A DNA stretch of 44,203 bases from an uncultured Candidatus Saccharibacteria bacterium. Lineage in GTDB: Bacteria; Patescibacteriota; Minisyncoccia; Phycocordibacterales; CSBR16-119. How positions within the stretch are numbered: position 1 is the first letter of the stretch; every line of letters begins with the position of its first letter. This document shows positions 1 through 44,203 of the stretch, piece after piece. The stretch lies in assembly GCA_964606255.1 (NCBI GenBank), contig CAZSFS010000002.1:1-44203 (forward strand), written 5' to 3'. The notes beneath the pieces are model-generated. The model did not search any database. It was not told the DNA's origin and saw only the letters and a list, made by a program, of their open reading frames with translations. Position numbers and translations under genes: made by a program.

Positions 1-458
1 TTTGGTATCGTCTTCCAGGACTTGTGGCTGTTATCGCGCTTATGATTTATATGGCGTTTATGTTTGCTATTTTCAAACTTATTCCTGTCACTTTGACTGC
101 GGCGGGAATCGCTGGGTTCATTATCTCTCTTGGTCTTGCCGTTGATGGAAATATTCTTATCTCAGAACGTCTCAAAGAAGAAATCCGCGGTGGTCGCACC
201 ATTAGAGATGCGATTGCAACAGGATTTTCTCGAGCCTGGACGTCGATTCGTGACTCAAACACGTCCAGTATTTTGACGGCGGCGATTCTTTACATGTTCG
301 GAAGCGCACTTATCAAAGGCTTTGCGTTGACACTTGGACTTGGGGCCATTATGAGTATGTTTAGTGCCGTCATGATTAGTCGCGTTATGCTGACCGCGCT
401 TAATGTTCGCGACAATAAGTTCACCAAATTTATCTTTAAGAGCGGATTTTCAAAATAA
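1..458 (+). CDS. secD: Protein translocase subunit SecD, C-terminal part (5' end lies outside the window)
   Basis: The frame is open from nt 3 (WYRLPGLVAVIALMIYMAF...). 'GLAVDGNILISERLKEE' and 'SRAWTSIRDSNTSSILTA' match the conserved C-terminal TM bundle of SecD. The stop is at 456-458 and secF starts 1 nt later. Confidence 0.85.
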   Translation, partial: WYRLPGLVAVIALMIYMAFMFAIFKLIPVTLTAAGIAGFIISLGLAVDGNILISERLKEEIRGGRTIRDAIATGFSRAWTSIRDSNTSSILTAAILYMFGSALIKGFALTLGLGAIMSMFSAVMISRVMLTALNVRDNKFTKFIFKSGFSK

Positions 459-459
459 T

Positions 460-1365
460 ATGTGGATCATCAAACATCAAAAAGTTTTTCTCGCTATTTC
501 TGGAATCTTTATCCTTGCTTCGATCGTATCGCTATCGGTTTTTGGTTTGAAAGTCGGAATTGATTTCAAAGGTGGATCTTTTACCGAAGTTTCTTATGTT
601 GACGAAATGCCGACAATTGTTGAAATTCAAGAACAAATAGCAACGCTTGAGTTTGGAGAAACACTGGTTCAGCCAGTTGGTAACAGCGAAGTTTCGATCA
701 AATCTCGAAGTCTGTCTGAAGCTGAGCGTCAATCACTTATCTCAGCACTTTCTTTCGGTGAAAAATATGATGTAGAAGAAAGATCTTTTACGTCTGTTGG
801 GCCATCTGTCGGAAAAGAACTTAAACGTCGCGCCATTGTTTCGCTCGTTATTGTAGAGATTGTGATGATTTTGTTTATCGCTTACGCTTTCCGTAAGGTT
901 TCAAAACCAGTGTCATCTTGGAGATTTGGTTTTGTCACAGTCGCCACACTTTTGCACGACGTTATCATGACGGTTGGGGTTTTTACCCTCATCAGTTATT
1001 TTACTGGAGCCGAAGCCAACACTCTTTTTGTTGTGGCACTTTTGACTGTACAAGGTCTGTCGGTTAACGATACGATTGTTGTTTTCGATCGAATTAGAGA
1101 GAATCTGATAAATAATAAAGATGGGAAATTAGATTTCAAAACAATCGTAGGTAAATCTATTAATCAAACGGTTTTTCGTTCACTAAATACGTCCCTCTCA
1201 ACAATTATCGTTCTTGTCTGTTTGGTTTTATGGGGTCCAGAATCAACCCGAATCTTTTCTTTGACATTGGCAGCCGGAATGTTTTTCGGAACGTACTCGT
1301 CAATATTTATCGCTTCACCACTCCTTACGCTTGTCGATAAGTGGCAAGGAAAGAGCAGCTCGTAA
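460..1365 (+). CDS. secF: Protein translocase subunit SecF
   Basis: ATG at 460 (MWIIKHQKVFLAISG...). 'GIDFKGGS', 'GLSVNDTIVVFDRIREN' and six predicted TM segments are present. The gene follows secD directly. Confidence 0.9.
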   Translation: MWIIKHQKVFLAISGIFILASIVSLSVFGLKVGIDFKGGSFTEVSYVDEMPTIVEIQEQIATLEFGETLVQPVGNSEVSIKSRSLSEAERQSLISALSFGEKYDVEERSFTSVGPSVGKELKRRAIVSLVIVEIVMILFIAYAFRKVSKPVSSWRFGFVTVATLLHDVIMTVGVFTLISYFTGAEANTLFVVALLTVQGLSVNDTIVVFDRIRENLINNKDGKLDFKTIVGKSINQTVFRSLNTSLSTIIVLVCLVLWGPESTRIFSLTLAAGMFFGTYSSIFIASPLLTLVDKWQGKSSS

Positions 1366-1484
1366 AATTGGCCACAAAAAGGCACGAGGTTCTGTATGTA
1401 AACCACAGACCTCTCCCTCTCGAAAAAGCCCGTCCTTCAAAAGGCGGGCTTTTTCTTGCGAGAGTCCTTTTTGTGGCCAATTTT
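1364..1484 (+). repeat. Copy 1 of a structured intergenic element: a 19-bp outer stem enclosing two hairpins, one of them terminator-like
   Basis: Outer stem AAAATTGGCCACAAAAAGG (1364-1382) pairs with CCTTTTTGTGGCCAATTTT (1466-1484). The inner hairpin is GAGGTTCTGT..ACAGACCTC. The hairpin CTCTCGAAAAAGCCCGTCCTTCAAAAGGCGGGCTTTTTCTTGCGAGAG contains a GC stem followed by a T-run. The 3' ~60 nt are identical to the copy at 22672-22804. Confidence 0.8.
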
Positions 1485-1512
1485 ACTCCGAAGAGAGGTT
1501 GGAAATTAGGTC

Positions 1513-1542
1513 TTGCGTACCTTGCCAAAAGGGGACTATAAT
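1513..1542 (+). promoter_or_regulatory. Putative sigma-70 promoter of lemA (TTGCGT-18-TATAAT), with the -10 ending 6 nt before the ATG
   Basis: TTGCGT is at 1513-1518 and TATAAT at 1537-1542; the ATG is at 1549. No Shine-Dalgarno sequence can fit in the 6-nt gap. Confidence 0.5.
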
Positions 1543-1548
1543 ACTCCC

Positions 1549-2103
1549 ATGACAACTTTAATCATTTTGGGGGTAGTCGCCGTTATTATTATCGGCATAT
1601 TTAATAGCTTAGTTAGGGCTCGTACCAGAGCTCTCGAAGCCTGGGCTGATATCGATGTCCAATTAAAACGTCGTTATGATCTCATTCCTAACTTGATCGA
1701 GACTGTCAAAGGTTACGCCACACATGAAAAAAATGTTTTAGAGTCTGTAACCAATGCTCGAAATATGGCGATTGGGAGCGGAGCTATGGGCACACCTGAG
1801 TCTCGTGACAAGGCGGAAAATGCTTTGAGCGCGACTTTGAAATCTTTGTTTGCTGTATCTGAAAATTATCCAGAACTTAAAGCCAATCAAAATTTTTTGT
1901 CGCTTCAGTCTGAGCTCTCGGATACCGAAAACAAGATTCAGGCTGCGCGTCGATTCTATAATAGTACGGTCAGAGACTTGAACATGAAGATCGAAACTTT
2001 TCCGACGAACATTTTTGCCGGAATGTTCCGATTCAAAATGAAAGAGTTCTTTGGTCTAGATGCTGCGCCGGCCGAGCGTGAGAATATCGCTGTGAAATTT
2101 TAA
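1549..2103 (+). CDS. lemA: LemA family membrane protein
   Basis: There is an N-terminal TM segment, then 'AWADIDVQLKRRYDLIPNLIETVKGYATHEK' and 'NYPELKANQNFLSLQSELSDTENKIQAARRFYN', which are typical LemA signatures. Confidence 0.85.
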   Translation: MTTLIILGVVAVIIIGIFNSLVRARTRALEAWADIDVQLKRRYDLIPNLIETVKGYATHEKNVLESVTNARNMAIGSGAMGTPESRDKAENALSATLKSLFAVSENYPELKANQNFLSLQSELSDTENKIQAARRFYNSTVRDLNMKIETFPTNIFAGMFRFKMKEFFGLDAAPAERENIAVKF

Positions 2104-2125
2104 TTAGAAATTTAATTTAGAAAAT

Positions 2126-2647
2126 ATGGATATTAATGAAACAAATAATATGCCGGTTGCCAAGAAGTCGAATATCTTAAACATCGTAATTATTATCTTG
2201 GTATTGGCACTTGTAGCCGTTTTCTTTGTTGGTAAGGGAAAAGATGACGCCAATGACGAAGTTGTGAATTCTGACAACGCCACCTCAACGACTTCGGATG
2301 CTGAAATAAACATGACCTCAAATACTTCGGCGGAAATACCTATGCCGGTTGGAACTTGGACTAGTGGATCAATCAAGAATGAAATTACTTTTGATGTTCC
2401 ACCTACTTATTATTTATCTCGACCAGTGATTGGAGAATGTTCTGATGTTGTGAGTATTTCAACTCAAACAACAAGGGCTCCGACTTTGCCGATAACTATT
2501 ATCTATAAAGAGGGTTGTGTGACAGACCCACTCGTGACAGGCAAATACACACATCGTGAAGTCAAAAACGGATACGTTTTTCAGACCAACGCCACGAATT
2601 CTTCTGTCGTGATCCTATTCAATAAGATTGTCGCAAGCGCGAAATAG
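2126..2647 (+). CDS. Hypothetical membrane-anchored protein
   Basis: This is a 173-aa ORF. It has an N-terminal TM segment (ILNIVIIILVLALVAVFFV), then an S/T/N/D-rich linker and a ~100-aa domain I do not recognise. A terminator follows. Confidence 0.55.
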   Translation: MDINETNNMPVAKKSNILNIVIIILVLALVAVFFVGKGKDDANDEVVNSDNATSTTSDAEINMTSNTSAEIPMPVGTWTSGSIKNEITFDVPPTYYLSRPVIGECSDVVSISTQTTRAPTLPITIIYKEGCVTDPLVTGKYTHREVKNGYVFQTNATNSSVVILFNKIVASAK

Positions 2648-2665
2648 AAAAATTTAGAGGAAAAA

Positions 2666-2693
2666 CAAAACTCGCCCTAGGGCGAGTTTTGTT
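2666..2693 (+). terminator. Rho-independent terminator
   Basis: The hairpin is CAAAACTCGCC-CTAG-GGCGAGTTTTG, followed by a T-run. Confidence 0.7.
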
Positions 2694-2706
2694 GTAATAT
2701 GGCGGT

Positions 2707-3597
2707 ATGCAAGCAAGCCTTTATACTCTCGCAGGAAAAAATGTCAGAAAAACCTGGTTTTTATTTACTGTATTTTTGATTATTGTTATTGGCCTCGGGT
2801 ATTTTTTATCAATCTATTTTGGTCACCCAGGAATCCTGTATTTCGCCGTTTTCTTTGCTATTTTTCAATCAGTTCTATCATATTGGTTCTCTCATAAAAT
2901 TGTTCTCTCTATGACGGGGGCTAAAGAAGCTTCACCCGAAGCGAACAGAGAACTCTGGAACATTGTTGAAAATCTATCGATCACGGCGGGGCTTCCAATG
3001 CCGAAACTCTATATCATCAATGATTCGATTCCGAATGCATTTGCTACGGGACGAGATAAAAAACACGCCGTTGTCGCCGTTACAACTGGTCTTATTGACG
3101 TTTTGAATAAAAATGAAATGGAAGGCGTTATTGCTCACGAACTTTCCCACATCGGTAATCGCGACATGCTGGTTTCAACCGTGGTCGTGGTGCTTGTCGG
3201 ATTTATTACCCTCATGGCCGATATGTTTTTGCGCTCGCAACTATTTGGTGGTGGTAATCGTGACCGTGAAGGCGGGGGACAGATCGGCGGGATTTTGTTT
3301 ATTGTTGGGATCGTTATCATGATCTTGTCGCCAATTATTGCTACACTGATTCAACTTTCAATTTCTAGAAAACGTGAATACCTCGCAGATGCCTCAGGAG
3401 CATTGCTTACTCGCTATCCAGAAGGTTTGGCGTCAGCCTTGGAGAAAATTTCGGCGCATTCTGGCAAGATGAAAAAGGCGAACCATGCTACTGCCCATCT
3501 TTTTATTTCAAATCCTTTTGGCGATAAAGTTCGTGGACTGTTCTCAACTCATCCGCCGGTAGAGAAACGGGTTGAGTTATTGAGAAAAAGTATTTAA
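2707..3597 (+). CDS. htpX: Zinc metalloprotease HtpX (peptidase M48)
   Basis: The HExxH motif appears in 'IAHELSHIGNRDM'. 'PNAFATG' and four TM segments are present, with 'EYLADASGA' downstream. A TAATAT box at 2695-2700 ends 6 nt before the ATG. Confidence 0.9.
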   Translation: MQASLYTLAGKNVRKTWFLFTVFLIIVIGLGYFLSIYFGHPGILYFAVFFAIFQSVLSYWFSHKIVLSMTGAKEASPEANRELWNIVENLSITAGLPMPKLYIINDSIPNAFATGRDKKHAVVAVTTGLIDVLNKNEMEGVIAHELSHIGNRDMLVSTVVVVLVGFITLMADMFLRSQLFGGGNRDREGGGQIGGILFIVGIVIMILSPIIATLIQLSISRKREYLADASGALLTRYPEGLASALEKISAHSGKMKKANHATAHLFISNPFGDKVRGLFSTHPPVEKRVELLRKSI

Positions 3598-3932
3598 TTA
3601 TTTTTCGGGTTGATCAAGAGTTTTCTTACCTCATCAAGAATATGTTGATAGATGCGCTTCTCGTCATCTTTTTCGTAAATTTCTGACTCTTCTACTTCGC
3701 TTGTACCCATTTCTTCCATAATTGCATCAATAAATATATTAATGCTTGGTCTATCTGGGTTGTTTATATAAGCCTTAATAAAATTCACATCAATAAAAGT
3801 CTCGAGACGGGTTTTTGAAATAGGATCCATTGCCGAATTTGCAATATCTTTTTTCCATTCCGAGGCGATTTCTCTCCAGTGCTTTTTAAATTTTTCTTCG
3901 GAGTTCTCAGGTAATCCTTTTGGTGTTTCCAT
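3594..3932 (-). CDS. Hypothetical small acidic protein
   Basis: This is a 112-aa ORF. Its stop overlaps the htpX stop (convergent, sharing TTAA). I recognise no family. Confidence 0.55.
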   Translation of the reverse strand: METPKGLPENSEEKFKKHWREIASEWKKDIANSAMDPISKTRLETFIDVNFIKAYINNPDRPSINIFIDAIMEEMGTSEVEESEIYEKDDEKRIYQHILDEVRKLLINPKNN

Positions 3933-3938
3933 CTGTTT

Positions 3939-3947
3939 ATTTTACCA
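3939..3947 (-). promoter_or_regulatory. Extended -10 box (TGgTAAAAT) 6 nt upstream of the ATG at 3932
   Basis: The minus strand reads TGGTAAAAT-aaacag-ATG. Confidence 0.5.
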
Positions 3948-4024
3948 TTTTTCGGGGTTGTCTAGTCTATTTTAGGGGTGTAAAATATGGACGTAGCGGA
4001 TTATTATTCTAATTTCAAAATCTT

Positions 4025-5068
4025 ATGGCAGCATTAATTATTGCATTGGTCGTTGTTTTGGGTGGGGGAACGGTAGCTGCGGCAAATGCTGCAGTTCCTG
4101 GAGATGCGTTGTTCGGGCTTGATTTGGCTGTTGAAAAAGCGCGAATAAATTTCGCTGGAGATGATTCAAAGAAAAATGAGCTAAAAGTTAAATTTGCAGA
4201 GGAACGACTCGCTGAAGCAAAAATAGTCGTTGAAAGTCGTGGGAGTATAAATGTTGCTGATATCGATCTCTCGGAAGCGACAGTAACCGAAGTCGAAGTG
4301 GACGTATTTACAAACGAAACAACAGTTAAAATTGAGGCAAATGATAGACATTATGGATTTACTACCACAGAAAAAGAAAAAGCCAAGATTATCGAGGAAA
4401 TAAAAGCAAAGTATAAACTAACTGATGCACAGATAAATGATGTGCTTAGTTTTGAGACAGAAGACAGGGTGAGCCGCGCTGACGACAAGGGTTTTCTAAA
4501 TAGCGAAAATTCTGGCTTTAAATCTTCAAAACAGCAAAGAGAATTTGAAGGGTCTCTTAGCGAAGTGGCAGATCTAATTGCTAATTCAAGCTTAAGCGCA
4601 GAAGAAAAAGCGAAGCTATCTGCAACTCTTGCAGGGCTCGTAACGCTTCTCGAAGCTAACCCAGGTTTGGAGATGGAAATAAAAACAAAAGATGGCTTCA
4701 AGGTTGAAGTAGAAGACGGAAAAATCGAAATAAAAACAAACAATAGTAAGTCGGGAGACGATGATGGTGATGACGACAAGGGCCATGGGAATGATGACGA
4801 TCGCGATGATGATGATAATCCTGGAATGAGTCACAACAACGACGTTCGTGAAAGCGATGATGAAGTCTTCTGCCGAGGTGAGTGGCGTGATGAAGAGGAT
4901 TGTGATGAGGGCAATGGTTCTAATAATGATAACGACGATGATGACGATAATTCCGGATCAGGAAACGACGATAACGAAGACGACGATAACGAAGAAGAAG
5001 ATGGTTCAGATGATGATGACAATAATTCAGGTCATGGAAATGACGAGGACGAAGAAGAGAATAACTAA
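4025..5068 (+). CDS. Secreted or anchored protein with a helical N-terminal domain and a ~100-aa poly-acidic (D/N/E/G) tail
   Basis: The N-terminus is signal-like (MAALIIALVVVLGGGTVAAANAAVPG). The C-terminal tail contains repeated '[KS]G[HS]GNDD' units and two Cys (CRGEWRDEEDC). The helical N-terminal part resembles a conserved domain common in Parcubacteria secreted proteins; this rests on memory and is low confidence. Confidence 0.6.
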   Translation: MAALIIALVVVLGGGTVAAANAAVPGDALFGLDLAVEKARINFAGDDSKKNELKVKFAEERLAEAKIVVESRGSINVADIDLSEATVTEVEVDVFTNETTVKIEANDRHYGFTTTEKEKAKIIEEIKAKYKLTDAQINDVLSFETEDRVSRADDKGFLNSENSGFKSSKQQREFEGSLSEVADLIANSSLSAEEKAKLSATLAGLVTLLEANPGLEMEIKTKDGFKVEVEDGKIEIKTNNSKSGDDDGDDDKGHGNDDDRDDDDNPGMSHNNDVRESDDEVFCRGEWRDEEDCDEGNGSNNDNDDDDDNSGSGNDDNEDDDNEEEDGSDDDDNNSGHGNDEDEEENN

Positions 5069-5070
5069 CA

Positions 5071-5100
5071 ATCAAAACCCGCCGAAAGGCGGGTTTTGAT
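5071..5100 (+). terminator. Rho-independent terminator
   Basis: The hairpin is AAAACCCGCC-GAAA-GGCGGGTTTT. Confidence 0.75.
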
Positions 5101-5133
5101 ATCCTGTTTAAAGGTGTAAAAATAAAATAAAAG

Positions 5134-5142
5134 TGATAAAAT
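5134..5142 (+). promoter_or_regulatory. Extended -10 box (TGaTAAAAT) 6 nt upstream of the nirK ATG
   Basis: The sequence reads TGATAAAAT-taaatc-ATG(5149). Confidence 0.5.
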
Positions 5143-5148
5143 TAAATC

Positions 5149-6360
5149 ATGTTTAAATATTTAGTTTTTGAAGTTGTCTCTGCTGTGGTTGGCTTAATCG
5201 CCTTTCTCTTTCTTGTAAGATATTTGTGGAAGAAAGGGTATCTACGTTCGATGTCAAGTGAAAAGAAACTCTATATACCAGCAGTTCTTCTTCTTATTGC
5301 CATTTTTACAGGACTGATATCAAATAAAACATATCCTCCAGATTTTGCCATGCCAGCTTTTATGCACTCACATGCTCCGGGTGGATTTCCGCCATCTATT
5401 CCGTTTGCCAAAATTTTAGAATTTTTTAAGTATGAGAATCGTTTTGAAAGAATTGATGATATTGGTGCAGATCCAATTATGGTTCCCAAGATACCGCAGT
5501 TACCTGACACAGATGGTGTTGTAAGGATTAATTTAACTGCGAAAGAGGTTATTTCAGAGATTTCTCCTGGAATTTATTTTAATTACTGGACATATAATAA
5601 TCAGGTTCCTGGTCCGATGCTTCGTATACGTGAAGGAGATACTGTAGAACTAACTCTGACAAACGACCCATCGAGTCTTCACCATCACAATATTGATCTT
5701 CATGCAGTCACTGGCCCTGGAGGTGGTGCATCCGTAACCCATGTTGCGCCAGGAGAAACAAAAACATTTAAGTGGAAAGCACTTGCACCGGGACTATATG
5801 TGTACCACTGTGCAATGCCAAATGTTTCTACTCACAACTCACACGGACAATACGGTATGATCTTGGTTGATCCTAAAGATGGTTTTAGTGAAGTTGATAA
5901 AGAATTCTATGTTATGCAGGGAGAGCTCTATACAGTGGGGCAACTTGGTAAAAGGGGATTGGTTGCATTTGATTCAGATGCACTTCTTGATGGAATTCCT
6001 AATTATGTAACCTTTAATGGCAAAATAGAGACAATTCCACGAATGCACGCACGAGTGGGTGATAGGATTCGTATCTATGTTGGTAATGGCGGAGTGAATC
6101 TTATATCGTCGTTTCATGTTATTGGTGAGATTTTTGACACAGTATATCCAAATGCAAGTATGGGTGGGGCACTTGAGTACAATACCCAAGCAACGGCAGT
6201 TCTTCCAGGAGGTGCCAGTATTGTGGAATTTGTTGTCGACGTGCCTGGTAAATATTTACTCGTCGATCATGCATTAGCAAGAATGAACAAGGGTGCGTGG
6301 GCGGTACTTGAAGTAACGGGTGACGAAAATCTTGAGATTTTCAGTGCGGTTAAAAATTAA
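5149..6360 (+). CDS. nirK: Copper-containing nitrite reductase (NirK) with an N-terminal two-TM extension
   Basis: 'HHHNIDLHAVTGPGGG' matches the HNIDFH motif that carries a T1/T2 Cu His and the catalytic Asp. 'YVYHCAMPNVSTHNSHGQYGM' matches the His-Cys...His...Met T1/T2 ligand block. 'SSFHVIGEIFD' and 'LLVDHALARMNKGAWAVLEVTG' match the C-terminal cupredoxin domain. Confidence 0.88.
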   Translation: MFKYLVFEVVSAVVGLIAFLFLVRYLWKKGYLRSMSSEKKLYIPAVLLLIAIFTGLISNKTYPPDFAMPAFMHSHAPGGFPPSIPFAKILEFFKYENRFERIDDIGADPIMVPKIPQLPDTDGVVRINLTAKEVISEISPGIYFNYWTYNNQVPGPMLRIREGDTVELTLTNDPSSLHHHNIDLHAVTGPGGGASVTHVAPGETKTFKWKALAPGLYVYHCAMPNVSTHNSHGQYGMILVDPKDGFSEVDKEFYVMQGELYTVGQLGKRGLVAFDSDALLDGIPNYVTFNGKIETIPRMHARVGDRIRIYVGNGGVNLISSFHVIGEIFDTVYPNASMGGALEYNTQATAVLPGGASIVEFVVDVPGKYLLVDHALARMNKGAWAVLEVTGDENLEIFSAVKN

Positions 6361-6764
6361 AAACAGTTCTACTTTACTTCTGGGATAAATGCTTCTTTTG
6401 TTTTTTGGTGGGAGAAATATCAAAAATTTCTTTCGGATGCAAAACCAATAGCCCTCTGACGATTCTGTCAGGTAAATTTTACTCACCCACGTAACTGCCT
6501 CCTCAAAATTTTCTCCAGCAGTGAAAATTTCTACCTCACCCTTAATTTGATATCCCATCATTTTAGACCAACACACTAACGCCACATTTTTGTTATGTGA
6601 AATATTTTGCAAGGTTTTATCCATAAAATAATTTATCAGCCAAATATTTTTTTACCCACTACTCGTATAGTAGAGACGGGCATAACGTTTATTCCGTGGT
6701 TACCTTGCGTTGCCAGAGCTTTTGAGGTTGCCTCCAAAATAAATTTTTCTATATGTTTTTCCAT
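6274..6764 (-). pseudogene. PNPOx-like (pyridoxamine 5'-phosphate oxidase family) flavoprotein gene, disrupted by a frameshift in an A7 run
   Basis: The N-terminal piece (MEKHIEKFILEATSKALATQGNHGINVMPVSTIRVVGKKIFG) ends at TGA 6636-6638. The continuation (..NIWLINYFMDKTLQNISHNKNVALVCWSKMMGYQIKGEVEIFTAGENFEEAVTWV) is in another frame. One extra A in the run at 6647-6653 would fuse the two. The 3' end is uncertain because the ORF runs 87 nt into the nirK 3' end. Confidence 0.55.
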
Positions 6765-6792
6765 ATTTTGATTATAAACCCTATTCCAAAAT

Positions 6793-6811
6793 TTGCGGAG
6801 ACGGGGAGATT
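6793..6811 (-). repeat. 19-nt duplicate of the 3' end of tRNA-Ser (acceptor 3' strand plus part of the T arm)
   Basis: TTGCGGAGACGGGGAGATT at 6793-6811 is identical to 6903-6921. The rest of a tRNA is absent here: there is no 5' acceptor strand and no T loop. Confidence 0.8.
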
Positions 6812-6864
6812 TACCCGTACGCTTCGCTTCCGAGTATAAACTTCTCATCTCACGCCCCACAGAC

Positions 6865-6891
6865 AAAATAAAAAAGTGGGCAGAACCCACT
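6865..6891 (-). terminator. Rho-independent terminator downstream of tRNA-Ser
   Basis: The minus strand reads AGTGGG-TTCTG-CCCACT followed by TTTTTTATTTT. Confidence 0.65.
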
Positions 6892-6905
6892 CTGTTGTTT
6901 TATTG

Positions 6906-6992
6906 CGGAGACGGGGAGATTCGAACTCCCGAAGGCTTTGACACCTTGCTACCTTTCCAAGATAGTGCACTCGACCACTATGCGACGTCTCC
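6906..6992 (-). tRNA. tRNA-Ser (anticodon GGA), class II with a long variable arm; CCA not encoded
   Basis: The reverse complement is GGAGACG-TC-GCA..TGC-A-CTATC-TTGGAAA-GGTAG-[AAGGT-GTCAAA-GCCTT]-C-GGGAG-TTCGAAT-CTCCC-CGTCTCC-G. It has a 7-bp acceptor stem, the 3-bp D stem typical of Ser, a canonical T loop and anticodon GGA. Confidence 0.9.
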
Positions 6993-7054
6993 AATAGATG
7001 AATACTAGCCTATTTGGGTAGCTTTTTCCAGCAATTCAAGAAATGATTATTTTC

Positions 7055-7063
7055 TGCTAAAAT
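7055..7063 (+). promoter_or_regulatory. Extended -10 box (TGcTAAAAT) 6 nt upstream of the mscL ATG
   Basis: The sequence reads TGCTAAAAT-gggggt-ATG(7070). Confidence 0.5.
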
Positions 7064-7069
7064 GGGGGT

Positions 7070-7480
7070 ATGTTAAAAGAATTTAAAGAGTTTGCATTGA
7101 AGGGCAATATGATCGACTTGGCTGTCGGTATTATTATCGGTGGAGCCTTTGGAACGGTTGTGAAGTCGCTTGTCGACGACGTGATTATGCCGGTCGTTTC
7201 TGGAGTTTTAAAGTTACCAGATTTTAGTAATTTATTTTTAGTGCTTCGCAATCCAACTGATGCCACATTTTCATCTCTCAGTGCAGCGAGAGAAGCAGGT
7301 GCTTCAGTTTTGGCGATAGGGAATTTCATAAATGCGTTTATTGCTTTTTTGTTGGTCGCGTTCGCTTTGTTTTTGGTTATCAAAGGCATGAACAAGTTCA
7401 AGAAACAACAAGCCGCTTTGCCTGCTGGTCCGACAGAACTGGAAGTACTCCAAGAAATTCGAGATTTGCTTAAGAAATAA
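7070..7480 (+). CDS. mscL: Large-conductance mechanosensitive channel
   Basis: 'MLKEFKEFALKGNMIDLAVGIIIGGAFGTVVKSLVDDVIMPVV' is the canonical MscL N-terminus and TM1. The protein is 136 aa. Confidence 0.93.
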   Translation: MLKEFKEFALKGNMIDLAVGIIIGGAFGTVVKSLVDDVIMPVVSGVLKLPDFSNLFLVLRNPTDATFSSLSAAREAGASVLAIGNFINAFIAFLLVAFALFLVIKGMNKFKKQQAALPAGPTELEVLQEIRDLLKK

Positions 7481-7483
7481 TTC

Positions 7484-8083
7484 ATGTTTACACTTCCAAA
7501 ATTAAATTACACATATGACGCTCTTGAGCCTCACATCGATGCGACTACGATGGAAATTCACCATACGAAACATCATCAAGCGTATATCGATAAATTAAAT
7601 AAAGCTATCACAGAAACCGAGTGGGCGGACAAATCTTTGGAAGAAATTTTGGCAAACGTTTCAAAGCTTGAACGACTTGTTAGAAACAACGCCGGCGGAC
7701 ATTGGAACCACAGTTTCTTTTGGACAATACTTGGACCAAACGTCGGAGGTGGTCCGTCAGGCGAACTATTAGAGAAAATAAATGCAACGTTTGGTAGCTT
7801 CGAAGAATTCAAAAATAAATTTACGGAATCAGCGACAACGCTTTTCGGTTCGGGTTGGGTGTGGCTCATAGTTCAAGATGGAAATTTGAAAATTATCCAA
7901 ACGCCACTTCAGGACAATCCACTCATGGATGATGCGAAAGAAAAAGGCATACCGATCTTGGGACTCGACGTTTGGGAGCATGCGTATTATCTGAAATATC
8001 AAAATAAACGACCAGACTACATTACCGCTTTCTGGAATGTTGTTAATTGGGAAAAAGTTTCAGAACTCTATGGATCTCGATAA
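7484..8083 (+). CDS. sod: Fe/Mn superoxide dismutase
   Basis: '[36 protein letters not shown]', '[10 protein letters not shown]' and '[21 protein letters not shown]' are present. I did not decide between Fe and Mn specificity. Confidence 0.93.
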
Positions 8084-8465
8084 AAGAAAAGAAGAATTAT
8101 CTGATCTCGAACGGGAAGTAACCCAGAATAAGGGAACCGAAGTGCCTTTTACGGGTGAACATTGGGATAGGAAAGACGAGGGGGGATATTCTTGTAAGGT
8201 TTGCGGGCAAATGCTTTTTACATCTGATACGAAGCTTGATTCAAGTGTCGGTCCTACCGGACTTCAAGGCTGGCCGGCTTTTGATCAGGCAATTCCAGGA
8301 ACTGTGAAATATCAAGACGACGACAGTGCAGGAATGCATCGTACTGAAGCGATCTGCTCAAACTGTGGGGCACACCTCGGACATCTTTTTCCAGATGATA
8401 CCAAGACTGGTGACCACTTGTGTATCAATTCCTGTTCGCTTGATTTTAAGCCGAAAGGAGAGTAA
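8070..8465 (+). CDS. msrB: Peptide-methionine (R)-S-oxide reductase MsrB
   Basis: The ATG at 8070 overlaps the sod 3' end by 14 nt. Zn-site CxxC pairs occur in 'CKVCGQMLF' and '[12 protein letters not shown]'. 'GWPAF' and the catalytic Cys in 'HLCINSCSL' are present. Confidence 0.85.
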
Positions 8466-8474
8466 AAATAGCAC

Positions 8475-10427
8475 ATGAAATCCTACGACTTCCTAAAAAA
8501 CATCAACAAAAAAATTCGTCCCGGCGACGATTTTTTCTCGTACGTAAATAGTAATTGGATAAAAAGGAATCCAATCCCGGCAGACCGTAGTCGTTGGGCC
8601 ATCTTTAATGTTCTGGCTGACGATGTACACAGGTCATTAAAGGGAATTCTTGATTCAATAGTTTTATCTTCAAAAATAAATGAAGAACAGAAAAAATTAC
8701 GAGACTTATTTTTATCCGGAATGAATGAGAAGAAATTAAATTCCGAAGGTGCAAAACCTATAAAAAGTCTGATTACAGGTATAGAAACAATTGATAAAAA
8801 AAATGTTATTGAAATTATTTCACAGCTACATAAATGTGGAATACATTCTTTCTGGGGACTTTACTTGGATTACGACGACAAAGATAGCTCTCAATATATT
8901 TTAAGGATTGGACAATCAGGGCTCAGTTTACCAGATCGAGAATATTATTTAGCCGAAGACAAAAAGTCCAAGGAAATTAGAAAAAAATATTTACATTCAA
9001 TTTTGTCTTTATCTAAACTTTCAGGATTTCCTATTACAAAAAAGGAGGCAGACGCCATATTGGAGATCGAAACAAGATTAGCTAGAGCCTCGCTTTCTAG
9101 GGTTGAAATTCGAGACGCTAACAAGCAATATAATGAATTTAATTTATTTAAACTAACAAAGATCTCATCAAAAATTGGTTGGGAAAAATATTTTAAAAAA
9201 CTTGGTTTTAAAAAAGATCTACTAAATAAATTTTTAGTAAACCACCCAACTTTTATTAAAGAAGTAAATAATATTTTAGAAAACTCTTCCCTAGATAATC
9301 TCAAAGTTTATCTCAAGTGGCGTACCATAGTCGATTCAGTCGGGTATCTAAGCGAAAAATTAGTAAAGGAGAGGTTTAAATTTTTTGGCAAAGTTTTATC
9401 TGGCGCGGAAAAAATAATCCCAAGATGGAAACGCACACTATTAGAAATTGATCACACTCTAGGAGATGTTCTGGGAAAACTATACGTTGAAAAATTCTTT
9501 CCATCAGAAGCTAAAAAAAGAATGAATTCAATGATAGATGATATTTTTGAGGCCTATAAAGAACGTATAAAAAACTTAGATTGGATGTCTCCCAAAACTA
9601 AAAAAAGAGCTTTACAAAAGCTGTCTCTAATTGATCGAAAAATTGGCTATACTAGTAAGTGGGAAAATTATTCTTCTCTAAAAGTTGGAAATTCTTATAT
9701 AGAAAATCATTGGCAATCAGAAGAATTTTATCTAAGAAAAATGATTAAAAAACTGACTAAAAAGAAAGTAGATCGTCGTGAGTGGCACATGTCAGCGCCG
9801 ACGGTGAATGCCTACTATTCGCCAAACATGAATGAAATAGTATTTCCTGCAGGAATTTTGCAGCCCCCATCTTTTGACCTACACGCAACCGACGCAATGA
9901 ATTATGGTGGAATAGGTTCTGTCATTGGTCACGAATTAACCCATGGTTTCGATGATGAAGGAAGTAAATTCGATCACAGGGGTAATTTAATAGAATGGTG
10001 GACAAAAAAAGACAGAAAGTTGTTTACTGAAAAAGCTAAAAATCTTGTTAAACAATATGATGCCTGTGAGGTCTTACCAGGAAGATTTTGTAATGGAAAA
10101 TTAACACTAGGTGAGAACATTGCTGACTTAGGAGGGCTCACGATTGCATTTGATGCTTTCAAACGCAGAATGAAAAAACAAACCAAAGGTGAAATCATAA
10201 ATGGATTTACACCAGAACAGCAATTTTTTATTGCTTGGGCTCGTGAATGGTCTGGTAGTATAAGAGAAGGTCAAGCGATCCAATATTTAATTACCGACCC
10301 ACATTCTCCGTTAGAACTTCGCGTCAATCAAGTCGTGAATAATCTTGATGCTTTTTACGAAGCTTTTGATGTTAAACCAGGCGACAAACTCTATCGAAAA
10401 CCCAAGGACCGAGTGAAAATCTGGTAG
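8475..10427 (+). CDS. pepO: M13 family zinc metallopeptidase (neprilysin / PepO-like)
   Basis: 'VIGHELTHGFDDEG' carries HExxH and 'LGENIADLGG' carries ENxADxGG. 'NAYYSPNMNEIVFPAGILQPP' and the C-terminal '..RVKIW' are present. This gene is markedly more AT-rich than its neighbours. Confidence 0.88.
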   Translation: MKSYDFLKNINKKIRPGDDFFSYVNSNWIKRNPIPADRSRWAIFNVLADDVHRSLKGILDSIVLSSKINEEQKKLRDLFLSGMNEKKLNSEGAKPIKSLITGIETIDKKNVIEIISQLHKCGIHSFWGLYLDYDDKDSSQYILRIGQSGLSLPDREYYLAEDKKSKEIRKKYLHSILSLSKLSGFPITKKEADAILEIETRLARASLSRVEIRDANKQYNEFNLFKLTKISSKIGWEKYFKKLGFKKDLLNKFLVNHPTFIKEVNNILENSSLDNLKVYLKWRTIVDSVGYLSEKLVKERFKFFGKVLSGAEKIIPRWKRTLLEIDHTLGDVLGKLYVEKFFPSEAKKRMNSMIDDIFEAYKERIKNLDWMSPKTKKRALQKLSLIDRKIGYTSKWENYSSLKVGNSYIENHWQSEEFYLRKMIKKLTKKKVDRREWHMSAPTVNAYYSPNMNEIVFPAGILQPPSFDLHATDAMNYGGIGSVIGHELTHGFDDEGSKFDHRGNLIEWWTKKDRKLFTEKAKNLVKQYDACEVLPGRFCNGKLTLGENIADLGGLTIAFDAFKRRMKKQTKGEIINGFTPEQQFFIAWAREWSGSIREGQAIQYLITDPHSPLELRVNQVVNNLDAFYEAFDVKPGDKLYRKPKDRVKIW

Positions 10428-10454
10428 ATTTCTGGAAGCTTTGAAATAAAAATA

Positions 10455-10499
10455 CGCAGGGCCGGCATGGAGCCGGCCCTTTGCGTCTTTGTGTTTTTT
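10455..10499. terminator. Bidirectional terminator between the M13 peptidase gene (+) and the 59-aa ORF (-)
   Basis: The hairpin is CGCAGGGCCGGC-ATGGA-GCCGGCCCTTTGCG. A T-rich tract follows on the + strand and an A-rich tract precedes it, which gives a T-run on the - strand. Confidence 0.7.
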
Positions 10500-10503
10500 A
10501 CCT

Positions 10504-10683
10504 TCAACGGTAGCCCTGGATGTAGGCGTTAGCGATGATATCGCTTTCACGGATTAGGTCCATGGCGATCTGTAAGATCATTTCGTTGAGCTCCTCATCT
10601 GTGCAGTGGTTCAAGCTTATGTGTTTATGTGCTGGTTTGTGCTTGCTTGTTTCGATGAAGGTAACCTTTTCTTTCTTGGTCAT
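10504..10683 (-). CDS. Hypothetical 59-aa protein (below the ORF-track cutoff)
   Basis: The minus-strand ATG is at 10683 and the TGA at 10504-10506. The translation is MTKKEKVTFIETSKHKPAHKHISLNHCTDEELNEMILQIAMDLIRESDIIANAYIQGYR. It has its own promoter and a downstream terminator. I recognise no family. Confidence 0.45.
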   Translation of the reverse strand: MTKKEKVTFIETSKHKPAHKHISLNHCTDEELNEMILQIAMDLIRESDIIANAYIQGYR

Positions 10684-10701
10684 GGTCGCGAGTTTTGTCT
10701 C

Positions 10702-10730
10702 AGATTACCCCAAGAAAAAGCCTTTGTAAA
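10702..10730 (-). promoter_or_regulatory. Putative promoter of the 59-aa ORF (TTTACA-17-TAATCT)
   Basis: On the minus strand TTTACA lies at 10730-10725, a 17-nt spacer follows, and TAATCT lies at 10707-10702. Confidence 0.45.
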
Positions 10731-10734
10731 GCCA

Positions 10735-10743
10735 TGCTACAAT
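10735..10743 (+). promoter_or_regulatory. Extended -10 box (TGcTACAAT) 6 nt upstream of the helicase-nuclease ATG
   Basis: The sequence reads TGCTACAAT-gtgtct-ATG(10750). Confidence 0.5.
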
Positions 10744-10749
10744 GTGTCT

Positions 10750-13731
10750 ATGAACAGTTTCGAAACTGGCTATAAAAGGCTAAATAAGGCCCAAAAGGAG
10801 GCTGTGGAGACTATTGACGGACCGGTGATGGTGGTGGCGGGGCCGGGGACTGGAAAGACCCAAATTCTCACTCTTCGCATTGCCAATATTTTACAGAAAA
10901 CGGATACTCCGGCTGACGGAATTCTGTGTCTAACTTTTACCAATTCTGGAGTTTTTGCCATGCGTGAAAGACTGCGGTCATACATTGGCGCTGCGGCCTC
11001 ACGTATACACATTTCGACATTTCACTCGTTCGCCATAAGTATGATCGAGGAATATTACGAAACACTGGATTTTGTCGAGAAGCCAACACTTATCGATGAC
11101 GTGGAATCAGCTCTTCTTTTTGATGCGATTTTGTCTGATCATGAGTGGAAACATCTTCGTACACGCTCCAACAAATCGCTTTATTTTCATGACATCAAAT
11201 CTCTCATTTCTCTTTTAAAACGTGAACGACTCAGTCCAGAAGATTTTAGCATTGAGATCAAAAACGAGATAAAAAATATTCAGAAAGATGAATCAAATAT
11301 ATCGACTCGTGGTGCATCGAAAGGATCTCTTAAACAAGAAGCGATAAAACGCATCGAAGGTTTGGAGCGAACCGAAGAGATTGTGAAATTTTATTCTTTG
11401 TATGAACTTTTGAAAAAGGCCAAAAACTTGCTTGATTTTGATGACGTGCTGGAAGAACTCGTTCGACTAGTCGAAATTTCTGACGATGCTCGCGACACCA
11501 TACGTGAAAAATATCTTTACGTTTTGGTTGATGAACATCAGGACTCAAGCGGTGTGCAAAATGAATTTTTGACTCGTGTCTGGGGCGATGTTGAAAAGCC
11601 AAATGTTTTTGTGGTGGGTGACGATCGTCAGCTTATTTATGGATTTGGTGGAGCGTCACTATCCTACTTTGAAAGTTTCAAAGAATCTTTTGGCGGTGTG
11701 AAATTGATTACCCTTACAGAAAATTATCGTTCAACTCAAAACATTTTAAATACAGCCGATGCACTTTTGAAAAGTTCTCTCGCCGAAGCCAAGCTTTTAT
11801 CGCAATCAAACGAAACCTATCCGCTTCGACTCATTGAAGCCGAGTATCCACGAGATGAGATTTTACGTGCCGGACTTGAGATCAAAGAGAAAATTGAAAA
11901 AGGCACTGATCCAAATGAGTGTGCGATATTAGTTCCTAAAAATAGAGAGGTCCGAAGCGCGGTCAAGATTCTGGGTGACCTAGGGATCCCGGTTGCCTCA
12001 TCGGGCCGAGAAAAGTTTTTTGCTGATCCAGAAGCCGAAAATTTTGTCGATATTTTGAAAACTTTGGATAATCCAGAAACTCCCGAACGCGTAGCCCCAT
12101 TGTTGCTTTCACCGCTTTCCGGAATTTCACCTCTTTCCGCTCATCGATTTTTGAATAGGGAAGATGCGCGTAAACTCACACTTTCGAAACTTCTGAAATT
12201 TAAAAAAGGTGAAAGCGAATACGAAGAAGATGATGAGATTGGTGAATTTGCTGAACTCTTGGCTTCTTGGCTTGTGTGTGCAAACGCTGGCGATATTCAT
12301 GTTTTGATACAAAAAATTGGTGAAGAACTTCTAATTAAAAATTCCAAAGATCACGAGACTCTGACCCGACGTGTTGAAATCATTCGAACACTTATACATT
12401 TAGCGCTTTCACAGATCGAGCGTAACCCTCGGATAAATCTATCGCAATTTTTAGATTTTATTGACAGACTTCGTGAATATGACACCGATATTCCAATGGC
12501 GACTTTTGAATCTGATCACGGAGTAAAAGTCATGACGCTTCACGCCTCCAAAGGTTTGGAGTTCGAGTGTGTTTATATCGCACATCTCGATGAGAAAAAT
12601 CTTCTAGGAAAACGTCGAAGCGGTTTTACTTTGCCCGAGCGCGTAAAAGAGTTGGAACATAAAAAGGGAGAAGAAGAAATGAAACGAGAACTTTATGTGG
12701 CCATCACTCGCGCCAAAAAGCACGCTACTCTTTCGTATTCACTTTACAATCACAGCGGCGCGCCACTTGAAGTTGCACACATCGTAAATGACTTGCCAGG
12801 AGAATTGCTTGAAAAAATCTCGGCTAGTGAAAATGAAAAATTCATTATGGGTTCTGGGATAGAAACTTTTGTTCGTTCAGGAGAGCGCGTGTACGATTCG
12901 GTTACGGCTGGTAAATTGGCCGAGATGCTAAAAAATGAATATTACAAACGTCGGCTCTCGGTTACACACCTCAACAACTTTTTTGAGTGTCCGTGGAAAT
13001 GGTATTTCCGAAACTTTTTACAACTTCCTGAGCCAAAAACCTTGCCGCTTGAATTTGGAAATGTTGTGCACGGAGTACTTGAACGAATTTTGAAAAATAA
13101 ATTATCGACAGATAAGAAATCAGTAACTGAAGCGATTACTGAAAAAGCCGATCGTTTATCTGGATTTTCCGACAAAGAAATTGAAGGAATCAAAAAAGAC
13201 GCGAGCGATGTGGTTTTTGCTTGGATAGAACGTGAACTTCCAAAAATTTTAGAAGAACACAAGAGTGAAGAATCTATTACCGTTCACGATTTGGGATTTG
13301 AGCATTTGGAGATTAATGGAAAAATCGATCTTGTTGAGCAAATCGAAGAGGGGGTTCTCCGTCTAACAGATTTCAAAACCGGGGGGCTCAAGAAAAAGTC
13401 CGAGATTGAAAAGGAGACAGACGAAGGTCGAATGTCTGACATGATGAGACAACTTGCGATGTATAGTTTTCTGATTGATCGAAAGACGGCCGGAAACGCG
13501 AGTGTCGAAGAATCACGACTTATGTTTGTCGAGCATTTGGATGAAAAAGATTCAGTTTATAAGACTCAAATTACTAGCGATCATGTCCGAAATTTAATTA
13601 AAGATATAGATGATTTTGATCAACTTCTGGCAACCGGAGAGTGGGTCGATCGACCGTGCCGATTCAAGCCATGGAAAAGCGGAGAGGTGTGCGAGTATTG
13701 TAAATTGGCCGAGATTTACAAGAAGAAATAA
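10750..13731 (+). CDS. UvrD/PcrA-type SF1 helicase fused to a C-terminal PD-(D/E)XK nuclease with four Cys (Cas4/AddB-like)
   Basis: Helicase motifs: 'AGPGTGKTQ' (I), 'VLVDEHQDSS' (II), 'TENYRST', 'VMTLHASKGLEF' and 'LYVAITRAKK' (VI). The nuclease module starts at about 12950 and contains 'FFECPWKWYF', 'GKIDLVEQ', 'LTDFKTG', 'QLAMYSF' and 'CRFKPWKSGEVCEYC'. Confidence 0.8.
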   Translation: MNSFETGYKRLNKAQKEAVETIDGPVMVVAGPGTGKTQILTLRIANILQKTDTPADGILCLTFTNSGVFAMRERLRSYIGAAASRIHISTFHSFAISMIEEYYETLDFVEKPTLIDDVESALLFDAILSDHEWKHLRTRSNKSLYFHDIKSLISLLKRERLSPEDFSIEIKNEIKNIQKDESNISTRGASKGSLKQEAIKRIEGLERTEEIVKFYSLYELLKKAKNLLDFDDVLEELVRLVEISDDARDTIREKYLYVLVDEHQDSSGVQNEFLTRVWGDVEKPNVFVVGDDRQLIYGFGGASLSYFESFKESFGGVKLITLTENYRSTQNILNTADALLKSSLAEAKLLSQSNETYPLRLIEAEYPRDEILRAGLEIKEKIEKGTDPNECAILVPKNREVRSAVKILGDLGIPVASSGREKFFADPEAENFVDILKTLDNPETPERVAPLLLSPLSGISPLSAHRFLNREDARKLTLSKLLKFKKGESEYEEDDEIGEFAELLASWLVCANAGDIHVLIQKIGEELLIKNSKDHETLTRRVEIIRTLIHLALSQIERNPRINLSQFLDFIDRLREYDTDIPMATFESDHGVKVMTLHASKGLEFECVYIAHLDEKNLLGKRRSGFTLPERVKELEHKKGEEEMKRELYVAITRAKKHATLSYSLYNHSGAPLEVAHIVNDLPGELLEKISASENEKFIMGSGIETFVRSGERVYDSVTAGKLAEMLKNEYYKRRLSVTHLNNFFECPWKWYFRNFLQLPEPKTLPLEFGNVVHGVLERILKNKLSTDKKSVTEAITEKADRLSGFSDKEIEGIKKDASDVVFAWIERELPKILEEHKSEESITVHDLGFEHLEINGKIDLVEQIEEGVLRLTDFKTGGLKKKSEIEKETDEGRMSDMMRQLAMYSFLIDRKTAGNASVEESRLMFVEHLDEKDSVYKTQITSDHVRNLIKDIDDFDQLLATGEWVDRPCRFKPWKSGEVCEYCKLAEIYKKK

Positions 13732-13733
13732 TT

Positions 13734-13742
13734 TGGTAGTAT
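13734..13742 (+). promoter_or_regulatory. Extended -10 box (TGgTAGTAT) 6 nt upstream of the trhO ATG
   Basis: The sequence reads TGGTAGTAT-ctcgat-ATG(13749). Confidence 0.45.
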
Positions 13743-13748
13743 CTCGAT

Positions 13749-14789
13749 ATGGTTAAAAACGCCAATACCAAATCAAAAGCTGAACTCCTGGCCCAGATTG
13801 AAAGGGAAGATTTTCGTCGGAAAACTTTGTCTTTCTATAAATACGTCAAAATCACTAATCCAAAGGCGATGCGAGATTTTCTGTTTGAGAACTTCGAAAA
13901 ACTTGGATGTTTGGGGCGAATTTATGTTGCACACGAGGGCATAAATGCCCAGATGAATGTTCCAGAACCAAAATGGGATGAGTTTAATAATTTTATCCAA
14001 TCAATTCCAGAATTTGCCGGCGTACCGTTTAAGATCGCGGTGGAGGAAAAAGGGAAATCGTCTTTTTTGAAATTGATCGTAAAAGTTAGAAATAAAATTG
14101 TTGCGGACGGTATTGATGATCCGACGTTTGATCCGGGAAATACTGGCGAATATGCGACTGCCGAAGAGGCAAACGCAATGATTGATAGAGGTGCCACTGT
14201 TATTGATATGAGAAATCTTTATGAGGCAACCATCGGACATTTTGAAAATGCAAAGATAATGGAGGTGGATACTTTCCGTGAGCAGTTAGCCAAAGTCAAA
14301 GACATGTTCAAAGACGACAAAGATGAAGAAGTCCTGCTCTACTGTACTGGTGGAATTCGCTGTGAAAAGGCTTCGGCCTGGATGAAGCATAATGGATTTA
14401 AAAATGTAAAACACATAAAAGGTGGCGTGATCGATTATGCACATCAAGTTAAAGAAAAAGGTTTGCCAAATAAATTTAAAGGCAAAAATTTCGTTTTTGA
14501 TGAAAGATTGGGTGAGAGAATTGGAAATGAAATTATTTCAGATTGTCAGATCTGTTACAAAGAAAAGTGCGATGACTATATTCATTGCAAGAATCAGTTT
14601 TGCCACACCCTGTTTATTTGTTGTCCGAAATGCATTGCCAAACTTGATGGATACTGTTCGCGAGTGTGTTTGGTGGCCGACAAACTTCCCAAATCTCTAA
14701 ATAAGTTTTTCATTCGTGCCGATAGACAAAAGCACAAGAATCAATACAAGAAAAATTACAAGAGATCAAAAACAATTGTCCGCGATTAG
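13749..14789 (+). CDS. trhO: Rhodanese-domain protein of the UPF0176/YceA family (tRNA uridine(34) hydroxylase TrhO)
   Basis: 'LSFYKYVKITNPKAMRDFL...GRIYVAHEGINAQMNVP' is present. The rhodanese active-site loop appears as 'LLYCTGGIRCEKASAWMK'. The C-terminal tail is Cys-rich. Confidence 0.8.
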   Translation: MVKNANTKSKAELLAQIEREDFRRKTLSFYKYVKITNPKAMRDFLFENFEKLGCLGRIYVAHEGINAQMNVPEPKWDEFNNFIQSIPEFAGVPFKIAVEEKGKSSFLKLIVKVRNKIVADGIDDPTFDPGNTGEYATAEEANAMIDRGATVIDMRNLYEATIGHFENAKIMEVDTFREQLAKVKDMFKDDKDEEVLLYCTGGIRCEKASAWMKHNGFKNVKHIKGGVIDYAHQVKEKGLPNKFKGKNFVFDERLGERIGNEIISDCQICYKEKCDDYIHCKNQFCHTLFICCPKCIAKLDGYCSRVCLVADKLPKSLNKFFIRADRQKHKNQYKKNYKRSKTIVRD

Positions 14790-14800
14790 CGGACAATTGT
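14772..14800. terminator. Bidirectional terminator hairpin shared by the convergent trhO and protease genes
   Basis: A 12-bp perfect stem, ACAATTGTCCGC-GATTA-GCGGACAATTGT, is followed by TTTTA. It overlaps the trhO stop codon. Confidence 0.7.
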
Positions 14801-14801
14801 T

Positions 14802-16778
14802 TTATTGGACGGTGAGCGGAAAAGTTGTTGTTGTTGAAAGTCCGGAAGTGGTATTTGTAATTATAATCGGTAATGTGTATTGTCCCGGTGCAGTGTTGGG
14901 ACCAATAAAGATACTAAAACTTCTATTTCTCTCATCATCAGGTTCTAGATTTGATAAAAATTCTACAACGGTAGGATTGTTAAAATTCGCCTGTGTGATT
15001 CCATTGGGGACTGTACCGAGTGTTGCTGTAAAATTTGTATTAGGACATGAAATATAATCCATATTTATAATTCGAAGCGTCACACCCCAGTTGTAACCAG
15101 AATTTCCAGGGTCAACGACCGTTGTGGGATTATTACCCCAGACACTTACCCTTGGTGGTAAATGAGTACAAGCAAGATTTGGATTCATGGTAACTTGAAA
15201 TCTTCGAGAATTTTGATTGATGGGTGGTAAAGTTGTGATCGTTAGACCATAACGAGGTTCTGAGTATGTTTGTCCTTGATTGAGTGATACTTGATATGGA
15301 TTTTCATTACTCAGATTTGGGGCTCCGCGGAGATATATCAGTCGAGCATTTTTTGTATCTAATTGATTAGCTACATTTCCTTCGTATCCTTCTTTGTACA
15401 CCATGATGCCATTTTTATTTTCAGCAATATTGTATGGGGGAACTTCTCCGCCGCCACCCTGCATTCCTCCAAGGGCCGGGGTATTGAGTCCCGCATCAAA
15501 ACCGTATCCATTGCGAAATTCTATCCATATGGGAGTTTTATTTGAGTTCATCGATGGTTTTATTTTATATGCTTTTGCTGTGGAATTTATAAAGGAAAGA
15601 GTCCCTGTGTTTGATATTGGTGAAGCAAGATCGCGTATGTTGTAAATACCAGACTCCGTAATAGTTTGGAGTTCGTTAGCGCTAAACCAGCCAAGTTTTG
15701 CTTTTGCCCAAGCATTAAAATGTAGACCAATTGTATTGTACGCCATGACATCAAAATAGTTTCCAACCGTTAAACTTTGGCAATCGTCAATAGATGGTGA
15801 TCCTTCACATGATAAACCGTGAGCGTGAAGAAGTCCCAAAGCATGACCAAATTCATGAATGAGTAGATGTTCAAGATTTGTGAGAACGTGAGAACCATTC
15901 ATGCTTTCAACCATTTGAAAGCTTTGACTGTTCCACATATTTACTGAAGTATTTACCCACGTTACTGTTTTATTATAGGTTACTCCATTTATCGTGTATG
16001 GTTGGGGACCGGTGTTAGACATACCATATGAAATATTTCCATCACAAAGAGTGATGATGAGGATATTTGTATAATTATTAAGATCAATGGAGGATCCAGC
16101 TATGAATGGACCCAAATCACTTGTTGTAGCGGGGCACGATTCGTTTTCCGCCGTGGTGAACCAGCCAAACACATCGCCAGTAATTGACTGTCTACCGTAA
16201 GACACCTCATTAAAATATTGTTTGAATTTTCCCGTGCCGAACATGATATCGTTTACGGTTGAAGGATAGAATGGTTGAGATGAGCTATTTTGATTGTCTA
16301 ACAAAAATACAGCCAATTTTTTAGTCTTTTTTGATGTTAATGGTTGAGTTTTTTTTGCTTCCCTCACACCATCAAAAGTTTCTCCGACAAACTTTGCGTT
16401 CGACAATGTTACAATTCCTGTTTTTGTATCTAGCGTTCCCTTGACATCATAATAACCATTTTTAAAATTCACTACTATGTCGTCTCCCACGACCAAGTAT
16501 CTTTTTCCATTTATGAATATTTCTTGAATGATTTTCTCACTTCCTTCTTTTAAAAAATTTTCAGATATGGTGATACCGATAGGATATTTACCAGCTATTT
16601 CAACTTTTGTTCCAACTTCTTCTTTTATTGGGGACGTTTGAGTTACTTTTGTGTTAACGAAAAGCAAGACTCCGGCCATTTGACCATTCACCGGATTAAT
16701 ACTTGTAATTGAAACAGATAGCGCCGATAAAATTATGGCAAAAGTAATCAGACCACCCTTAGACATATTTGTTTTCAT
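14802..16778 (-). CDS. Secreted zinc metalloprotease with an M6 (immune inhibitor A-like) domain and a C-terminal beta-sandwich-like domain
   Basis: The N-terminus is signal/TM-like (MKTNMSKGGLITFAIILSALSVS). 'YFNEVSYGRQSITGDVFGWFT' is typical of the M6 domain. The motif 'IHEFGHALGLLHAHG' fits HExxHxxGxxH. The start could instead be 16766. Confidence 0.75.
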   Translation of the reverse strand: MKTNMSKGGLITFAIILSALSVSITSINPVNGQMAGVLLFVNTKVTQTSPIKEEVGTKVEIAGKYPIGITISENFLKEGSEKIIQEIFINGKRYLVVGDDIVVNFKNGYYDVKGTLDTKTGIVTLSNAKFVGETFDGVREAKKTQPLTSKKTKKLAVFLLDNQNSSSQPFYPSTVNDIMFGTGKFKQYFNEVSYGRQSITGDVFGWFTTAENESCPATTSDLGPFIAGSSIDLNNYTNILIITLCDGNISYGMSNTGPQPYTINGVTYNKTVTWVNTSVNMWNSQSFQMVESMNGSHVLTNLEHLLIHEFGHALGLLHAHGLSCEGSPSIDDCQSLTVGNYFDVMAYNTIGLHFNAWAKAKLGWFSANELQTITESGIYNIRDLASPISNTGTLSFINSTAKAYKIKPSMNSNKTPIWIEFRNGYGFDAGLNTPALGGMQGGGGEVPPYNIAENKNGIMVYKEGYEGNVANQLDTKNARLIYLRGAPNLSNENPYQVSLNQGQTYSEPRYGLTITTLPPINQNSRRFQVTMNPNLACTHLPPRVSVWGNNPTTVVDPGNSGYNWGVTLRIINMDYISCPNTNFTATLGTVPNGITQANFNNPTVVEFLSNLEPDDERNRSFSIFIGPNTAPGQYTLPIIITNTTSGLSTTTTFPLTVQ

Positions 16779-16824
16779 ATGGTCAAATTTTAGCACAAAG
16801 GCTTTTTGCAACAAAAGGATTTAT

Positions 16825-16833
16825 TGGTATATT
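16825..16833 (+). promoter_or_regulatory. Extended -10 box (TGgTATATT) 7 nt upstream of the pheS ATG
   Basis: The sequence reads TGGTATATT-taacccc-ATG(16841). Confidence 0.45.
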
Positions 16834-16840
16834 TAACCCC

Positions 16841-17974
16841 ATGGAAATCAAAGTCGATACTTCGAAACAAGAAGAACTCTTGAAAGGCCTAGAGTCCCGA
16901 ACCGATATCGAAGCCCTACGTATGAAGCGGTATTTGGGCATGGCTGATTTGGCCCGGACCCCTGGAAGCCCCCTTTACGAGATCGTGGAACGAGTAAAAA
17001 AGGTTCCAGCACTTGCGGGACTTGATATTATCGAGATCCCAGAAATCGTTCCAGCTGAAATCACATTCGATCTTTTCGACTTTCCGGCTGACCATGTGGC
17101 TCGTTCGACTTCGGATACTTACTATGTCGACGCTAAAAATATTTTACGTACCCACAATACTGTTTCTTGGTATTACTATTTCAATTCTCCAGATGTCAAA
17201 GAAAAATTTGCGCGCAAAGAACATCTCGGGGCGCTTTGTTTTGGAAAGGTTTACAGAAAAGATGAAATCGACCGCCGGCACATGAATGTCTTTCACCAGA
17301 TTGATGGATGGAAACTCATCCCAGATACAGAAGGAACTCTCCCGCTAGATGAATTGAAAAGAGTTTTGTCGGAAATCGTTGAAAATGTTTTTGGTAAAGA
17401 AACGGAGTATCGATTTCTTGACGATGAATTCCCGTACACCGATCCATCGACGCAAATTGAAGTTATGGTCAATGGTCAATGGGTAGAAATCTTGGGTGCT
17501 GGAATGGTTAAACCGTCCGTTCTCGCTAAACTCGGTATTACTGGCTACAACGGCTGGGCTTTCGGCTTCGGCATCGAACGCCTTGCGATTCTTTCAATGG
17601 AACTTCCTGACATCAGACTTCTTTGGTCAAACGACGAGCGTGTAAAGAAACAGTTGGTGCTTGGAACTAAATTCAAAGAAGTTAGTAAATATCCAGCAAT
17701 CGTGCGCGACATTTCTTTTATTGTCGATTCTGCGACATTTCAACCAAATGTGTATTTCGATCTCGTGCGTGATGTTGTCGGTGACATGGCTGAAGAAATG
17801 GCACTCGTCGATGAATATGAAAATGCAGCGAAGTTTGGTGAAGGCAAGAAAAGTTATGCGTACCGCGTAACGTACCGATCGCTCGATCGAACGTTGACTG
17901 ACACGGAAGTAAACGATCTCCATAAAAAACTCGAAGAAGAAACAAGAAGAGTTTTAAACGCGACGGTTCGCTAA
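16841..17974 (+). CDS. pheS: Phenylalanine-tRNA ligase: alpha-type catalytic core fused to a C-terminal FDX-ACB anticodon-binding domain (mitochondrial-type architecture)
   Basis: The class II core shows 'FDFPADHVARSTSDTYYV', 'GKVYRKDEIDRRHMNVFHQIDG' and 'GWAFGFGIERLAIL'. The C-terminus 'SKYPAIVRDISFIVDS..YFDLVRDVVGDMAEEMALVDEY..KKSYAYRVTYRSLDRTLTDTEVN' is an FDX-ACB fold, normally found in PheT or in mitochondrial PheRS. Confidence 0.85.
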   Translation: MEIKVDTSKQEELLKGLESRTDIEALRMKRYLGMADLARTPGSPLYEIVERVKKVPALAGLDIIEIPEIVPAEITFDLFDFPADHVARSTSDTYYVDAKNILRTHNTVSWYYYFNSPDVKEKFARKEHLGALCFGKVYRKDEIDRRHMNVFHQIDGWKLIPDTEGTLPLDELKRVLSEIVENVFGKETEYRFLDDEFPYTDPSTQIEVMVNGQWVEILGAGMVKPSVLAKLGITGYNGWAFGFGIERLAILSMELPDIRLLWSNDERVKKQLVLGTKFKEVSKYPAIVRDISFIVDSATFQPNVYFDLVRDVVGDMAEEMALVDEYENAAKFGEGKKSYAYRVTYRSLDRTLTDTEVNDLHKKLEEETRRVLNATVR

Positions 17975-18107
17975 AATAGCCTTAAAATTCAAGCCTTTTT
18001 TGACATAAAATGGTGGATAAACAAGCTTCCAAAGTGGCTTCCGATTTGCTATAATTACTGGGCTTTAAAAGAGCTTTTTTCGTTTAAATAATTCATCAAA
18101 TTAACCA

Positions 18108-20150
18108 ATGGCTGAAAAGGTAAAAGGTAGTTATAACGCTGACGATATTTCGGTTCTCGAGGGTCTTGAGCCTGTCAGAAAGCGTCCTGGAATGTACATT
18201 GGTTCGACTGGACCGGATGGTCTTCATCACCTCATCAAAGAAATTTTTGACAACTCCCGCGACGAAGCTATGGCCGGACATTGTGATCACATCGAGGTTA
18301 CTTTGCTTCCAGGCAACATCGTGCGCGTAGCCGATAATGGCCGAGGAATTCCAGTTGATCTTCATAAACAAACAAAAGTTTCTGCGCTCGAAACTATTCT
18401 CACAGTTCTTCACGCCGGTGGAAAATTCGGCGGTAAGGACAAAGGTTACAAAGTTTCCGGAGGTTTGCACGGCGTTGGTGCTTCAGTCGTAAACGCTCTC
18501 TCTATCTACATGAAAGCCGAAGTACATCGCGATGGCGGTAAATTCGTCCAAGAATACAAACAGGGAAAACCAAAAGCCAAAGTCAAAGAGATCGGCAAAT
18601 CAAAACTTCACGGAACGATCATTTCTTTCGAACCAGATGTTGAAATTTTCAAAGAAGTAAAATTTGATTGGAACAGAATAGTTCATCACTATCGCGAACA
18701 AGCCTATCTCGTCAAAAAACTTCGCATTACGCTTATCGACGCGCGTGGATATGCGGGTAAGGTTCCTGAAGACGGATATTATTACTTCCAAGAAACGGGC
18801 ATCGAGGTTCCTTCGACAACTTTTTATTTCGAAGGAGGAATCGTCTCAATGGTCGCGCACTATAACAAAGATCAGAAAAAAATTCAGGACAAAATTTTCT
18901 CAGTCGACAAAGATGTCGACGATATCAACGTCGAGATTGCGCTTCAATATGTCGATGATATCGTGGATCACATTATTCCTTTTGCCAACAACATTTCAAC
19001 TCCGGGCGGCGGTATGCACGTCACCGGTTTTAAAACTGCGCTTACTCGTCTAATCAACAACTACTCGAAGAAAAATAATATTTTGAACGAAAAGGAAGGC
19101 GGATTTACTGGTGAGGACGTACTCGAGGGACTCACTGCTGTTATTTCTATTAAAATGCCGGAAATTCAGTTCGAAGGCCAGACCAAAGACAAGCTTGGTT
19201 CACCCGAAGCTCGTGGAGCCGTCGAAACAGTTTTCTCGACTGCATTTTCACAATTCCTCGAAGAAAATCCTGATGAAGCTCGCGCAATTTTAAATAAAGC
19301 AGTTCTTGCTCTCAAAGCACGTAAAGCCGCCAAAGCCGCGAAAGATTCAGTTCTCCGCAAAGGCGCACTCGAGGGCTTAACGCTACCAGGTAAACTTGCC
19401 GACTGTCAGTCCAAAGATCCATCAGAATCAGAACTATTCATCGTCGAGGGAGACTCTGCGGGCGGTTCGACCAAAATGGGTCGCGATCGTCGTACTCAGG
19501 CCGTACTTCCACTCAAAGGAAAAATTCTAAACGTCGAACGCGCACGCCTCGACAAGATGCTTGATTCGAAAGAAGTAAAGTCTCTCGTCATCGCACTCGG
19601 AACTTCTATCGGCGACACTTTCAATCTCGAAGACATTCGCTATCACAAAATCATTATCGCAACCGATGCCGACGTGGACGGCGCGCACATTCGAACACTT
19701 CTTCTGACATTGTTTTATCGATATTTCAAACCGGTTATAGAAGCAGGTTACATCTACATCGCCCAGCCACCACTCTATAAAATTACAAAAGGCAAAATGG
19801 TGACATATCTTTATTCTGACGAAGATAAAAATAAATTCTTGAAAGCCGAAGGAATCAAAGAAGGCGATGTTCAAATTGTCGAAGAGTCCGAATCTGGTGA
19901 GCCAGTCGAAGAAACACCGGAAAAGAAAGCTTCGAAGATTTCTGTTCAGCGTTACAAGGGTCTCGGAGAAATGAACCCAGACGAACTCAAGGAAACAACG
20001 ATGGATGTAAACAATCGAATTCTTCTACAAGTCAAAATCGAAGACGCTGTCGAAGCTGACAAAACTTTCGACATCCTGATGGGTTCAGAAGTTCCTCCTC
20101 GAAAATCTTTCATCCAATCAAACGCCAAATTAGCAGAGATTGATATATAG
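18108..20150 (+). CDS. gyrB: DNA gyrase subunit B
   Basis: 'YNADDISVLEGLEPVRKRPGMYIG', 'LHAGGKFGG..YKVSGGLHGVGASVVNALS', 'PGKLADC', the Toprim motif 'EGDSAGGS', 'IIIATDADVDGAHI' and 'QRYKGLGEMNPDEL' are all present. Confidence 0.95.
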   Translation: MAEKVKGSYNADDISVLEGLEPVRKRPGMYIGSTGPDGLHHLIKEIFDNSRDEAMAGHCDHIEVTLLPGNIVRVADNGRGIPVDLHKQTKVSALETILTVLHAGGKFGGKDKGYKVSGGLHGVGASVVNALSIYMKAEVHRDGGKFVQEYKQGKPKAKVKEIGKSKLHGTIISFEPDVEIFKEVKFDWNRIVHHYREQAYLVKKLRITLIDARGYAGKVPEDGYYYFQETGIEVPSTTFYFEGGIVSMVAHYNKDQKKIQDKIFSVDKDVDDINVEIALQYVDDIVDHIIPFANNISTPGGGMHVTGFKTALTRLINNYSKKNNILNEKEGGFTGEDVLEGLTAVISIKMPEIQFEGQTKDKLGSPEARGAVETVFSTAFSQFLEENPDEARAILNKAVLALKARKAAKAAKDSVLRKGALEGLTLPGKLADCQSKDPSESELFIVEGDSAGGSTKMGRDRRTQAVLPLKGKILNVERARLDKMLDSKEVKSLVIALGTSIGDTFNLEDIRYHKIIIATDADVDGAHIRTLLLTLFYRYFKPVIEAGYIYIAQPPLYKITKGKMVTYLYSDEDKNKFLKAEGIKEGDVQIVEESESGEPVEETPEKKASKISVQRYKGLGEMNPDELKETTMDVNNRILLQVKIEDAVEADKTFDILMGSEVPPRKSFIQSNAKLAEIDI

Positions 20151-20151
20151 C

Positions 20152-20181
20152 AAAAAATCCCCGAGAGGGGATTTTTTGTTT
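20152..20181. terminator. Bidirectional terminator between gyrB (+) and the small-ORF pair (-)
   Basis: The hairpin is AAAAAATCCCC-GAGA-GGGGATTTTTT. Confidence 0.75.
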
Positions 20182-20183
20182 TA

Positions 20184-20372
20184 CTAAATATTTTCTTTGA
20201 TCAATTTTCGGAGCTCTTCGATATGCATTTTCTTTTCGTTGTGGAGGCTTTCCCAGAAAGCTTTCTCAACGTCGCTCCCGGCCTCTTTTATATAGTTCTG
20301 TTCGATGCGCCAGAGAGACTTTTGCTCCTGGGTCATCTGTATCATTAGATTGTGTAAGTTGTTTGGGGTCAT
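20184..20372 (-). CDS. Hypothetical 62-aa helical protein
   Basis: The ORF starts 1 nt after the stop of the upstream ORF (20374..), so the two form an operon. I recognise no family. Confidence 0.45.
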   Translation of the reverse strand: MTPNNLHNLMIQMTQEQKSLWRIEQNYIKEAGSDVEKAFWESLHNEKKMHIEELRKLIKENI

Positions 20373-20373
20373 A

Positions 20374-20634
20374 TTAGGCGATGTTGGTTTCTAATTTTTG
20401 GATACGAACTTCGTGATCATTAACTTTGCCCTGGATCTCGTATTTATTTTCGGAAATCTTATCAAAGAGTTCTTGTTTGGCATTTTGCAAATCAGCTTTA
20501 GTCGACATGCCATCAAGACGGTCTTCGATCTTCGTCATGCGTTCAGCGACAAATTCAATATGGCCGTCGAGTTTTTTGTCGATTCCTTCAACAGCATTTA
20601 TTAACTTGTCTATTTTTTGTTCAAGACCATCCAT
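20374..20634 (-). CDS. Hypothetical coiled-coil protein (86 aa from the ATG at 20634; longer alternatives start at 20658 or at TTG 20685)
   Basis: Heptad-like sequence: MDGLEQKIDKLINAVEGIDKKLDGHIEFVAERMTKIEDRLDG.... The minus strand has TGgTATCCT (20649-20641) 6 nt before the ATG at 20634. Confidence 0.5.
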   Translation of the reverse strand: MDGLEQKIDKLINAVEGIDKKLDGHIEFVAERMTKIEDRLDGMSTKADLQNAKQELFDKISENKYEIQGKVNDHEVRIQKLETNIA

Positions 20635-20689
20635 GGGCCAAGGATACCACGACTCCATAATCCAGACAATTGTGTAAAAGCTCAAAAAC

Positions 20690-20717
20690 TTGCAAAAATC
20701 CCTGTTTTCCGTATACT
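20690..20717 (+). promoter_or_regulatory. Promoter of rpmF (TTGCAA-16-TATACT), with the -10 ending 7 nt before the ATG
   Basis: TTGCAA is at 20690-20695 and TATACT at 20712-20717; the ATG is at 20725. Confidence 0.6.
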
Positions 20718-20724
20718 AGTTGCC

Positions 20725-20928
20725 ATGGTAGTCCGAATGCGACACACAAGAGCCCATACGAAAAATCGTAGGTCTCATCATAGAGCACCGATGGCGAATA
20801 TCGTTATCGATAAGGAGACAAATACTCCTCATCTTCGTCATCGCGTCTCACTCGAAACTGGCAAATACCGAGGCAAACAAGTCTTGGCAGTTGTTAAATC
20901 TAGCGACAAGAAATCAAAAGCCAAGTAA
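20725..20928 (+). CDS. rpmF: 50S ribosomal protein L32 (variant without Cys)
   Basis: 'MVVRMRHTRAHTKNRRSHHRA' matches the L32 N-terminal basic motif, and 'PHLRHRVSLETGKYRGKQVL' matches its C-terminal part. The zinc-ribbon cysteines are absent. Confidence 0.8.
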   Translation: MVVRMRHTRAHTKNRRSHHRAPMANIVIDKETNTPHLRHRVSLETGKYRGKQVLAVVKSSDKKSKAK

Positions 20929-21073
20929 TTGGCTCGCGCTCGGTTTGCTTATAATTTTCCTTCCTCCTAACCTAACCAGATCAAACGGTTGGAAAATCAC
21001 AATCAAACCTCGCACTTAAGTTATTTCTTTGTTAGAATATTAGAGTCTTTTAATAGAATTTGTTCTTATCATT

Positions 21074-21973
21074 ATGGCCAATAGGCACCTTGCACGATCA
21101 GTCGTTTTACAAACACTTTTTGAGTGGGATTTTAATGGGCAGAAAAATGAATCTGCTCCAGAATATCTCGAACGCAATCTTGCCGAATTTGCGCCAGGAA
21201 TGAAAGAGATCTCCTTTACCAAACACCTGCTTGATCAGGTTTTAAAAAAACATGTTCTCATCGATGAGATCATAGAGAAAGCTGCGCCTGATTGGCCAAT
21301 GGATAAAATTGCGATTGTTGATCGCAATGTTTTGCGCATTGGTCTGGCTGAACTTTTGTTTTCAAACAAAGATGAGGTTCCGCCAAAGGTTGCTATCAAC
21401 GAAGCCATCGAACTTGGAAAAACTTTCGGTGGCGAGAAATCTGGCAAATTCGTCAACGGTGTTTTGGGCGCAGTTTACAAAGAAATGGGGGAACCAGGCA
21501 AAGATCAGATCACTCCAAAGAAACGCGCAAATAACGAAGACGATCCAGAAAAACTTCCAAAAGAGAAGAAAGCCGGCGGAGTAATCATTACAGAGAAAGA
21601 TGGAGAGACTTTGGTCGGGCTCGTGCACGATGTTTTTGGTTATTGGACGCTAGCCAAGGGTGGAGTGGAAGGAAATGAAACTTCCGAAGAGGGCGCAATC
21701 CGCGAGATAAAAGAAAAGACCGGACTGGATGTCGAAATCGTTAAACTTTTGGGTGAAAATGAATATGTTGCATCTCATCCGGAAAAAGGTAAAATCCTAA
21801 AACAGGTTAGCTACTATCTGGTAAAGACGCCCTGGAAGGAGATGGACCTCCATTCAAACGGCGGACTCGATGATGCCAGGTGGTTCAAGCTCTCCGAATT
21901 AGAAAGTATAAACACCTACGACGATATACTGCCGCTTCTGGCGCAGTCAATCGACTACGTTACCAATAAATAA
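21074..21973 (+). CDS. nusB: Transcription antitermination factor NusB fused to a C-terminal Nudix hydrolase domain
   Basis: The NusB part (aa 1-~140) shows 'RHLARSVVLQTLFEWDF', 'DRNVLRIGLAELLF', 'PPKVAINEAIELGKTFGGEKSGKFVNGVLG'. A K/E/P-rich linker follows. The Nudix fold starts at about 21572, with the box 'GGVEGNETSEEGAIREIKEKTGL'. Confidence 0.8.
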   Translation: MANRHLARSVVLQTLFEWDFNGQKNESAPEYLERNLAEFAPGMKEISFTKHLLDQVLKKHVLIDEIIEKAAPDWPMDKIAIVDRNVLRIGLAELLFSNKDEVPPKVAINEAIELGKTFGGEKSGKFVNGVLGAVYKEMGEPGKDQITPKKRANNEDDPEKLPKEKKAGGVIITEKDGETLVGLVHDVFGYWTLAKGGVEGNETSEEGAIREIKEKTGLDVEIVKLLGENEYVASHPEKGKILKQVSYYLVKTPWKEMDLHSNGGLDDARWFKLSELESINTYDDILPLLAQSIDYVTNK

Positions 21974-21979
21974 AAAATT

Positions 21980-22672
21980 ATGCCGAACTTCGCGAAATTT
22001 GAAACCGAAAATAACTTAGACTTCAAAGACAAGGATCTACTAAAACAAGCTTTTACTCATCGATCATATATAAACGAAAACGCTGGTGCAGGGTCTCACA
22101 ATGAACGCCTAGAATTTTTGGGCGATGCGGTGCTTGAACTCGTCACAACTGAAGAGCTTTTTGCACGCTACCCAGGTAAATCAGAGGGCGACCTAACCGC
22201 TATCCGTGCGGCTGTCGTTAATACCGTTTCGATTTCTGCTGCGGCGGTGGAGCTTGGCATGAACGACTATCTTCTTTTGTCCAAAGGCGAAGCCAAAGAT
22301 ACAGGCAAGGCACGTGACTACATTCTCGCTAACACTTTCGAATCAGTTATCGGCGCGATATTTCTAGACGCTGGTTATGATGCGGCCAAGAAATTCATAG
22401 CCGATGCTTTGTTTGGCAAGATTGAAAAAATCGTTGCTCAGAAACTTTGGCGCGATTCCAAGTCTCTAATCCAAGAAAAAGCTCAAGAGATTGTGAACAT
22501 TACGCCGCGCTATGAAGTGCTTGAAGAAACCGGCCCAGACCATGATAAGAATTTTACTATCGGTGTATTTTTTGGAGATGAACTTATTGCCAAAGGCTCC
22601 GGCAAATCCAAACAAGAAGGTGAGCAGGCTGCGGCTCAGGAAGCACTCAAGCTAAAAAAGTGGTTGGATTAG
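21980..22672 (+). CDS. rnc: Ribonuclease III
   Basis: The signature 'NERLEFLGDAVLELV' is present, together with a C-terminal dsRBD ('KNFTIGVFFGDELIAKGSGKSKQEGEQAAAQEAL'). Confidence 0.93.
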   Translation: MPNFAKFETENNLDFKDKDLLKQAFTHRSYINENAGAGSHNERLEFLGDAVLELVTTEELFARYPGKSEGDLTAIRAAVVNTVSISAAAVELGMNDYLLLSKGEAKDTGKARDYILANTFESVIGAIFLDAGYDAAKKFIADALFGKIEKIVAQKLWRDSKSLIQEKAQEIVNITPRYEVLEETGPDHDKNFTIGVFFGDELIAKGSGKSKQEGEQAAAQEALKLKKWLD

Positions 22673-22804
22673 CAAAGAAAAATACTCATAAAAAGGCACG
22701 AAGTTTTGCCTGTAAACGGCAAACTTCTCCCTCTCGAAAAAGCCCGTCCTTCAAAAGGCGGGCTTTTTCTTGCGAGAGTCCTTTTTATGAGGATTTTTCT
22801 TTGC
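22672..22804 (+). repeat. Copy 2 of the structured intergenic element (25-bp outer stem with one mismatch)
   Basis: GCAAAGAAAAATACTCATAAAAAGG (22672-22696) pairs with CCTTTTTATGAGGATTTTTCTTTGC (22780-22804). The inner hairpin is GAAGTTTTGCC-TGTAAAC-GGCAAACTTC. The 3' ~60 nt are identical to copy 1. Confidence 0.8.
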
Positions 22805-22810
22805 CTGGTG

Positions 22811-22819
22811 TGGTAAAAT
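22811..22819 (+). promoter_or_regulatory. Extended -10 box (TGgTAAAAT) abutting the smc start region
   Basis: The sequence reads TGGTAAAAT-ATGGGG-GTG. The ATG at 22820 directly follows the box. The GTG at 22826 is 6 nt downstream and would give the SMC-typical N-terminus (M)KLKRIELLGFKSF. Confidence 0.45.
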
Positions 22820-25057
22820 ATGGGGGTGAAATTAAAGAGGATTGAACTTCTCGGGTTTAAGTCGTTTGCCAAAAAAAGCAGACTGGATTTTGACGTGCCG
22901 GTTGTTGGAATCGTCGGGCCAAACGGATCTGGAAAATCAAACGTTGTTGAAGCTTTCCGGTTTGTCCTTGGCGAACAATCAATGAAATCTCTGCGTGGAA
23001 AGTCAGGCTCGGATCTTATATTCAAAGGCTCAAAAGATTTACCAAAAGGCTCACGCGCTTCAGTGGAAATAACTTTTGATAACAAAGATCGCGTTTTTAA
23101 ATTGGGAGAACGTTCCGAGCCAATCAATCTGGATTTCGATGAAATAATTTTAAAACGAGAAGTTTTTGCTGATGGAAATAATATTTACTACATCAACAAT
23201 TCAGCTGTTCGTTTGAAAGACATTGTCGAAATGTTGGCTTCGGTAAATATCGGTGCTTCGGGTCACCATATTATTTCTCAGGGTCAAGCCGACAGGATTC
23301 TCACAAGTTCAGCCAAAGATCGTCGGATCATGATTGAGGATGCTTTAGGTCTCAAAGTTTATCAAAACAAACTCAAAGAATCGCACAAGAAACTTGAAAA
23401 GACCGAAGAGAACATGAAAGAAGTCGGAATGCTTCGTCGTGAACTTGCGCCACATATAAAATATCTCAAGAAACAAGTTGAAAAAGTTGAAAAAAGCGTC
23501 GAGCTTCGAAGTGAACTTTCTAAACTTTATTTAACCTTTTTCAAATCAGAAGAAAAGTTTTTACAAAACGAAGAAGCTTTCCTGAAAAGTAAAAATCACG
23601 ATCGAGAACGCGAACTAAAAGAAATTGAAGTCAAATTAGCTTCGATGAAAGATGTCTCAACAAATGATTTCGAGTCTTCAAAAAATATCGAAATCAGTAA
23701 TTTGGAAAAAGAAATTGTTTCGCTTGAACGAACCAAAGATGATTTATCCAGAAAGCTTGGACGTATCGAAGGTATGATCGAATTTGAGAATCGATCGACA
23801 ACTGATAAACCAGACAGTATTTCAATCAAATCAAGCGACCTCGAGACGTTCATTAGTGAGATGGAAAACACTCTCGAAAGATCTTTGGCGGATTCAAACC
23901 TCGAAGTTATAAAATCAAATCTCAAGTATTTGAGAAAAGCTATAACGGACTTTGGCCAGAGATTTAAACAAAATAAAGCTGAAAACAAACCAAACTCTTT
24001 CAAGGATCTAGAAGTTACAAAGCGTGAAGTCACGGCTCAGCTAGAAGAAATTGAAAGAGTAAGAAAAGTTCATTTGGAAAAAATGAATTCTTTGCGTTCT
24101 TCGATTGAGTCAAATAGAGTGACGATGTTCAAAGACCAAGAAGAAAAATTTGCTCTTGAAAATAAAAAGAACAAGATTTTGGCCGAAGAAGAAATTCTCC
24201 AAAACCGAAATGAATTTTTCAAAAAGCGAAAAGCTTCTTTTGAAGAAGGAGTCAAAGAAGCTGTCGTTTTGGTTGGTCAAGAAATTTTACAATTTCGAAC
24301 AAGTGATATTTCGATTGTCGAAGTCACTGACGAGATGCGTCACAACATTGAGCGTCTCAAAATCAAACTCGAAGACGCGGGTACTGGCTCTGGCGATGAC
24401 GTAATGAAAGAATATCAAAGTATTACAGAACGAGATAATTTCTTGGTCAAAGAGCTCGAAGATTTAGAAAAAAGTATTTCCAATTTACGTACACTTATTG
24501 ACGATCTTAAAGAAACTCTGGACAGAGAATTCAAAGAAGGCATGGAGAAAATCAATGCTCGTTTTGAGGAATTTTTCAAACTTATGTTTGGTGGTGGCGC
24601 AGCTTATCTGTCTAGCATTGTTCAGGGATCAAAGAAAAATGATTCGGAAGAAGACGATGAGTCTGGAGAAAGTTCGGATGCGGACGGGGAAGAGAGACTT
24701 GATTATGGTATTGAGATTAACGTGACTTTGCCACAAAAGAAGGTGAAAGACCTGGCCATGCTTTCTGGTGGCGAACGCTCACTTACTTCTATCGCGCTTG
24801 TCTTTGCCGTGACTCAAGTTAACCCGCCGCCATTTTTGGTTCTCGATGAAACGGATGCGGCACTCGACGAAGCAAATTCCAAACGTTATGGAGACATGAT
24901 CGAAATTCTTTCGAAGTATTCTTCGCTTATTACTGTTACGCACAATCGCGAAACTATGTCTCGTGCGGACGTTATCTACGGAGTCACCATTGGTGCCGAC
25001 GGTGGATCGAAACTTCTCTCAATTAAATTCTCCGACGCCGAAAATTACGCTAAATAA
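22820..25057 (+). CDS. smc: SMC-family ATPase, unusually short (745 aa) with no recognisable hinge
   Basis: The N-terminal head shows 'RIELLGFKSF...GPNGSGKSNVVEAFRFVLGEQSMKSLRG'. The C-terminal head shows 'LSGGERSLTSIALVFA' and 'FLVLDETDAALDEAN'. The middle is coiled-coil-like, contains no Cys and no Gly-rich hinge motif. Confidence 0.8.
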   Translation: MGVKLKRIELLGFKSFAKKSRLDFDVPVVGIVGPNGSGKSNVVEAFRFVLGEQSMKSLRGKSGSDLIFKGSKDLPKGSRASVEITFDNKDRVFKLGERSEPINLDFDEIILKREVFADGNNIYYINNSAVRLKDIVEMLASVNIGASGHHIISQGQADRILTSSAKDRRIMIEDALGLKVYQNKLKESHKKLEKTEENMKEVGMLRRELAPHIKYLKKQVEKVEKSVELRSELSKLYLTFFKSEEKFLQNEEAFLKSKNHDRERELKEIEVKLASMKDVSTNDFESSKNIEISNLEKEIVSLERTKDDLSRKLGRIEGMIEFENRSTTDKPDSISIKSSDLETFISEMENTLERSLADSNLEVIKSNLKYLRKAITDFGQRFKQNKAENKPNSFKDLEVTKREVTAQLEEIERVRKVHLEKMNSLRSSIESNRVTMFKDQEEKFALENKKNKILAEEEILQNRNEFFKKRKASFEEGVKEAVVLVGQEILQFRTSDISIVEVTDEMRHNIERLKIKLEDAGTGSGDDVMKEYQSITERDNFLVKELEDLEKSISNLRTLIDDLKETLDREFKEGMEKINARFEEFFKLMFGGGAAYLSSIVQGSKKNDSEEDDESGESSDADGEERLDYGIEINVTLPQKKVKDLAMLSGGERSLTSIALVFAVTQVNPPPFLVLDETDAALDEANSKRYGDMIEILSKYSSLITVTHNRETMSRADVIYGVTIGADGGSKLLSIKFSDAENYAK

Positions 25058-25088
25058 AAAAGAGAACGCCCCCGAGGAGGGGGCGTTC
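25057..25088. terminator. Terminator hairpin between smc (+) and the basic-protein gene (-); the T-run is on the minus strand
   Basis: The hairpin is GAACGCCCCC-GAGGA-GGGGGCGTTC, flanked by AAAAAAGA on the plus strand. Confidence 0.65.
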
Positions 25089-25106
25089 GGACGTCGCCAG
25101 GCGACA

Positions 25107-25427
25107 TCACTTCTTTTTGTTTGATCCGCGACGGCGACGTTTCTTTGGCACCAGACTCGAAAGTGCCTTCATGAACTCGTCAGTTAGTTTGAGGCCCTTC
25201 ACCGGCACGCAAACGTAGCCTGGGGTTTGGTTGGAGGCGTTCTTTGATGTAGACACCTTGCTCAGAGCCTCCATGGTCTTAGGGAACTCTTCCTCCGGCA
25301 ATTCATTCAGAACCGCGAAGACCATCTTAACCCCACGAATGCTCTTGTAACCCGGAGGTATACGGAGCATTCGACGACGTTGACGACGCTTCTTTGGCTC
25401 ATCGGTCAGTATTGCTTTCTTGGCCAT
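25107..25427 (-). CDS. Hypothetical basic protein (106 aa) with Arg/Lys-rich termini
   Basis: The translation runs MAKKAILTDEPKKRRQRRRMLRIPPGY...SLVPKKRRRRGSNKKK. It is GC-richer than its surroundings. An AGGTG lies a few nt upstream of the ATG. I recognise no family. Confidence 0.5.
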   Translation of the reverse strand: MAKKAILTDEPKKRRQRRRMLRIPPGYKSIRGVKMVFAVLNELPEEEFPKTMEALSKVSTSKNASNQTPGYVCVPVKGLKLTDEFMKALSSLVPKKRRRRGSNKKK

Positions 25428-25492
25428 TTTCACCTGTTTTAGGGTTCACAGTGAACCGTAGCATTTATTTAAGTATTTGTCAAGTTATATTA

Positions 25493-27988
25493 TTACAACC
25501 CCTTAAGATACTCCTGAATTGTCATTTTGTTTGTACGGATTTCTTTGGCAGCTTCGACTCCGAGATATCGCCAATGCCATGGTTCGAAAATGTAACCAGT
25601 ATCGCGACCAGACGGATAACTCATGACGAATCCATATTTGTAGGCATTTTCCGAAAGCCATTTGTAAGCGGCGGTTTCTTTGAAATTGGCGCTTGCAGAA
25701 TCTCCATCGATTTCTGGGGCCGTAAGATCGATTGTTGTGCCAAGTTGATGCTCAGAGTGACCCGGTTTGGCAATCGATTCTTTGTCGACATCTTGGGCTC
25801 GTCCAGCATATAGAACTTCTTGAATTTCAAAACTTCTGAAAGCCGAAGTCACTTCCAAATCCACCTCTGCGTTCTTGGCATCTGTTACAAGCTTCTGTAG
25901 AGCTACAGCTGCTTCTTCTGTTAGGCACAAATTTCTTGATTCTTTGGTTTTGATTTGGTCTTTGATTTCAACCAAACTCTCAGGTATGTATTTATTCACA
26001 GAAGTTTCAGCGTTTACGTTTGTAAACATTTCATCAAATTCAGAATTACCAACAGGGCAAGATCCACGCTCAAACGGGAGAGCTCTAGAAGTTTCATTTT
26101 GTTTGCCATCTAGAAGAGGTTGATATTTTTCATTAAGTCGGAAGGCCGTTTCTTCGTGACTCTTCACGCCGTCTTTGGTCACGACAACTTCGGAATACAA
26201 TCCACCCATTGTGTCGTGCGAAAACGCTTGGTCAAAAACGAAGTTACCAAGAGAGTAGATAATGAGACCTTCTTTGTAACTTTCAACGTCTTGAGGTACG
26301 TGTGGGTGATGACCGGCGATGATGTCGGCACCGTTATCAATCATTTTTTTTGCCAAAGTTTCCTGACGTTTGTTGTGTGGTTTATATTCATCGCCCCAGT
26401 GAATCGAAACGACAAGAACGTCTACAGAAGCTTTTGCGTTTCTGATGATGGCGTCGAGATTTTTGTCGTTCGCCAAAAGGATTCCAGGCTTTGTTTCAGT
26501 TGCTTTCATGAATTCTGGTCCAACATCGGACATGGCAATATAGCCAATGCGAATACCGTTACGTTCAATAATCGTTGTCTTTGTGGCTTCGGTGTAATCA
26601 GCTCCAGCCCCGGTGAACAAAATATTTTCTTCTTTGAGTCGACCGATTGTGTCTAAAAATGCAGCATTCGAATAATCTCCAACGTGATTGTTAGCAAAAG
26701 ACAAAATATCAAAACCAGCATCTTTTAGAACCGTAGTCACAGAGGGGTCCATACGAAAAGAATAGATACTTCCGACTTTTGTGCCCTTATCAGAAATCGG
26801 ACCTTCAAGATTTCCGAACATAATATCTGGATTCTTTAGAGCGGGAGCCTCGGCTAGAATTTTTTTATAGTCACCACCGAAATTTTTGATCACAGAAGTT
26901 TTAACGCCTCGATCCATCATAATATCGCCAACAAATCCAAGCGTAACTTCGGAATCATTTTGAAGAGCTTTGTCTTCATAAGCGAAGTAAACATTAGTTT
27001 TTATGTAATCCAAAATGCGATTGATGTCAGTTGTACGATCATCACTTTTTAAAAGTACAATAGCGATGTTTCTGGTTTTTCCGTCAGAAAGTGGTGCCGA
27101 AAAAATAAAGACGCCGGTTCGATGAGCGGCATCGGTATAGCCAGTTTTCCCGCCGAGGTAATCATCACGGCGAGTAAATTGATTTGAATTCCCCCAAGTT
27201 CTGCCGGCGCCACTATATCGATCGAGCGTGGTGATATTAAAAACAGTTTTGTGTTTAGTGAAAAGATAGTTTGCCAGACGGAAAAGATCTCGAGATGTCG
27301 AATAATTTTTTGACGACAGTCCACTCGGATCGTTGTAGTTGGTATTGGTCATGCCGATTTCACGAGCGTTGGCATTCATAAGCGACATGAATCTTTCGCG
27401 ACCGCCGTGCTCAGCCAAAATCTCCGATGCGTCATTTGATGAAACCAATAGAAGGGGGTAAAGCAAGTCAGATATTTTTACTTTCTCTCCTGGAGAAAAG
27501 CCACTTTGACCAAGAGTTTCGATAGCTTTTCGAGAAACTTTAGCTGTATCTGATTGATCCAAATCTTCGAGTGTCGTAAGTGCTGTCATGAGTTTGGTGA
27601 CTGAGGCGATAGGTGAGACGGTTTCTCCATTTTTTTCAATAATTATTTCTCCAGTATCGGCATCTCCCACAACGTAGGCCATAGCGCCGACGCGCGGTAG
27701 CAAATCAGTGTCTTTCAAATGATATGTTTCTTTTGGGGCGTAAAGAATGGAATCGAAGTTTAAGCTATCAGCGGCGTTGGCGGCACGATTGGCGGCTCGC
27801 GCAGAAATATTTTCGATGTAAGCCAAAATTTTATTGCTCCAATTTTCACCCGATGAAATTTCTTTTTTCTCAATTTCAATACTACTCACGGCGTGCACAA
27901 CAAGAGCTGAAAAAGCCACTCCGATGCTTATTGCAACAAGGCTCCAGATCATTATTTTTATTCCAGTTTTATTTTTTGTCGGTTCCAT
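25493..27988 (-). CDS. Membrane-anchored triple-fusion cell-wall enzyme: S11 (PBP5-type) DD-carboxypeptidase + CapA-type metallophosphatase + M15B (VanY-type) D-Ala-D-Ala carboxypeptidase
   Basis: S11 motifs: 'SVTK' (SxxK), 'SSND' (SxN), 'GKTGYT' (KTG). CapA motifs: 'GDIMMDRG', 'FGNLEGP', 'ANNHVGDY', 'HWGDEY', 'GHHPHV', 'YSLGNF'. VanY motifs: 'SAFRSFEIQ', 'SEHQLGTTIDL', 'EPWHWRYLG'. The start could instead be 27952, which avoids the 20-nt overlap with rnr. Confidence 0.8.
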   Translation of the reverse strand: MEPTKNKTGIKIMIWSLVAISIGVAFSALVVHAVSSIEIEKKEISSGENWSNKILAYIENISARAANRAANAADSLNFDSILYAPKETYHLKDTDLLPRVGAMAYVVGDADTGEIIIEKNGETVSPIASVTKLMTALTTLEDLDQSDTAKVSRKAIETLGQSGFSPGEKVKISDLLYPLLLVSSNDASEILAEHGGRERFMSLMNANAREIGMTNTNYNDPSGLSSKNYSTSRDLFRLANYLFTKHKTVFNITTLDRYSGAGRTWGNSNQFTRRDDYLGGKTGYTDAAHRTGVFIFSAPLSDGKTRNIAIVLLKSDDRTTDINRILDYIKTNVYFAYEDKALQNDSEVTLGFVGDIMMDRGVKTSVIKNFGGDYKKILAEAPALKNPDIMFGNLEGPISDKGTKVGSIYSFRMDPSVTTVLKDAGFDILSFANNHVGDYSNAAFLDTIGRLKEENILFTGAGADYTEATKTTIIERNGIRIGYIAMSDVGPEFMKATETKPGILLANDKNLDAIIRNAKASVDVLVVSIHWGDEYKPHNKRQETLAKKMIDNGADIIAGHHPHVPQDVESYKEGLIIYSLGNFVFDQAFSHDTMGGLYSEVVVTKDGVKSHEETAFRLNEKYQPLLDGKQNETSRALPFERGSCPVGNSEFDEMFTNVNAETSVNKYIPESLVEIKDQIKTKESRNLCLTEEAAVALQKLVTDAKNAEVDLEVTSAFRSFEIQEVLYAGRAQDVDKESIAKPGHSEHQLGTTIDLTAPEIDGDSASANFKETAAYKWLSENAYKYGFVMSYPSGRDTGYIFEPWHWRYLGVEAAKEIRTNKMTIQEYLKGL

Positions 27989-29957
27989 TTATATTAGTTT
28001 TTTCCGGAGCCAAAACATAATCTATCTGTTGGCGCTCTAGATCAACAGATTTTACTATTACTTTTAAATTATCTCCGATTCTAATTATTTTACCCGATTT
28101 TTTACCGACAAGCATCATTTTTCTTTCGTCATATTGGTAAATGTCGTCTGTGATGTCGCGTAAACGGATCAAGCCGTCAGATTTTGTGGTTTTTTCAGAA
28201 GCATACATGCCGAATTCGGTAATGCTCGTAACAATAGCATCGAAAGTTTCTCCGATTCTCTCAGACATATATTCAAGTTGTTTCCATTTAACGCTAGCGC
28301 GCTCGGCTTCGGCCGCTTCGACTTCACGCATTGAACAATGCTCAGACATTTTCTGGTATTTGGCCATATGATCGCGCGGAATTTTCACCCCATTTAGATA
28401 TTCCATCAAAAGTCGGTGAGCAATGATGTCTGGGTAGCGTCTGATCGGCGAAGTAAAGTGTGTATAGAACTCAAAAGCTAATCCGTAGTGTCCCAAGTTT
28501 TTGGTCGAGTAAATGGCTTTTGACATCGAGCGAATCACAGTCGTTTGGATAGTGTCGCGTTCAGCGCGTCCTTCGAGATCACGAAAGAGACGATTGAGTT
28601 CGTGCGCTTTGACTACACCCTTGTTTTCGTTTAGATCAAATCCAAGAAGTTTTAAATACTCTTTCAACATCTTTATTTTTTCTTTATCCGGTTGGTCGTG
28701 GATGCGATAGATGAAAACTCGGTCGCGGCCCTCTTTGTCTTTGCCTCCATATTTAGCCACGCGACGATTGGCTAGAAGCATGAATTCTTCAATGAGTTTG
28801 TTTGTGTCGCCACGAACTTTTATGTAAACCGAAATTGGTTTACCCATTTCGTCGAGTTGGAATTTCACCTCATCGGTTTCCATAAGGATCGCGCCGGCCT
28901 TTATCCTTTCTTTGTTTAAGACTTTGGCGATTTTATTTAAAGTATCGAGTTCATAGAAAAATTCTCCCGCCCCATCGTCTAGGACTTTCTGAGCGTTTTC
29001 GTAAGTAAATCTTTTGTTCGAATTTATAATCGTTTTACCGAACCATTCTTTGAGAACTTTTCCATGTGCGTCGATTTCGAAAACAGCACTCATCGCAAGC
29101 TTGTCTTCGTTCGGATTTAGACTACACAAATCATTTGAGAGAATTTCTGGAAGCATCGGAATTGTTCGATCGACGAGATAAACAGATGTGGCACGTTCAA
29201 GGGCTTCACGATCGAGCTCGGTTCCGGGGATTACGTAATGACTGACGTCGGCAATGTGAATACCAATTTCAAATCGGTTGTCGGAAATTTTTCGGAAGGA
29301 AAGAGCGTCGTCGAAATCTTTGGCGTCTTCGGGATCAATAGTGAATGTTGTGATATCGCGCATATCACGACGTCTTTTTATTTCTGCATCAGAAAGAGGT
29401 GTGTGTTTTATTTTCTCCGCTTCGCGCTCAACTTCTTTTGGGAATTCACTTTCGAATCCACGTTCCAAAATAATGCCTTGCATCTCGGCCTCATGTTCAC
29501 CTGCGCGACCAAGTACTCTTTCAACTCGACCAAGTGGTGTTGTGCGCATATTTTCCCACTTGACCAACATGACGAAAATTTTATCGCCTACTTTTGCTTC
29601 ACCTATGAATTTTTTAGGGATTGAAATTTGAGTGTACATTCTTGGGTCGGTTGCTTTGAGAACCAATTCGTGACCGGATTTTACAAGTTCACCAGCGTAG
29701 CCACGTTTCCCACGTTTGATTATCTGCAAAACTTTGGCGCGTGGTGCACCGTCTCGGGTTTTACCACCGATTATCGAAACTTTGACTGTATCGCCATGGA
29801 GTGCTGTGCCGAGGTCGTCAAAACTAACTTCAGCATCAACGCTTTTTGGATATTTGGGAGTTATCGGTAGACGAAAATAGCCAGTTCCGCGCTGGCTAAC
29901 CCGAATCGTGCCTGTAATGGTTGTCGGGCGAGGAGAATCTTTGGCTTTTTTATGCAT
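27969..29957 (-). CDS. rnr: Ribonuclease R
   Basis: The RNB catalytic domain shows 'DPEDAKDFDDALS', 'YLVDRTIPMLPE' and 'HYGLAFEFYTHFTSPIRRYPD'. A C-terminal S1 domain and N-terminal cold-shock-like domains are present. Confidence 0.9.
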   Translation of the reverse strand: MHKKAKDSPRPTTITGTIRVSQRGTGYFRLPITPKYPKSVDAEVSFDDLGTALHGDTVKVSIIGGKTRDGAPRAKVLQIIKRGKRGYAGELVKSGHELVLKATDPRMYTQISIPKKFIGEAKVGDKIFVMLVKWENMRTTPLGRVERVLGRAGEHEAEMQGIILERGFESEFPKEVEREAEKIKHTPLSDAEIKRRRDMRDITTFTIDPEDAKDFDDALSFRKISDNRFEIGIHIADVSHYVIPGTELDREALERATSVYLVDRTIPMLPEILSNDLCSLNPNEDKLAMSAVFEIDAHGKVLKEWFGKTIINSNKRFTYENAQKVLDDGAGEFFYELDTLNKIAKVLNKERIKAGAILMETDEVKFQLDEMGKPISVYIKVRGDTNKLIEEFMLLANRRVAKYGGKDKEGRDRVFIYRIHDQPDKEKIKMLKEYLKLLGFDLNENKGVVKAHELNRLFRDLEGRAERDTIQTTVIRSMSKAIYSTKNLGHYGLAFEFYTHFTSPIRRYPDIIAHRLLMEYLNGVKIPRDHMAKYQKMSEHCSMREVEAAEAERASVKWKQLEYMSERIGETFDAIVTSITEFGMYASEKTTKSDGLIRLRDITDDIYQYDERKMMLVGKKSGKIIRIGDNLKVIVKSVDLERQQIDYVLAPEKTNINGTDKK

Positions 29958-29963
29958 GGAACA

Positions 29964-29972
29964 ATATTAACA
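29964..29972 (-). promoter_or_regulatory. Extended -10 box (TGtTAATAT) 6 nt upstream of the rnr ATG
   Basis: The minus strand reads TGTTAATAT-tgttcc-ATG(29957). Confidence 0.5.
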
Positions 29973-29998
29973 TACGTGTGTTGTTCTATATATGGGTG

Positions 29999-30007
29999 TG
30001 GTAAAAT
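29999..30007 (+). promoter_or_regulatory. Extended -10 box (TGgTAAAAT) firing into the GC-rich 30.01-30.31 kb region
   Basis: TGGTAAAAT lies at 29999-30007, divergent from the rnr promoter. No start codon follows at 6-7 nt; the first ATG is at 30027. Confidence 0.4.
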
Positions 30008-30026
30008 AGAAACAAATCTTCTCAGG

Positions 30027-30260
30027 ATGCGTTACGACCTCCAACGTGGATTCACGAGTTTCGTGGCACCGAGTCGAATGCGAAAGCTTCGTAAGGAAGC
30101 CAAAGCGGAACAGGCGATTATTCCGAGAGATCCGATTTTACGCGTAGTGTCCTTGTCGAAAGTGCGAAAACCAAATCGGCACAAAAGGCAGGATAGCGAA
30201 GCGCTCGAGATCTTCCGTCGTAAGGTCGCCGAAAGCAAGGCTCGTAAAAGGGCCGCCTAG
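30027..30260 (+). other. GC-rich transcribed region: either a 77-aa highly basic small protein or a structured ncRNA (unresolved)
   Basis: The ORF reads MRYDLQRGFTSFVAPSRMRKLRKEAKAEQAIIPRDPILRVVSLSKVRKPNRHKRQDSEALEIFRRKVAESKARKRAA. By hand count the region is ~53% G+C, against ~40% around it. It contains several short hairpins and is followed by an 8-bp all-GC hairpin at 30279-30306. Confidence 0.3.
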
Positions 30261-30314
30261 TTCACCTCTTGTATAATCGGGCCCCGTTGACTTGTCAGCG
30301 GGGCCCTCAACCGT

Positions 30315-30343
30315 TTGACACCCCCTCATAATCTTGCTAATAT
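30315..30343 (+). promoter_or_regulatory. Consensus promoter of rpsP (TTGACA-17-TAATAT), with the -10 ending 7 nt before the ATG
   Basis: TTGACA is at 30315-30320 and TAATAT at 30338-30343; the ATG is at 30351. Confidence 0.65.
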
Positions 30344-30350
30344 CCATCAC

Positions 30351-30653
30351 ATGTTAAAAATCAGATTACAAAGAACAGGCCGCACGAACACGTCATCTTT
30401 TCGCGTGGTTTTGACCGAATCTACCAATTCTGCTAAAAGCGGTCGTTTCAAGGAAATTCTTGGAAACTACGATCCAAAAGCCGGAAAAATCGAGTTCAAA
30501 ACTGACCGTGTAAAGCATTGGCTTAAAATGGGCGCCCAGCCTTCTGGCACAATCCATAACTTTTTCGTTGATCAAAAAATCATCGACGCCAAGAAAATAA
30601 ACGTTATGCCAAAGAAGACGAAGCAGGCGAAGAAAGAAGTTGCTGCTGCGTAA
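30351..30653 (+). CDS. rpsP: 30S ribosomal protein S16
   Basis: 'MLKIRLQRTGRTNTSSFRVVLTES...GRFKEILGNYDP' is the canonical S16 N-terminus. Confidence 0.92.
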   Translation: MLKIRLQRTGRTNTSSFRVVLTESTNSAKSGRFKEILGNYDPKAGKIEFKTDRVKHWLKMGAQPSGTIHNFFVDQKIIDAKKINVMPKKTKQAKKEVAAA

Positions 30654-30734
30654 AATAAGTTGTAGAATTGAGTAAGCAGATTTTCTTAGTCGAAGACTGC
30701 GTTCATTAAAAAGTATTTAATCAGCAAAGATAAT

Positions 30735-31055
30735 ATGGAACAAGATCAGGTATTTCTAGAGTATGTTGTAAAGGCACTAGTAGATCATCCGAACGATGTA
30801 AAGCTTGATAGAAAAGTTGACGAAATGGGAGTACTTCTAACTTTGTCAGTAAACGGCGAAGACATGGGTAAAATCATCGGCCGACAGGGTAATACCGCCA
30901 AAGCCATGAGAACCCTTCTTCGAGTAATCGGCATGAAGAACAACTCACGTGTGAATTTAAAAATTGAGGAACCGGAAGGCTATGTAAAACCAGCCGGAAT
31001 GGGAATGGCTTCAGCAGATGTCAATCAGACTATGGAAGACCTAAAAGGAATCTAG
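30735..31055 (+). CDS. khpA: KH-domain RNA-binding protein (UPF0109 / KhpA family) with a C-terminal extension
   Basis: 'LEYVVKALVDHPNDVKLDRKVDEMGVLLTLSVNGEDMGKIIGRQGNTAKAMRTLLRVIG' contains the GxxG loop (GRQG). The position after rpsP is conserved for this family. Confidence 0.8.
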   Translation: MEQDQVFLEYVVKALVDHPNDVKLDRKVDEMGVLLTLSVNGEDMGKIIGRQGNTAKAMRTLLRVIGMKNNSRVNLKIEEPEGYVKPAGMGMASADVNQTMEDLKGI

Positions 31056-31076
31056 ATAATTAATAAGTGTTAACAA

Positions 31077-31109
31077 GCAAAAAACCGTCCTATAGGGGCG
31101 GTTTTTTGC
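31077..31109 (+). terminator. Rho-independent terminator
   Basis: The hairpin is GCAAAAAACCGTCC-TATA-GGGGCGGTTTTTTGC. Confidence 0.7.
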
Positions 31110-31112
31110 TAC

Positions 31113-31141
31113 TTGACACACACATTGTATTGTGCTAGTAT
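31113..31141 (+). promoter_or_regulatory. Promoter (TTGACA-17-TGcTAGTAT) for the 31209 gene, with a ~60-nt leader
   Basis: TTGACA is at 31113-31118 and TAGTAT at 31136-31141, preceded by TGc. The leader contains the hairpin GTCTAGC-TTC-GCTAGAC. Confidence 0.55.
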
Positions 31142-31208
31142 AATATGGAATTCATTGAAACGAAACACGAACCAGTCTAGCTTCGCTAGACACAAAACCA
31201 TTCTCGAC

Positions 31209-31652
31209 ATGAACGAAGTGAGAGATTACTCGCACGCTGGATGTGCAAAGCGATTCCGGTGGTGGGTGCTGGATCACCGGAGCTGGATCATCGGCGGTGT
31301 TGTTGTGATCCTTGTGTTGGTGTTCTATAAAGACACCAAGAAAATGATCACGAAATGGCTAGGTAGTATCCATGATTCCACTGCAATGGAACAGCCGAAG
31401 GATATGACCGATAGCACCACGGTCACAATCGTGCCACCAGTCATCGATACCGTCGCCTTAAAAAAGCAATGGGAGCGAGAGCGCGCCGTAGCTGATTCGC
31501 TTGCTGGACTGATCGTTGTTGATTCGATTTTCTCTTATGCCGAATTCAACAACGATGGCAAGATCTACCAGATCGGTTATTACCTCCTCTCGAACGGGGA
31601 GAAGAAGTACATTGACGAACAGCGGCTGGTTCAACCGCCGAACAAGAACTGA
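31209..31652 (+). CDS. Hypothetical single-pass membrane protein (147 aa), GC-rich
   Basis: The sequence runs MNEVRDYSHAGCAKRFRWWVLDHRSWIIGGVVVILVLVFY..., with a C-terminal ~90-aa domain. I recognise no family. Tandem hairpins follow at 31651-31695. Confidence 0.55.
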   Translation: MNEVRDYSHAGCAKRFRWWVLDHRSWIIGGVVVILVLVFYKDTKKMITKWLGSIHDSTAMEQPKDMTDSTTVTIVPPVIDTVALKKQWERERAVADSLAGLIVVDSIFSYAEFNNDGKIYQIGYYLLSNGEKKYIDEQRLVQPPNKN

Positions 31653-31710
31653 CCAGTTGCAGACTGGTCTGAAAGCCCCGGGTTCCGGGGCTTTCGCGTT
31701 TGCAATTTTT
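31651..31710 (+). terminator. Tandem-hairpin terminator
   Basis: The first hairpin is GACCAGT-TGCAG-ACTGGTC and the second is GAAAGCCCCGG-GTT-CCGGGGCTTTC. A T-rich tail follows. Confidence 0.65.
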
Positions 31711-31746
31711 TCTATAATCTATAACCTATTAACTATCACCTAATTT

Positions 31747-32418
31747 ATGACTTTTCATATAATTACTATTTTTCCGAACATGTTTGACTCGTATCTCGGC
31801 GAGTCGATTTTAGCGCGGGCTATTAAAGAAAAGAAAATAAAAGTGAAATTTTATAATCCGCGTGATTTCGTTCGAGGCAAGCTTCGCAAAGTCTGGCCAG
31901 ATGGAAATATTTCCTCAAAAATTGATGATCGACCATACGGCGGAGGCCCGGGAATGGTCATGATTGCTGATCCGATAATTCGCGCCTGGGAAAAAGCTTC
32001 GAAGAATTTGAAAAATCCTAAAACAATAATTTTTTCACCATCAGGAAAAAAACTCACAACAGAATACGCCAAAACTTCGGCAAAGAAATTCAAAGATATA
32101 ATTTTTATTTGTGGACGTTATGAAGGAATTGATGCGCGAGTGAAAAAGATTACCAAAGCCGAAGAAATCTCGATTGGCGATTACGTCCTCACAGGTGGAG
32201 AAATTCCGGCCATGATTGCTATCGATACGATGTCGCGCCAGATTCCGGGAGTCTTGGGGAAAATAGAGTCTCTAGAAGAATCACGCGTATCGAGTTCTGA
32301 AATGTACACACGCCCAGAAATTTATAAATATAAAAATAAAAATTACAAAGTCCCAAAAGTTTTCTTGAGTGGAAATCATAAAAATTTGGAGGAGTACAAG
32401 ACGAGATTTAAGAAGTAA
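31747..32418 (+). CDS. trmD: tRNA (guanine37-N1)-methyltransferase
   Basis: 'FHIITIFPNMFDSYLGESILARA', 'DDRPYGGGPGMVM', 'IFICGRYEGIDARV' and 'ISIGDYVLTGGEIPAM' are present. Confidence 0.93.
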   Translation: MTFHIITIFPNMFDSYLGESILARAIKEKKIKVKFYNPRDFVRGKLRKVWPDGNISSKIDDRPYGGGPGMVMIADPIIRAWEKASKNLKNPKTIIFSPSGKKLTTEYAKTSAKKFKDIIFICGRYEGIDARVKKITKAEEISIGDYVLTGGEIPAMIAIDTMSRQIPGVLGKIESLEESRVSSSEMYTRPEIYKYKNKNYKVPKVFLSGNHKNLEEYKTRFKK

Positions 32419-32505
32419 ATATTAAGAATTAGGAAAAAATTAAATATCCTAAATCTATACACGTACGTAGATTTAGGATAGATGAAATAGGATAACAGGG
32501 GAATT

Positions 32506-32537
32506 ATAAAAAGAAGAAGCCCCGTTTCCGGGGCTTC
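32506..32537 (-). terminator. Rho-independent terminator of the 32553-33308 gene
   Basis: The minus strand reads GAAGCCCCG-GAAA-CGGGGCTTC followed by TTCTTTTT. Confidence 0.75.
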
Positions 32538-32552
32538 GACTAAGGCAGTGTG

Positions 32553-33308
32553 CTAGGCGACAGGTGCTGGTACGGCCTCCGTATACTTTTCTCGGAAGTG
32601 TGACCATAACCCATCCCAGTGATGTTCCCATGGAGCTTTCGTTTCTTGGGTGCGGATTTTAGGCCACTCGTTCACGGCCTGCTTGAGAGTCGGCTTGTCT
32701 AGCCTGGCAAGTAGATCATCAACTGTCTTGTACTCCTCTGGAGCCATTGTCTCGCCTACGACTCCGGTGTCCACACATGCGAGGCAAGCCTCCAAGGCAT
32801 CAAGGAAGTACTTGATCGTGCCGTCGTCATTGGGCTTGGAAATAACCATTTTCTGTCGTTTCCATAGCTCGCGGATCGCATTTCCATGCCCTTGTTCTAC
32901 GAATCTGCCAATGTATGCACCATTGAGCCTTTCGTTCTTCGCGATGACCGGACAGAAGTCTCGAATGAATTCCATCCCTTTCAGATCCTCGTAAATCTTG
33001 TTGCTGATGAGTGTCCAGTAAGGTTCTTGTTTTCGAAATGCATCGGGGTTCGCTATGTGGTGGGTTTCCAGCAACTCGATTGCGTAAGAGACATCAAGGG
33101 GGTTCCTATGAATGAGATCCATAAGAAACCCCCGGATTGCCTTTTTGTACATGTGATTGTACGCAAGTGCTCCTAACAAGAAGACTAAGGAAAACCCAGG
33201 AAGCAGGATTAATGCTTCGGGTTGATGAAACCAGAACAAAGCAGCGACGCAGCAAGATGACAAGATCATGCAGACGTACATTTCATTATTAGCGGTTGGC
33301 TTTTCCAT
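32553..33308 (-). CDS. Hypothetical membrane protein (251 aa: two N-terminal TM segments plus a cytoplasmic domain), GC-rich
   Basis: This is a long ORF at ~50-55% G+C by hand count. It has its own terminator. I recognise no family. Confidence 0.55.
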   Translation of the reverse strand: MEKPTANNEMYVCMILSSCCVAALFWFHQPEALILLPGFSLVFLLGALAYNHMYKKAIRGFLMDLIHRNPLDVSYAIELLETHHIANPDAFRKQEPYWTLISNKIYEDLKGMEFIRDFCPVIAKNERLNGAYIGRFVEQGHGNAIRELWKRQKMVISKPNDDGTIKYFLDALEACLACVDTGVVGETMAPEEYKTVDDLLARLDKPTLKQAVNEWPKIRTQETKAPWEHHWDGLWSHFREKYTEAVPAPVA

Positions 33309-33394
33309 GACGATGTGCGGGTTTGGTTTGCGTGGCGTTTCTTTATAAAACTACTCATTTCTGCGTTTGGAGTCAAGGATGATAGAATTGACCC

Positions 33395-33730
33395 ATGTTT
33401 GGAATTTTTAAGACAATTTTAGATGTTAGAAAAGGAGTAAAAGACCCGACGGGTTTGGGTCAGGAGCTGGCTCTCGATGTTTTTCGTGCACCGGTACTTG
33501 TTTTTACAATTGTTGGAATTTTGTTTTTGGCTCTGATGTTTTTTCTCGGTTATACAGAAGTTTTCGGTCATTCCTACGGGTTTTTCAAAGTCGTATTTTG
33601 GATCCTCACAATTCCTTTCGTCATCATTGATCTGATACTTTGGTCGGTTTTTAGGGCTTACAAGAGCCTCCTCAGATCGGCTAAAAAGAAAGTTGATGAT
33701 TCGAAGGTTATCGATGTCACTCCACGATAA
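33395..33730 (+). CDS. Hypothetical small membrane protein (111 aa, two TM segments)
   Basis: The ORF has two hydrophobic segments and a basic C-terminus. I recognise no family. Confidence 0.5.
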   Translation: MFGIFKTILDVRKGVKDPTGLGQELALDVFRAPVLVFTIVGILFLALMFFLGYTEVFGHSYGFFKVVFWILTIPFVIIDLILWSVFRAYKSLLRSAKKKVDDSKVIDVTPR

Positions 33731-33947
33731 AAGCCATCGCAAGCGATGACCGGGCTCGTCACTTTTTTACGGAGAAAAAAGTAACCAAAAACTCCTTCGA
33801 CCTGACAAAATAGTTGCTAAAACCAAAAGATTTTAAGCCAAAAAGATCCGTAAACTCGGAAAGCTTGGGCTTTCCTCAAACAGTACGGACTTTTAAGGCA
33901 AAATCTCTTGGTTTCTTAACGCACTATTGTGTATGGTCGGACGACGG

Positions 33948-33975
33948 TTGACGTCCTATCATTTTCATGTATACT
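33948..33975 (+). promoter_or_regulatory. Putative rpoBC promoter (TTGACG-16-TATACT), giving a ~175-nt leader
   Basis: TTGACG is at 33948-33953 and TATACT at 33970-33975; the rpoB ATG is at 34156. Confidence 0.5.
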
Positions 33976-34155
33976 ATAAAAACTAATTGCCCAGATTGAG
34001 TTTTGGCCGCCACAAGCAATTGTATTAGTAGGGAGAAGCTAAATACAAAGCTTTTGAAGAAAATTTTATAAAACCAAGAGATCATTAGACAATGAGGTCG
34101 TAACCTTGTTGATTTTTGCTTTTTTGGAGTCGAGTTAATTTTAATAATTATTGTC

Positions 34156-37100
34156 ATGGCAAAAACAAAGACGTTGAAGAGAGAAAAAAAATATTTCTCA
34201 AAGTATAAAGAGCCGTTGGTCGCGTACCCAAATATGCTCGAAACTCAGCTTAATTCATTTAAGTGGCTCATCACTGATGGATTGAAAGAGGTTTTCAAAG
34301 AGTTTTCTCCGCTCGAAGATTACTCGGGCAAGAAATTCGAATTGCGATTCGAATCATTTGAACTTGGTGAACCAAAATTTGATCCTCACTATGCCAAAGA
34401 AAACAAACTCTCCTACGAAGCACCTCTAAAGGTTCGCGCCAAACTTCTCAACAAGTTGAATGGCTCAAAGAAAGAGCAGGAAATTTTCATGACAGATTTC
34501 CCGCTCATGACTTCGAACGGTACGTTCATCATCAACGGTGTTGAGCGTGTTATCGTGGCCCAGCTCACTCGATCATCAGGAGTTTTCTTCACCGCAGCCG
34601 ACCTAAAAGGTCGTCGAAAATTTGGAGCCAAAATTATCCCAAACCGCGGTGTTTGGATTGAAATTGAAACTGACAAAGACGACACGATTTTTGCTCGTAT
34701 CGACAAGAAGCGAAAATTCCCAGTAACAAGTCTTTTGCGCGTGATGGGACTCGACACCGATGACAAGATCCGAAAGTCTTTTGCCGGTAATCCTGCCTCT
34801 GAAAAACTCGTTAACATGATGCTTGAAAAGGATCATGCCAAGACTGTCGAAGAGGCTTACGTTGATATCTATAAAAGACTTCGCGACGGTGACATGGCTA
34901 CGGCTGACAACGCCAAAGAATTTGTTGACGGAATTTTCACAACCGAAAGATATGATTTCTCTAAAGTTGGACGACATCGATTCAGTCAACGATTCGACAA
35001 ATCTATGGATAAAGCCGAACTTGAACGACAGACTCTTAACGCTGATGACATTGTCACTATCGTAAAACACATCTTTGAATTAAATAACGACAAAAATGCT
35101 AAAGCCGACGACATCGATCACTTGGGTCGACGTCGCGTGCGATATGTTGGAGAACTTCTTCAGCAAAAATTCCGTGTTGGTATGACTCAGATCAAGCGAA
35201 ACATTCAGGACAGAATGTCGACTATCGAATCAGATGGCGCTGCTCCTGTGACTGTCATTAATCAGCGACCGCTACAGGCTCGTGTCAAAGAATTTTTCAC
35301 TACGAACCAACTTTCACAATTCATGGATCAGGAAAACGTTATTTCCGAACTTGAACACTTGAGAATTCTCTCAGCGTTAGGTCCTGGAGGACTTACTCGC
35401 GAACGCGCTGGTCTTGAAGTTCGCGACGTTCACACGTCCCACTACGGTCGCGTTTGTCCGATTCATACGCCAGAAGGTCCAAACATCGGTTTGGTTCTTC
35501 ACCTTTCAACCTATGCAAAGATAAACGAATTCGGCATCATCGAAACTCCTTATGCCAAAGTAAAAAATGGAAAATTGACTGGCGAGATCGTGTACATGAA
35601 CGCTCTTGAAGAAGAGAAATATAACATCGCGCACGCGGGTGTTCCTAGAGATGACAACGGAAACATTATTCCAGAAGAAGTTGAGGCGCGTGTCAAAACA
35701 TCTCCAGGCATTGTCGCGAAAAAAGATATTGATTTTATCGATGTGGCGACAAACCAAGCGTTCTCTCTTGGTACTTCGATGATTCCTTTCCTCGAACACG
35801 ATGACGCGAACCGCGCACTCATGGGATCAAACATGCAAAAACAAGCTGTGCCTTGTGTTATCCCGATGGCACCGTTGGTTGGTACTGGTATCGAAGAAGT
35901 CATCGCGCGTGACTCCGGACGACTTGTGATCGCTGAAGAAGCCGGAGAAATTACGTATGTTGATGCTAAGAAAATCACCGTTACTCCAAATTCTGGCAAA
36001 CCAAAAACATATGAACTCGTTAATACCGTTCGCACAAACAAATTCTCTCTTATGCGCCAGCGTCCATCGGTAAACTTGGGCGATAAAGTTAAAAAGGGCG
36101 ATGTTTTGGCTGATGCGCCTTCAACTGATCACGGTCAGGCGGCTATTGGACAAAACGTTCTTGTTGCCTTCATGTCATGGGACGGACGAAACTACGAGGA
36201 CGCCATTATTTTGTCAGAACGTTTGGTCAAAAATTCAGTTTTCACTTCTATTTATGTTGAAGAATTTACTTGTGTCGTTCGAGACACAAAACTGGGGGCC
36301 GAACAAACTACTCCAGACATTCCAAACGTCGGTGAAGCTAAATTGAAAGATCTCGATGAAGAAGGAATTGTTCGTGTTGGTGCTGAAGTTCGTGAAAACG
36401 ACATTTTGGTTGGAAAAATTACGCCAAAGGGCGAGACTGAACTTACTCCAGAAGAAAGACTCCTTCGATCAATCTTTGCTGAAAAAGCGCGTGACGTTAA
36501 AGATACATCAATGCGAGTTTCTCCTGGAAACGAAGGTCGTGTTATTGGTGTGAAGGTTTTCTCACGTGACAAAGGTCATCAGCTAGAATCAGGAATCATC
36601 AAGAAAATTATTGTTGAGGTTGCTCAGGTTCGAAACATTTCAGTGGGAGACAAACTTGCTGGTCGTCACGGAAACAAAGGTGTTATCTCGACAATTCTTC
36701 CAGAAGAAGAAATGCCATACATGGCTGACGGTACTCCGGTCGACGTGATCCTTACACCACTTGGCGTTCCATCACGTATGAACTTGGGACAAATTCTTGA
36801 GATGCACTTGGGTCTTGCAGCTCATACTCTAAATTATCAGGCAATCGTGCCACTATTTGGAGGCGCATCAAATGATGAAATAAAACAAGAGCTTGTCAAA
36901 GCTGGTTACAACGAATCTGGAACTATGCAACTTTTCGACGGCCGAACAGGTGAATCATTCGAACAGGAAGTTGCTGTTGGTTATATGTACGTCTTGAAAC
37001 TTCACCACATGGTTGAAGACAAGGTTCACGCTCGCGCCATTGGACCATACTCACTTATTACTCAGCAGCCACTTGGAGGTAAAGCTCAATCTGGAGGTCA

Positions 37101-37323
37101 GCGATTCGGAGAAATGGAAGTCTGGGCTCTCGAGGGATACGGTGCTGCTCACGCACTTCGTGAAATGCTAACAATTAAGTCTGACGACATTATGGGTCGA
37201 AGTCAGGCGTTTGATTCGATTATCAAGGGTCAGAAACTTCGCGAGCCGAACATTCCGGCATCGTTTAAAGTGATGTTGAACTACTTGCGCGGACTCGGAC
37301 TCGATATTGATTTGAAACAATAA
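34156..37323 (+). CDS. rpoB: DNA-directed RNA polymerase subunit beta (compact, 1055 aa)
   Basis: 'FMDQENVISELEHLRILSALGPGGLTRERAG.EVRDVHTSHYGRVCPIHTPEGPNIGL', 'NRALMGSNMQKQAVP', 'GRHGNKGVIS' and 'GGKAQSGGQRFGEMEVWALEGYGAA' are present. Confidence 0.97.
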   Translation: MAKTKTLKREKKYFSKYKEPLVAYPNMLETQLNSFKWLITDGLKEVFKEFSPLEDYSGKKFELRFESFELGEPKFDPHYAKENKLSYEAPLKVRAKLLNKLNGSKKEQEIFMTDFPLMTSNGTFIINGVERVIVAQLTRSSGVFFTAADLKGRRKFGAKIIPNRGVWIEIETDKDDTIFARIDKKRKFPVTSLLRVMGLDTDDKIRKSFAGNPASEKLVNMMLEKDHAKTVEEAYVDIYKRLRDGDMATADNAKEFVDGIFTTERYDFSKVGRHRFSQRFDKSMDKAELERQTLNADDIVTIVKHIFELNNDKNAKADDIDHLGRRRVRYVGELLQQKFRVGMTQIKRNIQDRMSTIESDGAAPVTVINQRPLQARVKEFFTTNQLSQFMDQENVISELEHLRILSALGPGGLTRERAGLEVRDVHTSHYGRVCPIHTPEGPNIGLVLHLSTYAKINEFGIIETPYAKVKNGKLTGEIVYMNALEEEKYNIAHAGVPRDDNGNIIPEEVEARVKTSPGIVAKKDIDFIDVATNQAFSLGTSMIPFLEHDDANRALMGSNMQKQAVPCVIPMAPLVGTGIEEVIARDSGRLVIAEEAGEITYVDAKKITVTPNSGKPKTYELVNTVRTNKFSLMRQRPSVNLGDKVKKGDVLADAPSTDHGQAAIGQNVLVAFMSWDGRNYEDAIILSERLVKNSVFTSIYVEEFTCVVRDTKLGAEQTTPDIPNVGEAKLKDLDEEGIVRVGAEVRENDILVGKITPKGETELTPEERLLRSIFAEKARDVKDTSMRVSPGNEGRVIGVKVFSRDKGHQLESGIIKKIIVEVAQVRNISVGDKLAGRHGNKGVISTILPEEEMPYMADGTPVDVILTPLGVPSRMNLGQILEMHLGLAAHTLNYQAIVPLFGGASNDEIKQELVKAGYNESGTMQLFDGRTGESFEQEVAVGYMYVLKLHHMVEDKVHARAIGPYSLITQQPLGGKAQSGGQRFGEMEVWALEGYGAAHALREMLTIKSDDIMGRSQAFDSIIKGQKLREPNIPASFKVMLNYLRGLGLDIDLKQ

Positions 37324-37347
37324 TCTTAATTAACTAATAAAAATATT

Positions 37348-40300
37348 ATGAAAAACTTAGATTCAAAAGATTTCAATAAAATATCGATCGAACTCGCCTC
37401 ACCAGAAAAGATTGAAGAATGGTCTTACGGAGAAATCCAAAAACCAGAAACCATCAACTACCGAACTGGTCGCTCAGAACGTGGCGGACTTTTCGATGAG
37501 AAAATTTTCGGTCCAGAAAAAGACTTCGAATGTTACTGCAAAAAATACCGTGGCGTTAAGTATAAAGGTATTGTCTGTGAAAAATGTGGTGTCGAGGTAA
37601 CCAAAGCCATCGTTCGTCGTGAACGCATGGGTCACATTCGACTTGCAACGCCCGTTGCGCACATCTGGTTTCTACGTGGCGTACCATCTCGCATGAGCGT
37701 TTTCCTAAACATCAACGTCTCCGATCTTGAGAAGGTTATTTATTTCGCTGGATACATCATCCATAAAGTAAACGATGATGAGAAAAACCGAATCATCAAA
37801 GATCTTGAAAATGAATACAAGAACAAAATTAAAAGTTCTCAGGACGACGAGACAAAAGAAAAACTTAAAGAATTGTTCTCGAACACTAAGCGCGAACTTG
37901 GTGAGATCGTCGTTGGAAAAGTTCTAAACGAAATCGAATACCATCACTACTCAATGCGTTACAGTTCAGCTTTTGAAGCTTCTATCGGAGCTGAGGCTAT
38001 TTACAAAGTCTTCCAAAATACCGATCTAGAAAAACTTCGTGCCGCAACTGAGGCCATGATCGAAAAGGCTTCAACTTTGGACAAGGTTAAACTCAAAAAA
38101 CGACTCGGTCTAATTCGCTCAATGATCAACTCTGGCGTCAGACCTGAATGGATGTTCCTAAAGAACTTGCCGGTTATCCCACCAGGACTTCGTCCGATGG
38201 TTGCTCTTGAAGGTGGCCGACACGCGACATCTGACATCAACGATTTGTATAGACGTGTCATCAACCGAAACAATCGTTTGAAAAAACTTCTTGAAATCAA
38301 TGCTCCAGACGTAATCTTGCGTAACGAAAAAAGAATTCTACAGGAAGCCGTTGATGCCTTGATCGATAACTCGATTGCTAAATCAGAAGCGGCGACAAAT
38401 CAGTCTCAGAAGCGAGCGCTAAAATCTTTGTCTGACAACTTGAAATCAAAACAAGGGTTGTTCCGCCAGAACTTGCTCGGAAAACGTGTCGACTACTCTG
38501 GACGATCTGTTATCGTTGTCGGTCCACAGCTCAAACTCAATCAATGTGGTCTGCCGAAAAAAATGGCTCTTGAGCTCTTCAAGCCATTCGTCATTTCAAA
38601 GATTCTCGAAAGAGAATACGCATTTAACATTCGTGGTGCAAATAAACTCATCGAAGATGGAGTAGCTGAAGTTTGGGCAATTCTTGAAGAAGTAATTCAA
38701 GGTAAATATGTACTTCTAAACCGTGCTCCAACTTTGCACCGACTCGGTATTCAGGCGTTCAATCCGATTCTTATCGAAGGTAAGGCTATCCAAGTTCATC
38801 CACTCGTTTGTGCGGCGTTCAACGCTGACTTCGACGGAGACCAGATGGCCGTTTACTTGCCACTTTCTGAAGCGGCTCAAGCCGAAGCGCGCGATCTTAT
38901 GGCTTCAAATAAAAACTTGCTTCGACCTCAAGATGGTAACCCGATCGTTAATCCAGCTCAGGACATAGTTCTCGGATGTTTCTGGATGACTCGAATGATT
39001 GATGGTGAAAAGGGCGAAGGTAAATATTTCGCTTCACCAAATGAAGCCATGACTGCATATGATTATGGTAAGGTTTCTTTCCGCGCCAAGATCAAAGTTT
39101 TGCCAACTGACACTCCTCGATATGACAAGTTTGGTGGCAAGCTATTCGAAACAACCATTGGACGATTGATGTTTAACTCTAGTCTTCCAAAAGATTTCCC
39201 ATTCATAAATGAGGAAATGTCAAAGAAGAGACTTTCTCGACTTGTGGATGAAGTCATCACCAAGTACGGTGTTGATGAAACTCCGAAAGTTCTCGACATG
39301 ATCAAGTCTTTCGGTTACAAATATATCACCAAGTCAGGCATTAGTTGGGGAATCGATAATGTTGTTGTGCCAAAAGATAAACCACGAATCGTAGCAGAAG
39401 CTCGCGCTAAAGAATCCGAAATCATTTCTCAGTGGAACGAAGGACTTTTGTCTGAAGATGAAAAATATCAAAAGACTCTTTCTGTTTGGGAAGCCGCCAA
39501 GTCTGAAATTCAGAAGGCTATCCCACAAACATTGAAACAGAATGGTTCAACTAAAGACATGCTTGATTCTGGAGCTCGAGGTACTCTTGCCCAGGTTGTG
39601 CAAATGGTTGGTATGAAAGGTCTCATTGTTAACACTTCTGGAAAGACTCTCGACTTCCCAATCATTCCTTCTTACAAAGAAGGCTTATCTCCACTTGAAT
39701 ACTTCATTACGACTCACGGTTCTCGAAAAGGTCTAGCCGACACAGCCCTTAAAACTGCTCAGGCTGGATACCTTACACGACGTTTGGTTGACGTTTCTCA
39801 GGACGTCGTTGTGCGTGAAGAAGATTGTGGATCAAAAGATTCAAAAGTTGCGACAGCGGAAAATATTTCAGGTCTAGAAATTTCTTTGGCTAAAAATATT
39901 TTCGGACGAACTTTGTTCGAAGATGTCAAAGATGCTAGTGGCGAATTACTCTACAAGAAAGGCACGATTATCGATAAAGATATTGCAGCTCGTATTGAAG
40001 AAGCTGGAATCAAAGAAGTTCGAGTTCGAACAATCCTTACATGTAAATCTCTTCACGGAGTTTGTCAGCAATGTTACGGACTTGATCTTGGAAGATCAAA
40101 ACTCGTCAAACTTGGCGAAGCTGTCGGAATTATTGCTGCTCAAGCGATCGGTGAACCAGGTACACAGTTGACTCTCCGAACCTTCCACCAGGGAGGCGTG
40201 GCCGGAGCATCCGACATTACCCAAGGTCTTCCTCGCGTCGAAGAAATCTTCGAACGTCGCAATCCAAAAAATCCTGCAATCGTTTCAGAAACTGACGGCG

Positions 40301-40989
40301 AAGTATTTGATATTCGCGACGAAGGCAAAGATAAGATCATCAAAGTTCTGTCTGATTCAAAAGGTGACAAGCCTGCCCGGCCAGGGAAAGATAACGAAAT
40401 GGAATATGTTATCCCATTCCGCCGAACTGCTGTCGTTAAAAAAGGCGACAAAGTAAAGAAAGGTCAACTTCTAACTGATGGTTCTGCGAAGATTAATGAA
40501 ATCTTTGCTTACGGTGGAAAAGAATTGGCCGAAAACTACATCATTGACGAGATCAACAAAGTTTACGAACTTCAGGGTGCTCCAATCGGACGCAAACACT
40601 TGGAAATCATCGTTCGTCAAATGTTCTCTCGAAAGAAAGTTCTTGATCCGGGTGACACGATGTTTTCTCCAGGCGAAGTCGTTGAACACGTTGAATTCGA
40701 AAAAGAAAACGAGATTATCAAGAACGAAGGTGGTAAACCGGCAACTGGCGAGTTCATTGTTCGTGGTATTACCGACGTGTCTTTGACCACAAAATCATGG
40801 CTATCTGCTGCGTCATTCCAAAACACTAACCGCGTTCTTATCAACAACGCTATTAAAGGTGGCGTTGATAACTTGCGAGGTCTAAAAGAAAACGTCATCA
40901 TTGGTCGTCTAATTCCAGCTGGAACAGGTTTGCGCGGCGAATACAAACATCTAGACAAGGACGAATTTGGTGAAGAAGCTGTTTTTTAG
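37348..40989 (+). CDS. rpoC: DNA-directed RNA polymerase subunit beta'
   Basis: The Zn finger '[23 protein letters not shown]' is present, along with '[15 protein letters not shown]', the catalytic '[11 protein letters not shown]' and '[25 protein letters not shown]'. Confidence 0.97.
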   Translation: [1213 protein letters not shown]

Positions 40990-41034
40990 ATAAAACTAGA
41001 AAACAGATTAAAAATCTAATAATATAAGGAAATG

Positions 41035-41117
41035 ATCCCGATAGTGATCGCGGTCGCTTTCGGGAAACGGACCGACATTGATTAATTTTAAAGACCGCGA
41101 CCTATCACTATCGGGAT
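41035..41117 (+). promoter_or_regulatory. Long inverted repeat (~20-bp arms) between rpoC and dnaG; its 3' arm covers the dnaG start codon
   Basis: ATCCCGATAGTGATCGCGGTC (41035-41055) pairs with GACCGCGA(CCT)ATCACTATCGGGAT (41093-41117). The dnaG ATG is at 41116. Confidence 0.6.
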
Positions 41118-42825
41118 GACCCCTGTTGAACAAATCAAAGATCGGTTGAACATTGTCGACGTTGTGTCGATGTATGTGACTCTTTCACCTGCGGGTAAAA
41201 ATCTGAAGGGTAAATCGCCATTTACAAACGAACGAACTCCGTCGTTTTTTGTGGCACCTGACAAAGGCTTGTATCACTGTTTTTCGACAGGCAAGGGCGG
41301 AGATATTTTTACCTTTGTTCAAGAAATGGAGGGCTTGGATTTCCGGGGCGCGCTCAAAGTCTTGGCTGAGCGCGCCGGAGTCAAGCTTGGACCCGTAGAT
41401 GTCAAAGTAAGTGAACTTCGTGATCGGTTGTATGATTTGACAGAAAAAGCCACACAGGTATTTGAAGAAGCTCTGGCGAATAACGAAGAAGCGAAACAAT
41501 ATCTACGTGATAGAGGTGTCGAAGATCACGTAATTCGTGACTTTCGTATTGGATATGTACCAGGAACTTGGCGACATTTGTACGATGCTCTCAAGAAAGA
41601 TTTTTCTGACGAGGATATTGTGATCGGAGGGCTTGGTAAGAAAAGCGAGAAAGGGATTTATGATACTTTTCGTGATCGAATCATGTTTCCGATTATGGAT
41701 TCTGCTGGAAGACCGATCGCTTTTTCTGGAAGGATTCTTCACGATGATGGCAAGTCGGGCAAATATGTAAACTCACCTGATACGCCGCTCTTTAACAAAT
41801 CTGACGTGCTTTTTGGTCTTGATAAAGCCAAGAATTTCATTCGCAAATATAATTTCACAACTTTGGTCGAAGGACAATTTGACGTTGTAATGATGCATCA
41901 GGCCGGATTTCGAAATACTGTTGGAGTCTCCGGAACAGCTTTGTCTGATCAACTTGTTGGCGCAAACGGAGTAAACAATTTGGGGCTCGTCAAAAGACTT
42001 TCAAATAATTTGATTCTGGCTTTTGATGCTGACTCGGCTGGAATCAAAGCGGCTAAGCGTTCAGCGCATATCGCTCTTACACTTGGTATGGATGTAAAAG
42101 TCGTTGCAATTCCTGGCGCTAAAGATCCGGCCGAATTTATAAAATCTTCTGGTAAAGATGCTTGGAGTGCTCTCTTGCGTGAAGCCAAACACATTATTGA
42201 ATTCGAAACAGATAAAATAAAAGAAACCGCCAAAGACGATAGAGATTTGGGAAATAAAATACGCGCAGAGGTTCTACCGGAAATTGCTATCCTCGGTAGT
42301 CAAATCGAAAAATCATATTTTATCAAAAAAGTTTCTGAAATGACCGGACTCCCCGAAGGGGCGATGTGGCAAGATCTAGAGAAAATAAATATTCCAAACC
42401 AAGAAAATTTAGATATCAAAGAAAAGACAAAACAAGAAATTGGTCGCACAGAAAATATTGAGCGGAAAATTATGGGGATCTATTTTACCAAGCCCGATGA
42501 AAAAAATATTGAAGTTGAACTTTCAAAAATTATAGGTGAACAGAGACTCAAAGATCTTGTTGTCAAATATGAATCAGTAAAACAAGAATTAATATTCGAA
42601 CAAGAAATGGCGGCTGATGAAGCAGGGGAGATTACTCTCCTGGAGATGCTCAAAAATCTCGAAGAAGATTATTTATCCAGAAAAATTGATGAAGTAAAGA
42701 TTAAACTAAAAAATGCCGAGAAAGAAAGTAATGATGGTGAAGCAGAAAAACTATCAGTCGAGTATCAACATTTGGTAAAAAGATTGGCCGAGATTAAAAA
42801 TAGTCGTCATATTAACAAATTTTAA
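41116..42825 (+). CDS. dnaG: DNA primase
   Basis: The Toprim/RNAP core shows 'DRIMFPIMDSAGRPIAFSGR', 'KYVNSPDTPLFNKSDVLFGL', 'LVEGQFDVVMMHQAG' and 'LILAFDADSAGIKAA'. The N-terminal finger region 'SPFTNERTPSFFV...YHCFSTGKGGD' is degenerate. Confidence 0.9.
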   Translation: MTPVEQIKDRLNIVDVVSMYVTLSPAGKNLKGKSPFTNERTPSFFVAPDKGLYHCFSTGKGGDIFTFVQEMEGLDFRGALKVLAERAGVKLGPVDVKVSELRDRLYDLTEKATQVFEEALANNEEAKQYLRDRGVEDHVIRDFRIGYVPGTWRHLYDALKKDFSDEDIVIGGLGKKSEKGIYDTFRDRIMFPIMDSAGRPIAFSGRILHDDGKSGKYVNSPDTPLFNKSDVLFGLDKAKNFIRKYNFTTLVEGQFDVVMMHQAGFRNTVGVSGTALSDQLVGANGVNNLGLVKRLSNNLILAFDADSAGIKAAKRSAHIALTLGMDVKVVAIPGAKDPAEFIKSSGKDAWSALLREAKHIIEFETDKIKETAKDDRDLGNKIRAEVLPEIAILGSQIEKSYFIKKVSEMTGLPEGAMWQDLEKINIPNQENLDIKEKTKQEIGRTENIERKIMGIYFTKPDEKNIEVELSKIIGEQRLKDLVVKYESVKQELIFEQEMAADEAGEITLLEMLKNLEEDYLSRKIDEVKIKLKNAEKESNDGEAEKLSVEYQHLVKRLAEIKNSRHINKF

Positions 42826-42839
42826 AAATAACGTATACT
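42812..42839 (+). promoter_or_regulatory. Putative rpoD promoter (TTAACA-16-TATACT), with the -10 ending 7 nt before the ATG
   Basis: TTAACA is at 42812-42817 and TATACT at 42834-42839; the ATG is at 42847. Confidence 0.45.
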
Positions 42840-42846
42840 AAACGCC

Positions 42847-44175
42847 ATGCCTAAATCTAAAAAGAAAGTTGTAAAAAAGGTCTCTAAAAAAGCCAAGAAA
42901 CCAATCAAAAAACCAATCAAGCCTGTCCGGCCAGGGAAAGTAAAAAAGGCCAAGAAACCTTTAAAGCCTGCCCGTCTGACCGGCCAGGGGCCAGGGAAAA
43001 AGGTCGTCAAGAAACCTATCAAGCCTGTCCGGCCAGGGAAAGCCATTAAAAAGGCCAAACCTGCTCCAAAGCCAAAAGTAAAAGCCGAGTCCAAGAATCC
43101 AAAAGTCATGGCCATAAAGGCCAAAATTGATGATTTGGTGACCAAAGGCAAGAAAAGAGGCTTCATCACCTATGACGAGATTTTGAAGAATTTCCCAAAT
43201 ATTGAAACCGACGTCATTATGCTCGATGATCTGTACGCGCAATTCATGGAGGCTTCGATCGATGTGATTGAGGGTGGAAATTTGCTCGACATGGATGTCA
43301 ACGACAAGAAGTCTATCGAAAAGTATTCGAAAGATAAAAAATCTCGCGACTCGATTCAGATGTATCTCAAAGAAATCGGACAGTATCCACTCATCAAAGC
43401 TTTTCAGGAAAAAGATTTGGCCAAAAGAATTGAACTTGGTGATGTCGAAGCCAAAAACTTACTTGCTCGCGCGAACTTGCGTCTCGTTGTTTCGATTGCA
43501 AAGAAATACGCTGGTCGTTCATCAGACCTGACACTTCTCGATCTTATCCAAGAAGGAAACCTCGGCCTATTTAAAGCCGTCGAAAAATTCGATTGGAAAA
43601 AAGGCTACAAATTCTCGACCTATGCGACTTGGTGGATTCGTCAATCAATCACACGTGCGCTTGCTGACCAATCTCGCACCATTCGTATTCCAGTTCACAT
43701 GGTGGAAACAATTTCCAAATATAAACAAGTTTACCGAAGACTTTTTCAAGACTTGGGACGCGAACCTCTGGCTGAAGAAATTGCAACAGAAATGGGCGTC
43801 GAAGTAGAAAAAATTCACGTTATTGAAAAGATCAGTCAGACCACGGCGTCACTTGAAAAACCAATTGGTGATGACGAAGACAAATCGACCCTCGGTGAAT
43901 TTATTGCTGATGACAAAATCATGCGACCGGATCAAGAATCTGCTCAGCGAATTCTTTCTGACCAAATCAGAGAAGTTCTAAACGAGCTCACTCCAAAAGA
44001 AAAGAAAATTCTTGAGATGCGCTATGGACTCGAAGATGGTATTCAGCATACACTCGAAGAAGTCGGTCACGAATTCGGTGTTACTCGCGAACGTATTCGA
44101 CAAATCGAAGCCAAAGTCCATGAAAAACTTCGTTCAAACGAAAAGATCATTCGACTCCGGAATCACTTCGATTAA
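42847..44175 (+). CDS. rpoD: Primary-type sigma-70 factor with a Lys/Pro-rich polycationic N-terminal extension
   Basis: Region 1.2 is '[14 protein letters not shown]'. Region 2 is '[52 protein letters not shown]'. Region 4 is '[23 protein letters not shown]'. The first ~85 aa are K/P/V/A repeats ([11 protein letters not shown]). Confidence 0.93.
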
Positions 44176-44203
44176 AAATCACTGTTATTAACTCCTTGCT
44201 GAA

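Follow-up and report, generated by a model that had tools for sequence, protein, structure and literature searches.

A terminator-like three-way-junction element with locus-specific outer helices in intergenic spacers of Saccharibacteria

Two intergenic spacers of an uncultured Candidatus Saccharibacteria bacterium carry a very similar core, the end of which is identical in both, enclosed by outer arms that differ completely in sequence and still pair with each other. Which kind of element has a conserved centre and a locus-specific, yet complementary, periphery? An earlier note on this DNA described an outer helix enclosing a short and a long hairpin, took the differences between the copies for compensatory change in two helices, concluded that selection acts on a fold, and excluded a MITE. 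We addressed the question in the window, i.e., the whole stretch of 44,203 nucleotides that was analysed, and in related contigs. The outer helix, the small hairpin, and the long hairpin are called P1, P2, and P3, and the features of the window are as follows.

1362 to 1486, + strand: copy 1, the whole composite (P1 plus core), in the secF-lemA spacer
1362 to 1382, + strand: 5' arm of P1 in copy 1, the outer 14 nt (GTAAAATTGGCCAC) locus-specific, the inner AAAAAGG common to the copies
1373 to 1472, + strand: core of copy 1, 100 nt, matching the core of copy 2
1386 to 1413, + strand: small hairpin P2 of copy 1, with a bulged T at 1391, the loop TGTAAAC at 1397-1403, and a variable stem
1417 to 1464, + strand: long hairpin P3 of copy 1, lower stem CTCTCG/CGAGAG with a 4-nt bulge
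1466 to 1486, + strand: 3' arm of P1 in copy 1, CCTTTTT followed by GTGGCCAATTTTAC
1514 to 1542, + strand: putative lemA promoter (TTGCGT, 17 nt, TATAAT), downstream of copy 1 and outside the element
2664 to 2693, 5071 to 5100, 14769 to 14803, 20146 to 20183, and 31067 to 31119: native terminators of the same form as P3
22672 to 22804, + strand: copy 2, the whole composite, in the rnc-smc spacer; 163 bits with the covariance model
22672 to 22696, + strand: 5' arm of P1 in copy 2, GCAAAGAAAAATACTCAT followed by AAAAAGG
22687 to 22786, + strand: core of copy 2, 100 nt, matching the core of copy 1
22700 to 22727, + strand: small hairpin P2 of copy 2, GAAGT-T-TTGCC TGTAAAC GGCAAACTTC, with the loop at 22711-22717
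22731 to 22778, + strand: long terminator-like hairpin P3 of copy 2
22780 to 22804, + strand: 3' arm of P1 in copy 2, CCTTTTT followed by ATGAGGATTTTTCTTTGC
22811 to 22819, + strand: putative extended -10 of smc (TGGTAAAAT), after copy 2 and outside the element

The common core spans 100 nt with 91% identity (1373-1472 against 22687-22786, BLASTN). All nine differences lie within P2, and the last 60 nt are identical, as had been reported: the 60-mer CTCCCTCTCG...GTCCTTTTT occurs exactly twice in the window, at 1413-1472 and 22727-22786, both times on the + strand, where shuffled sequences lead one to expect none. The core has short imperfect inverted ends of its own (CAY-AAAAAGG-C-AC / GT-CCTTTTT-RTG). 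The arms of P1 are separated by 83 nt in each copy and the 3' arm is located past the terminator T-run of P3. They are 21 nt long and 100% complementary in copy 1 (1362-1382/1466-1486), and 25 nt long and 96% complementary in copy 2 (22672-22696/22780-22804). The self-complementarity described before thus holds for both copies, including the 25 bp with one mismatch of copy 2, although the 19 bp given for copy 1 were slightly short. In copy 1, P2 is flanked by the junction CAC (1383-1385) on the 5' side and by TCC (1414-1416) on the 3' side. Its stem reads GAGGT-T-CTGT...ACAGACCTC, against GAAGT-T-TTGCC...GGCAAACTTC in copy 2; the bulged T and the loop TGTAAAC are present in both, so the paired stem substitutions around constant unpaired bases were correctly seen.

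The minimum-free-energy structure is the same three-way junction in both window copies, which bears out the shared architecture. On the + strand, copy 1 folds at -68.2 kcal/mol (about -28 for shuffles, z = -11.7) and copy 2 at -66.5 kcal/mol (about -30 for shuffles, z = -10.9); the opposite strand folds equally well or slightly better (-72.7 and -71.2 kcal/mol, respectively). We aligned seven sequences (alignment A1), i.e., the two window copies and five variants from related contigs, namely strain variants at both window sites, a species-level relative, and a copy at an unrelated locus of another Patescibacteria MAG. Twenty-one of the 49 pairs changed on both sides and are still paired, as are 97.7% of the cells of the alignment, a level reached by none of 500 shuffles (0/500) and far from the 47-59% of slid alignments. 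In P2 alone, 8 of 10 pairs were altered on both sides. The element is a real and conserved three-way-junction fold, with covariation confirmed in the outer helix and in the small hairpin.

How much of this covariation is compensatory, and on which molecule does it act? The outer helices of the two window copies are unrelated, locus-specific sequences, and their difference alone is therefore not compensatory evolution, contrary to the first interpretation, which nevertheless gained from the additional sequences. True compensation is visible only between orthologues, namely between the window and contig L033 at the rnc-smc site. There, the outer 12 nt of P1 are recognisably homologous and changed in pairs (AA/TT to CC/GG, and T/A to G/C). 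The covariation suits a DNA hairpin just as well as an RNA fold, and the single-sided changes in A1 give no clear strand signal (G-U against A-C in about 6 to 4 events). The data support a conserved junction, for which selection on an RNA fold is one possibility. The arms of P1 start with G-Y-A-A in 6 of the 7 sequences, a start that is also typical of the native terminators of this genome.

The position of the element relative to genes is very regular. Copy 1 overlaps the stop codon of secF (TAA, 1363-1365), copy 2 begins at the last base (G) of the stop codon of rnc (TAG, 22670-22672), and the full element begins 0-10 nt past the stop codon at all five independent loci that hold it. The TGTAAAC motif (TGCTAGAC in L012a) reads on the sense strand at 6 of 6 loci. 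The location ahead of the next gene's -10 box, noticed from the start, was confirmed: 50 nt separate the end of copy 1 from TATAAT (1537-1542), itself 6 nt ahead of the lemA ATG at 1549, and 6 nt separate the end of copy 2 from TGGTAAAAT (22811-22819), which directly precedes the smc start. This lemA start, which concurs with the gene call in L037, would imply a leaderless transcript or a very short leader; the putative lemA promoter (1514-1542) was not among the matches listed by a consensus promoter scanner. The smc motif TG.TAAAAT is kept in L026, L027, L031, L033, and L048, with or without the element. The RNase III gene lies within the window (21980-22672, Pfam). In the strain contig L037, a 318-aa RVT_1 gene is found about 6 kb upstream of secF.

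With the covariance model, copy 1 scores 158 bits, although it is among the sequences used to build this model. In the species-level relative of A1, the corresponding site has a perfect outer helix of another sequence (at this divergence rnc has 82.5% nucleotide identity, and 61% at third positions). The core is also present at an unrelated locus of another Patescibacteria MAG (L012:5135-5262). A permuted subfamily, in which the two inner hairpins are in swapped order, was found twice. In a 532-nt contig, which may be chimeric, the core adjoins yet another left flank, the third, and a protein-database search with the translations of four open frames of the core retrieved only P0241, on this same contig. 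Nine short Logan contigs end inside the element (L006, L007, L009, L025, L038, L039, and L041-L043). Dispersal thus amounts to at least 2-3 loci per genome, plus another MAG, plus the assembly breaks. In the window strains and in L033, the rnc-smc spacer contains the element; in L031 it has the permuted subfamily instead, and in L026 and L034 another repeat family. The spacers of L027 and L048, 37 and 60 nt long, respectively, have neither element nor palindrome. Both sites are occupied in L033 and L044, two contigs of a single sample, the secF-lemA site of L044 by a decayed 5' half only. These observations make the exclusion of a MITE too strong: the long helix is indeed locus-specific, but the core has its own short inverted ends, is dispersed at low copy number, is absent from some rnc-smc spacers and replaced by another family in others, and assemblies end inside it.

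The 20-mer GGCGGGCTTTTTCTTGCGAG had eight matches in genome_contigs, two of them real (L012 and L015), none in viral_contigs, and six in metagenome_contigs, all of them chance terminators. The species-representative genome had one exact 20-mer match, a low count to be taken with caution, given the assembly breaks within the element. The gapped pattern had no match in metagenome_contigs, a collection that evidently lacks the JGI samples holding this organism, and all 38 matches of AAAAGGCAC-N65-95-AGTCCTTTT in viral_contigs were due to chance, since none fitted the covariance model.

No target-site duplication is visible, the flanks being inverted and not direct repeats; copy 2 could have a duplicated AT of 2 bp (CAT/.../ATG), which copy 1 (CAC/.../GTG) cannot have. 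Neither of the only two empty sites, L027 and L048, is near enough to reveal a pre-existing palindrome; the P1 arms resemble their spacers by eye in being A-rich, but no alignment scored above shuffles. Searching the hypothetical ORFs of the window revealed no transposase, integrase, or HUH domain. A second and unrelated repeat family (B) has stems that differ between orthologous copies yet stay complementary. Its variable helices lie inside conserved sequence and hence cannot be mere host flanks; by analogy, P1 could likewise be something other than simply host flank.

The terminator-like character attributed to the long hairpin was borne out. P3 has the A-tract/GC-stem/T-tract form of the native terminators of this genome, and in copy 1 its upper part (1423-1457) reads AAAAAGCCCG-T-CCTT CAA AAGGCGGGC TTTTTCTT and resembles an intrinsic terminator on both strands, the A-tract upstream making the form bidirectional. 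The succession expected of an intrinsic terminator is there, with GCCCG-T-CCTT CAA AAGGCGGGC and then TTTTTCTT, downstream of a stop codon. Of the Rfam models, only the terminator portions match P3 (1422-1455 in copy 1), in unrelated families such as Thr_leader and at sub-threshold scores. A simple terminator scanner did not list P3, probably owing to its bulge. P1 has similar affinities. When the covariance model was run with its filters off, native terminators aligned to P1 with the interior deleted. Native terminators overlap stop codons too in this genome, and one of them (31067-31119) has 24-nt arms, a complementarity beyond the need of termination. P1 thus resembles native terminator palindromes, and P3 is itself a terminator-like hairpin. 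At L012:1024-1146 a canonical terminator follows about 35 nt downstream of the element, and P3 need not be a working terminator there.

Several known systems share some of these traits. The REP/BIME/REPIN family consists of extragenic palindromes that follow stop codons and separate co-directional or convergent genes; they are transcribed and stabilise the upstream mRNA. A REP is a 20-40 nt imperfect palindrome of conserved sequence, often starting with GTAG, associated with a RAYT transposase. In contrast, the element described here is branched, 125-145 nt long, and conserved in its centre, and the hypothetical ORFs of the window have no Y1/RAYT domain. Insertion sequences that target REP hairpins (IS1397/ISKpn1, IS110 family) are a precedent for an insert in the loop of an older palindrome. 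Another likeness is to SPRITE, a terminator-like pneumococcal repeat with AAAA/TTTT ends that is enriched at gene 3' ends (PMC3049150). SPRITE folds into one long hairpin (about 18 bp) with a U-rich tract, has about 30 copies per genome, has no identified cognate transposase or target duplication, and was proposed to be co-opted as a terminator (PMC3049150). Our element is likewise a small terminator-like interspersed repeat near CDS 3' ends with very short inverted ends (AAAAAGG/CCTTTTT). It differs by its three-way junction, its extra fixed-loop hairpin, its locus-specific outer helix of 21-27 bp, an apparently lower copy number, the lack of sequence similarity, and its presence in another phylum. 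Correia/NEMIS of Neisseria and ERIC/IRU of enterobacteria are palindromic MITEs of about 100-150 bp that form long hairpins when co-transcribed with their neighbours; RNase III cuts Correia transcripts at the paired inverted repeats, ERIC at gene 3' ends changes mRNA levels, and pneumococcal repeats insert into each other (PMC10969869). The outer helix observed here, of at least 21 bp, is long enough for an RNase III substrate. However, Correia and ERIC have conserved terminal inverted repeats and a variable centre, whereas here the centre is conserved and the outer helix mostly locus-specific, and Correia has a TA duplication and hundreds of copies, whereas no duplication was seen here. By comparison, the element seems to share the traits of small palindromic interspersed repeats (SPRITE, Correia, ERIC) while being built differently.

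Other identities were rejected. Retron msr-msd RNAs also have a variable long outer helix (a1/a2) around a short hairpin region and a long hairpin, but they are single-copy and adjoin their own reverse transcriptase gene. Here, the neighbours are secF/lemA and rnc/smc, without an adjacent reverse transcriptase (the RVT_1 gene of L037 being about 6 kb from secF). Integron attC sites are contradicted by the ends of P1 (GYAAA...TTTRC and not the R''/R' sites RYYYAAC ... GTTRRRY), by the housekeeping neighbours, and by the fact that no integrase was seen. Hammerhead, twister, and other ribozymes, riboswitches, and Y RNA gave no Rfam signal. More generally, only a tRNA reaches the Rfam gathering threshold in the whole window, and whatever matches the element at E up to 10 is either a terminator fragment or due to chance, and scores far below threshold, in agreement with the earlier note, which recognised no known RNA family. 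IS200/IS605-type ends do not fit two such dissimilar hairpins, and the hypothetical ORFs of the window include no TnpA. The motif TGTAAAC occurs 9 times against 5.4 expected, and is thus not enriched as a DNA uptake sequence would be, and the LexA box CTGT-N9-ACAG is found by chance in copy 1 only. Hypermutation is not clearly indicated either, the window and L001 having 4 differences per 100 nt over a background of about 2%. The P2 of L002 differs more, in a manner that recalls the hairpin of site 1 and is consistent with gene conversion between copies.

Our preferred reading, to which we give a probability of about 0.45, is that of a low-copy SPRITE/Correia-like interspersed repeat of Saccharibacteria and related Patescibacteria, lodged in terminator-like palindromes and acting as a terminator or insulator. 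We infer its termination, its cleavage by RNase III, its insertion into a pre-existing terminator, its mobility, and its gene conversion. Three parts make up the core of about 100 bp. The first is its base, a short inverted repeat (AAAAAGG-C-AC ... GT-CCTTTTT); the second is a small hairpin, in which a fixed TGTAAAC loop and a bulged T go with a free stem; the third is a long hairpin, the top of which would be a bidirectional intrinsic terminator. The core lies immediately past a stop codon and occupies the apex of a palindrome that is locus-specific and shaped like a native terminator; palindrome and core together fold into the three-way junction. The built-in terminator would end the upstream transcript in place of the host terminator split by the insertion, so that the element would be tolerated. 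In read-through RNA, the outer helix of 21-27 bp would form and may become a substrate of RNase III, whose cut would separate the upstream message from the promoter region of the next gene. The element would spread, or be exchanged, by a trans-acting mechanism, and copies within a genome may be partly homogenised by gene conversion. Several points tell against this scenario: the hairpin-less empty spacers of L027 and L048, the lack of a visible target-site duplication and of transposase domains in the hypothetical ORFs of the window, the apparently low copy number, the canonical terminator downstream of the element at L012:1024-1146, and the analogy with family B. Moreover, if P3 is an efficient terminator, few transcripts reach the 3' arm of P1, and selection on P1 pairing at the RNA level is left unexplained.

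The element might instead be a dedicated structured RNA and not selfish DNA, which we consider somewhat unlikely. It would be a cis-element of 3'-UTRs, or an sRNA of about 80 nt derived from them and made of P2 and P3. In this case, the RNA fold would be selected, the UGUAAAC loop would be a candidate protein- or RNA-binding site, P3 the terminator of the sRNA, and P1 a processing or protective clamp, and copies would arise by rare duplication and vertical descent. Variable helices with fixed unpaired bases are the usual signature of functional RNAs. Here, the helices vary, and the unpaired positions (junction CAC, loop TGTAAAC, bulged T, CTCC after P2, and the 4-nt bulge of P3) are fixed across both subfamilies and across genomes. 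The invariable sense orientation (6/6 loci), the proximity to stop codons (5/5 full elements within 10 nt), and the occupation of both the secF-lemA and rnc-smc sites across species-level divergence also fit an RNA, as does the element at L012:1024-1146, which precedes a canonical terminator and whose P1 would thus be transcribed. One-sided changes on the + strand give G-U instead of A-C in the P2 of the L041 type and of L044, and in the P1 of L002 and L033, but the ratio of about 6 to 4 across A1 is not decisive, and the - strand folds slightly better than the +. The element is dispensable, since spacers of 37 and 60 nt do without it and another element takes its place elsewhere. Inner hairpins in either order are hard to fit with one precise tertiary fold, and paralogous outer helices without shared sequence beside 60 identical nt are unlike the simple duplication of an RNA gene. 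Finally, we saw no general promoter from which a free-standing sRNA could be transcribed.

It is quite unlikely that the outer helix, instead of being an older terminator or a selected RNA, was made at the DNA level, either by hairpin-templated strand switching after arrival of the core or by inverted duplication of the target at insertion. Quasipalindrome correction or outward growth of the palindrome would then keep the arms perfect and pair single mutations, and the nested helices would be a by-product. Such a process would explain why the empty rnc-smc spacers of L027 and L048 lack a palindrome, why intact elements always have perfect or near-perfect arms, and why these abut the core without a remnant of a loop, with pairing that continues into its inverted ends. 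The over-complementarity of native terminators (e.g., the 24-nt arms at 31067-31119) and the similar behaviour of the unrelated family B point in the same direction. Yet, the arms have the A-tract/T-tract form of native terminators and are not random flanks. Moreover, L002 differs from the window in the 5' arm with an unchanged 3' arm, a one-sided strain change, and the orientation bias and conserved unpaired bases would need a separate explanation. As for two similar ordinary intrinsic terminators, a local duplication, or an assembly artefact, P3 alone does look like an ordinary terminator, but such accounts are refuted by 60 identical nt 21 kb apart where none are expected by chance, by the presence of the element in independent NCBI, JGI, ENA, and Logan assemblies and in another MAG, and by covariation in three helices above all controls.

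Beyond the interspersed repeat that we favour, the element might exemplify a class of hairpin-directed elements of Patescibacteria, a decidedly doubtful proposal. Such elements could take the form of a core that homes to the apices of intrinsic-terminator hairpins, or duplicates its target in inverted orientation, and brings a replacement terminator, through a transposition or repair mechanism without a characterised enzyme. They could also be RNA modules from which RNase III processing would release a small RNA, made of P2 and P3 and bearing the fixed UGUAAAC loop. Both forms would account for the conserved centre, the locus-specific yet complementary outer helices, the stems that differ between near-identical strains, and the swappable modules.

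The genomes of Saccharibacteria and other Patescibacteria are tiny and densely packed, their non-coding features are almost unstudied, and we found no description of their interspersed repeats or structured intergenic RNAs in the searchable literature. The element offers a tangible explanation for the breaks of their metagenome assemblies at certain spacers, and its three helices, fixed loop, and permuted subfamily make it a test case for the conservation of folds. If it is active as RNA, it is a candidate for a new motif of RNase III-dependent operon insulation. If its outer helix was made by insertion, it points to a hairpin-directed DNA mechanism that is not yet known. A terminator-carrying repeat nested in the terminator-like hairpins of its host would show how selfish or semi-domesticated DNA survives in spacers of 20-150 nt.

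The 60-nt 3' part that the earlier note had called identical between the two copies occurs exactly twice in the window (1413-1472 and 22727-22786, both on the + strand), where chance would give none. BLASTN widens it to a common segment of 100 nt (1373-1472 against 22687-22786) at 91% identity, in which all differences between the cores are confined to the small hairpin, P2. The outer helices (P1) differ in sequence and are self-complementary, as had been claimed, and their arms abut the core directly, without spacer, in both copies:

1362-1382 with 1466-1486: P1 arms of copy 1 (secF-lemA spacer, site 1), 21 nt, perfect inverted repeat, locus-specific
22672-22696 with 22780-22804: P1 arms of copy 2 (rnc-smc spacer, site 2), 25 nt, inverted repeat with one mismatch, locus-specific

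Both copies are predicted to form the same three-way junction of P1, P2 and the long terminator-like hairpin P3, with energies of -68.2 (copy 1) and -66.5 kcal/mol (copy 2) against about -28 and -30 in shuffles (z ~ -11). The architecture described earlier is common to both, including a short P2 with its bulged T and TGTAAAC loop. The complementary strand folds equally well or slightly better. A covariance model built from element copies, those of the window included, found no additional copy inside the window at full sensitivity. The sole above-threshold Rfam match in the window is a tRNA (6906-6992, - strand, 52.5 bits); over the element, Rfam scores fall far short of threshold and cover only the terminator portions of unrelated families' models, which bears out the suspicion that it belongs to no known RNA family.

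Copy 1 overlaps the secF stop codon, copy 2 begins at the final base of the rnc stop codon, and the expected -10-like box was found shortly 3' of each, immediately before the next start codon. These boxes (TATAAT or TGnTAAAAT; window 1537-1551 and 22811-22828) stand only 0-9 nt before the annotated starts. The same arrangement is conserved upstream of smc in the related contigs L027, L031, L033 and L048, suggesting that the lemA and smc mRNAs may be leaderless or nearly so.

The window's rnc protein was matched on the Candidatus Saccharibacteria MAG GCA_964557535.1 and on JGI, ENA and Logan assemblies, and related copies of seven kinds could be read. The related contigs compare as follows:

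L001-L009: rnc-smc site, strain variants, flanks ~98% identical to window DNA
L025, L037-L043: secF-lemA site, strain variants
L033: rnc-smc site as in the window, species-level relative with the element
L044: secF-lemA site, same sample as L033, decayed copy retaining the 5' half and P2, with the 3' half and P1 lost
L012: unrelated locus in another Patescibacteria MAG, core 85-87% identical
L045: 532-nt ENA contig (1-532), core joined to a third left flank
L027: Rnc 82% identical to the window's, rnc-smc spacer of 37 nt, hairpin absent
L048: Rnc 84% identical, rnc-smc spacer of 60 nt, hairpin absent
L026, L034: Rnc 90-91% identical, spacer filled by a different nested-helix repeat, family B
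L046, L047: Rnc 88% identical, another gene after rnc

The strain variants at the rnc-smc site carry P2 stems of GCC/GGC, GTC/GAC or CTCGT/ACGAG, complementary in every case around an unchanged loop. In L033, where Rnc identity is 93% at the protein level and 82.5% at the DNA level (61% at third positions), P1 is a different, perfect helix of 25-27 bp; homology to the window's P1 can still be recognised in its outer 12 nt, which show paired changes (AA/TT to CC/GG, T/A to G/C), the helix-closing pair has gone from G-C to C-G (AAAACG/CGTTTT), and P2 and P3 show paired changes too. At the unrelated L012 locus P1 is different again, with 18 of 21 positions paired. The L045 core carries a P2 of the site-1 type, between the end of an unidentified ORF with an AT-rich flank on the left and the site-2 smc flank on the right; this could be a third locus or a chimera that assembly made through the repeat. 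Nine short Logan contigs terminate within the element, as expected if it is a repeat at which assemblies break. Compared with L001, L002 and L004, window 11980-32390 is a mosaic in which blocks of ~98% identity adjoin blocks of 78-85%, with small replaced segments (e.g., 25115-25415), which indicates frequent recombination between related Saccharibacteria.

In an alignment of seven element sequences, few and related, RNAalifold predicts 49 pairs, 21 of which change on both sides with pairing kept. An independent count finds 97.7% of cells paired; shuffles give 84.7%, and not one of the 500 reaches the observed value, while sliding the partners by 1-3 columns lowers pairing to 47-59%. In this count double changes affect 11/21 pairs in P1, 8/10 in P2 and 2/13 in upper P3. 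Besides the TGTAAAC loop and the bulged T, the unpaired positions that stay fixed are the junction CAC, the TCC that follows P2 and P3's 4-nt bulge. Part of the between-strain variation is probably exchange between copies, since the outer half of the L002 site-2 hairpin is common to the site-1 hairpin. The earlier argument from compensatory change is borne out by the further sequences in that their covariation points to a fold that matters; it does not distinguish RNA from single-stranded DNA, and the strand is not identified because G-U pairs and A-C mismatches are nearly balanced (~6 against 4 events).

The model also found a permuted subfamily of two members, L012:1024-1146 and the rnc-smc spacer of L031 (Rnc 77% identical to the window's). 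Both retain the P1-closing AAAAGGCAC and AGTCCTTTT, the TGTAAAC-loop hairpin and the terminator-like hairpin, with the order of the two hairpins reversed relative to the window. The P3 apex TCCTTCAAAAGG is common to L012:1024-1146 and the window's element, and in the former a canonical terminator follows 3' of the whole element.

The upper part of P3, AAAAAGCCCG-T-CCTT CAA AAGGCGGGC TTTTTCTT, has the A-tract/GC-stem/T-tract form of the native terminators:

2664-2693, 5071-5100, 14769-14803, 20146-20183, 31067-31119: native window terminators compared with P3

These are long, nearly perfect palindromes (arms of 13-24 nt, A-tract to T-tract, loops of 0-5 nt), with complementarity sometimes extending well past the A/T tracts. 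Some overlap the stop codons of flanking genes in this compact genome; P1 overlaps the stop codon in L033 as well as at the two sites of the window. In its locus-specific part, P1 itself resembles the native terminators: it begins A-rich (often GCAAA), pairs over 7-9 bp and ends rich in T. With filters off, native terminators align to P1 with the entire interior deleted, at 15-21 bits. We read the composite as terminator-like palindromes nested like an onion: its outside is the locus's own and its inner layers are the repeated unit.

On the favoured reading, the element is a low-copy interspersed repeat that sits at the tip of a palindrome of terminator-like form and would supply its own terminator. 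The core would insert at the apex and split the host terminator, for which its own would substitute; the element would be tolerated directly after genes because it replaces what its insertion splits. Read-through RNA could form a P1 duplex of 21-27 bp, a length sufficient for RNase III (encoded in the window), and cleavage there would, as a fail-safe, keep the transcript apart from the next gene, the promoter of which directly follows. Gene conversion would best account for the 60-nt identity of the window copies, more so than recent duplication, because both loci are old and their P1 arms unrelated. The low copy number and the position of the P1 3' arm past the terminator count against this reading. 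The rnc-smc spacers of relatives include no close empty site displaying the pre-insertion palindrome, and the window's hypothetical ORFs no enzyme candidate for spread.

Alternatively, the element may be a dedicated structured RNA, either a cis-acting module of the 3' UTR or a small RNA made of P2 and P3. The fixed unpaired bases, the sense orientation at six of six independent loci (the five with a full element beginning <=10 nt from a stop codon) and the terminator after the whole element in L012 fit such a role, but the inner hairpins occur in both orders, neither strand is energetically preferred, and the element is dispensable, as the differing rnc-smc spacers of relatives show. DNA-level palindrome growth or inverted target duplication would account for the seamless flank-to-core pairing and the hairpin-free empty spacers, and the unrelated family B behaves in the same way; yet the arms are terminator-like in form, and one-sided arm changes occur between strains. 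Chance or artefact is excluded by the exact 60-nt repeat, the independent assemblies and covariation above controls.

Family B lies in the window at 33756-33965, within the spacer 33731-34155 upstream of a 1055-aa gene at 34156, and takes the position of the window's element in the rnc-smc spacers of L026 and L034-L036. Its core consists of AAGCCAAAAAGATCCGTAAACTCGG, a variable hairpin and TCAAACAGTACGGACTTTTAAGGC, and ahead of it stands a hairpin that is conserved (GTNACTTTTTT...AAAAAAGTAAC); stems vary between copies with complementarity kept. Another clamped structure, dissimilar to the element, lies at 41035-41117 in the spacer after a 1213-aa gene whose end is at 40989: 55 nt that fold into more hairpins stand between the arms of a perfect 14-nt inverted repeat (ATCCCGATAGTGAT/ATCACTATCGGGAT). 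Short direct repeats in the window's last gene (42886-43073 and 40355-40390; spacing 48-57 and 102 nt; AAAAAGGCCAAGAAACC..., ...AAGCCTGTCCGGCCAGGGAAAG) probably encode a repetitive lysine/proline-rich segment. About 6 kb upstream of secF, beyond the window's left end, L037:1-31 holds the end of a 318-aa gene (PF00078, RVT_1), of a size that fits a retron or DGR reverse transcriptase.

The element's nearest known counterparts are found among small palindromic repeats. In S. pneumoniae, SPRITE resembles a terminator, ends in AAAA/TTTT and adjoins gene 3' ends, and no transposase or duplication is known for it (PMC3049150); the RNA hairpins formed by Correia and ERIC elements are RNase III substrates or affect mRNA levels, and pneumococcal repeats insert into each other (PMC10969869). 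The element differs from these in four respects: a conserved centre within a long, mostly locus-specific outer helix, opposite to the MITE pattern; a branched junction with a fixed-loop hairpin; the lack of a direct target duplication in the copies examined; and modules found in two orders. By the respective membership tests it is no retron RNA, attC site, REP/REPIN or member of any Rfam family. It is a real family of repeats and structures, undescribed in the literature searched, from an understudied phylum, and is best filed as a variant among small palindromic interspersed repeats; its architecture is unusual enough to allow for a more novel mechanism.

Follow-up and report, generated by a model that had tools for sequence, protein, structure and literature searches.

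A fused phenylalanyl-tRNA synthetase at the pheS–pheT locus of a Saccharibacteria lineage: probably its only PheRS and a likely bacterial sister of the mitochondrial enzyme

We report here a single-chain phenylalanyl-tRNA synthetase (PheRS) that is very probably the only, housekeeping PheRS of an uncultured, tiny-genome Candidatus Saccharibacteria bacterium. It would belong to an old bacterial family and, in this lineage, has replaced pheS–pheT while tRNA-Phe remained unchanged. The usual bacterial PheRS is an (alpha-beta)2 enzyme, encoded by the two genes pheS and pheT and capable of proofreading. By contrast, the gene found in the window (the whole stretch of 44,203 nucleotides analyzed here) encodes a PheS-type catalytic core directly followed by an FDX-ACB anticodon-binding domain on one polypeptide, with neither a beta subunit nor a B3/B4 editing domain, that is, the architecture called PheRS-M.

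The fusion of a PheS core to an FDX-ACB domain within a 377-aa protein, as proposed in the initial annotation, was recovered with Pfam profiles (table 1), both domains scoring far above their gathering scores; the FDX-ACB domain had been placed at 17681–17971, of which the end is right whereas the start falls at 17684. The core matches bacterial PheS alpha chains in Foldseek, and the FDX-ACB domain matches positions 694–798 of the TIGR00472 profile. The frame has no internal stop upon translation, and its ATG is backed as the start codon by same-genus orthologues, whose open frames are only 378–392 aa long and match from query residue 1. Against these orthologues, dN/dS is below 0.06 (pN of 0.08–0.13 vs. 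a saturated pS of 0.66–0.79), and the gene is under strong purifying selection. Upstream, a putative promoter ends 7 nt before the ATG and no Shine-Dalgarno sequence was found at the usual distance from this codon; the mRNA may be leaderless or carry a very short leader.

Two segments of the protein are particular to the bacterial fused family. The N-terminal extension, predicted by the AF2 model to form two helices (residues 8–18 and 23–33), is kept across this family, with R27, L32, and L37 invariant in alignment A3, and is lacking in the canonical PheS of related Saccharibacteria, of about 240 aa. The insertion, also modeled as two helices (106–114 and 117–124), lies between motif 1 and motif 2 and is missing in the mitochondrial clade (alignments A2 and A3). 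At the other end of the core, the VLGTK junction is preceded by a PheS-type C-terminal end (...DIRLLWSNDERVKKQL) and followed by a B8-type start (FKEVSKYPAIVRDISF); for reference, PheS of the relative G029 ends with ...DIRLFYSGDTRFLRQF and then a stop, and the B8 domain of its PheT begins with FKPFSLFPRIIRDIALF.

Table 1. Features of the fused PheRS, its putative promoter, and the neighboring genes, in window coordinates.
Feature	Coordinates	Strand	Basis
UPF0176/rhodanese (TrhO-like) gene, upstream anchor, outside the enzyme	13749–14789	+	Pfam
Secreted zinc-metalloprotease-like gene, upstream anchor, outside the enzyme	14802–16778	-	Pfam
Putative promoter, TTGCAA-16-TATATT with TG extension	16806–16833	+	Consensus scan only
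Complete single-chain PheRS CDS	16841–17974	+	377 aa plus stop
N-terminal extension, residues 1–42	16841–16966	+	Alignment A3, AF2 secondary structure, PheS lengths
Class II PheS-type catalytic core, residues 43–271	16967–17653	+	Pfam PF01409 tRNA-synt_2d, E 6e-54
Family-specific insertion, residues ~106–129 (WYYYFNSPDVKEKFARKEHLGA)	17156–17227	+	Alignment A2 columns 201–245, A3, AF2
Motif 2, residues 135–153 (GKVYRKDEIDRRHMNVFHQ)	17243–17299	+	Invariant columns of A2, A3
Phe-pocket strand F197-P198-Y199-T200	17429–17440	+	Residue-by-residue alignment to 3CMQ, A3
Motif 3, residues 238–250 (GWAFGFGIERLAI)	17552–17590	+	Invariant/nearly invariant columns of A1–A3
Five-residue junction V273–K277 (VLGTK)	17657–17671	+	Direct comparison with PheS/PheT of relative G029
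FDX-ACB (PheT B8-type) anticodon-binding domain, residues 282–377	17684–17971	+	PF03147, E 2.7e-21
gyrB, conserved downstream synteny anchor, outside the enzyme	18108–20150	+	Four GyrB Pfam domains

With regard to catalysis, residues R139, D141, D144, H147, F151, and Q153 of motif 2 are invariant in both the bacterial and mitochondrial clades (A2, A3), motif 3 contains A240, G242, G244, and R247, and the latter four, together with R139, F151, Q153, and F197, are invariant or nearly so across clades (A1–A3). In these alignments, the class II catalytic residue set is complete, with the arginines of motifs 2 and 3, the phenylalanine that stacks on adenine, and the pocket residues expected of a competent class II synthetase. 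The strand lining the phenylalanine pocket corresponds to F232-P233-F234-T235 in the human mitochondrial enzyme and to F258/F260/V261 in T. thermophilus (pocket residue roles are taken from PMC3275996), such that T200, like human T235, stands where the T. thermophilus pocket has a valine, whereas Y199, invariant in 24/24 sequences of A3, stands in the place of human Phe234. This Phe-to-Tyr change is one pocket difference from bacterial and mitochondrial enzymes, tyrosine at the equivalent position being the residue of archaeal and eukaryotic cytosolic PheRS (PMC3275996).

The resemblance to the human mitochondrial enzyme, put forward in the initial annotation, is borne out by phmmer, with which this enzyme (3CMQ, 5MGU) is the best PDB match at 2e-58, the stretch RDISFIVDS.../YRVTYRSLDRTLTDTEVN aligning opposite NDISFWLPS.../YRITYRHMERTLSQREV. 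The AF2 model of the fused protein (pLDDT 91.7, pTM 0.81) retrieves human mtPheRS at Foldseek ranks 1–7, and globally fits best onto 3TUP_A, the open complex with tRNA (TM [TMq] 0.78, rmsd 3.5 Å, 404 columns), so the predicted fold and domain arrangement match those of the human enzyme; of the solved forms, 3CMQ is closed and 3TUP is open with tRNA, and PheRS-M is illustrated in AARS Online only with 3CMQ/FARS2 (PMC11580382). Mitochondrial PheRS (FARS2, or MSF1 in yeast) shares with the window's protein the order of a PheS core followed by FDX-ACB and the lack of an editing module. However, the window's protein is bacterial and encoded on a Saccharibacteria chromosome, carries the 42-residue N-terminal helical extension and the insertion of about 24 residues between motifs 1 and 2, and is devoid of the mitochondrial insertion of about 30 residues after motif 2. 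The label “mitochondrial-type” therefore suits its architecture and its best PDB match but not membership in TIGR00469 (pheS_mito), the equivalog model of eukaryotic organellar PheRS, against which it scores 240.2 bits, below the cut-off of 258.35; this argues for a bacterial sister family rather than a member of the mitochondrial model. The six scored representatives of the sister clade pass this cut-off (264–308 bits), and human mtPheRS nests among them in the tree, apart from the window's protein, the mitochondrial clade being anchored by the NCBIfam cut-offs and by the placed human sequence (taken from the alignment).

The phylogenies point in the same direction. When the core and the FDX-ACB domain are analyzed in trees of their own, the bacterial fused family comes out each time as sister to the mitochondrial family. 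The two are reciprocally monophyletic, and the trees show a single origin of the fusion (support 100/99). The window's protein lies inside the bacterial fused clade, composed mostly of Patescibacteria (support 91–94, up to 100/98), and its FDX-ACB domain clusters with its mitochondrial counterparts rather than with PheT B8 (99/92). With canonical PheRS (1PYS, 3PCO), the fused enzyme shares homology both in the core, where identity with PheS of relatives from the same family is about 33%, and in the B8/FDX-ACB domain; it differs in having one chain instead of two and in being devoid of B1, B2, B3/4 (editing), B5, and B6/7. Its score against the TIGR00468 pheS model (166.6 bits) is under the cut-off of 237.45, without a partner pheT, and a branch of 0.72–0.82 changes per site sets it off from 24/24 sampled canonical PheS. 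Both trees place the fused PheRS family as a bacterial sister of the mitochondrial enzyme, apart from both canonical PheS/PheT and SrmL, the other bacterial single-chain protein considered below. A full-text literature search returned no paper on a bacterial or CPR single-chain PheRS, which is no proof of novelty.

A genome-wide profile search detected no pheT, B3_4, B5, or second pheS in the assembly, which is 89% complete, and the absence of pheS–pheT rests mainly on six same-genus genomes, 96–100% complete, all of which have the fused gene and none of which has pheS/pheT, B3/4, or B5. The suspected absence of pheT, and with it of the beta-subunit editing site, thus holds beyond the window. 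In the window's genome, TIGR00472 matches only the FDX-ACB domain of the fused gene and, on contig C5, a stand-alone tRNA-binding domain of 129 aa. A weak second tRNA-synt_2d match, on contig C17, was dismissed as a LysRS that an N-run of the assembly joins to MraZ. Among 41 genomes from the order, the fused enzyme is encoded without pheS/pheT in 14, pheS–pheT without the fused enzyme in 26, and both together in none; in G031, which is 98% complete, neither type was found, most likely owing to an assembly gap. Outside the order, pheT is also missing in five fused-type genomes of other classes, as well as in Kaiserbacteria, Yanofskybacteria, and a 0.6-Mb MAG, and the fused gene occurs in 26/401 sampled Patescibacteria genomes. 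One relative still has a two-subunit PheRS, though one from which the editing domain is gone, and one cluster representative comes from an Oligoflexia MAG.

The two enzyme types also share a chromosomal address. The gene following the fused PheRS is gyrB rather than pheT, as had been noticed, and in G007, a genome of the same family, pheT–pheS is flanked by the gyrB side and by the protease, TrhO-like, and helicase genes; the fused gene sits in this very position in the window, in G013, and in G017. In this Saccharibacteria lineage, the fused gene has taken over the chromosomal slot of pheS–pheT. The genome encodes a tRNA-Phe(GAA) with A73, and no co-variation of tRNA-Phe with enzyme type was seen among the compared hosts of both types: it is identical between G017 (fused) and G019 (canonical), and between G001 (fused) and G015/G018 (canonical). 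The PheRS swap came without any change in tRNA-Phe.

Could the fused gene nonetheless be an accessory paralogue, a stress or backup copy akin to SrmL (NF051887), with the genuine pheS–pheT hidden in the 11% of the genome missing from the assembly? SrmL is likewise a bacterial PheS core fused to FDX-ACB on a single chain of about 350–370 aa, falls inside the single-chain clade relative to canonical PheS (100/99), and its model gives the top NCBIfam score of the window's protein (246.6 bits), which is however under the cut-off of 300, when two plasmid-borne SrmL proteins reach 514.7 and 524 bits. SrmL moreover forms a clade of its own (100/100), set apart by a very long stem (1.5–1.8); the fused PheRS falls outside this clade, and the three SrmL-type sequences examined contain 0–1 phenylalanine, compared with 17 in the fused PheRS. 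The hosts of these two plasmids presumably have a normal PheST, whereas the window's gene replaces it. The third SrmL-type sequence, unscored, is carried by a huge uncultured phage and is the sole two-domain match among phages (28.6% identity, grouping with SrmL); no close relative of the fused PheRS was retrieved by tblastn against 50,697 phage records, and no fused PheRS by a pattern scan of IMG/VR. The incompleteness of the genome leaves some room for a backup role, as does a Gracilibacteria MAG in which a family member occurs alongside a full pheT, implying that members of this family are not always the sole PheRS. However, the near-complete congeners and the mutual exclusion of the two gene types at one locus speak against such a role here, and we deem it very unlikely. 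The chance that the gene is foreign, whether a eukaryotic or organellar sequence placed in the wrong bin or a gene that passed recently from a eukaryote into this MAG alone, is next to nil: although mitochondrial proteins provide both the nearest solved structures and the nearest named family, the gene stands mid-contig among conserved Saccharibacterial genes with synteny kept across many MAGs, and its recurrence in other Patescibacteria and its position in a bacterial clade of its own, not nested in the mitochondrial one, contradict that origin, which we reject on synteny and phylogeny.

Another question is whether the sole PheRS acts as a lone monomer. Most class II synthetases dimerise, and the fused enzyme could do so as well, or could work with a separate tRNA-binding protein replacing the lost PheT contacts. 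The stand-alone EMAP/B2-like domain on contig C5 would be a candidate partner; a strong B2-like ORF (105–107 bits) lies directly upstream of the fused gene in the Paceibacteria G055 and G229, and the N-terminal helical pair and the insertion, conserved in the family and missing in the mitochondrial enzyme, fit the same idea. Yet the stand-alone domain also occurs in relatives with canonical pheST and is thus no hallmark of the fused type within the order, nor is it adjacent to the fused gene in the window's genome; the human homologue shows full activity in monomeric form (PMC3275996), and the AF2 model of the chain alone is predicted in an open tRNA-binding arrangement. A dimer or a separate partner accordingly seems unlikely to us, if less so than a backup role.

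Under the preferred reading of a sole, single-chain PheRS, aminoacylation activity, domain swing, and fidelity are deduced by analogy, and a monomer is presumed on the model of the human enzyme. By homology with human mtPheRS, the class II core would bind ATP via R139 of motif 2 and R247 of motif 3, and the phenyl ring would be held between F197 and Y199, above a glycine/alanine floor (A240, G242, G244), for Phe-AMP to be formed. The C-terminal FDX-ACB domain would read the GAA anticodon and, swinging on its short linker between the closed and the open tRNA-binding arrangements, would let the acceptor end (A73) reach the active site. Since a B3/B4 editing site is found nowhere in the genome, the synthetase would be unable to clear mischarged Tyr-tRNA-Phe, and the accuracy of charging would rest on the synthetic site alone.

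From an evolutionary perspective, the suggestion that such an enzyme bears on the origin of the organellar one finds backing in the sister relationship recovered in both trees, which nevertheless leave the direction of the bacteria–eukaryote transfer unpolarised. Alphaproteobacterial PheS is not the neighbor of the single-chain clade in the best tree, but a grouping of the two is not rejected by the AU test (p = 0.131). With more doubt than confidence, we propose that the one-chain design arose in bacteria through a deletion joining pheS to B8 within a pheS–pheT operon. Under this view, the organellar PheRS of eukaryotes would not have been assembled as mitochondria became reduced, but would have been obtained by a eukaryotic ancestor from a bacterium with this design; the design would survive in Patescibacteria and a few other small-genome bacteria, and SrmL would represent a second bacterial offshoot.

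The existence of a lineage of free-living bacteria relying on a one-chain PheRS would imply that this design is not an organellar peculiarity, and by gaining a bacterial sister group, the mitochondrial enzyme becomes one whose origin (FARS2/MSF1) can be tested by phylogeny and biochemistry. Close relatives that share the same tRNA-Phe but differ in whether their PheRS proofreads also offer a natural experiment on fidelity. Besides, pheS and pheT are standard markers for completeness and phylogenomics, and lineages with the fused PheRS will be scored as lacking both; as a matter of fact, the three members of the fused family that have an NCBI name are all labelled “hypothetical protein.”

The fused gene of the window, which joins a PheS catalytic core to a ferredoxin-fold anticodon-binding (FDX-ACB) domain in one protein, very probably encodes, judging from gene content, the organism's sole PheRS, a single-chain enzyme without editing. 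Both domains of the architecture proposed in the initial annotation are matched by Pfam, the FDX-ACB parallel drawn there with the human mitochondrial enzyme is visible in the printed alignment, and the next gene is indeed gyrB (see the table). The start codon is supported by the orthologues from six same-genus genomes, since these align from residue 1 and have no more than 1–15 codons of open frame 5' of it. The closest solved structures are those of human mitochondrial PheRS, 3CMQ and 5MGU (2e-58).

Features of the fused PheRS gene and of loci compared with it
Feature	Location	Size or score	Basis
Fused PheRS gene, from ATG	window 16841–17974 (+)	377 codons without stop	ORF translation
Class II PheS core, PF01409	residues 43–271	E 6e-54	Pfam
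FDX-ACB, PF03147	residues 282–377	E 2.7e-21	Pfam
UPF0176/rhodanese gene and divergent zinc-metalloprotease-like gene	upstream flank		Pfam
gyrB	downstream flank		Pfam
Promoter-like TTGCAA-16-TATATT with TG extension	ends 7 nt 5' of the ATG		consensus match only
Canonical slot, G007	L114 6797–11919		slot alignment
Equivalent fused slot, G017	L116 7877–9211		slot alignment
Split TrhO-like/UPF0176 gene, G017	L116 (G017:C6) 9385–10232	ORFs of 139 and 106 aa	
Inverted fused-gene pair	G012:C23:7799–10108 (8929 and 8978)	49 nt apart	
lysS–mraZ ORF, window genome	L004 (G000:C17) 877–2931	684 aa	
Mini-PheT, G029	L124 (G029:C1:40500-46500) 1988–3262 (-)	424 aa	
B2-like ORFs	G055:C1:517943–518296; G229:C3:22708–23103	137–177 aa, 105–107 bits	
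tRNA-binding domain, window genome	C5:5415–5666	28 bits	
Plasmid-borne PheS, Azospirillum sp. B510	L157, pAB510a 765076–765672		

The search of the window's own genome (540 kb, 57 contigs, 89% complete) for pheT and its B3/4 and B5 domains, suggested in the initial annotation, came back empty: with the pheT model, the only matches are the FDX-ACB domain of the fused gene and, standing alone, a tRNA-binding domain of 129 aa; neither B3_4 (editing) nor B5 has any match in this 89%-complete assembly, and the only other weak tRNA-synt_2d match is LysRS. The genome encodes a tRNA-Phe(GAA) with A73. Its assignment to Saccharibacteria agrees with that of its named relatives. As this assembly is incomplete, stronger evidence comes from relatives. 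Among 41 genomes of the order, 14 have the fused gene without pheS or pheT (every one of the seven from the window's genus, a further four from its family, and a single genome from each of three other families), 26 have adjacent pheS–pheT without the fused gene, one has neither, and none has both. Nor was pheT found in five fused-type genomes of other classes, in MAGs named as Kaiserbacteria and Yanofskybacteria, or in one of 0.6 Mb that carries the label Gammaproteobacteria. The genome with neither type (G031, 98% complete) does carry tRNA-Phe, and its missing PheRS is probably an assembly gap. Two identical, inverted copies of the fused gene in G012, a genome with 6% contamination, reflect either a genuine inverted duplication or an error of assembly. 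In the window genome, a run of Ns links lysS in frame to mraZ, which creates an artificial ORF.

The fused gene occupies the very slot of the two-gene (canonical) enzyme. In G007, a canonical-type genome of the same family, gyrB is followed, after about 6 kb occupied by other genes, by pheT, pheS, the protease, the TrhO-like gene and the helicase-nuclease; in the window and in G017 and G013, which share the genus code of G007, the fused gene takes the exact pheT–pheS position between the same anchors, with flanks at 70–85% nucleotide identity up to the junctions. As for the tRNA-Phe genes, they are identical between G017 (fused) and G019 (canonical), and between G001 (fused) and G015/G018 (canonical); their sequence is not correlated with enzyme type, and the swap therefore required no tRNA change. 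This fits an enzyme that would read the standard bacterial identity set, GAA anticodon plus A73. The TrhO-like gene beside the fused gene of G017 seems split, which a frameshift or decay to a pseudogene may explain.

To place the family, we combined the fused genes of Patescibacteria genomes, representatives of the entire family at 50% identity, canonical PheS/PheT from 20–24 bacteria (among them four Alphaproteobacteria and Saccharibacteria of the same family), two plasmid-borne proteins scoring 515 and 524 bits, above the cut-off of the PheS-related mystery ligase (SrmL) model, and a megaphage homologue that groups with them. In the catalytic-core trees (IQ-TREE, 225–226 columns), all the single-chain proteins fall together, apart from canonical PheS, in one clade (support 100/99, stem 0.72–0.82). 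Within it, the bacterial clade holding the window protein is supported at 100/98 without SrmL and at 91–94 with it, and a second clade (96–100/98), whose sampled members exceed the pheS_mito cut-off, contains the human enzyme; SrmL attaches weakly to the bacterial clade by a very long branch. The FDX-ACB-only tree splits the fused bacterial and mitochondrial domains from PheT B8 at 99/92, so that the separate phylogenies advised in the initial annotation give the same picture, which argues that the fusion arose once. The mitochondrial-type label given there thus stands as a sister relationship in the trees, but the window protein falls under the NCBIfam pheS_mito cut-off (240.2 bits against 258.35), as it does for SrmL (246.6 against 300): by these sequence measures, its family represents a bacterial sister form of the mitochondrial enzyme and lies outside both curated families. 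At the junction, the PheS-type part extends to its natural C-terminus (...DIRLLWSNDERVKKQL), and after five residues the B8 domain begins at its natural boundary (FKEVSKYPAIVRDISF); in the relative G029, PheS ends ...DIRLFYSGDTRFLRQF before a stop and PheT B8 begins FKPFSLFPRIIRDIALF. The junction looks like a pheS–pheT operon minus its middle. Among 359–372-aa proteins, the plasmid SrmL of Azotobacter (L119) holds one phenylalanine, and that of Glutamicibacter (L120) and the megaphage homologue (L121, 634-kb uncultured phage LR745206.1) none. The plasmid-borne Azospirillum PheS clusters with Saccharibacterial canonical PheS (99/98), away from the other Alphaproteobacteria, which may reflect horizontal acquisition of this copy or an artefact of the tree.

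The fused family was detected in 26 of 401 sampled Patescibacteria genomes, and is present throughout entire families of Paceibacteria-type lineages; named carriers include Kaiserbacteria, Yanofskybacteria, Azambacteria, Paceibacterota, Saccharibacteria, Gracilibacteria and one Oligoflexia MAG. No viral carrier of this clade turned up in a tblastn search of 50,697 phage records or in a pattern scan of IMG/VR. Saccharibacterial sequences occupy at least four separate well-supported positions in the bacterial clade, beside Paceibacteria or Oligoflexia sequences, so that Saccharibacteria must have gained the gene several times. The gene of the window falls in a clade confined to its own family, and its divergence from the G017 gene (74.6% nucleotide identity) is on a par with that of the flanking genes (76%), so that the swap in this lineage is old. 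It is possible that the swap proceeded by redundancy followed by loss, a route suggested by a 0.8-Mb Gracilibacteria MAG (G440, CALREC01) that encodes both a pheT of full length (596 bits; its eight in-frame TGA codons fit code 25) and a family member (L050, 41% identity, with two TGA codons in frame that code 25 translates as Gly), which could be a transitional or an accessory state; recombination replacement through the conserved flanks is equally a possible route. With regard to the link with eukaryotes, the nearest canonical PheS to the single-chain clade in the best tree are those of Bacillota and Actinomycetota (93/82), and constraining this clade to group with PheS of Alphaproteobacteria lowers the log-likelihood by 14.3 units and is not rejected (AU p = 0.131). 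As the bacterial and mitochondrial clades are reciprocally monophyletic, the tree gives no direction of transfer.

Motif 2 (R139, D141, D144, H147, F151, Q153) and motif 3 (A240, G242, G244, R247) vary little or not at all, both in the bacterial family and in the mitochondrial clade. The pocket strand F197-P198-Y199-T200 aligns with human F232-P233-F234-T235, and Y199 is invariant in a 24-sequence family alignment. In bacterial PheRS, two Phe residues grip the substrate ring edge-to-face, all archaeal/eukaryotic cytosolic enzymes have Tyr in place of the second, and Thr235 is a mitochondrial peculiarity (PMC3275996). Relative to same-genus orthologues, nonsynonymous differences are 8–13% and synonymous sites are saturated, with dN/dS, where computable, of 0.03–0.05. 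An AF2 model built on the 24-sequence alignment (pLDDT 91.7, pTM 0.81) retrieves human mtPheRS at Foldseek ranks 1–7; closed structures superpose poorly over the whole chain (TM 0.56, rmsd 19 Å), and the open, tRNA-bound 3TUP_A fits (TM 0.78, rmsd 3.5 Å), from which a tRNA-binding domain arrangement is predicted.

Monomeric PheRS was described as mitochondrial and unique in a 2010 review (PMC3275996), and the PheRS-M entry of AARS Online covers 3CMQ/FARS2 only (PMC11580382); in full-text literature searches we came across no account of a single-chain PheRS in bacteria. At JGI, the proteins of the family carry the name "phenylalanyl-tRNA synthetase alpha chain"; at NCBI, several are called "hypothetical protein". 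New here are the swap of PheRS type within one Saccharibacteria family, the identity of tRNA-Phe across enzyme types, the agreement of the trees built separately for each domain, with SrmL and alphaproteobacterial PheS sampled, the Gracilibacteria genome with both types, and a mini-PheT without editing domain in a related genome. This last, found in the two-subunit enzyme of G029 (a Saccharibacterium of this order, with a genome 100% complete), retains B5, a catalytic-like module and FDX-ACB, and B3_4 and B1/B2 are absent from its 424 aa; proofreading has therefore also been lost independently in a two-subunit enzyme.

Canonical PheS of G027, G008, G037, G014 and G007 (L005–L008, L114) are about 240–250 aa long and devoid of the N-terminal coiled-coil arm, and their PheT (about 600–656 aa) lack model positions ~42–156, the B2 domain, a loss already described for CPR PheT (Mukai et al. 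2017; PMC5370408). In two Paceibacteria-type genomes, a stand-alone PheT-B2-like tRNA-binding ORF lies directly upstream of the fused gene on the same strand and may be a trans-acting tRNA-binding partner; the sole such domain of the window genome scores more weakly and lies on a separate contig.

What the first reader, a model, noticed from the sequence alone, without database searches (positions are those of the whole stretch)
40369..40390. GC-rich 22-mer shared in-frame between rpoC and the rpoD N-terminal repeats
AAGCCTGCCCGGCCAGGGAAAG in rpoC (40369-40390) encodes K-P-A-R-P-G-K inside a variable loop, '...[17 protein letters not shown]...'. It recurs with a single C/T difference at 42919-42940 and 43021-43042 in rpoD, where it encodes K-P-V-R-P-G-K. 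A locally duplicated or expanded version occurs at 42964-43000 (AAGCCTGCCCGtctgaCCGGCCAGGggCCAGGGAAAA). A 21/22 match between two unrelated genes cannot be chance, and the motif is ~65% G+C in an AT-rich genome. It contains a small self-complementary core (CCTG-yCCGGC-CAGG) with CCWGG- and CCGG-type sites. Several explanations are possible: a short sequence that spreads by insertion or gene conversion and is tolerated in-frame; a nucleotide-level signal such as a binding or methylation site carried inside the RNAP genes; or a shared peptide module (KPxRPGK) with a function in the RNAP holoenzyme.
Basis: seen in the sequence. Interest (0 to 1): 0.6.

Follow-up and report, generated by a model that had tools for sequence, protein, structure and literature searches.

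The report
Fifteen-base palindrome inserted inside genes
The sequence shared by rpoC and rpoD is one copy of a 15-base GC-rich palindrome that has inserted itself about two dozen times, always keeping the reading frame, into essential genes of this tiny Saccharibacteria genome; it is far shorter than the mobile DNA elements used for comparison here and still differs between strains.

Summary
The unit is a 15-bp block, (G)CCTGNCC|GGNCAGG(G/T). The 14-bp palindrome occurs 20 times in this 540-kb Candidatus Saccharibacteria genome (about 0.007 expected) and 0–3 times in 40 relatives. Sister species show clean 15-bp gaps at 13 sites, in rpoC, dnaE (two), gyrA, ssb, pgk, gltX, argS, dnaJ, dus, FAD oxidase, ksgA (30 bp) and the dCTP-deaminase end. 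Pro-x-Arg-x-Gly always uses the same codons, including the rarest Arg codon, so identity is at nucleotide level. The same block forms 5-aa insertions in other families of the order. Five independent copies are nested at the centre of another copy. One is a strain polymorphism at the finding's own rpoC site, seen in four JGI assemblies. Independent assemblies rule out artefact. No mobilising enzyme was identified. Best reading (0.68): a minimal mobile palindrome, frame-neutral because 15 = 3×5 and filtered by selection. This scan earlier noted larger in-frame hairpin elements in other Saccharibacteria.

The parts
40371..40386 (+). rpoC copy: the 14-bp palindrome CCTGCCCGGCCAGG (40372-40385) plus one flanking G on either side. 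The inserted block is 15 bp, with boundaries uncertain by 1 nt. It encodes P-A-R-P-G in a variable loop of RpoC domain 5.
   Evidence: All five same-genus orthologues read GAY-AAR|AAA-GAY with a clean 15-bp gap, and G004 blastn shows the same gap. In a conspecific strain (four JGI assemblies, 97.6% identical) a second 15-bp copy, GCCTGACCGGCCAGG, sits at its dyad at window 40379.
42921..42936 (+). rpoD copy 1 (CCTGTCCGGCCAGGG, T5 variant), encoding P-V-R-P-G in the Lys-rich N-terminal tail. It lies in the duplicated 31-nt unit 42910-42940.
   Evidence: G001, G002, G003 and G005 have no counterpart. G004 has a possible decayed remnant, TCTGTCCGCGCAGG. The alignment is ambiguous in this low-complexity tail.
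42967..42996 (+). Nested pair in rpoD. The outer copy CCTGCCCG...GCCAGGG (42967-42974 plus 42990-42996) is split at its centre by the inner copy TCTGACCGGCCAGGG (42975-42989). The whole is read as [12 protein letters not shown].
   Evidence: The same architecture is seen in KsgA, in the rpoC of the JGI strain, and in G132 and G170. The inner copy differs by synonymous point changes between strains.
43023..43038 (+). rpoD copy 3 (CCTGTCCGGCCAGGG), in the second copy of the duplicated 31-nt unit 43012-43042.
37348..40989 (+). Host gene rpoC (RNA polymerase beta', 1213 aa).
   Evidence: Pfam RNA_pol_Rpb1 domains 1-5.
42847..44175 (+). Host gene rpoD (primary sigma factor, 442 aa) with a polycationic N-terminal tail that holds four copies.
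   Evidence: Pfam Sigma70 r1.1, r1.2, r2, r3 and r4. The exact protein is found on 15 independent contigs.

Best explanation
The element is a minimal mobile DNA element, a 15-bp GC-rich near-palindrome: 5'-(G)CCTGNCC|GGNCAGG(G/T)-3', with 7-bp inverted arms. SHOWN: it has been added as a block of exactly 15 bp at more than 20 unrelated places in this Saccharibacteria species and at other places in scattered lineages of the same order. SHOWN: because 15 = 3 x 5, every insertion preserves the frame whatever its phase. The surviving copies sit in termini, Lys-rich tails and variable loops of essential proteins. They are mostly read as P-x-R-x-G or L-x-G-Q, and rarely in the third phase, which gives Trp, Cys or a TGA stop. 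INFERRED: that pattern reflects purifying selection acting on insertions that are random with respect to phase. SHOWN: new copies come from ectopic donors. The inner and outer members of nested pairs belong to different sequence variants, and the family has variants that co-vary at position 5 and position 15. SHOWN: the centre of a resident copy is the strongly preferred target. INFERRED: insertion is catalysed in trans by a dimeric enzyme that recognises the palindrome. The evidence is that 12 symmetric positions are invariant, the 2 symmetric positions N5 and N10 are free, and resident copies are hit at the dyad. That enzyme has not been identified. The rpoC/rpoD 22-mer identity is simply this element landing between Lys codons (AAG|AAA) in both genes.
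For: Enrichment: 20 exact sites against about 0.007 expected. It is the top-ranked 14-mer in the genome, six control palindromes give 0, and the reversed control gives 0 in 401 genomes. Nucleotide-level identity: 13 of 31 P-x-R-x-G peptides use CCT..CGG.., although CGG makes up 5% of Arg codons. Insertion: G004 has clean 15-bp gaps at Dus, rpoC, ArgRS, FAD oxidase, PGK, GluRS, DnaJ, DnaE (two sites), GyrA and SSB, and a 30-bp gap at KsgA. The dCTP-deaminase end has a clean 15-bp gap in G006 but aligns ambiguously in G004. The rpoC gap is present in five species. Other lineages: 5-aa insertions in RpoB, GAPDH, MiaA, the RpoD tail and a second Dus position in other families. Distribution is patchy: 20 of 401 genomes of the order, with 10 copies in G176 and 8 in G219. 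Nesting: five independent events, all at the centre. About 0.0008 such events would be expected among 22 uniform insertions in G000, and 2 are observed there. Ongoing activity: a strain polymorphism at window 40379, seen in four JGI assemblies. Young family: the mismatch spectrum is 20, 3, 7 for 0, 1 and 2 mismatches, against 0, 0-3, 3-13 for controls. Phase bias is 15:6:2, chi-square p = 0.003. Orientation relative to the coding strand is about 10:10. Not an artefact: the exact L23, RpoD, ThyA-neighbour, TpiA-neighbour and GyrA-neighbour loci come from tens of independent Logan and JGI contigs at 96.5-100% identity, and all carry the copies wherever the site is covered.
Against: No mobilising enzyme was found. 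rve and resolvase families are absent. The two Y1/HUH transposase-like ORFs are flanked by their own, different hairpins, and the motif-free G004 has three homologues. GIY-YIG paralogues are also present in G004. There is no consistent target-site duplication, and the insert boundary is uncertain by 1 nt. No target consensus is apparent beyond a G or T at the junction, from inspection of the flanks. Two sites are filled in G000 and in the more distant G005 (and G003 for one of them) but empty in the closer G004 and G006. The 14-mer is 100% conserved at these sites while the flanks have diverged. That requires either repeated precise hits or losses at the same nucleotide, or DNA-level constraint, and a purely neutral selfish model does not predict it. 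Fifteen base pairs is far below the size of any transposable element with a characterised mechanism.
Confidence: 0.68

Rival explanations
1. The palindrome is a functional DNA site: the binding or cleavage site of a dimeric protein, for example a nucleoid-organising, segregation, uptake-signal-like or modification site. Selection or biased gene conversion would maintain it, and insertion would only be the way new sites arise.
For: Twelve symmetric positions are almost invariant, and variation is concentrated at the two symmetric positions N5 and N10. The 14-mer is perfectly conserved, including synonymous positions, at sites shared by G000, G003 and G005 despite 27-33% flank divergence. There is almost no pool of decayed copies. 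At two positions G004 has possible decayed counterparts where G000 is intact. Orientation is unbiased and the sites are scattered across the genome. The copy number, about 20 per genome, is in the range of matS, NBS or SBS-type sites (my own knowledge).
Against: The function would have to tolerate nested insertions that split the outer site. Point-mutational origin is essentially never seen: nearly all copies are 15-bp insertions. Closest relatives with near-identical gene content have zero copies, and no cognate protein specific to motif-bearing genomes was found. Between strains, the two changes seen at fixed positions roughly match my own rough estimate of about three expected. The G004 'remnants' cannot be distinguished from noise as a class. 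One site per 25 kb is far below known uptake-sequence densities (my own knowledge).
Confidence: 0.15
2. The 15-mers are excision footprints (scars) of a larger cut-and-paste or site-specific element. Its two 7-8-bp ends are left behind, and only frame-preserving scars survive in genes.
For: The structure is palindromic, equal to two short inverted ends joined head to head. The length is constant and there is no target-site duplication. Nesting is consistent with re-insertion and re-excision at an old scar. No autonomous copy is required in the present genome.
Against: There is no excess of orphan half-sites: 39 against 33-41 for control words. No interrupted copy was seen in G000, in more than 60 strain contigs or in other genomes. 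Intergenic copies with shared flanks share only 24-90 bp, so no parent element is apparent. A large insertion in rpoC, dnaE or gyrA would be lethal before it could excise. Inner and outer members of nested pairs are different variants, which fits copy donors better than scars of one element.
Confidence: 0.09
3. The sequence encodes a selected peptide module (KPxRPGK / PGRSGK) with a function in RNA polymerase or in nucleic-acid-binding proteins, and codon identity is incidental.
For: Fourteen or fifteen of the coding copies are read as P-x-R-x-G, often followed by K, in basic tails of RpoD, L22, L23 and L4.
Against: The same codons are used every time, including the rarest Arg codon. The same DNA is read as L-x-G-Q or W-P-x-R in other hosts, and one copy lies in a tRNA fragment. 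Orthologues function without it. The hosts are functionally unrelated, including PGK, Dus and FAD oxidase.
Confidence: 0.02
4. It is an assembly, library or chimera artefact.
For: The genome is a fragmented MAG of 57 contigs. The constant length would preserve frame trivially.
Against: The same copies occur in tens of independent assemblies from different runs and projects. Copies carry inherited point variants between strains. There is a phase bias. Copies are shared at orthologous sites between species.
Confidence: 0.01

Closest known systems
Rickettsia palindromic elements (RPEs)
   Same: Both are palindromic repeats in a reduced genome. Both insert in frame into unrelated, often essential, protein genes and are translated, apparently at positions compatible with protein fold. 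RPEs integrated 44 times in R. conorii, nearly half in ORFs (PMC10969869).
   Different: RPEs are about 150 bp, fall into ten families and each encodes a conserved peptide of tens of residues. They carry a CGTC tag (PMC3733652). This element is 15 bp (5 aa), has no CGTC or GTAG tag, shows dyad-nested insertion, and lives in an unrelated phylum.
REP elements and RAYT (Y1 HUH) transposases (REPtrons)
   Same: Both are short GC-rich palindromes dispersed in many copies and regarded as non-autonomous mobile DNA. Some REPs lie inside replication and repair genes (PMC3733652). G000 does encode two Y1/HUH transposase-like ORFs.
   Different: REPs are 20-40 bp, mostly extragenic, and end in GTAG or CGTC. 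RAYT genes are flanked by their cognate REPs. Here the Y1 ORFs are flanked by other hairpins (GAGGTnnnACCTC) and are equally present in motif-free G004. The element has no tag, is 15 bp long, and 21 of about 24 copies are in coding sequence.
Yeast mitochondrial GC clusters (for example in var1), and byp elements
   Same: Both are short GC-rich palindromes in an AT-rich compact genome. Both are polymorphic in-frame insertions in a protein gene, are regarded as transposable, have an unresolved mechanism, and can merge or nest (PMC8811140).
   Different: GC clusters are longer and variable in sequence, usually intergenic, and have AG/TAG terminal repeats read as target duplications. Some are bypassed in translation. 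The present element has one fixed length that is a multiple of three, no consistent duplication, and is bacterial.
Larger in-frame GC-rich hairpin elements of Saccharibacteria noted earlier in this scan (unpublished AI notes)
   Same: Same phylum, GC-rich palindromes, in frame in housekeeping genes, nesting, and no classical transposase found.
   Different: Those elements are 55-115 nt or more, with a shared core plus private stems partly copied from the target. This element is a bare 15-mer with no private stem. No sequence match to this scan's indexed earlier findings was found. Any relationship is untested.

Membership tests
REP / REPtron (RAYT-mobilised palindromes) | Length of 20-40 bp, forming an imperfect stem-loop | tested here: not met
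   The block is 15 bp in every clean comparison. As a single strand it could form only a 4-bp stem.
REP / REPtron (RAYT-mobilised palindromes) | Conserved GTAG (or CGTC) tetranucleotide at one end | tested here: not met
   The ends are (G)CCTG... and ...CAGG(G/T). No GTAG or CGTC is present in the element or in its conserved flanks. The definition is from PMC3733652.
REP / REPtron (RAYT-mobilised palindromes) | A RAYT (Y1 HUH) gene flanked by the cognate repeats and co-occurring with the family | tested here: not met
   Two Y1_Tnp ORFs are present, but they are flanked by GAGGTnnnACCTC hairpins, and homologues exist in motif-free G004.
MITE | Terminal inverted repeats | tested here: met
   The whole element consists of two 7-bp inverted arms, CCTGNCC / GGNCAGG.
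MITE | Target-site duplication and a related autonomous IS with matching ends | tested here: not met
   There is no consistent duplication. G...G fits the C5-type copies, but the A5-type copies are G...T, and empty alleles fit G+14-mer in four cases and 14-mer+G/T in two. There is no excess of half-sites and no parent element. rve and resolvase are absent.
Rickettsia palindromic elements | In-frame insertion of a palindromic repeat in unrelated protein genes, absent from orthologues | tested here: met
Rickettsia palindromic elements | About 100-150 bp, sequence homology to RPE families, CGTC tag | tested here: not met
   The element is 15 bp with no CGTC. RPE size and tag are taken from PMC10969869 and PMC3733652. 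Sequence homology to RPEs was not computed.
DNA uptake sequence (DUS/USS-type) | High density (about 1 per kb), arising mainly by point mutation, shared by all close relatives with the same uptake machinery | tested here: not met
   Density is 1 per about 25 kb. Origin is insertional. Copies number 0 in G001, G002, G004 and G006. Density figures for known DUS/USS are from my own knowledge.
Palindromic protein-binding site set (parS/NBS/matS-like) | Symmetric conserved half-sites with free central or spacer positions, and a cognate DNA-binding protein | tested here: inconclusive
   The symmetric conservation pattern is met. No cognate protein was identified, and positional clustering is not testable in a 57-contig MAG. 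Mapping to G004 shows the sites on all four large contigs.
Transposon excision footprint | Existence of the full-length element whose ends equal the two halves | tested here: not met
   Orphan half-sites are at control level. No interrupted copy was seen in any strain contig.

The most novel reading that the evidence does not exclude
The 15-bp palindrome may be the smallest self-propagating DNA unit yet seen. It would be both the cargo and the preferred target of an undescribed palindrome-recognising activity that opens DNA, preferentially at the dyad of a resident copy, and writes in a fresh 15-bp copy from an ectopic donor. There would be no terminal tags, no target duplication and no linked transposase gene. 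That would be a new mode of transposition or templated insertion operating inside essential genes of Saccharibacteria. It might also be the seed from which the larger in-frame hairpin elements of this phylum grow by repeated nesting.
Probability: 0.3. Interest if true: 0.88.

Novelty: new variant of a known kind. Interest (0 to 1): 0.68.

Why it matters
Selfish palindromes that live inside protein-coding genes are known from Rickettsia and from fungal mitochondria, and how they move is still unresolved. Here the phenomenon is reduced to a bare 15-bp unit. That unit has clean empty sites in sister species, two or three sequence variants, a well-defined preferred target (the dyad of a resident copy), and a live polymorphism between strains at 97.6% identity. 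This makes the mechanism directly testable: a resident copy on a plasmid is a ready-made insertion trap. It also shows that RpoC, RpoD, DnaE, GyrA, SSB and ribosomal proteins of an ultra-small symbiont acquire 5-residue loops from DNA-level drive rather than from protein-level selection. That matters for reading lineage-specific insertions in CPR proteins and for alignment-based phylogeny. A fixed, frame-neutral, 5-aa insertion activity could also be of practical interest.

Tried and rejected
1. rpoC/rpoD-specific signal: rejected, because the motif lies on 14 contigs in 18 or more genes.
2. Peptide-level conservation: rejected by codon identity and by copies read in other phases.
3. Rfam family for the non-coding copies: only neighbouring tRNAs were found.
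4. Larger parent element in G032, G132 or G219: the shared flanks are only 24-90 bp of hairpin-rich spacer.
5. Native 'home' gene for the sequence across the phylum: the singles lie in unrelated genes of GC-richer genomes, and some are chance matches. Several singles within the order are likewise ungapped chance matches (G363, G347, G188).
6. Enzyme search: 98 G000 ORFs lack a G004 homologue and none looks like a transposase by inspection of their first 60 residues (they were not run against Pfam). Y1_Tnp is present but not discriminating. rve and resolvase are absent. GIY-YIG next to the C28 copy has paralogues in G004.
7. Extinct family in G004: there is no excess of decayed copies, so the two apparent G004 remnants remain only suggestive.
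8. A different palindrome playing the same role in G004: none found.
9. Presence/absence polymorphism at the thyA, PGK, GyrA, ArgRS, L4, L23 and L22 sites in strains of 96.5-100% identity: none, all are filled.
10. Metagenome scan for filled or empty rpoC alleles with degenerate flanks: no hit. The genome-contig scan found two empty alleles.
12. Literature: no description of such an element was found.
13. One search was a malformed query and gave no result.
Full report
OBSERVATION. The 22-mer is present at 40369-40390 (rpoC) and, with one C/T difference, at 42919-42940 and 43021-43042 (rpoD). None of 100 dinucleotide-preserving shuffles gave a match. The region at 42964-43000 is not a loose expansion. 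It is one copy (42975-42989) inserted in the centre of another (42967-42974 plus 42990-42996). The two host genes are RpoC and the primary sigma factor.

THE MOTIF IS GENOME-WIDE. The window is contig C2 of a 540-kb, 57-contig, 41.6% G+C genome that is 89% complete. Its sister G004 is deposited as an uncultured Candidatus Saccharibacteria MAG. The 14-bp near-palindrome CCTGNCCGGNCAGG occurs 20 times on 14 contigs. From base composition I estimate about 0.007 expected. It is the most enriched 14-mer in the genome, and six control palindromes of the same composition give zero exact hits. The hosts are ordinary housekeeping genes: RpoC, RpoD, DnaE (two sites), GyrA, SSB, ribosomal proteins L4, L22 and L23, GluRS, ArgRS, PGK, DnaJ, KsgA, Dus, dCTP deaminase and an FAD-linked oxidase. 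There is also a small membrane protein, and one copy sits in a duplicated tRNA-Glu 5' fragment next to a GIY-YIG ORF.

IDENTITY IS AT NUCLEOTIDE LEVEL. In 14 of the 20 exact sites (15 of 23 coding copies once nested and near-exact copies are counted) the palindrome is in phase 0. It is read as P-x-R-x-G in either orientation: KP[AV]RPGK forward, PGR[SA]GK reverse. Six copies read L-x-G-Q and two read W-P-x-R. Of the 31 P-x-R-x-G pentapeptides in the crude proteome, 13 use CCT..CGG.., although CGG is the rarest Arg codon at 5% and CCT makes up 20% of Pro codons. This rules out a selected peptide with incidental codon identity.

EACH COPY IS A 15-BP INSERTION. All five same-genus RpoC orthologues read GAY-AAR|AAA-GAY with nothing in between. 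I rebuilt the closest complete sister genome, G004, from fetched loci. Blastn then shows a clean gap of exactly 15 bp at Dus, rpoC, ArgRS, FAD oxidase, PGK, GluRS, DnaJ, both DnaE sites, GyrA and SSB, and a 30-bp gap at KsgA, where one copy is nested in another. The dCTP-deaminase end is a clean 15-bp gap in G006 but aligns ambiguously in G004. The low-complexity tails of RpoD, L22 and L23 also align ambiguously. The boundary cannot be fixed to better than 1 nt. G+14-mer fits PGK, GyrA, ArgRS, the dCTP-deaminase end and all nested cases, where it places the insertion exactly at the CC|GG dyad. 14-mer+G/T fits Dus and DnaJ, whose flanks have diverged. No consistent target-site duplication exists, and I see no target consensus in the flanks beyond a G or T at the junction.

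FAMILY STRUCTURE. Variation is concentrated at the two symmetric positions 5 and 10, mostly as C to T, and at position 15. A C5...G15 type and an A5...T15 type co-vary, as subfamilies of a mobile family do. The perfect palindrome CCTGGCCGGCCAGG was not seen in G000 or in the copies listed within the order. It does occur once each in two genomes of the phylum-wide sample, G452 and G515. Decayed copies are scarce: 20, 3 and 7 sites with 0, 1 and 2 mismatches, against 0, 0-3 and 3-13 for controls. Orientation relative to the coding strand is about 10:10. The phase distribution 15:6:2 departs from uniform (chi-square p = 0.003). That fits a filter against the phase that yields Trp, Cys or TGA.

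DISTRIBUTION. Among 40 relatives the count is 0-3. Among 401 genomes of the order, 20 have at least one copy, led by G176 with 10, G219 with 8 and G274 with 4. The reversed-pattern control is zero in every genome. In those genomes the block again forms 5-aa insertions relative to G000 and G004 orthologues. Examples are the RpoD tail (KPARPGK) and GAPDH in G176, RpoB and MiaA in G274, another Dus position in G024, and more. Some singles in GC-richer genomes are ungapped chance matches. Outside the order, 9 of 150 Patescibacteria genomes have one or two copies and none has many. No common 'home' gene emerged.

NESTING AND A LIVE POLYMORPHISM. Five independent nested pairs exist: rpoD and KsgA in G000, G132, G170, and the rpoC of a conspecific strain. 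The inner copy is always at the centre of the outer one. In the three pairs from this species, the inner copy is of a different variant from the outer one. Under uniform insertion, about 0.0008 such events would be expected among 22 insertions in G000. The rpoC case is decisive for mobility. Four JGI assemblies that are 97.56% identical to window 38862-44203 carry acaagCCTGCCC[GCCTGACCGGCCAGG]GGCCAGGGaaag. RpoC is 1218 aa there, against 1213 aa in the window.

NOT AN ARTEFACT. The exact L23 and RpoD proteins and neighbours of other sites were found on tens of independent Logan and JGI contigs from different runs. At 96.5-100% identity every contig that reaches a site carries the copy. The only differences are point changes, such as C to T at N5 in the L22 and ArgRS copies.

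UNEXPLAINED. The thyA-junction copy is filled in G000, G003 and G005 but empty in G004 and G006. The FAD-oxidase copy is filled in G000 and G005 only. At the DNA level G006 and G004 are the closest relatives of G000. The flanks have diverged right up to the edge of the palindrome, while the 14-mer is identical, synonymous positions included. Either the same nucleotide position was hit or precisely vacated several times, or the palindrome is held constant at the DNA level. At G000 C4:6226 and at rpoD copy 1, G004 has what look like decayed counterparts. As a class these are not above noise. By my rough estimate about three changes at fixed positions would be expected between strains, and two are seen, so I see no clear sign of constraint within the species.

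MECHANISM. I commit to a trans-mobilised minimal palindromic element (0.68). The shown steps are block insertion, frame neutrality, ectopic donors, preference for the dyad of resident copies, and recent activity. The inferred steps are recognition by a dimeric enzyme and selection acting as the filter on phase and position. The enzyme is unknown. G000 has two Y1/HUH transposase-like ORFs with an NHYH motif. They are flanked by their own GAGGTnnnACCTC hairpins, of which there are nine genome-wide, and G004 has three homologues. rve and resolvase families are absent. GIY-YIG paralogues are shared with G004. None of the 98 ORFs absent from G004 looks like a transposase by inspection of their first 60 residues. 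The genome is incomplete, so an enzyme on unassembled DNA, a plasmid or a phage is possible. The rivals are a selected DNA site (0.15), an excision scar (0.09; half-sites are at control level, and no parent element was found), a peptide module (0.02) and artefact (0.01).

COMPARISON WITH KNOWN ELEMENTS. In behaviour it is closest to Rickettsia palindromic elements and to yeast mitochondrial GC clusters (PMC10969869; PMC8811140). In form it is closest to REPs (PMC3733652). It fails the defining features of each family: size, GTAG/CGTC tag, cognate flanking RAYT, target-site duplication and a parent IS. Three literature searches found no description of such an element in Saccharibacteria or elsewhere. 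Earlier notes of this scan describe much larger in-frame GC-rich hairpin elements in other Saccharibacteria genomes. They are unchecked leads, and a look-up of this scan's indexed earlier findings by sequence found no match. They do suggest that this 15-mer is the minimal form of a phenomenon that recurs in the phylum.

Noticed in passing
window 41020-41117 (between rpoC and the next gene, dnaG-like): An inverted pair of the 14-mer ATCACTATCGGGAT sits about 70 bp apart, and the downstream copy ends exactly at the ATG of the next gene. The 14-mer has 13 copies genome-wide, usually as such inverted pairs directly upstream of start codons. G004 has the same family and a related one, ATCCCGTTAGAGAT, with 19 copies. 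It looks like a conserved divergent promoter or leader cassette.
   Followed up: partly
G000 C1:26692, C7:176, C11:56 and 4714, C24:1659, C25:5796, C29:2779, C54:1343: This is a terminator-like hairpin family with an invariant apical core CCGCGTTTGACGCGG and locus-specific outer stems, in 8 copies. It probably corresponds to the nested-hairpin terminator repeat already followed up in this window (note e1-3388055).
   Followed up: no
G000 C28:6110-6513: A duplicated 5' fragment of tRNA-Glu(ctc) is interrupted in its D-loop by a 15-mer copy. It is followed by an 84-aa GIY-YIG-like ORF (6182-6433) and then the intact tRNA-Glu (6441-6513). In G004 the locus lacks the ORF and the tRNA is inverted. 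This looks like a small mobile nuclease cassette associated with a tRNA gene.
   Followed up: partly
G000 C6:15377-15982 (+) and C8:9923-10591 (-): There are two Y1/HUH (IS200/RAYT-like) transposase ORFs of 201 and 222 codons (stop to stop). Each is bracketed by GAGGTnnnACCTC hairpins, of which nine occur genome-wide. G004 has three homologues and 6-8 such hairpins. This looks like a small REPtron-like system separate from the 15-mer.
   Followed up: partly
G000 C4:2488/2544, C10:1630/1686, C14:11445/11501, and singles on C1, C7 and C46: Inverted pairs of CCCCCACACCTA lie about 56 bp apart and enclose AT-rich DNA. This may be a small MITE-like or regulatory element family.
   Followed up: no
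G000 C1:19247, C5:3682 and 10919, C31:4764 and 5000, C44:2046: A repeat of roughly 100 nt containing CGCGACCCCGCCTC occurs in 6 copies with conserved flanks (ggtcacaaataatttt...). It is also present in G004 and may be a small RNA or a leader element.
   Followed up: no
window 42847-43101: The RpoD N-terminal tail is polycationic (about 40% Lys) in all six species of the genus. It is poorly alignable between them and is a repeated landing place for the element, in G000 and independently in G176.
   Followed up: partly
L084-L087 (G219), L081-L083 (G032), L097-L098 (G132): In these genomes several copies lie in hairpin-rich intergenic spacers, some as tandem pairs 7 bp apart (G219 C1 and C8) or beside tRNA genes. 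They share 24-90 bp of flank with each other.
   Followed up: partly
G000 C3:14584-16758 and C11:2502-2601: Runs of N, which are withheld or unassembled stretches, interrupt an ORF on C3. A 100-bp stretch of C11 does not align to strain contigs.
   Followed up: no
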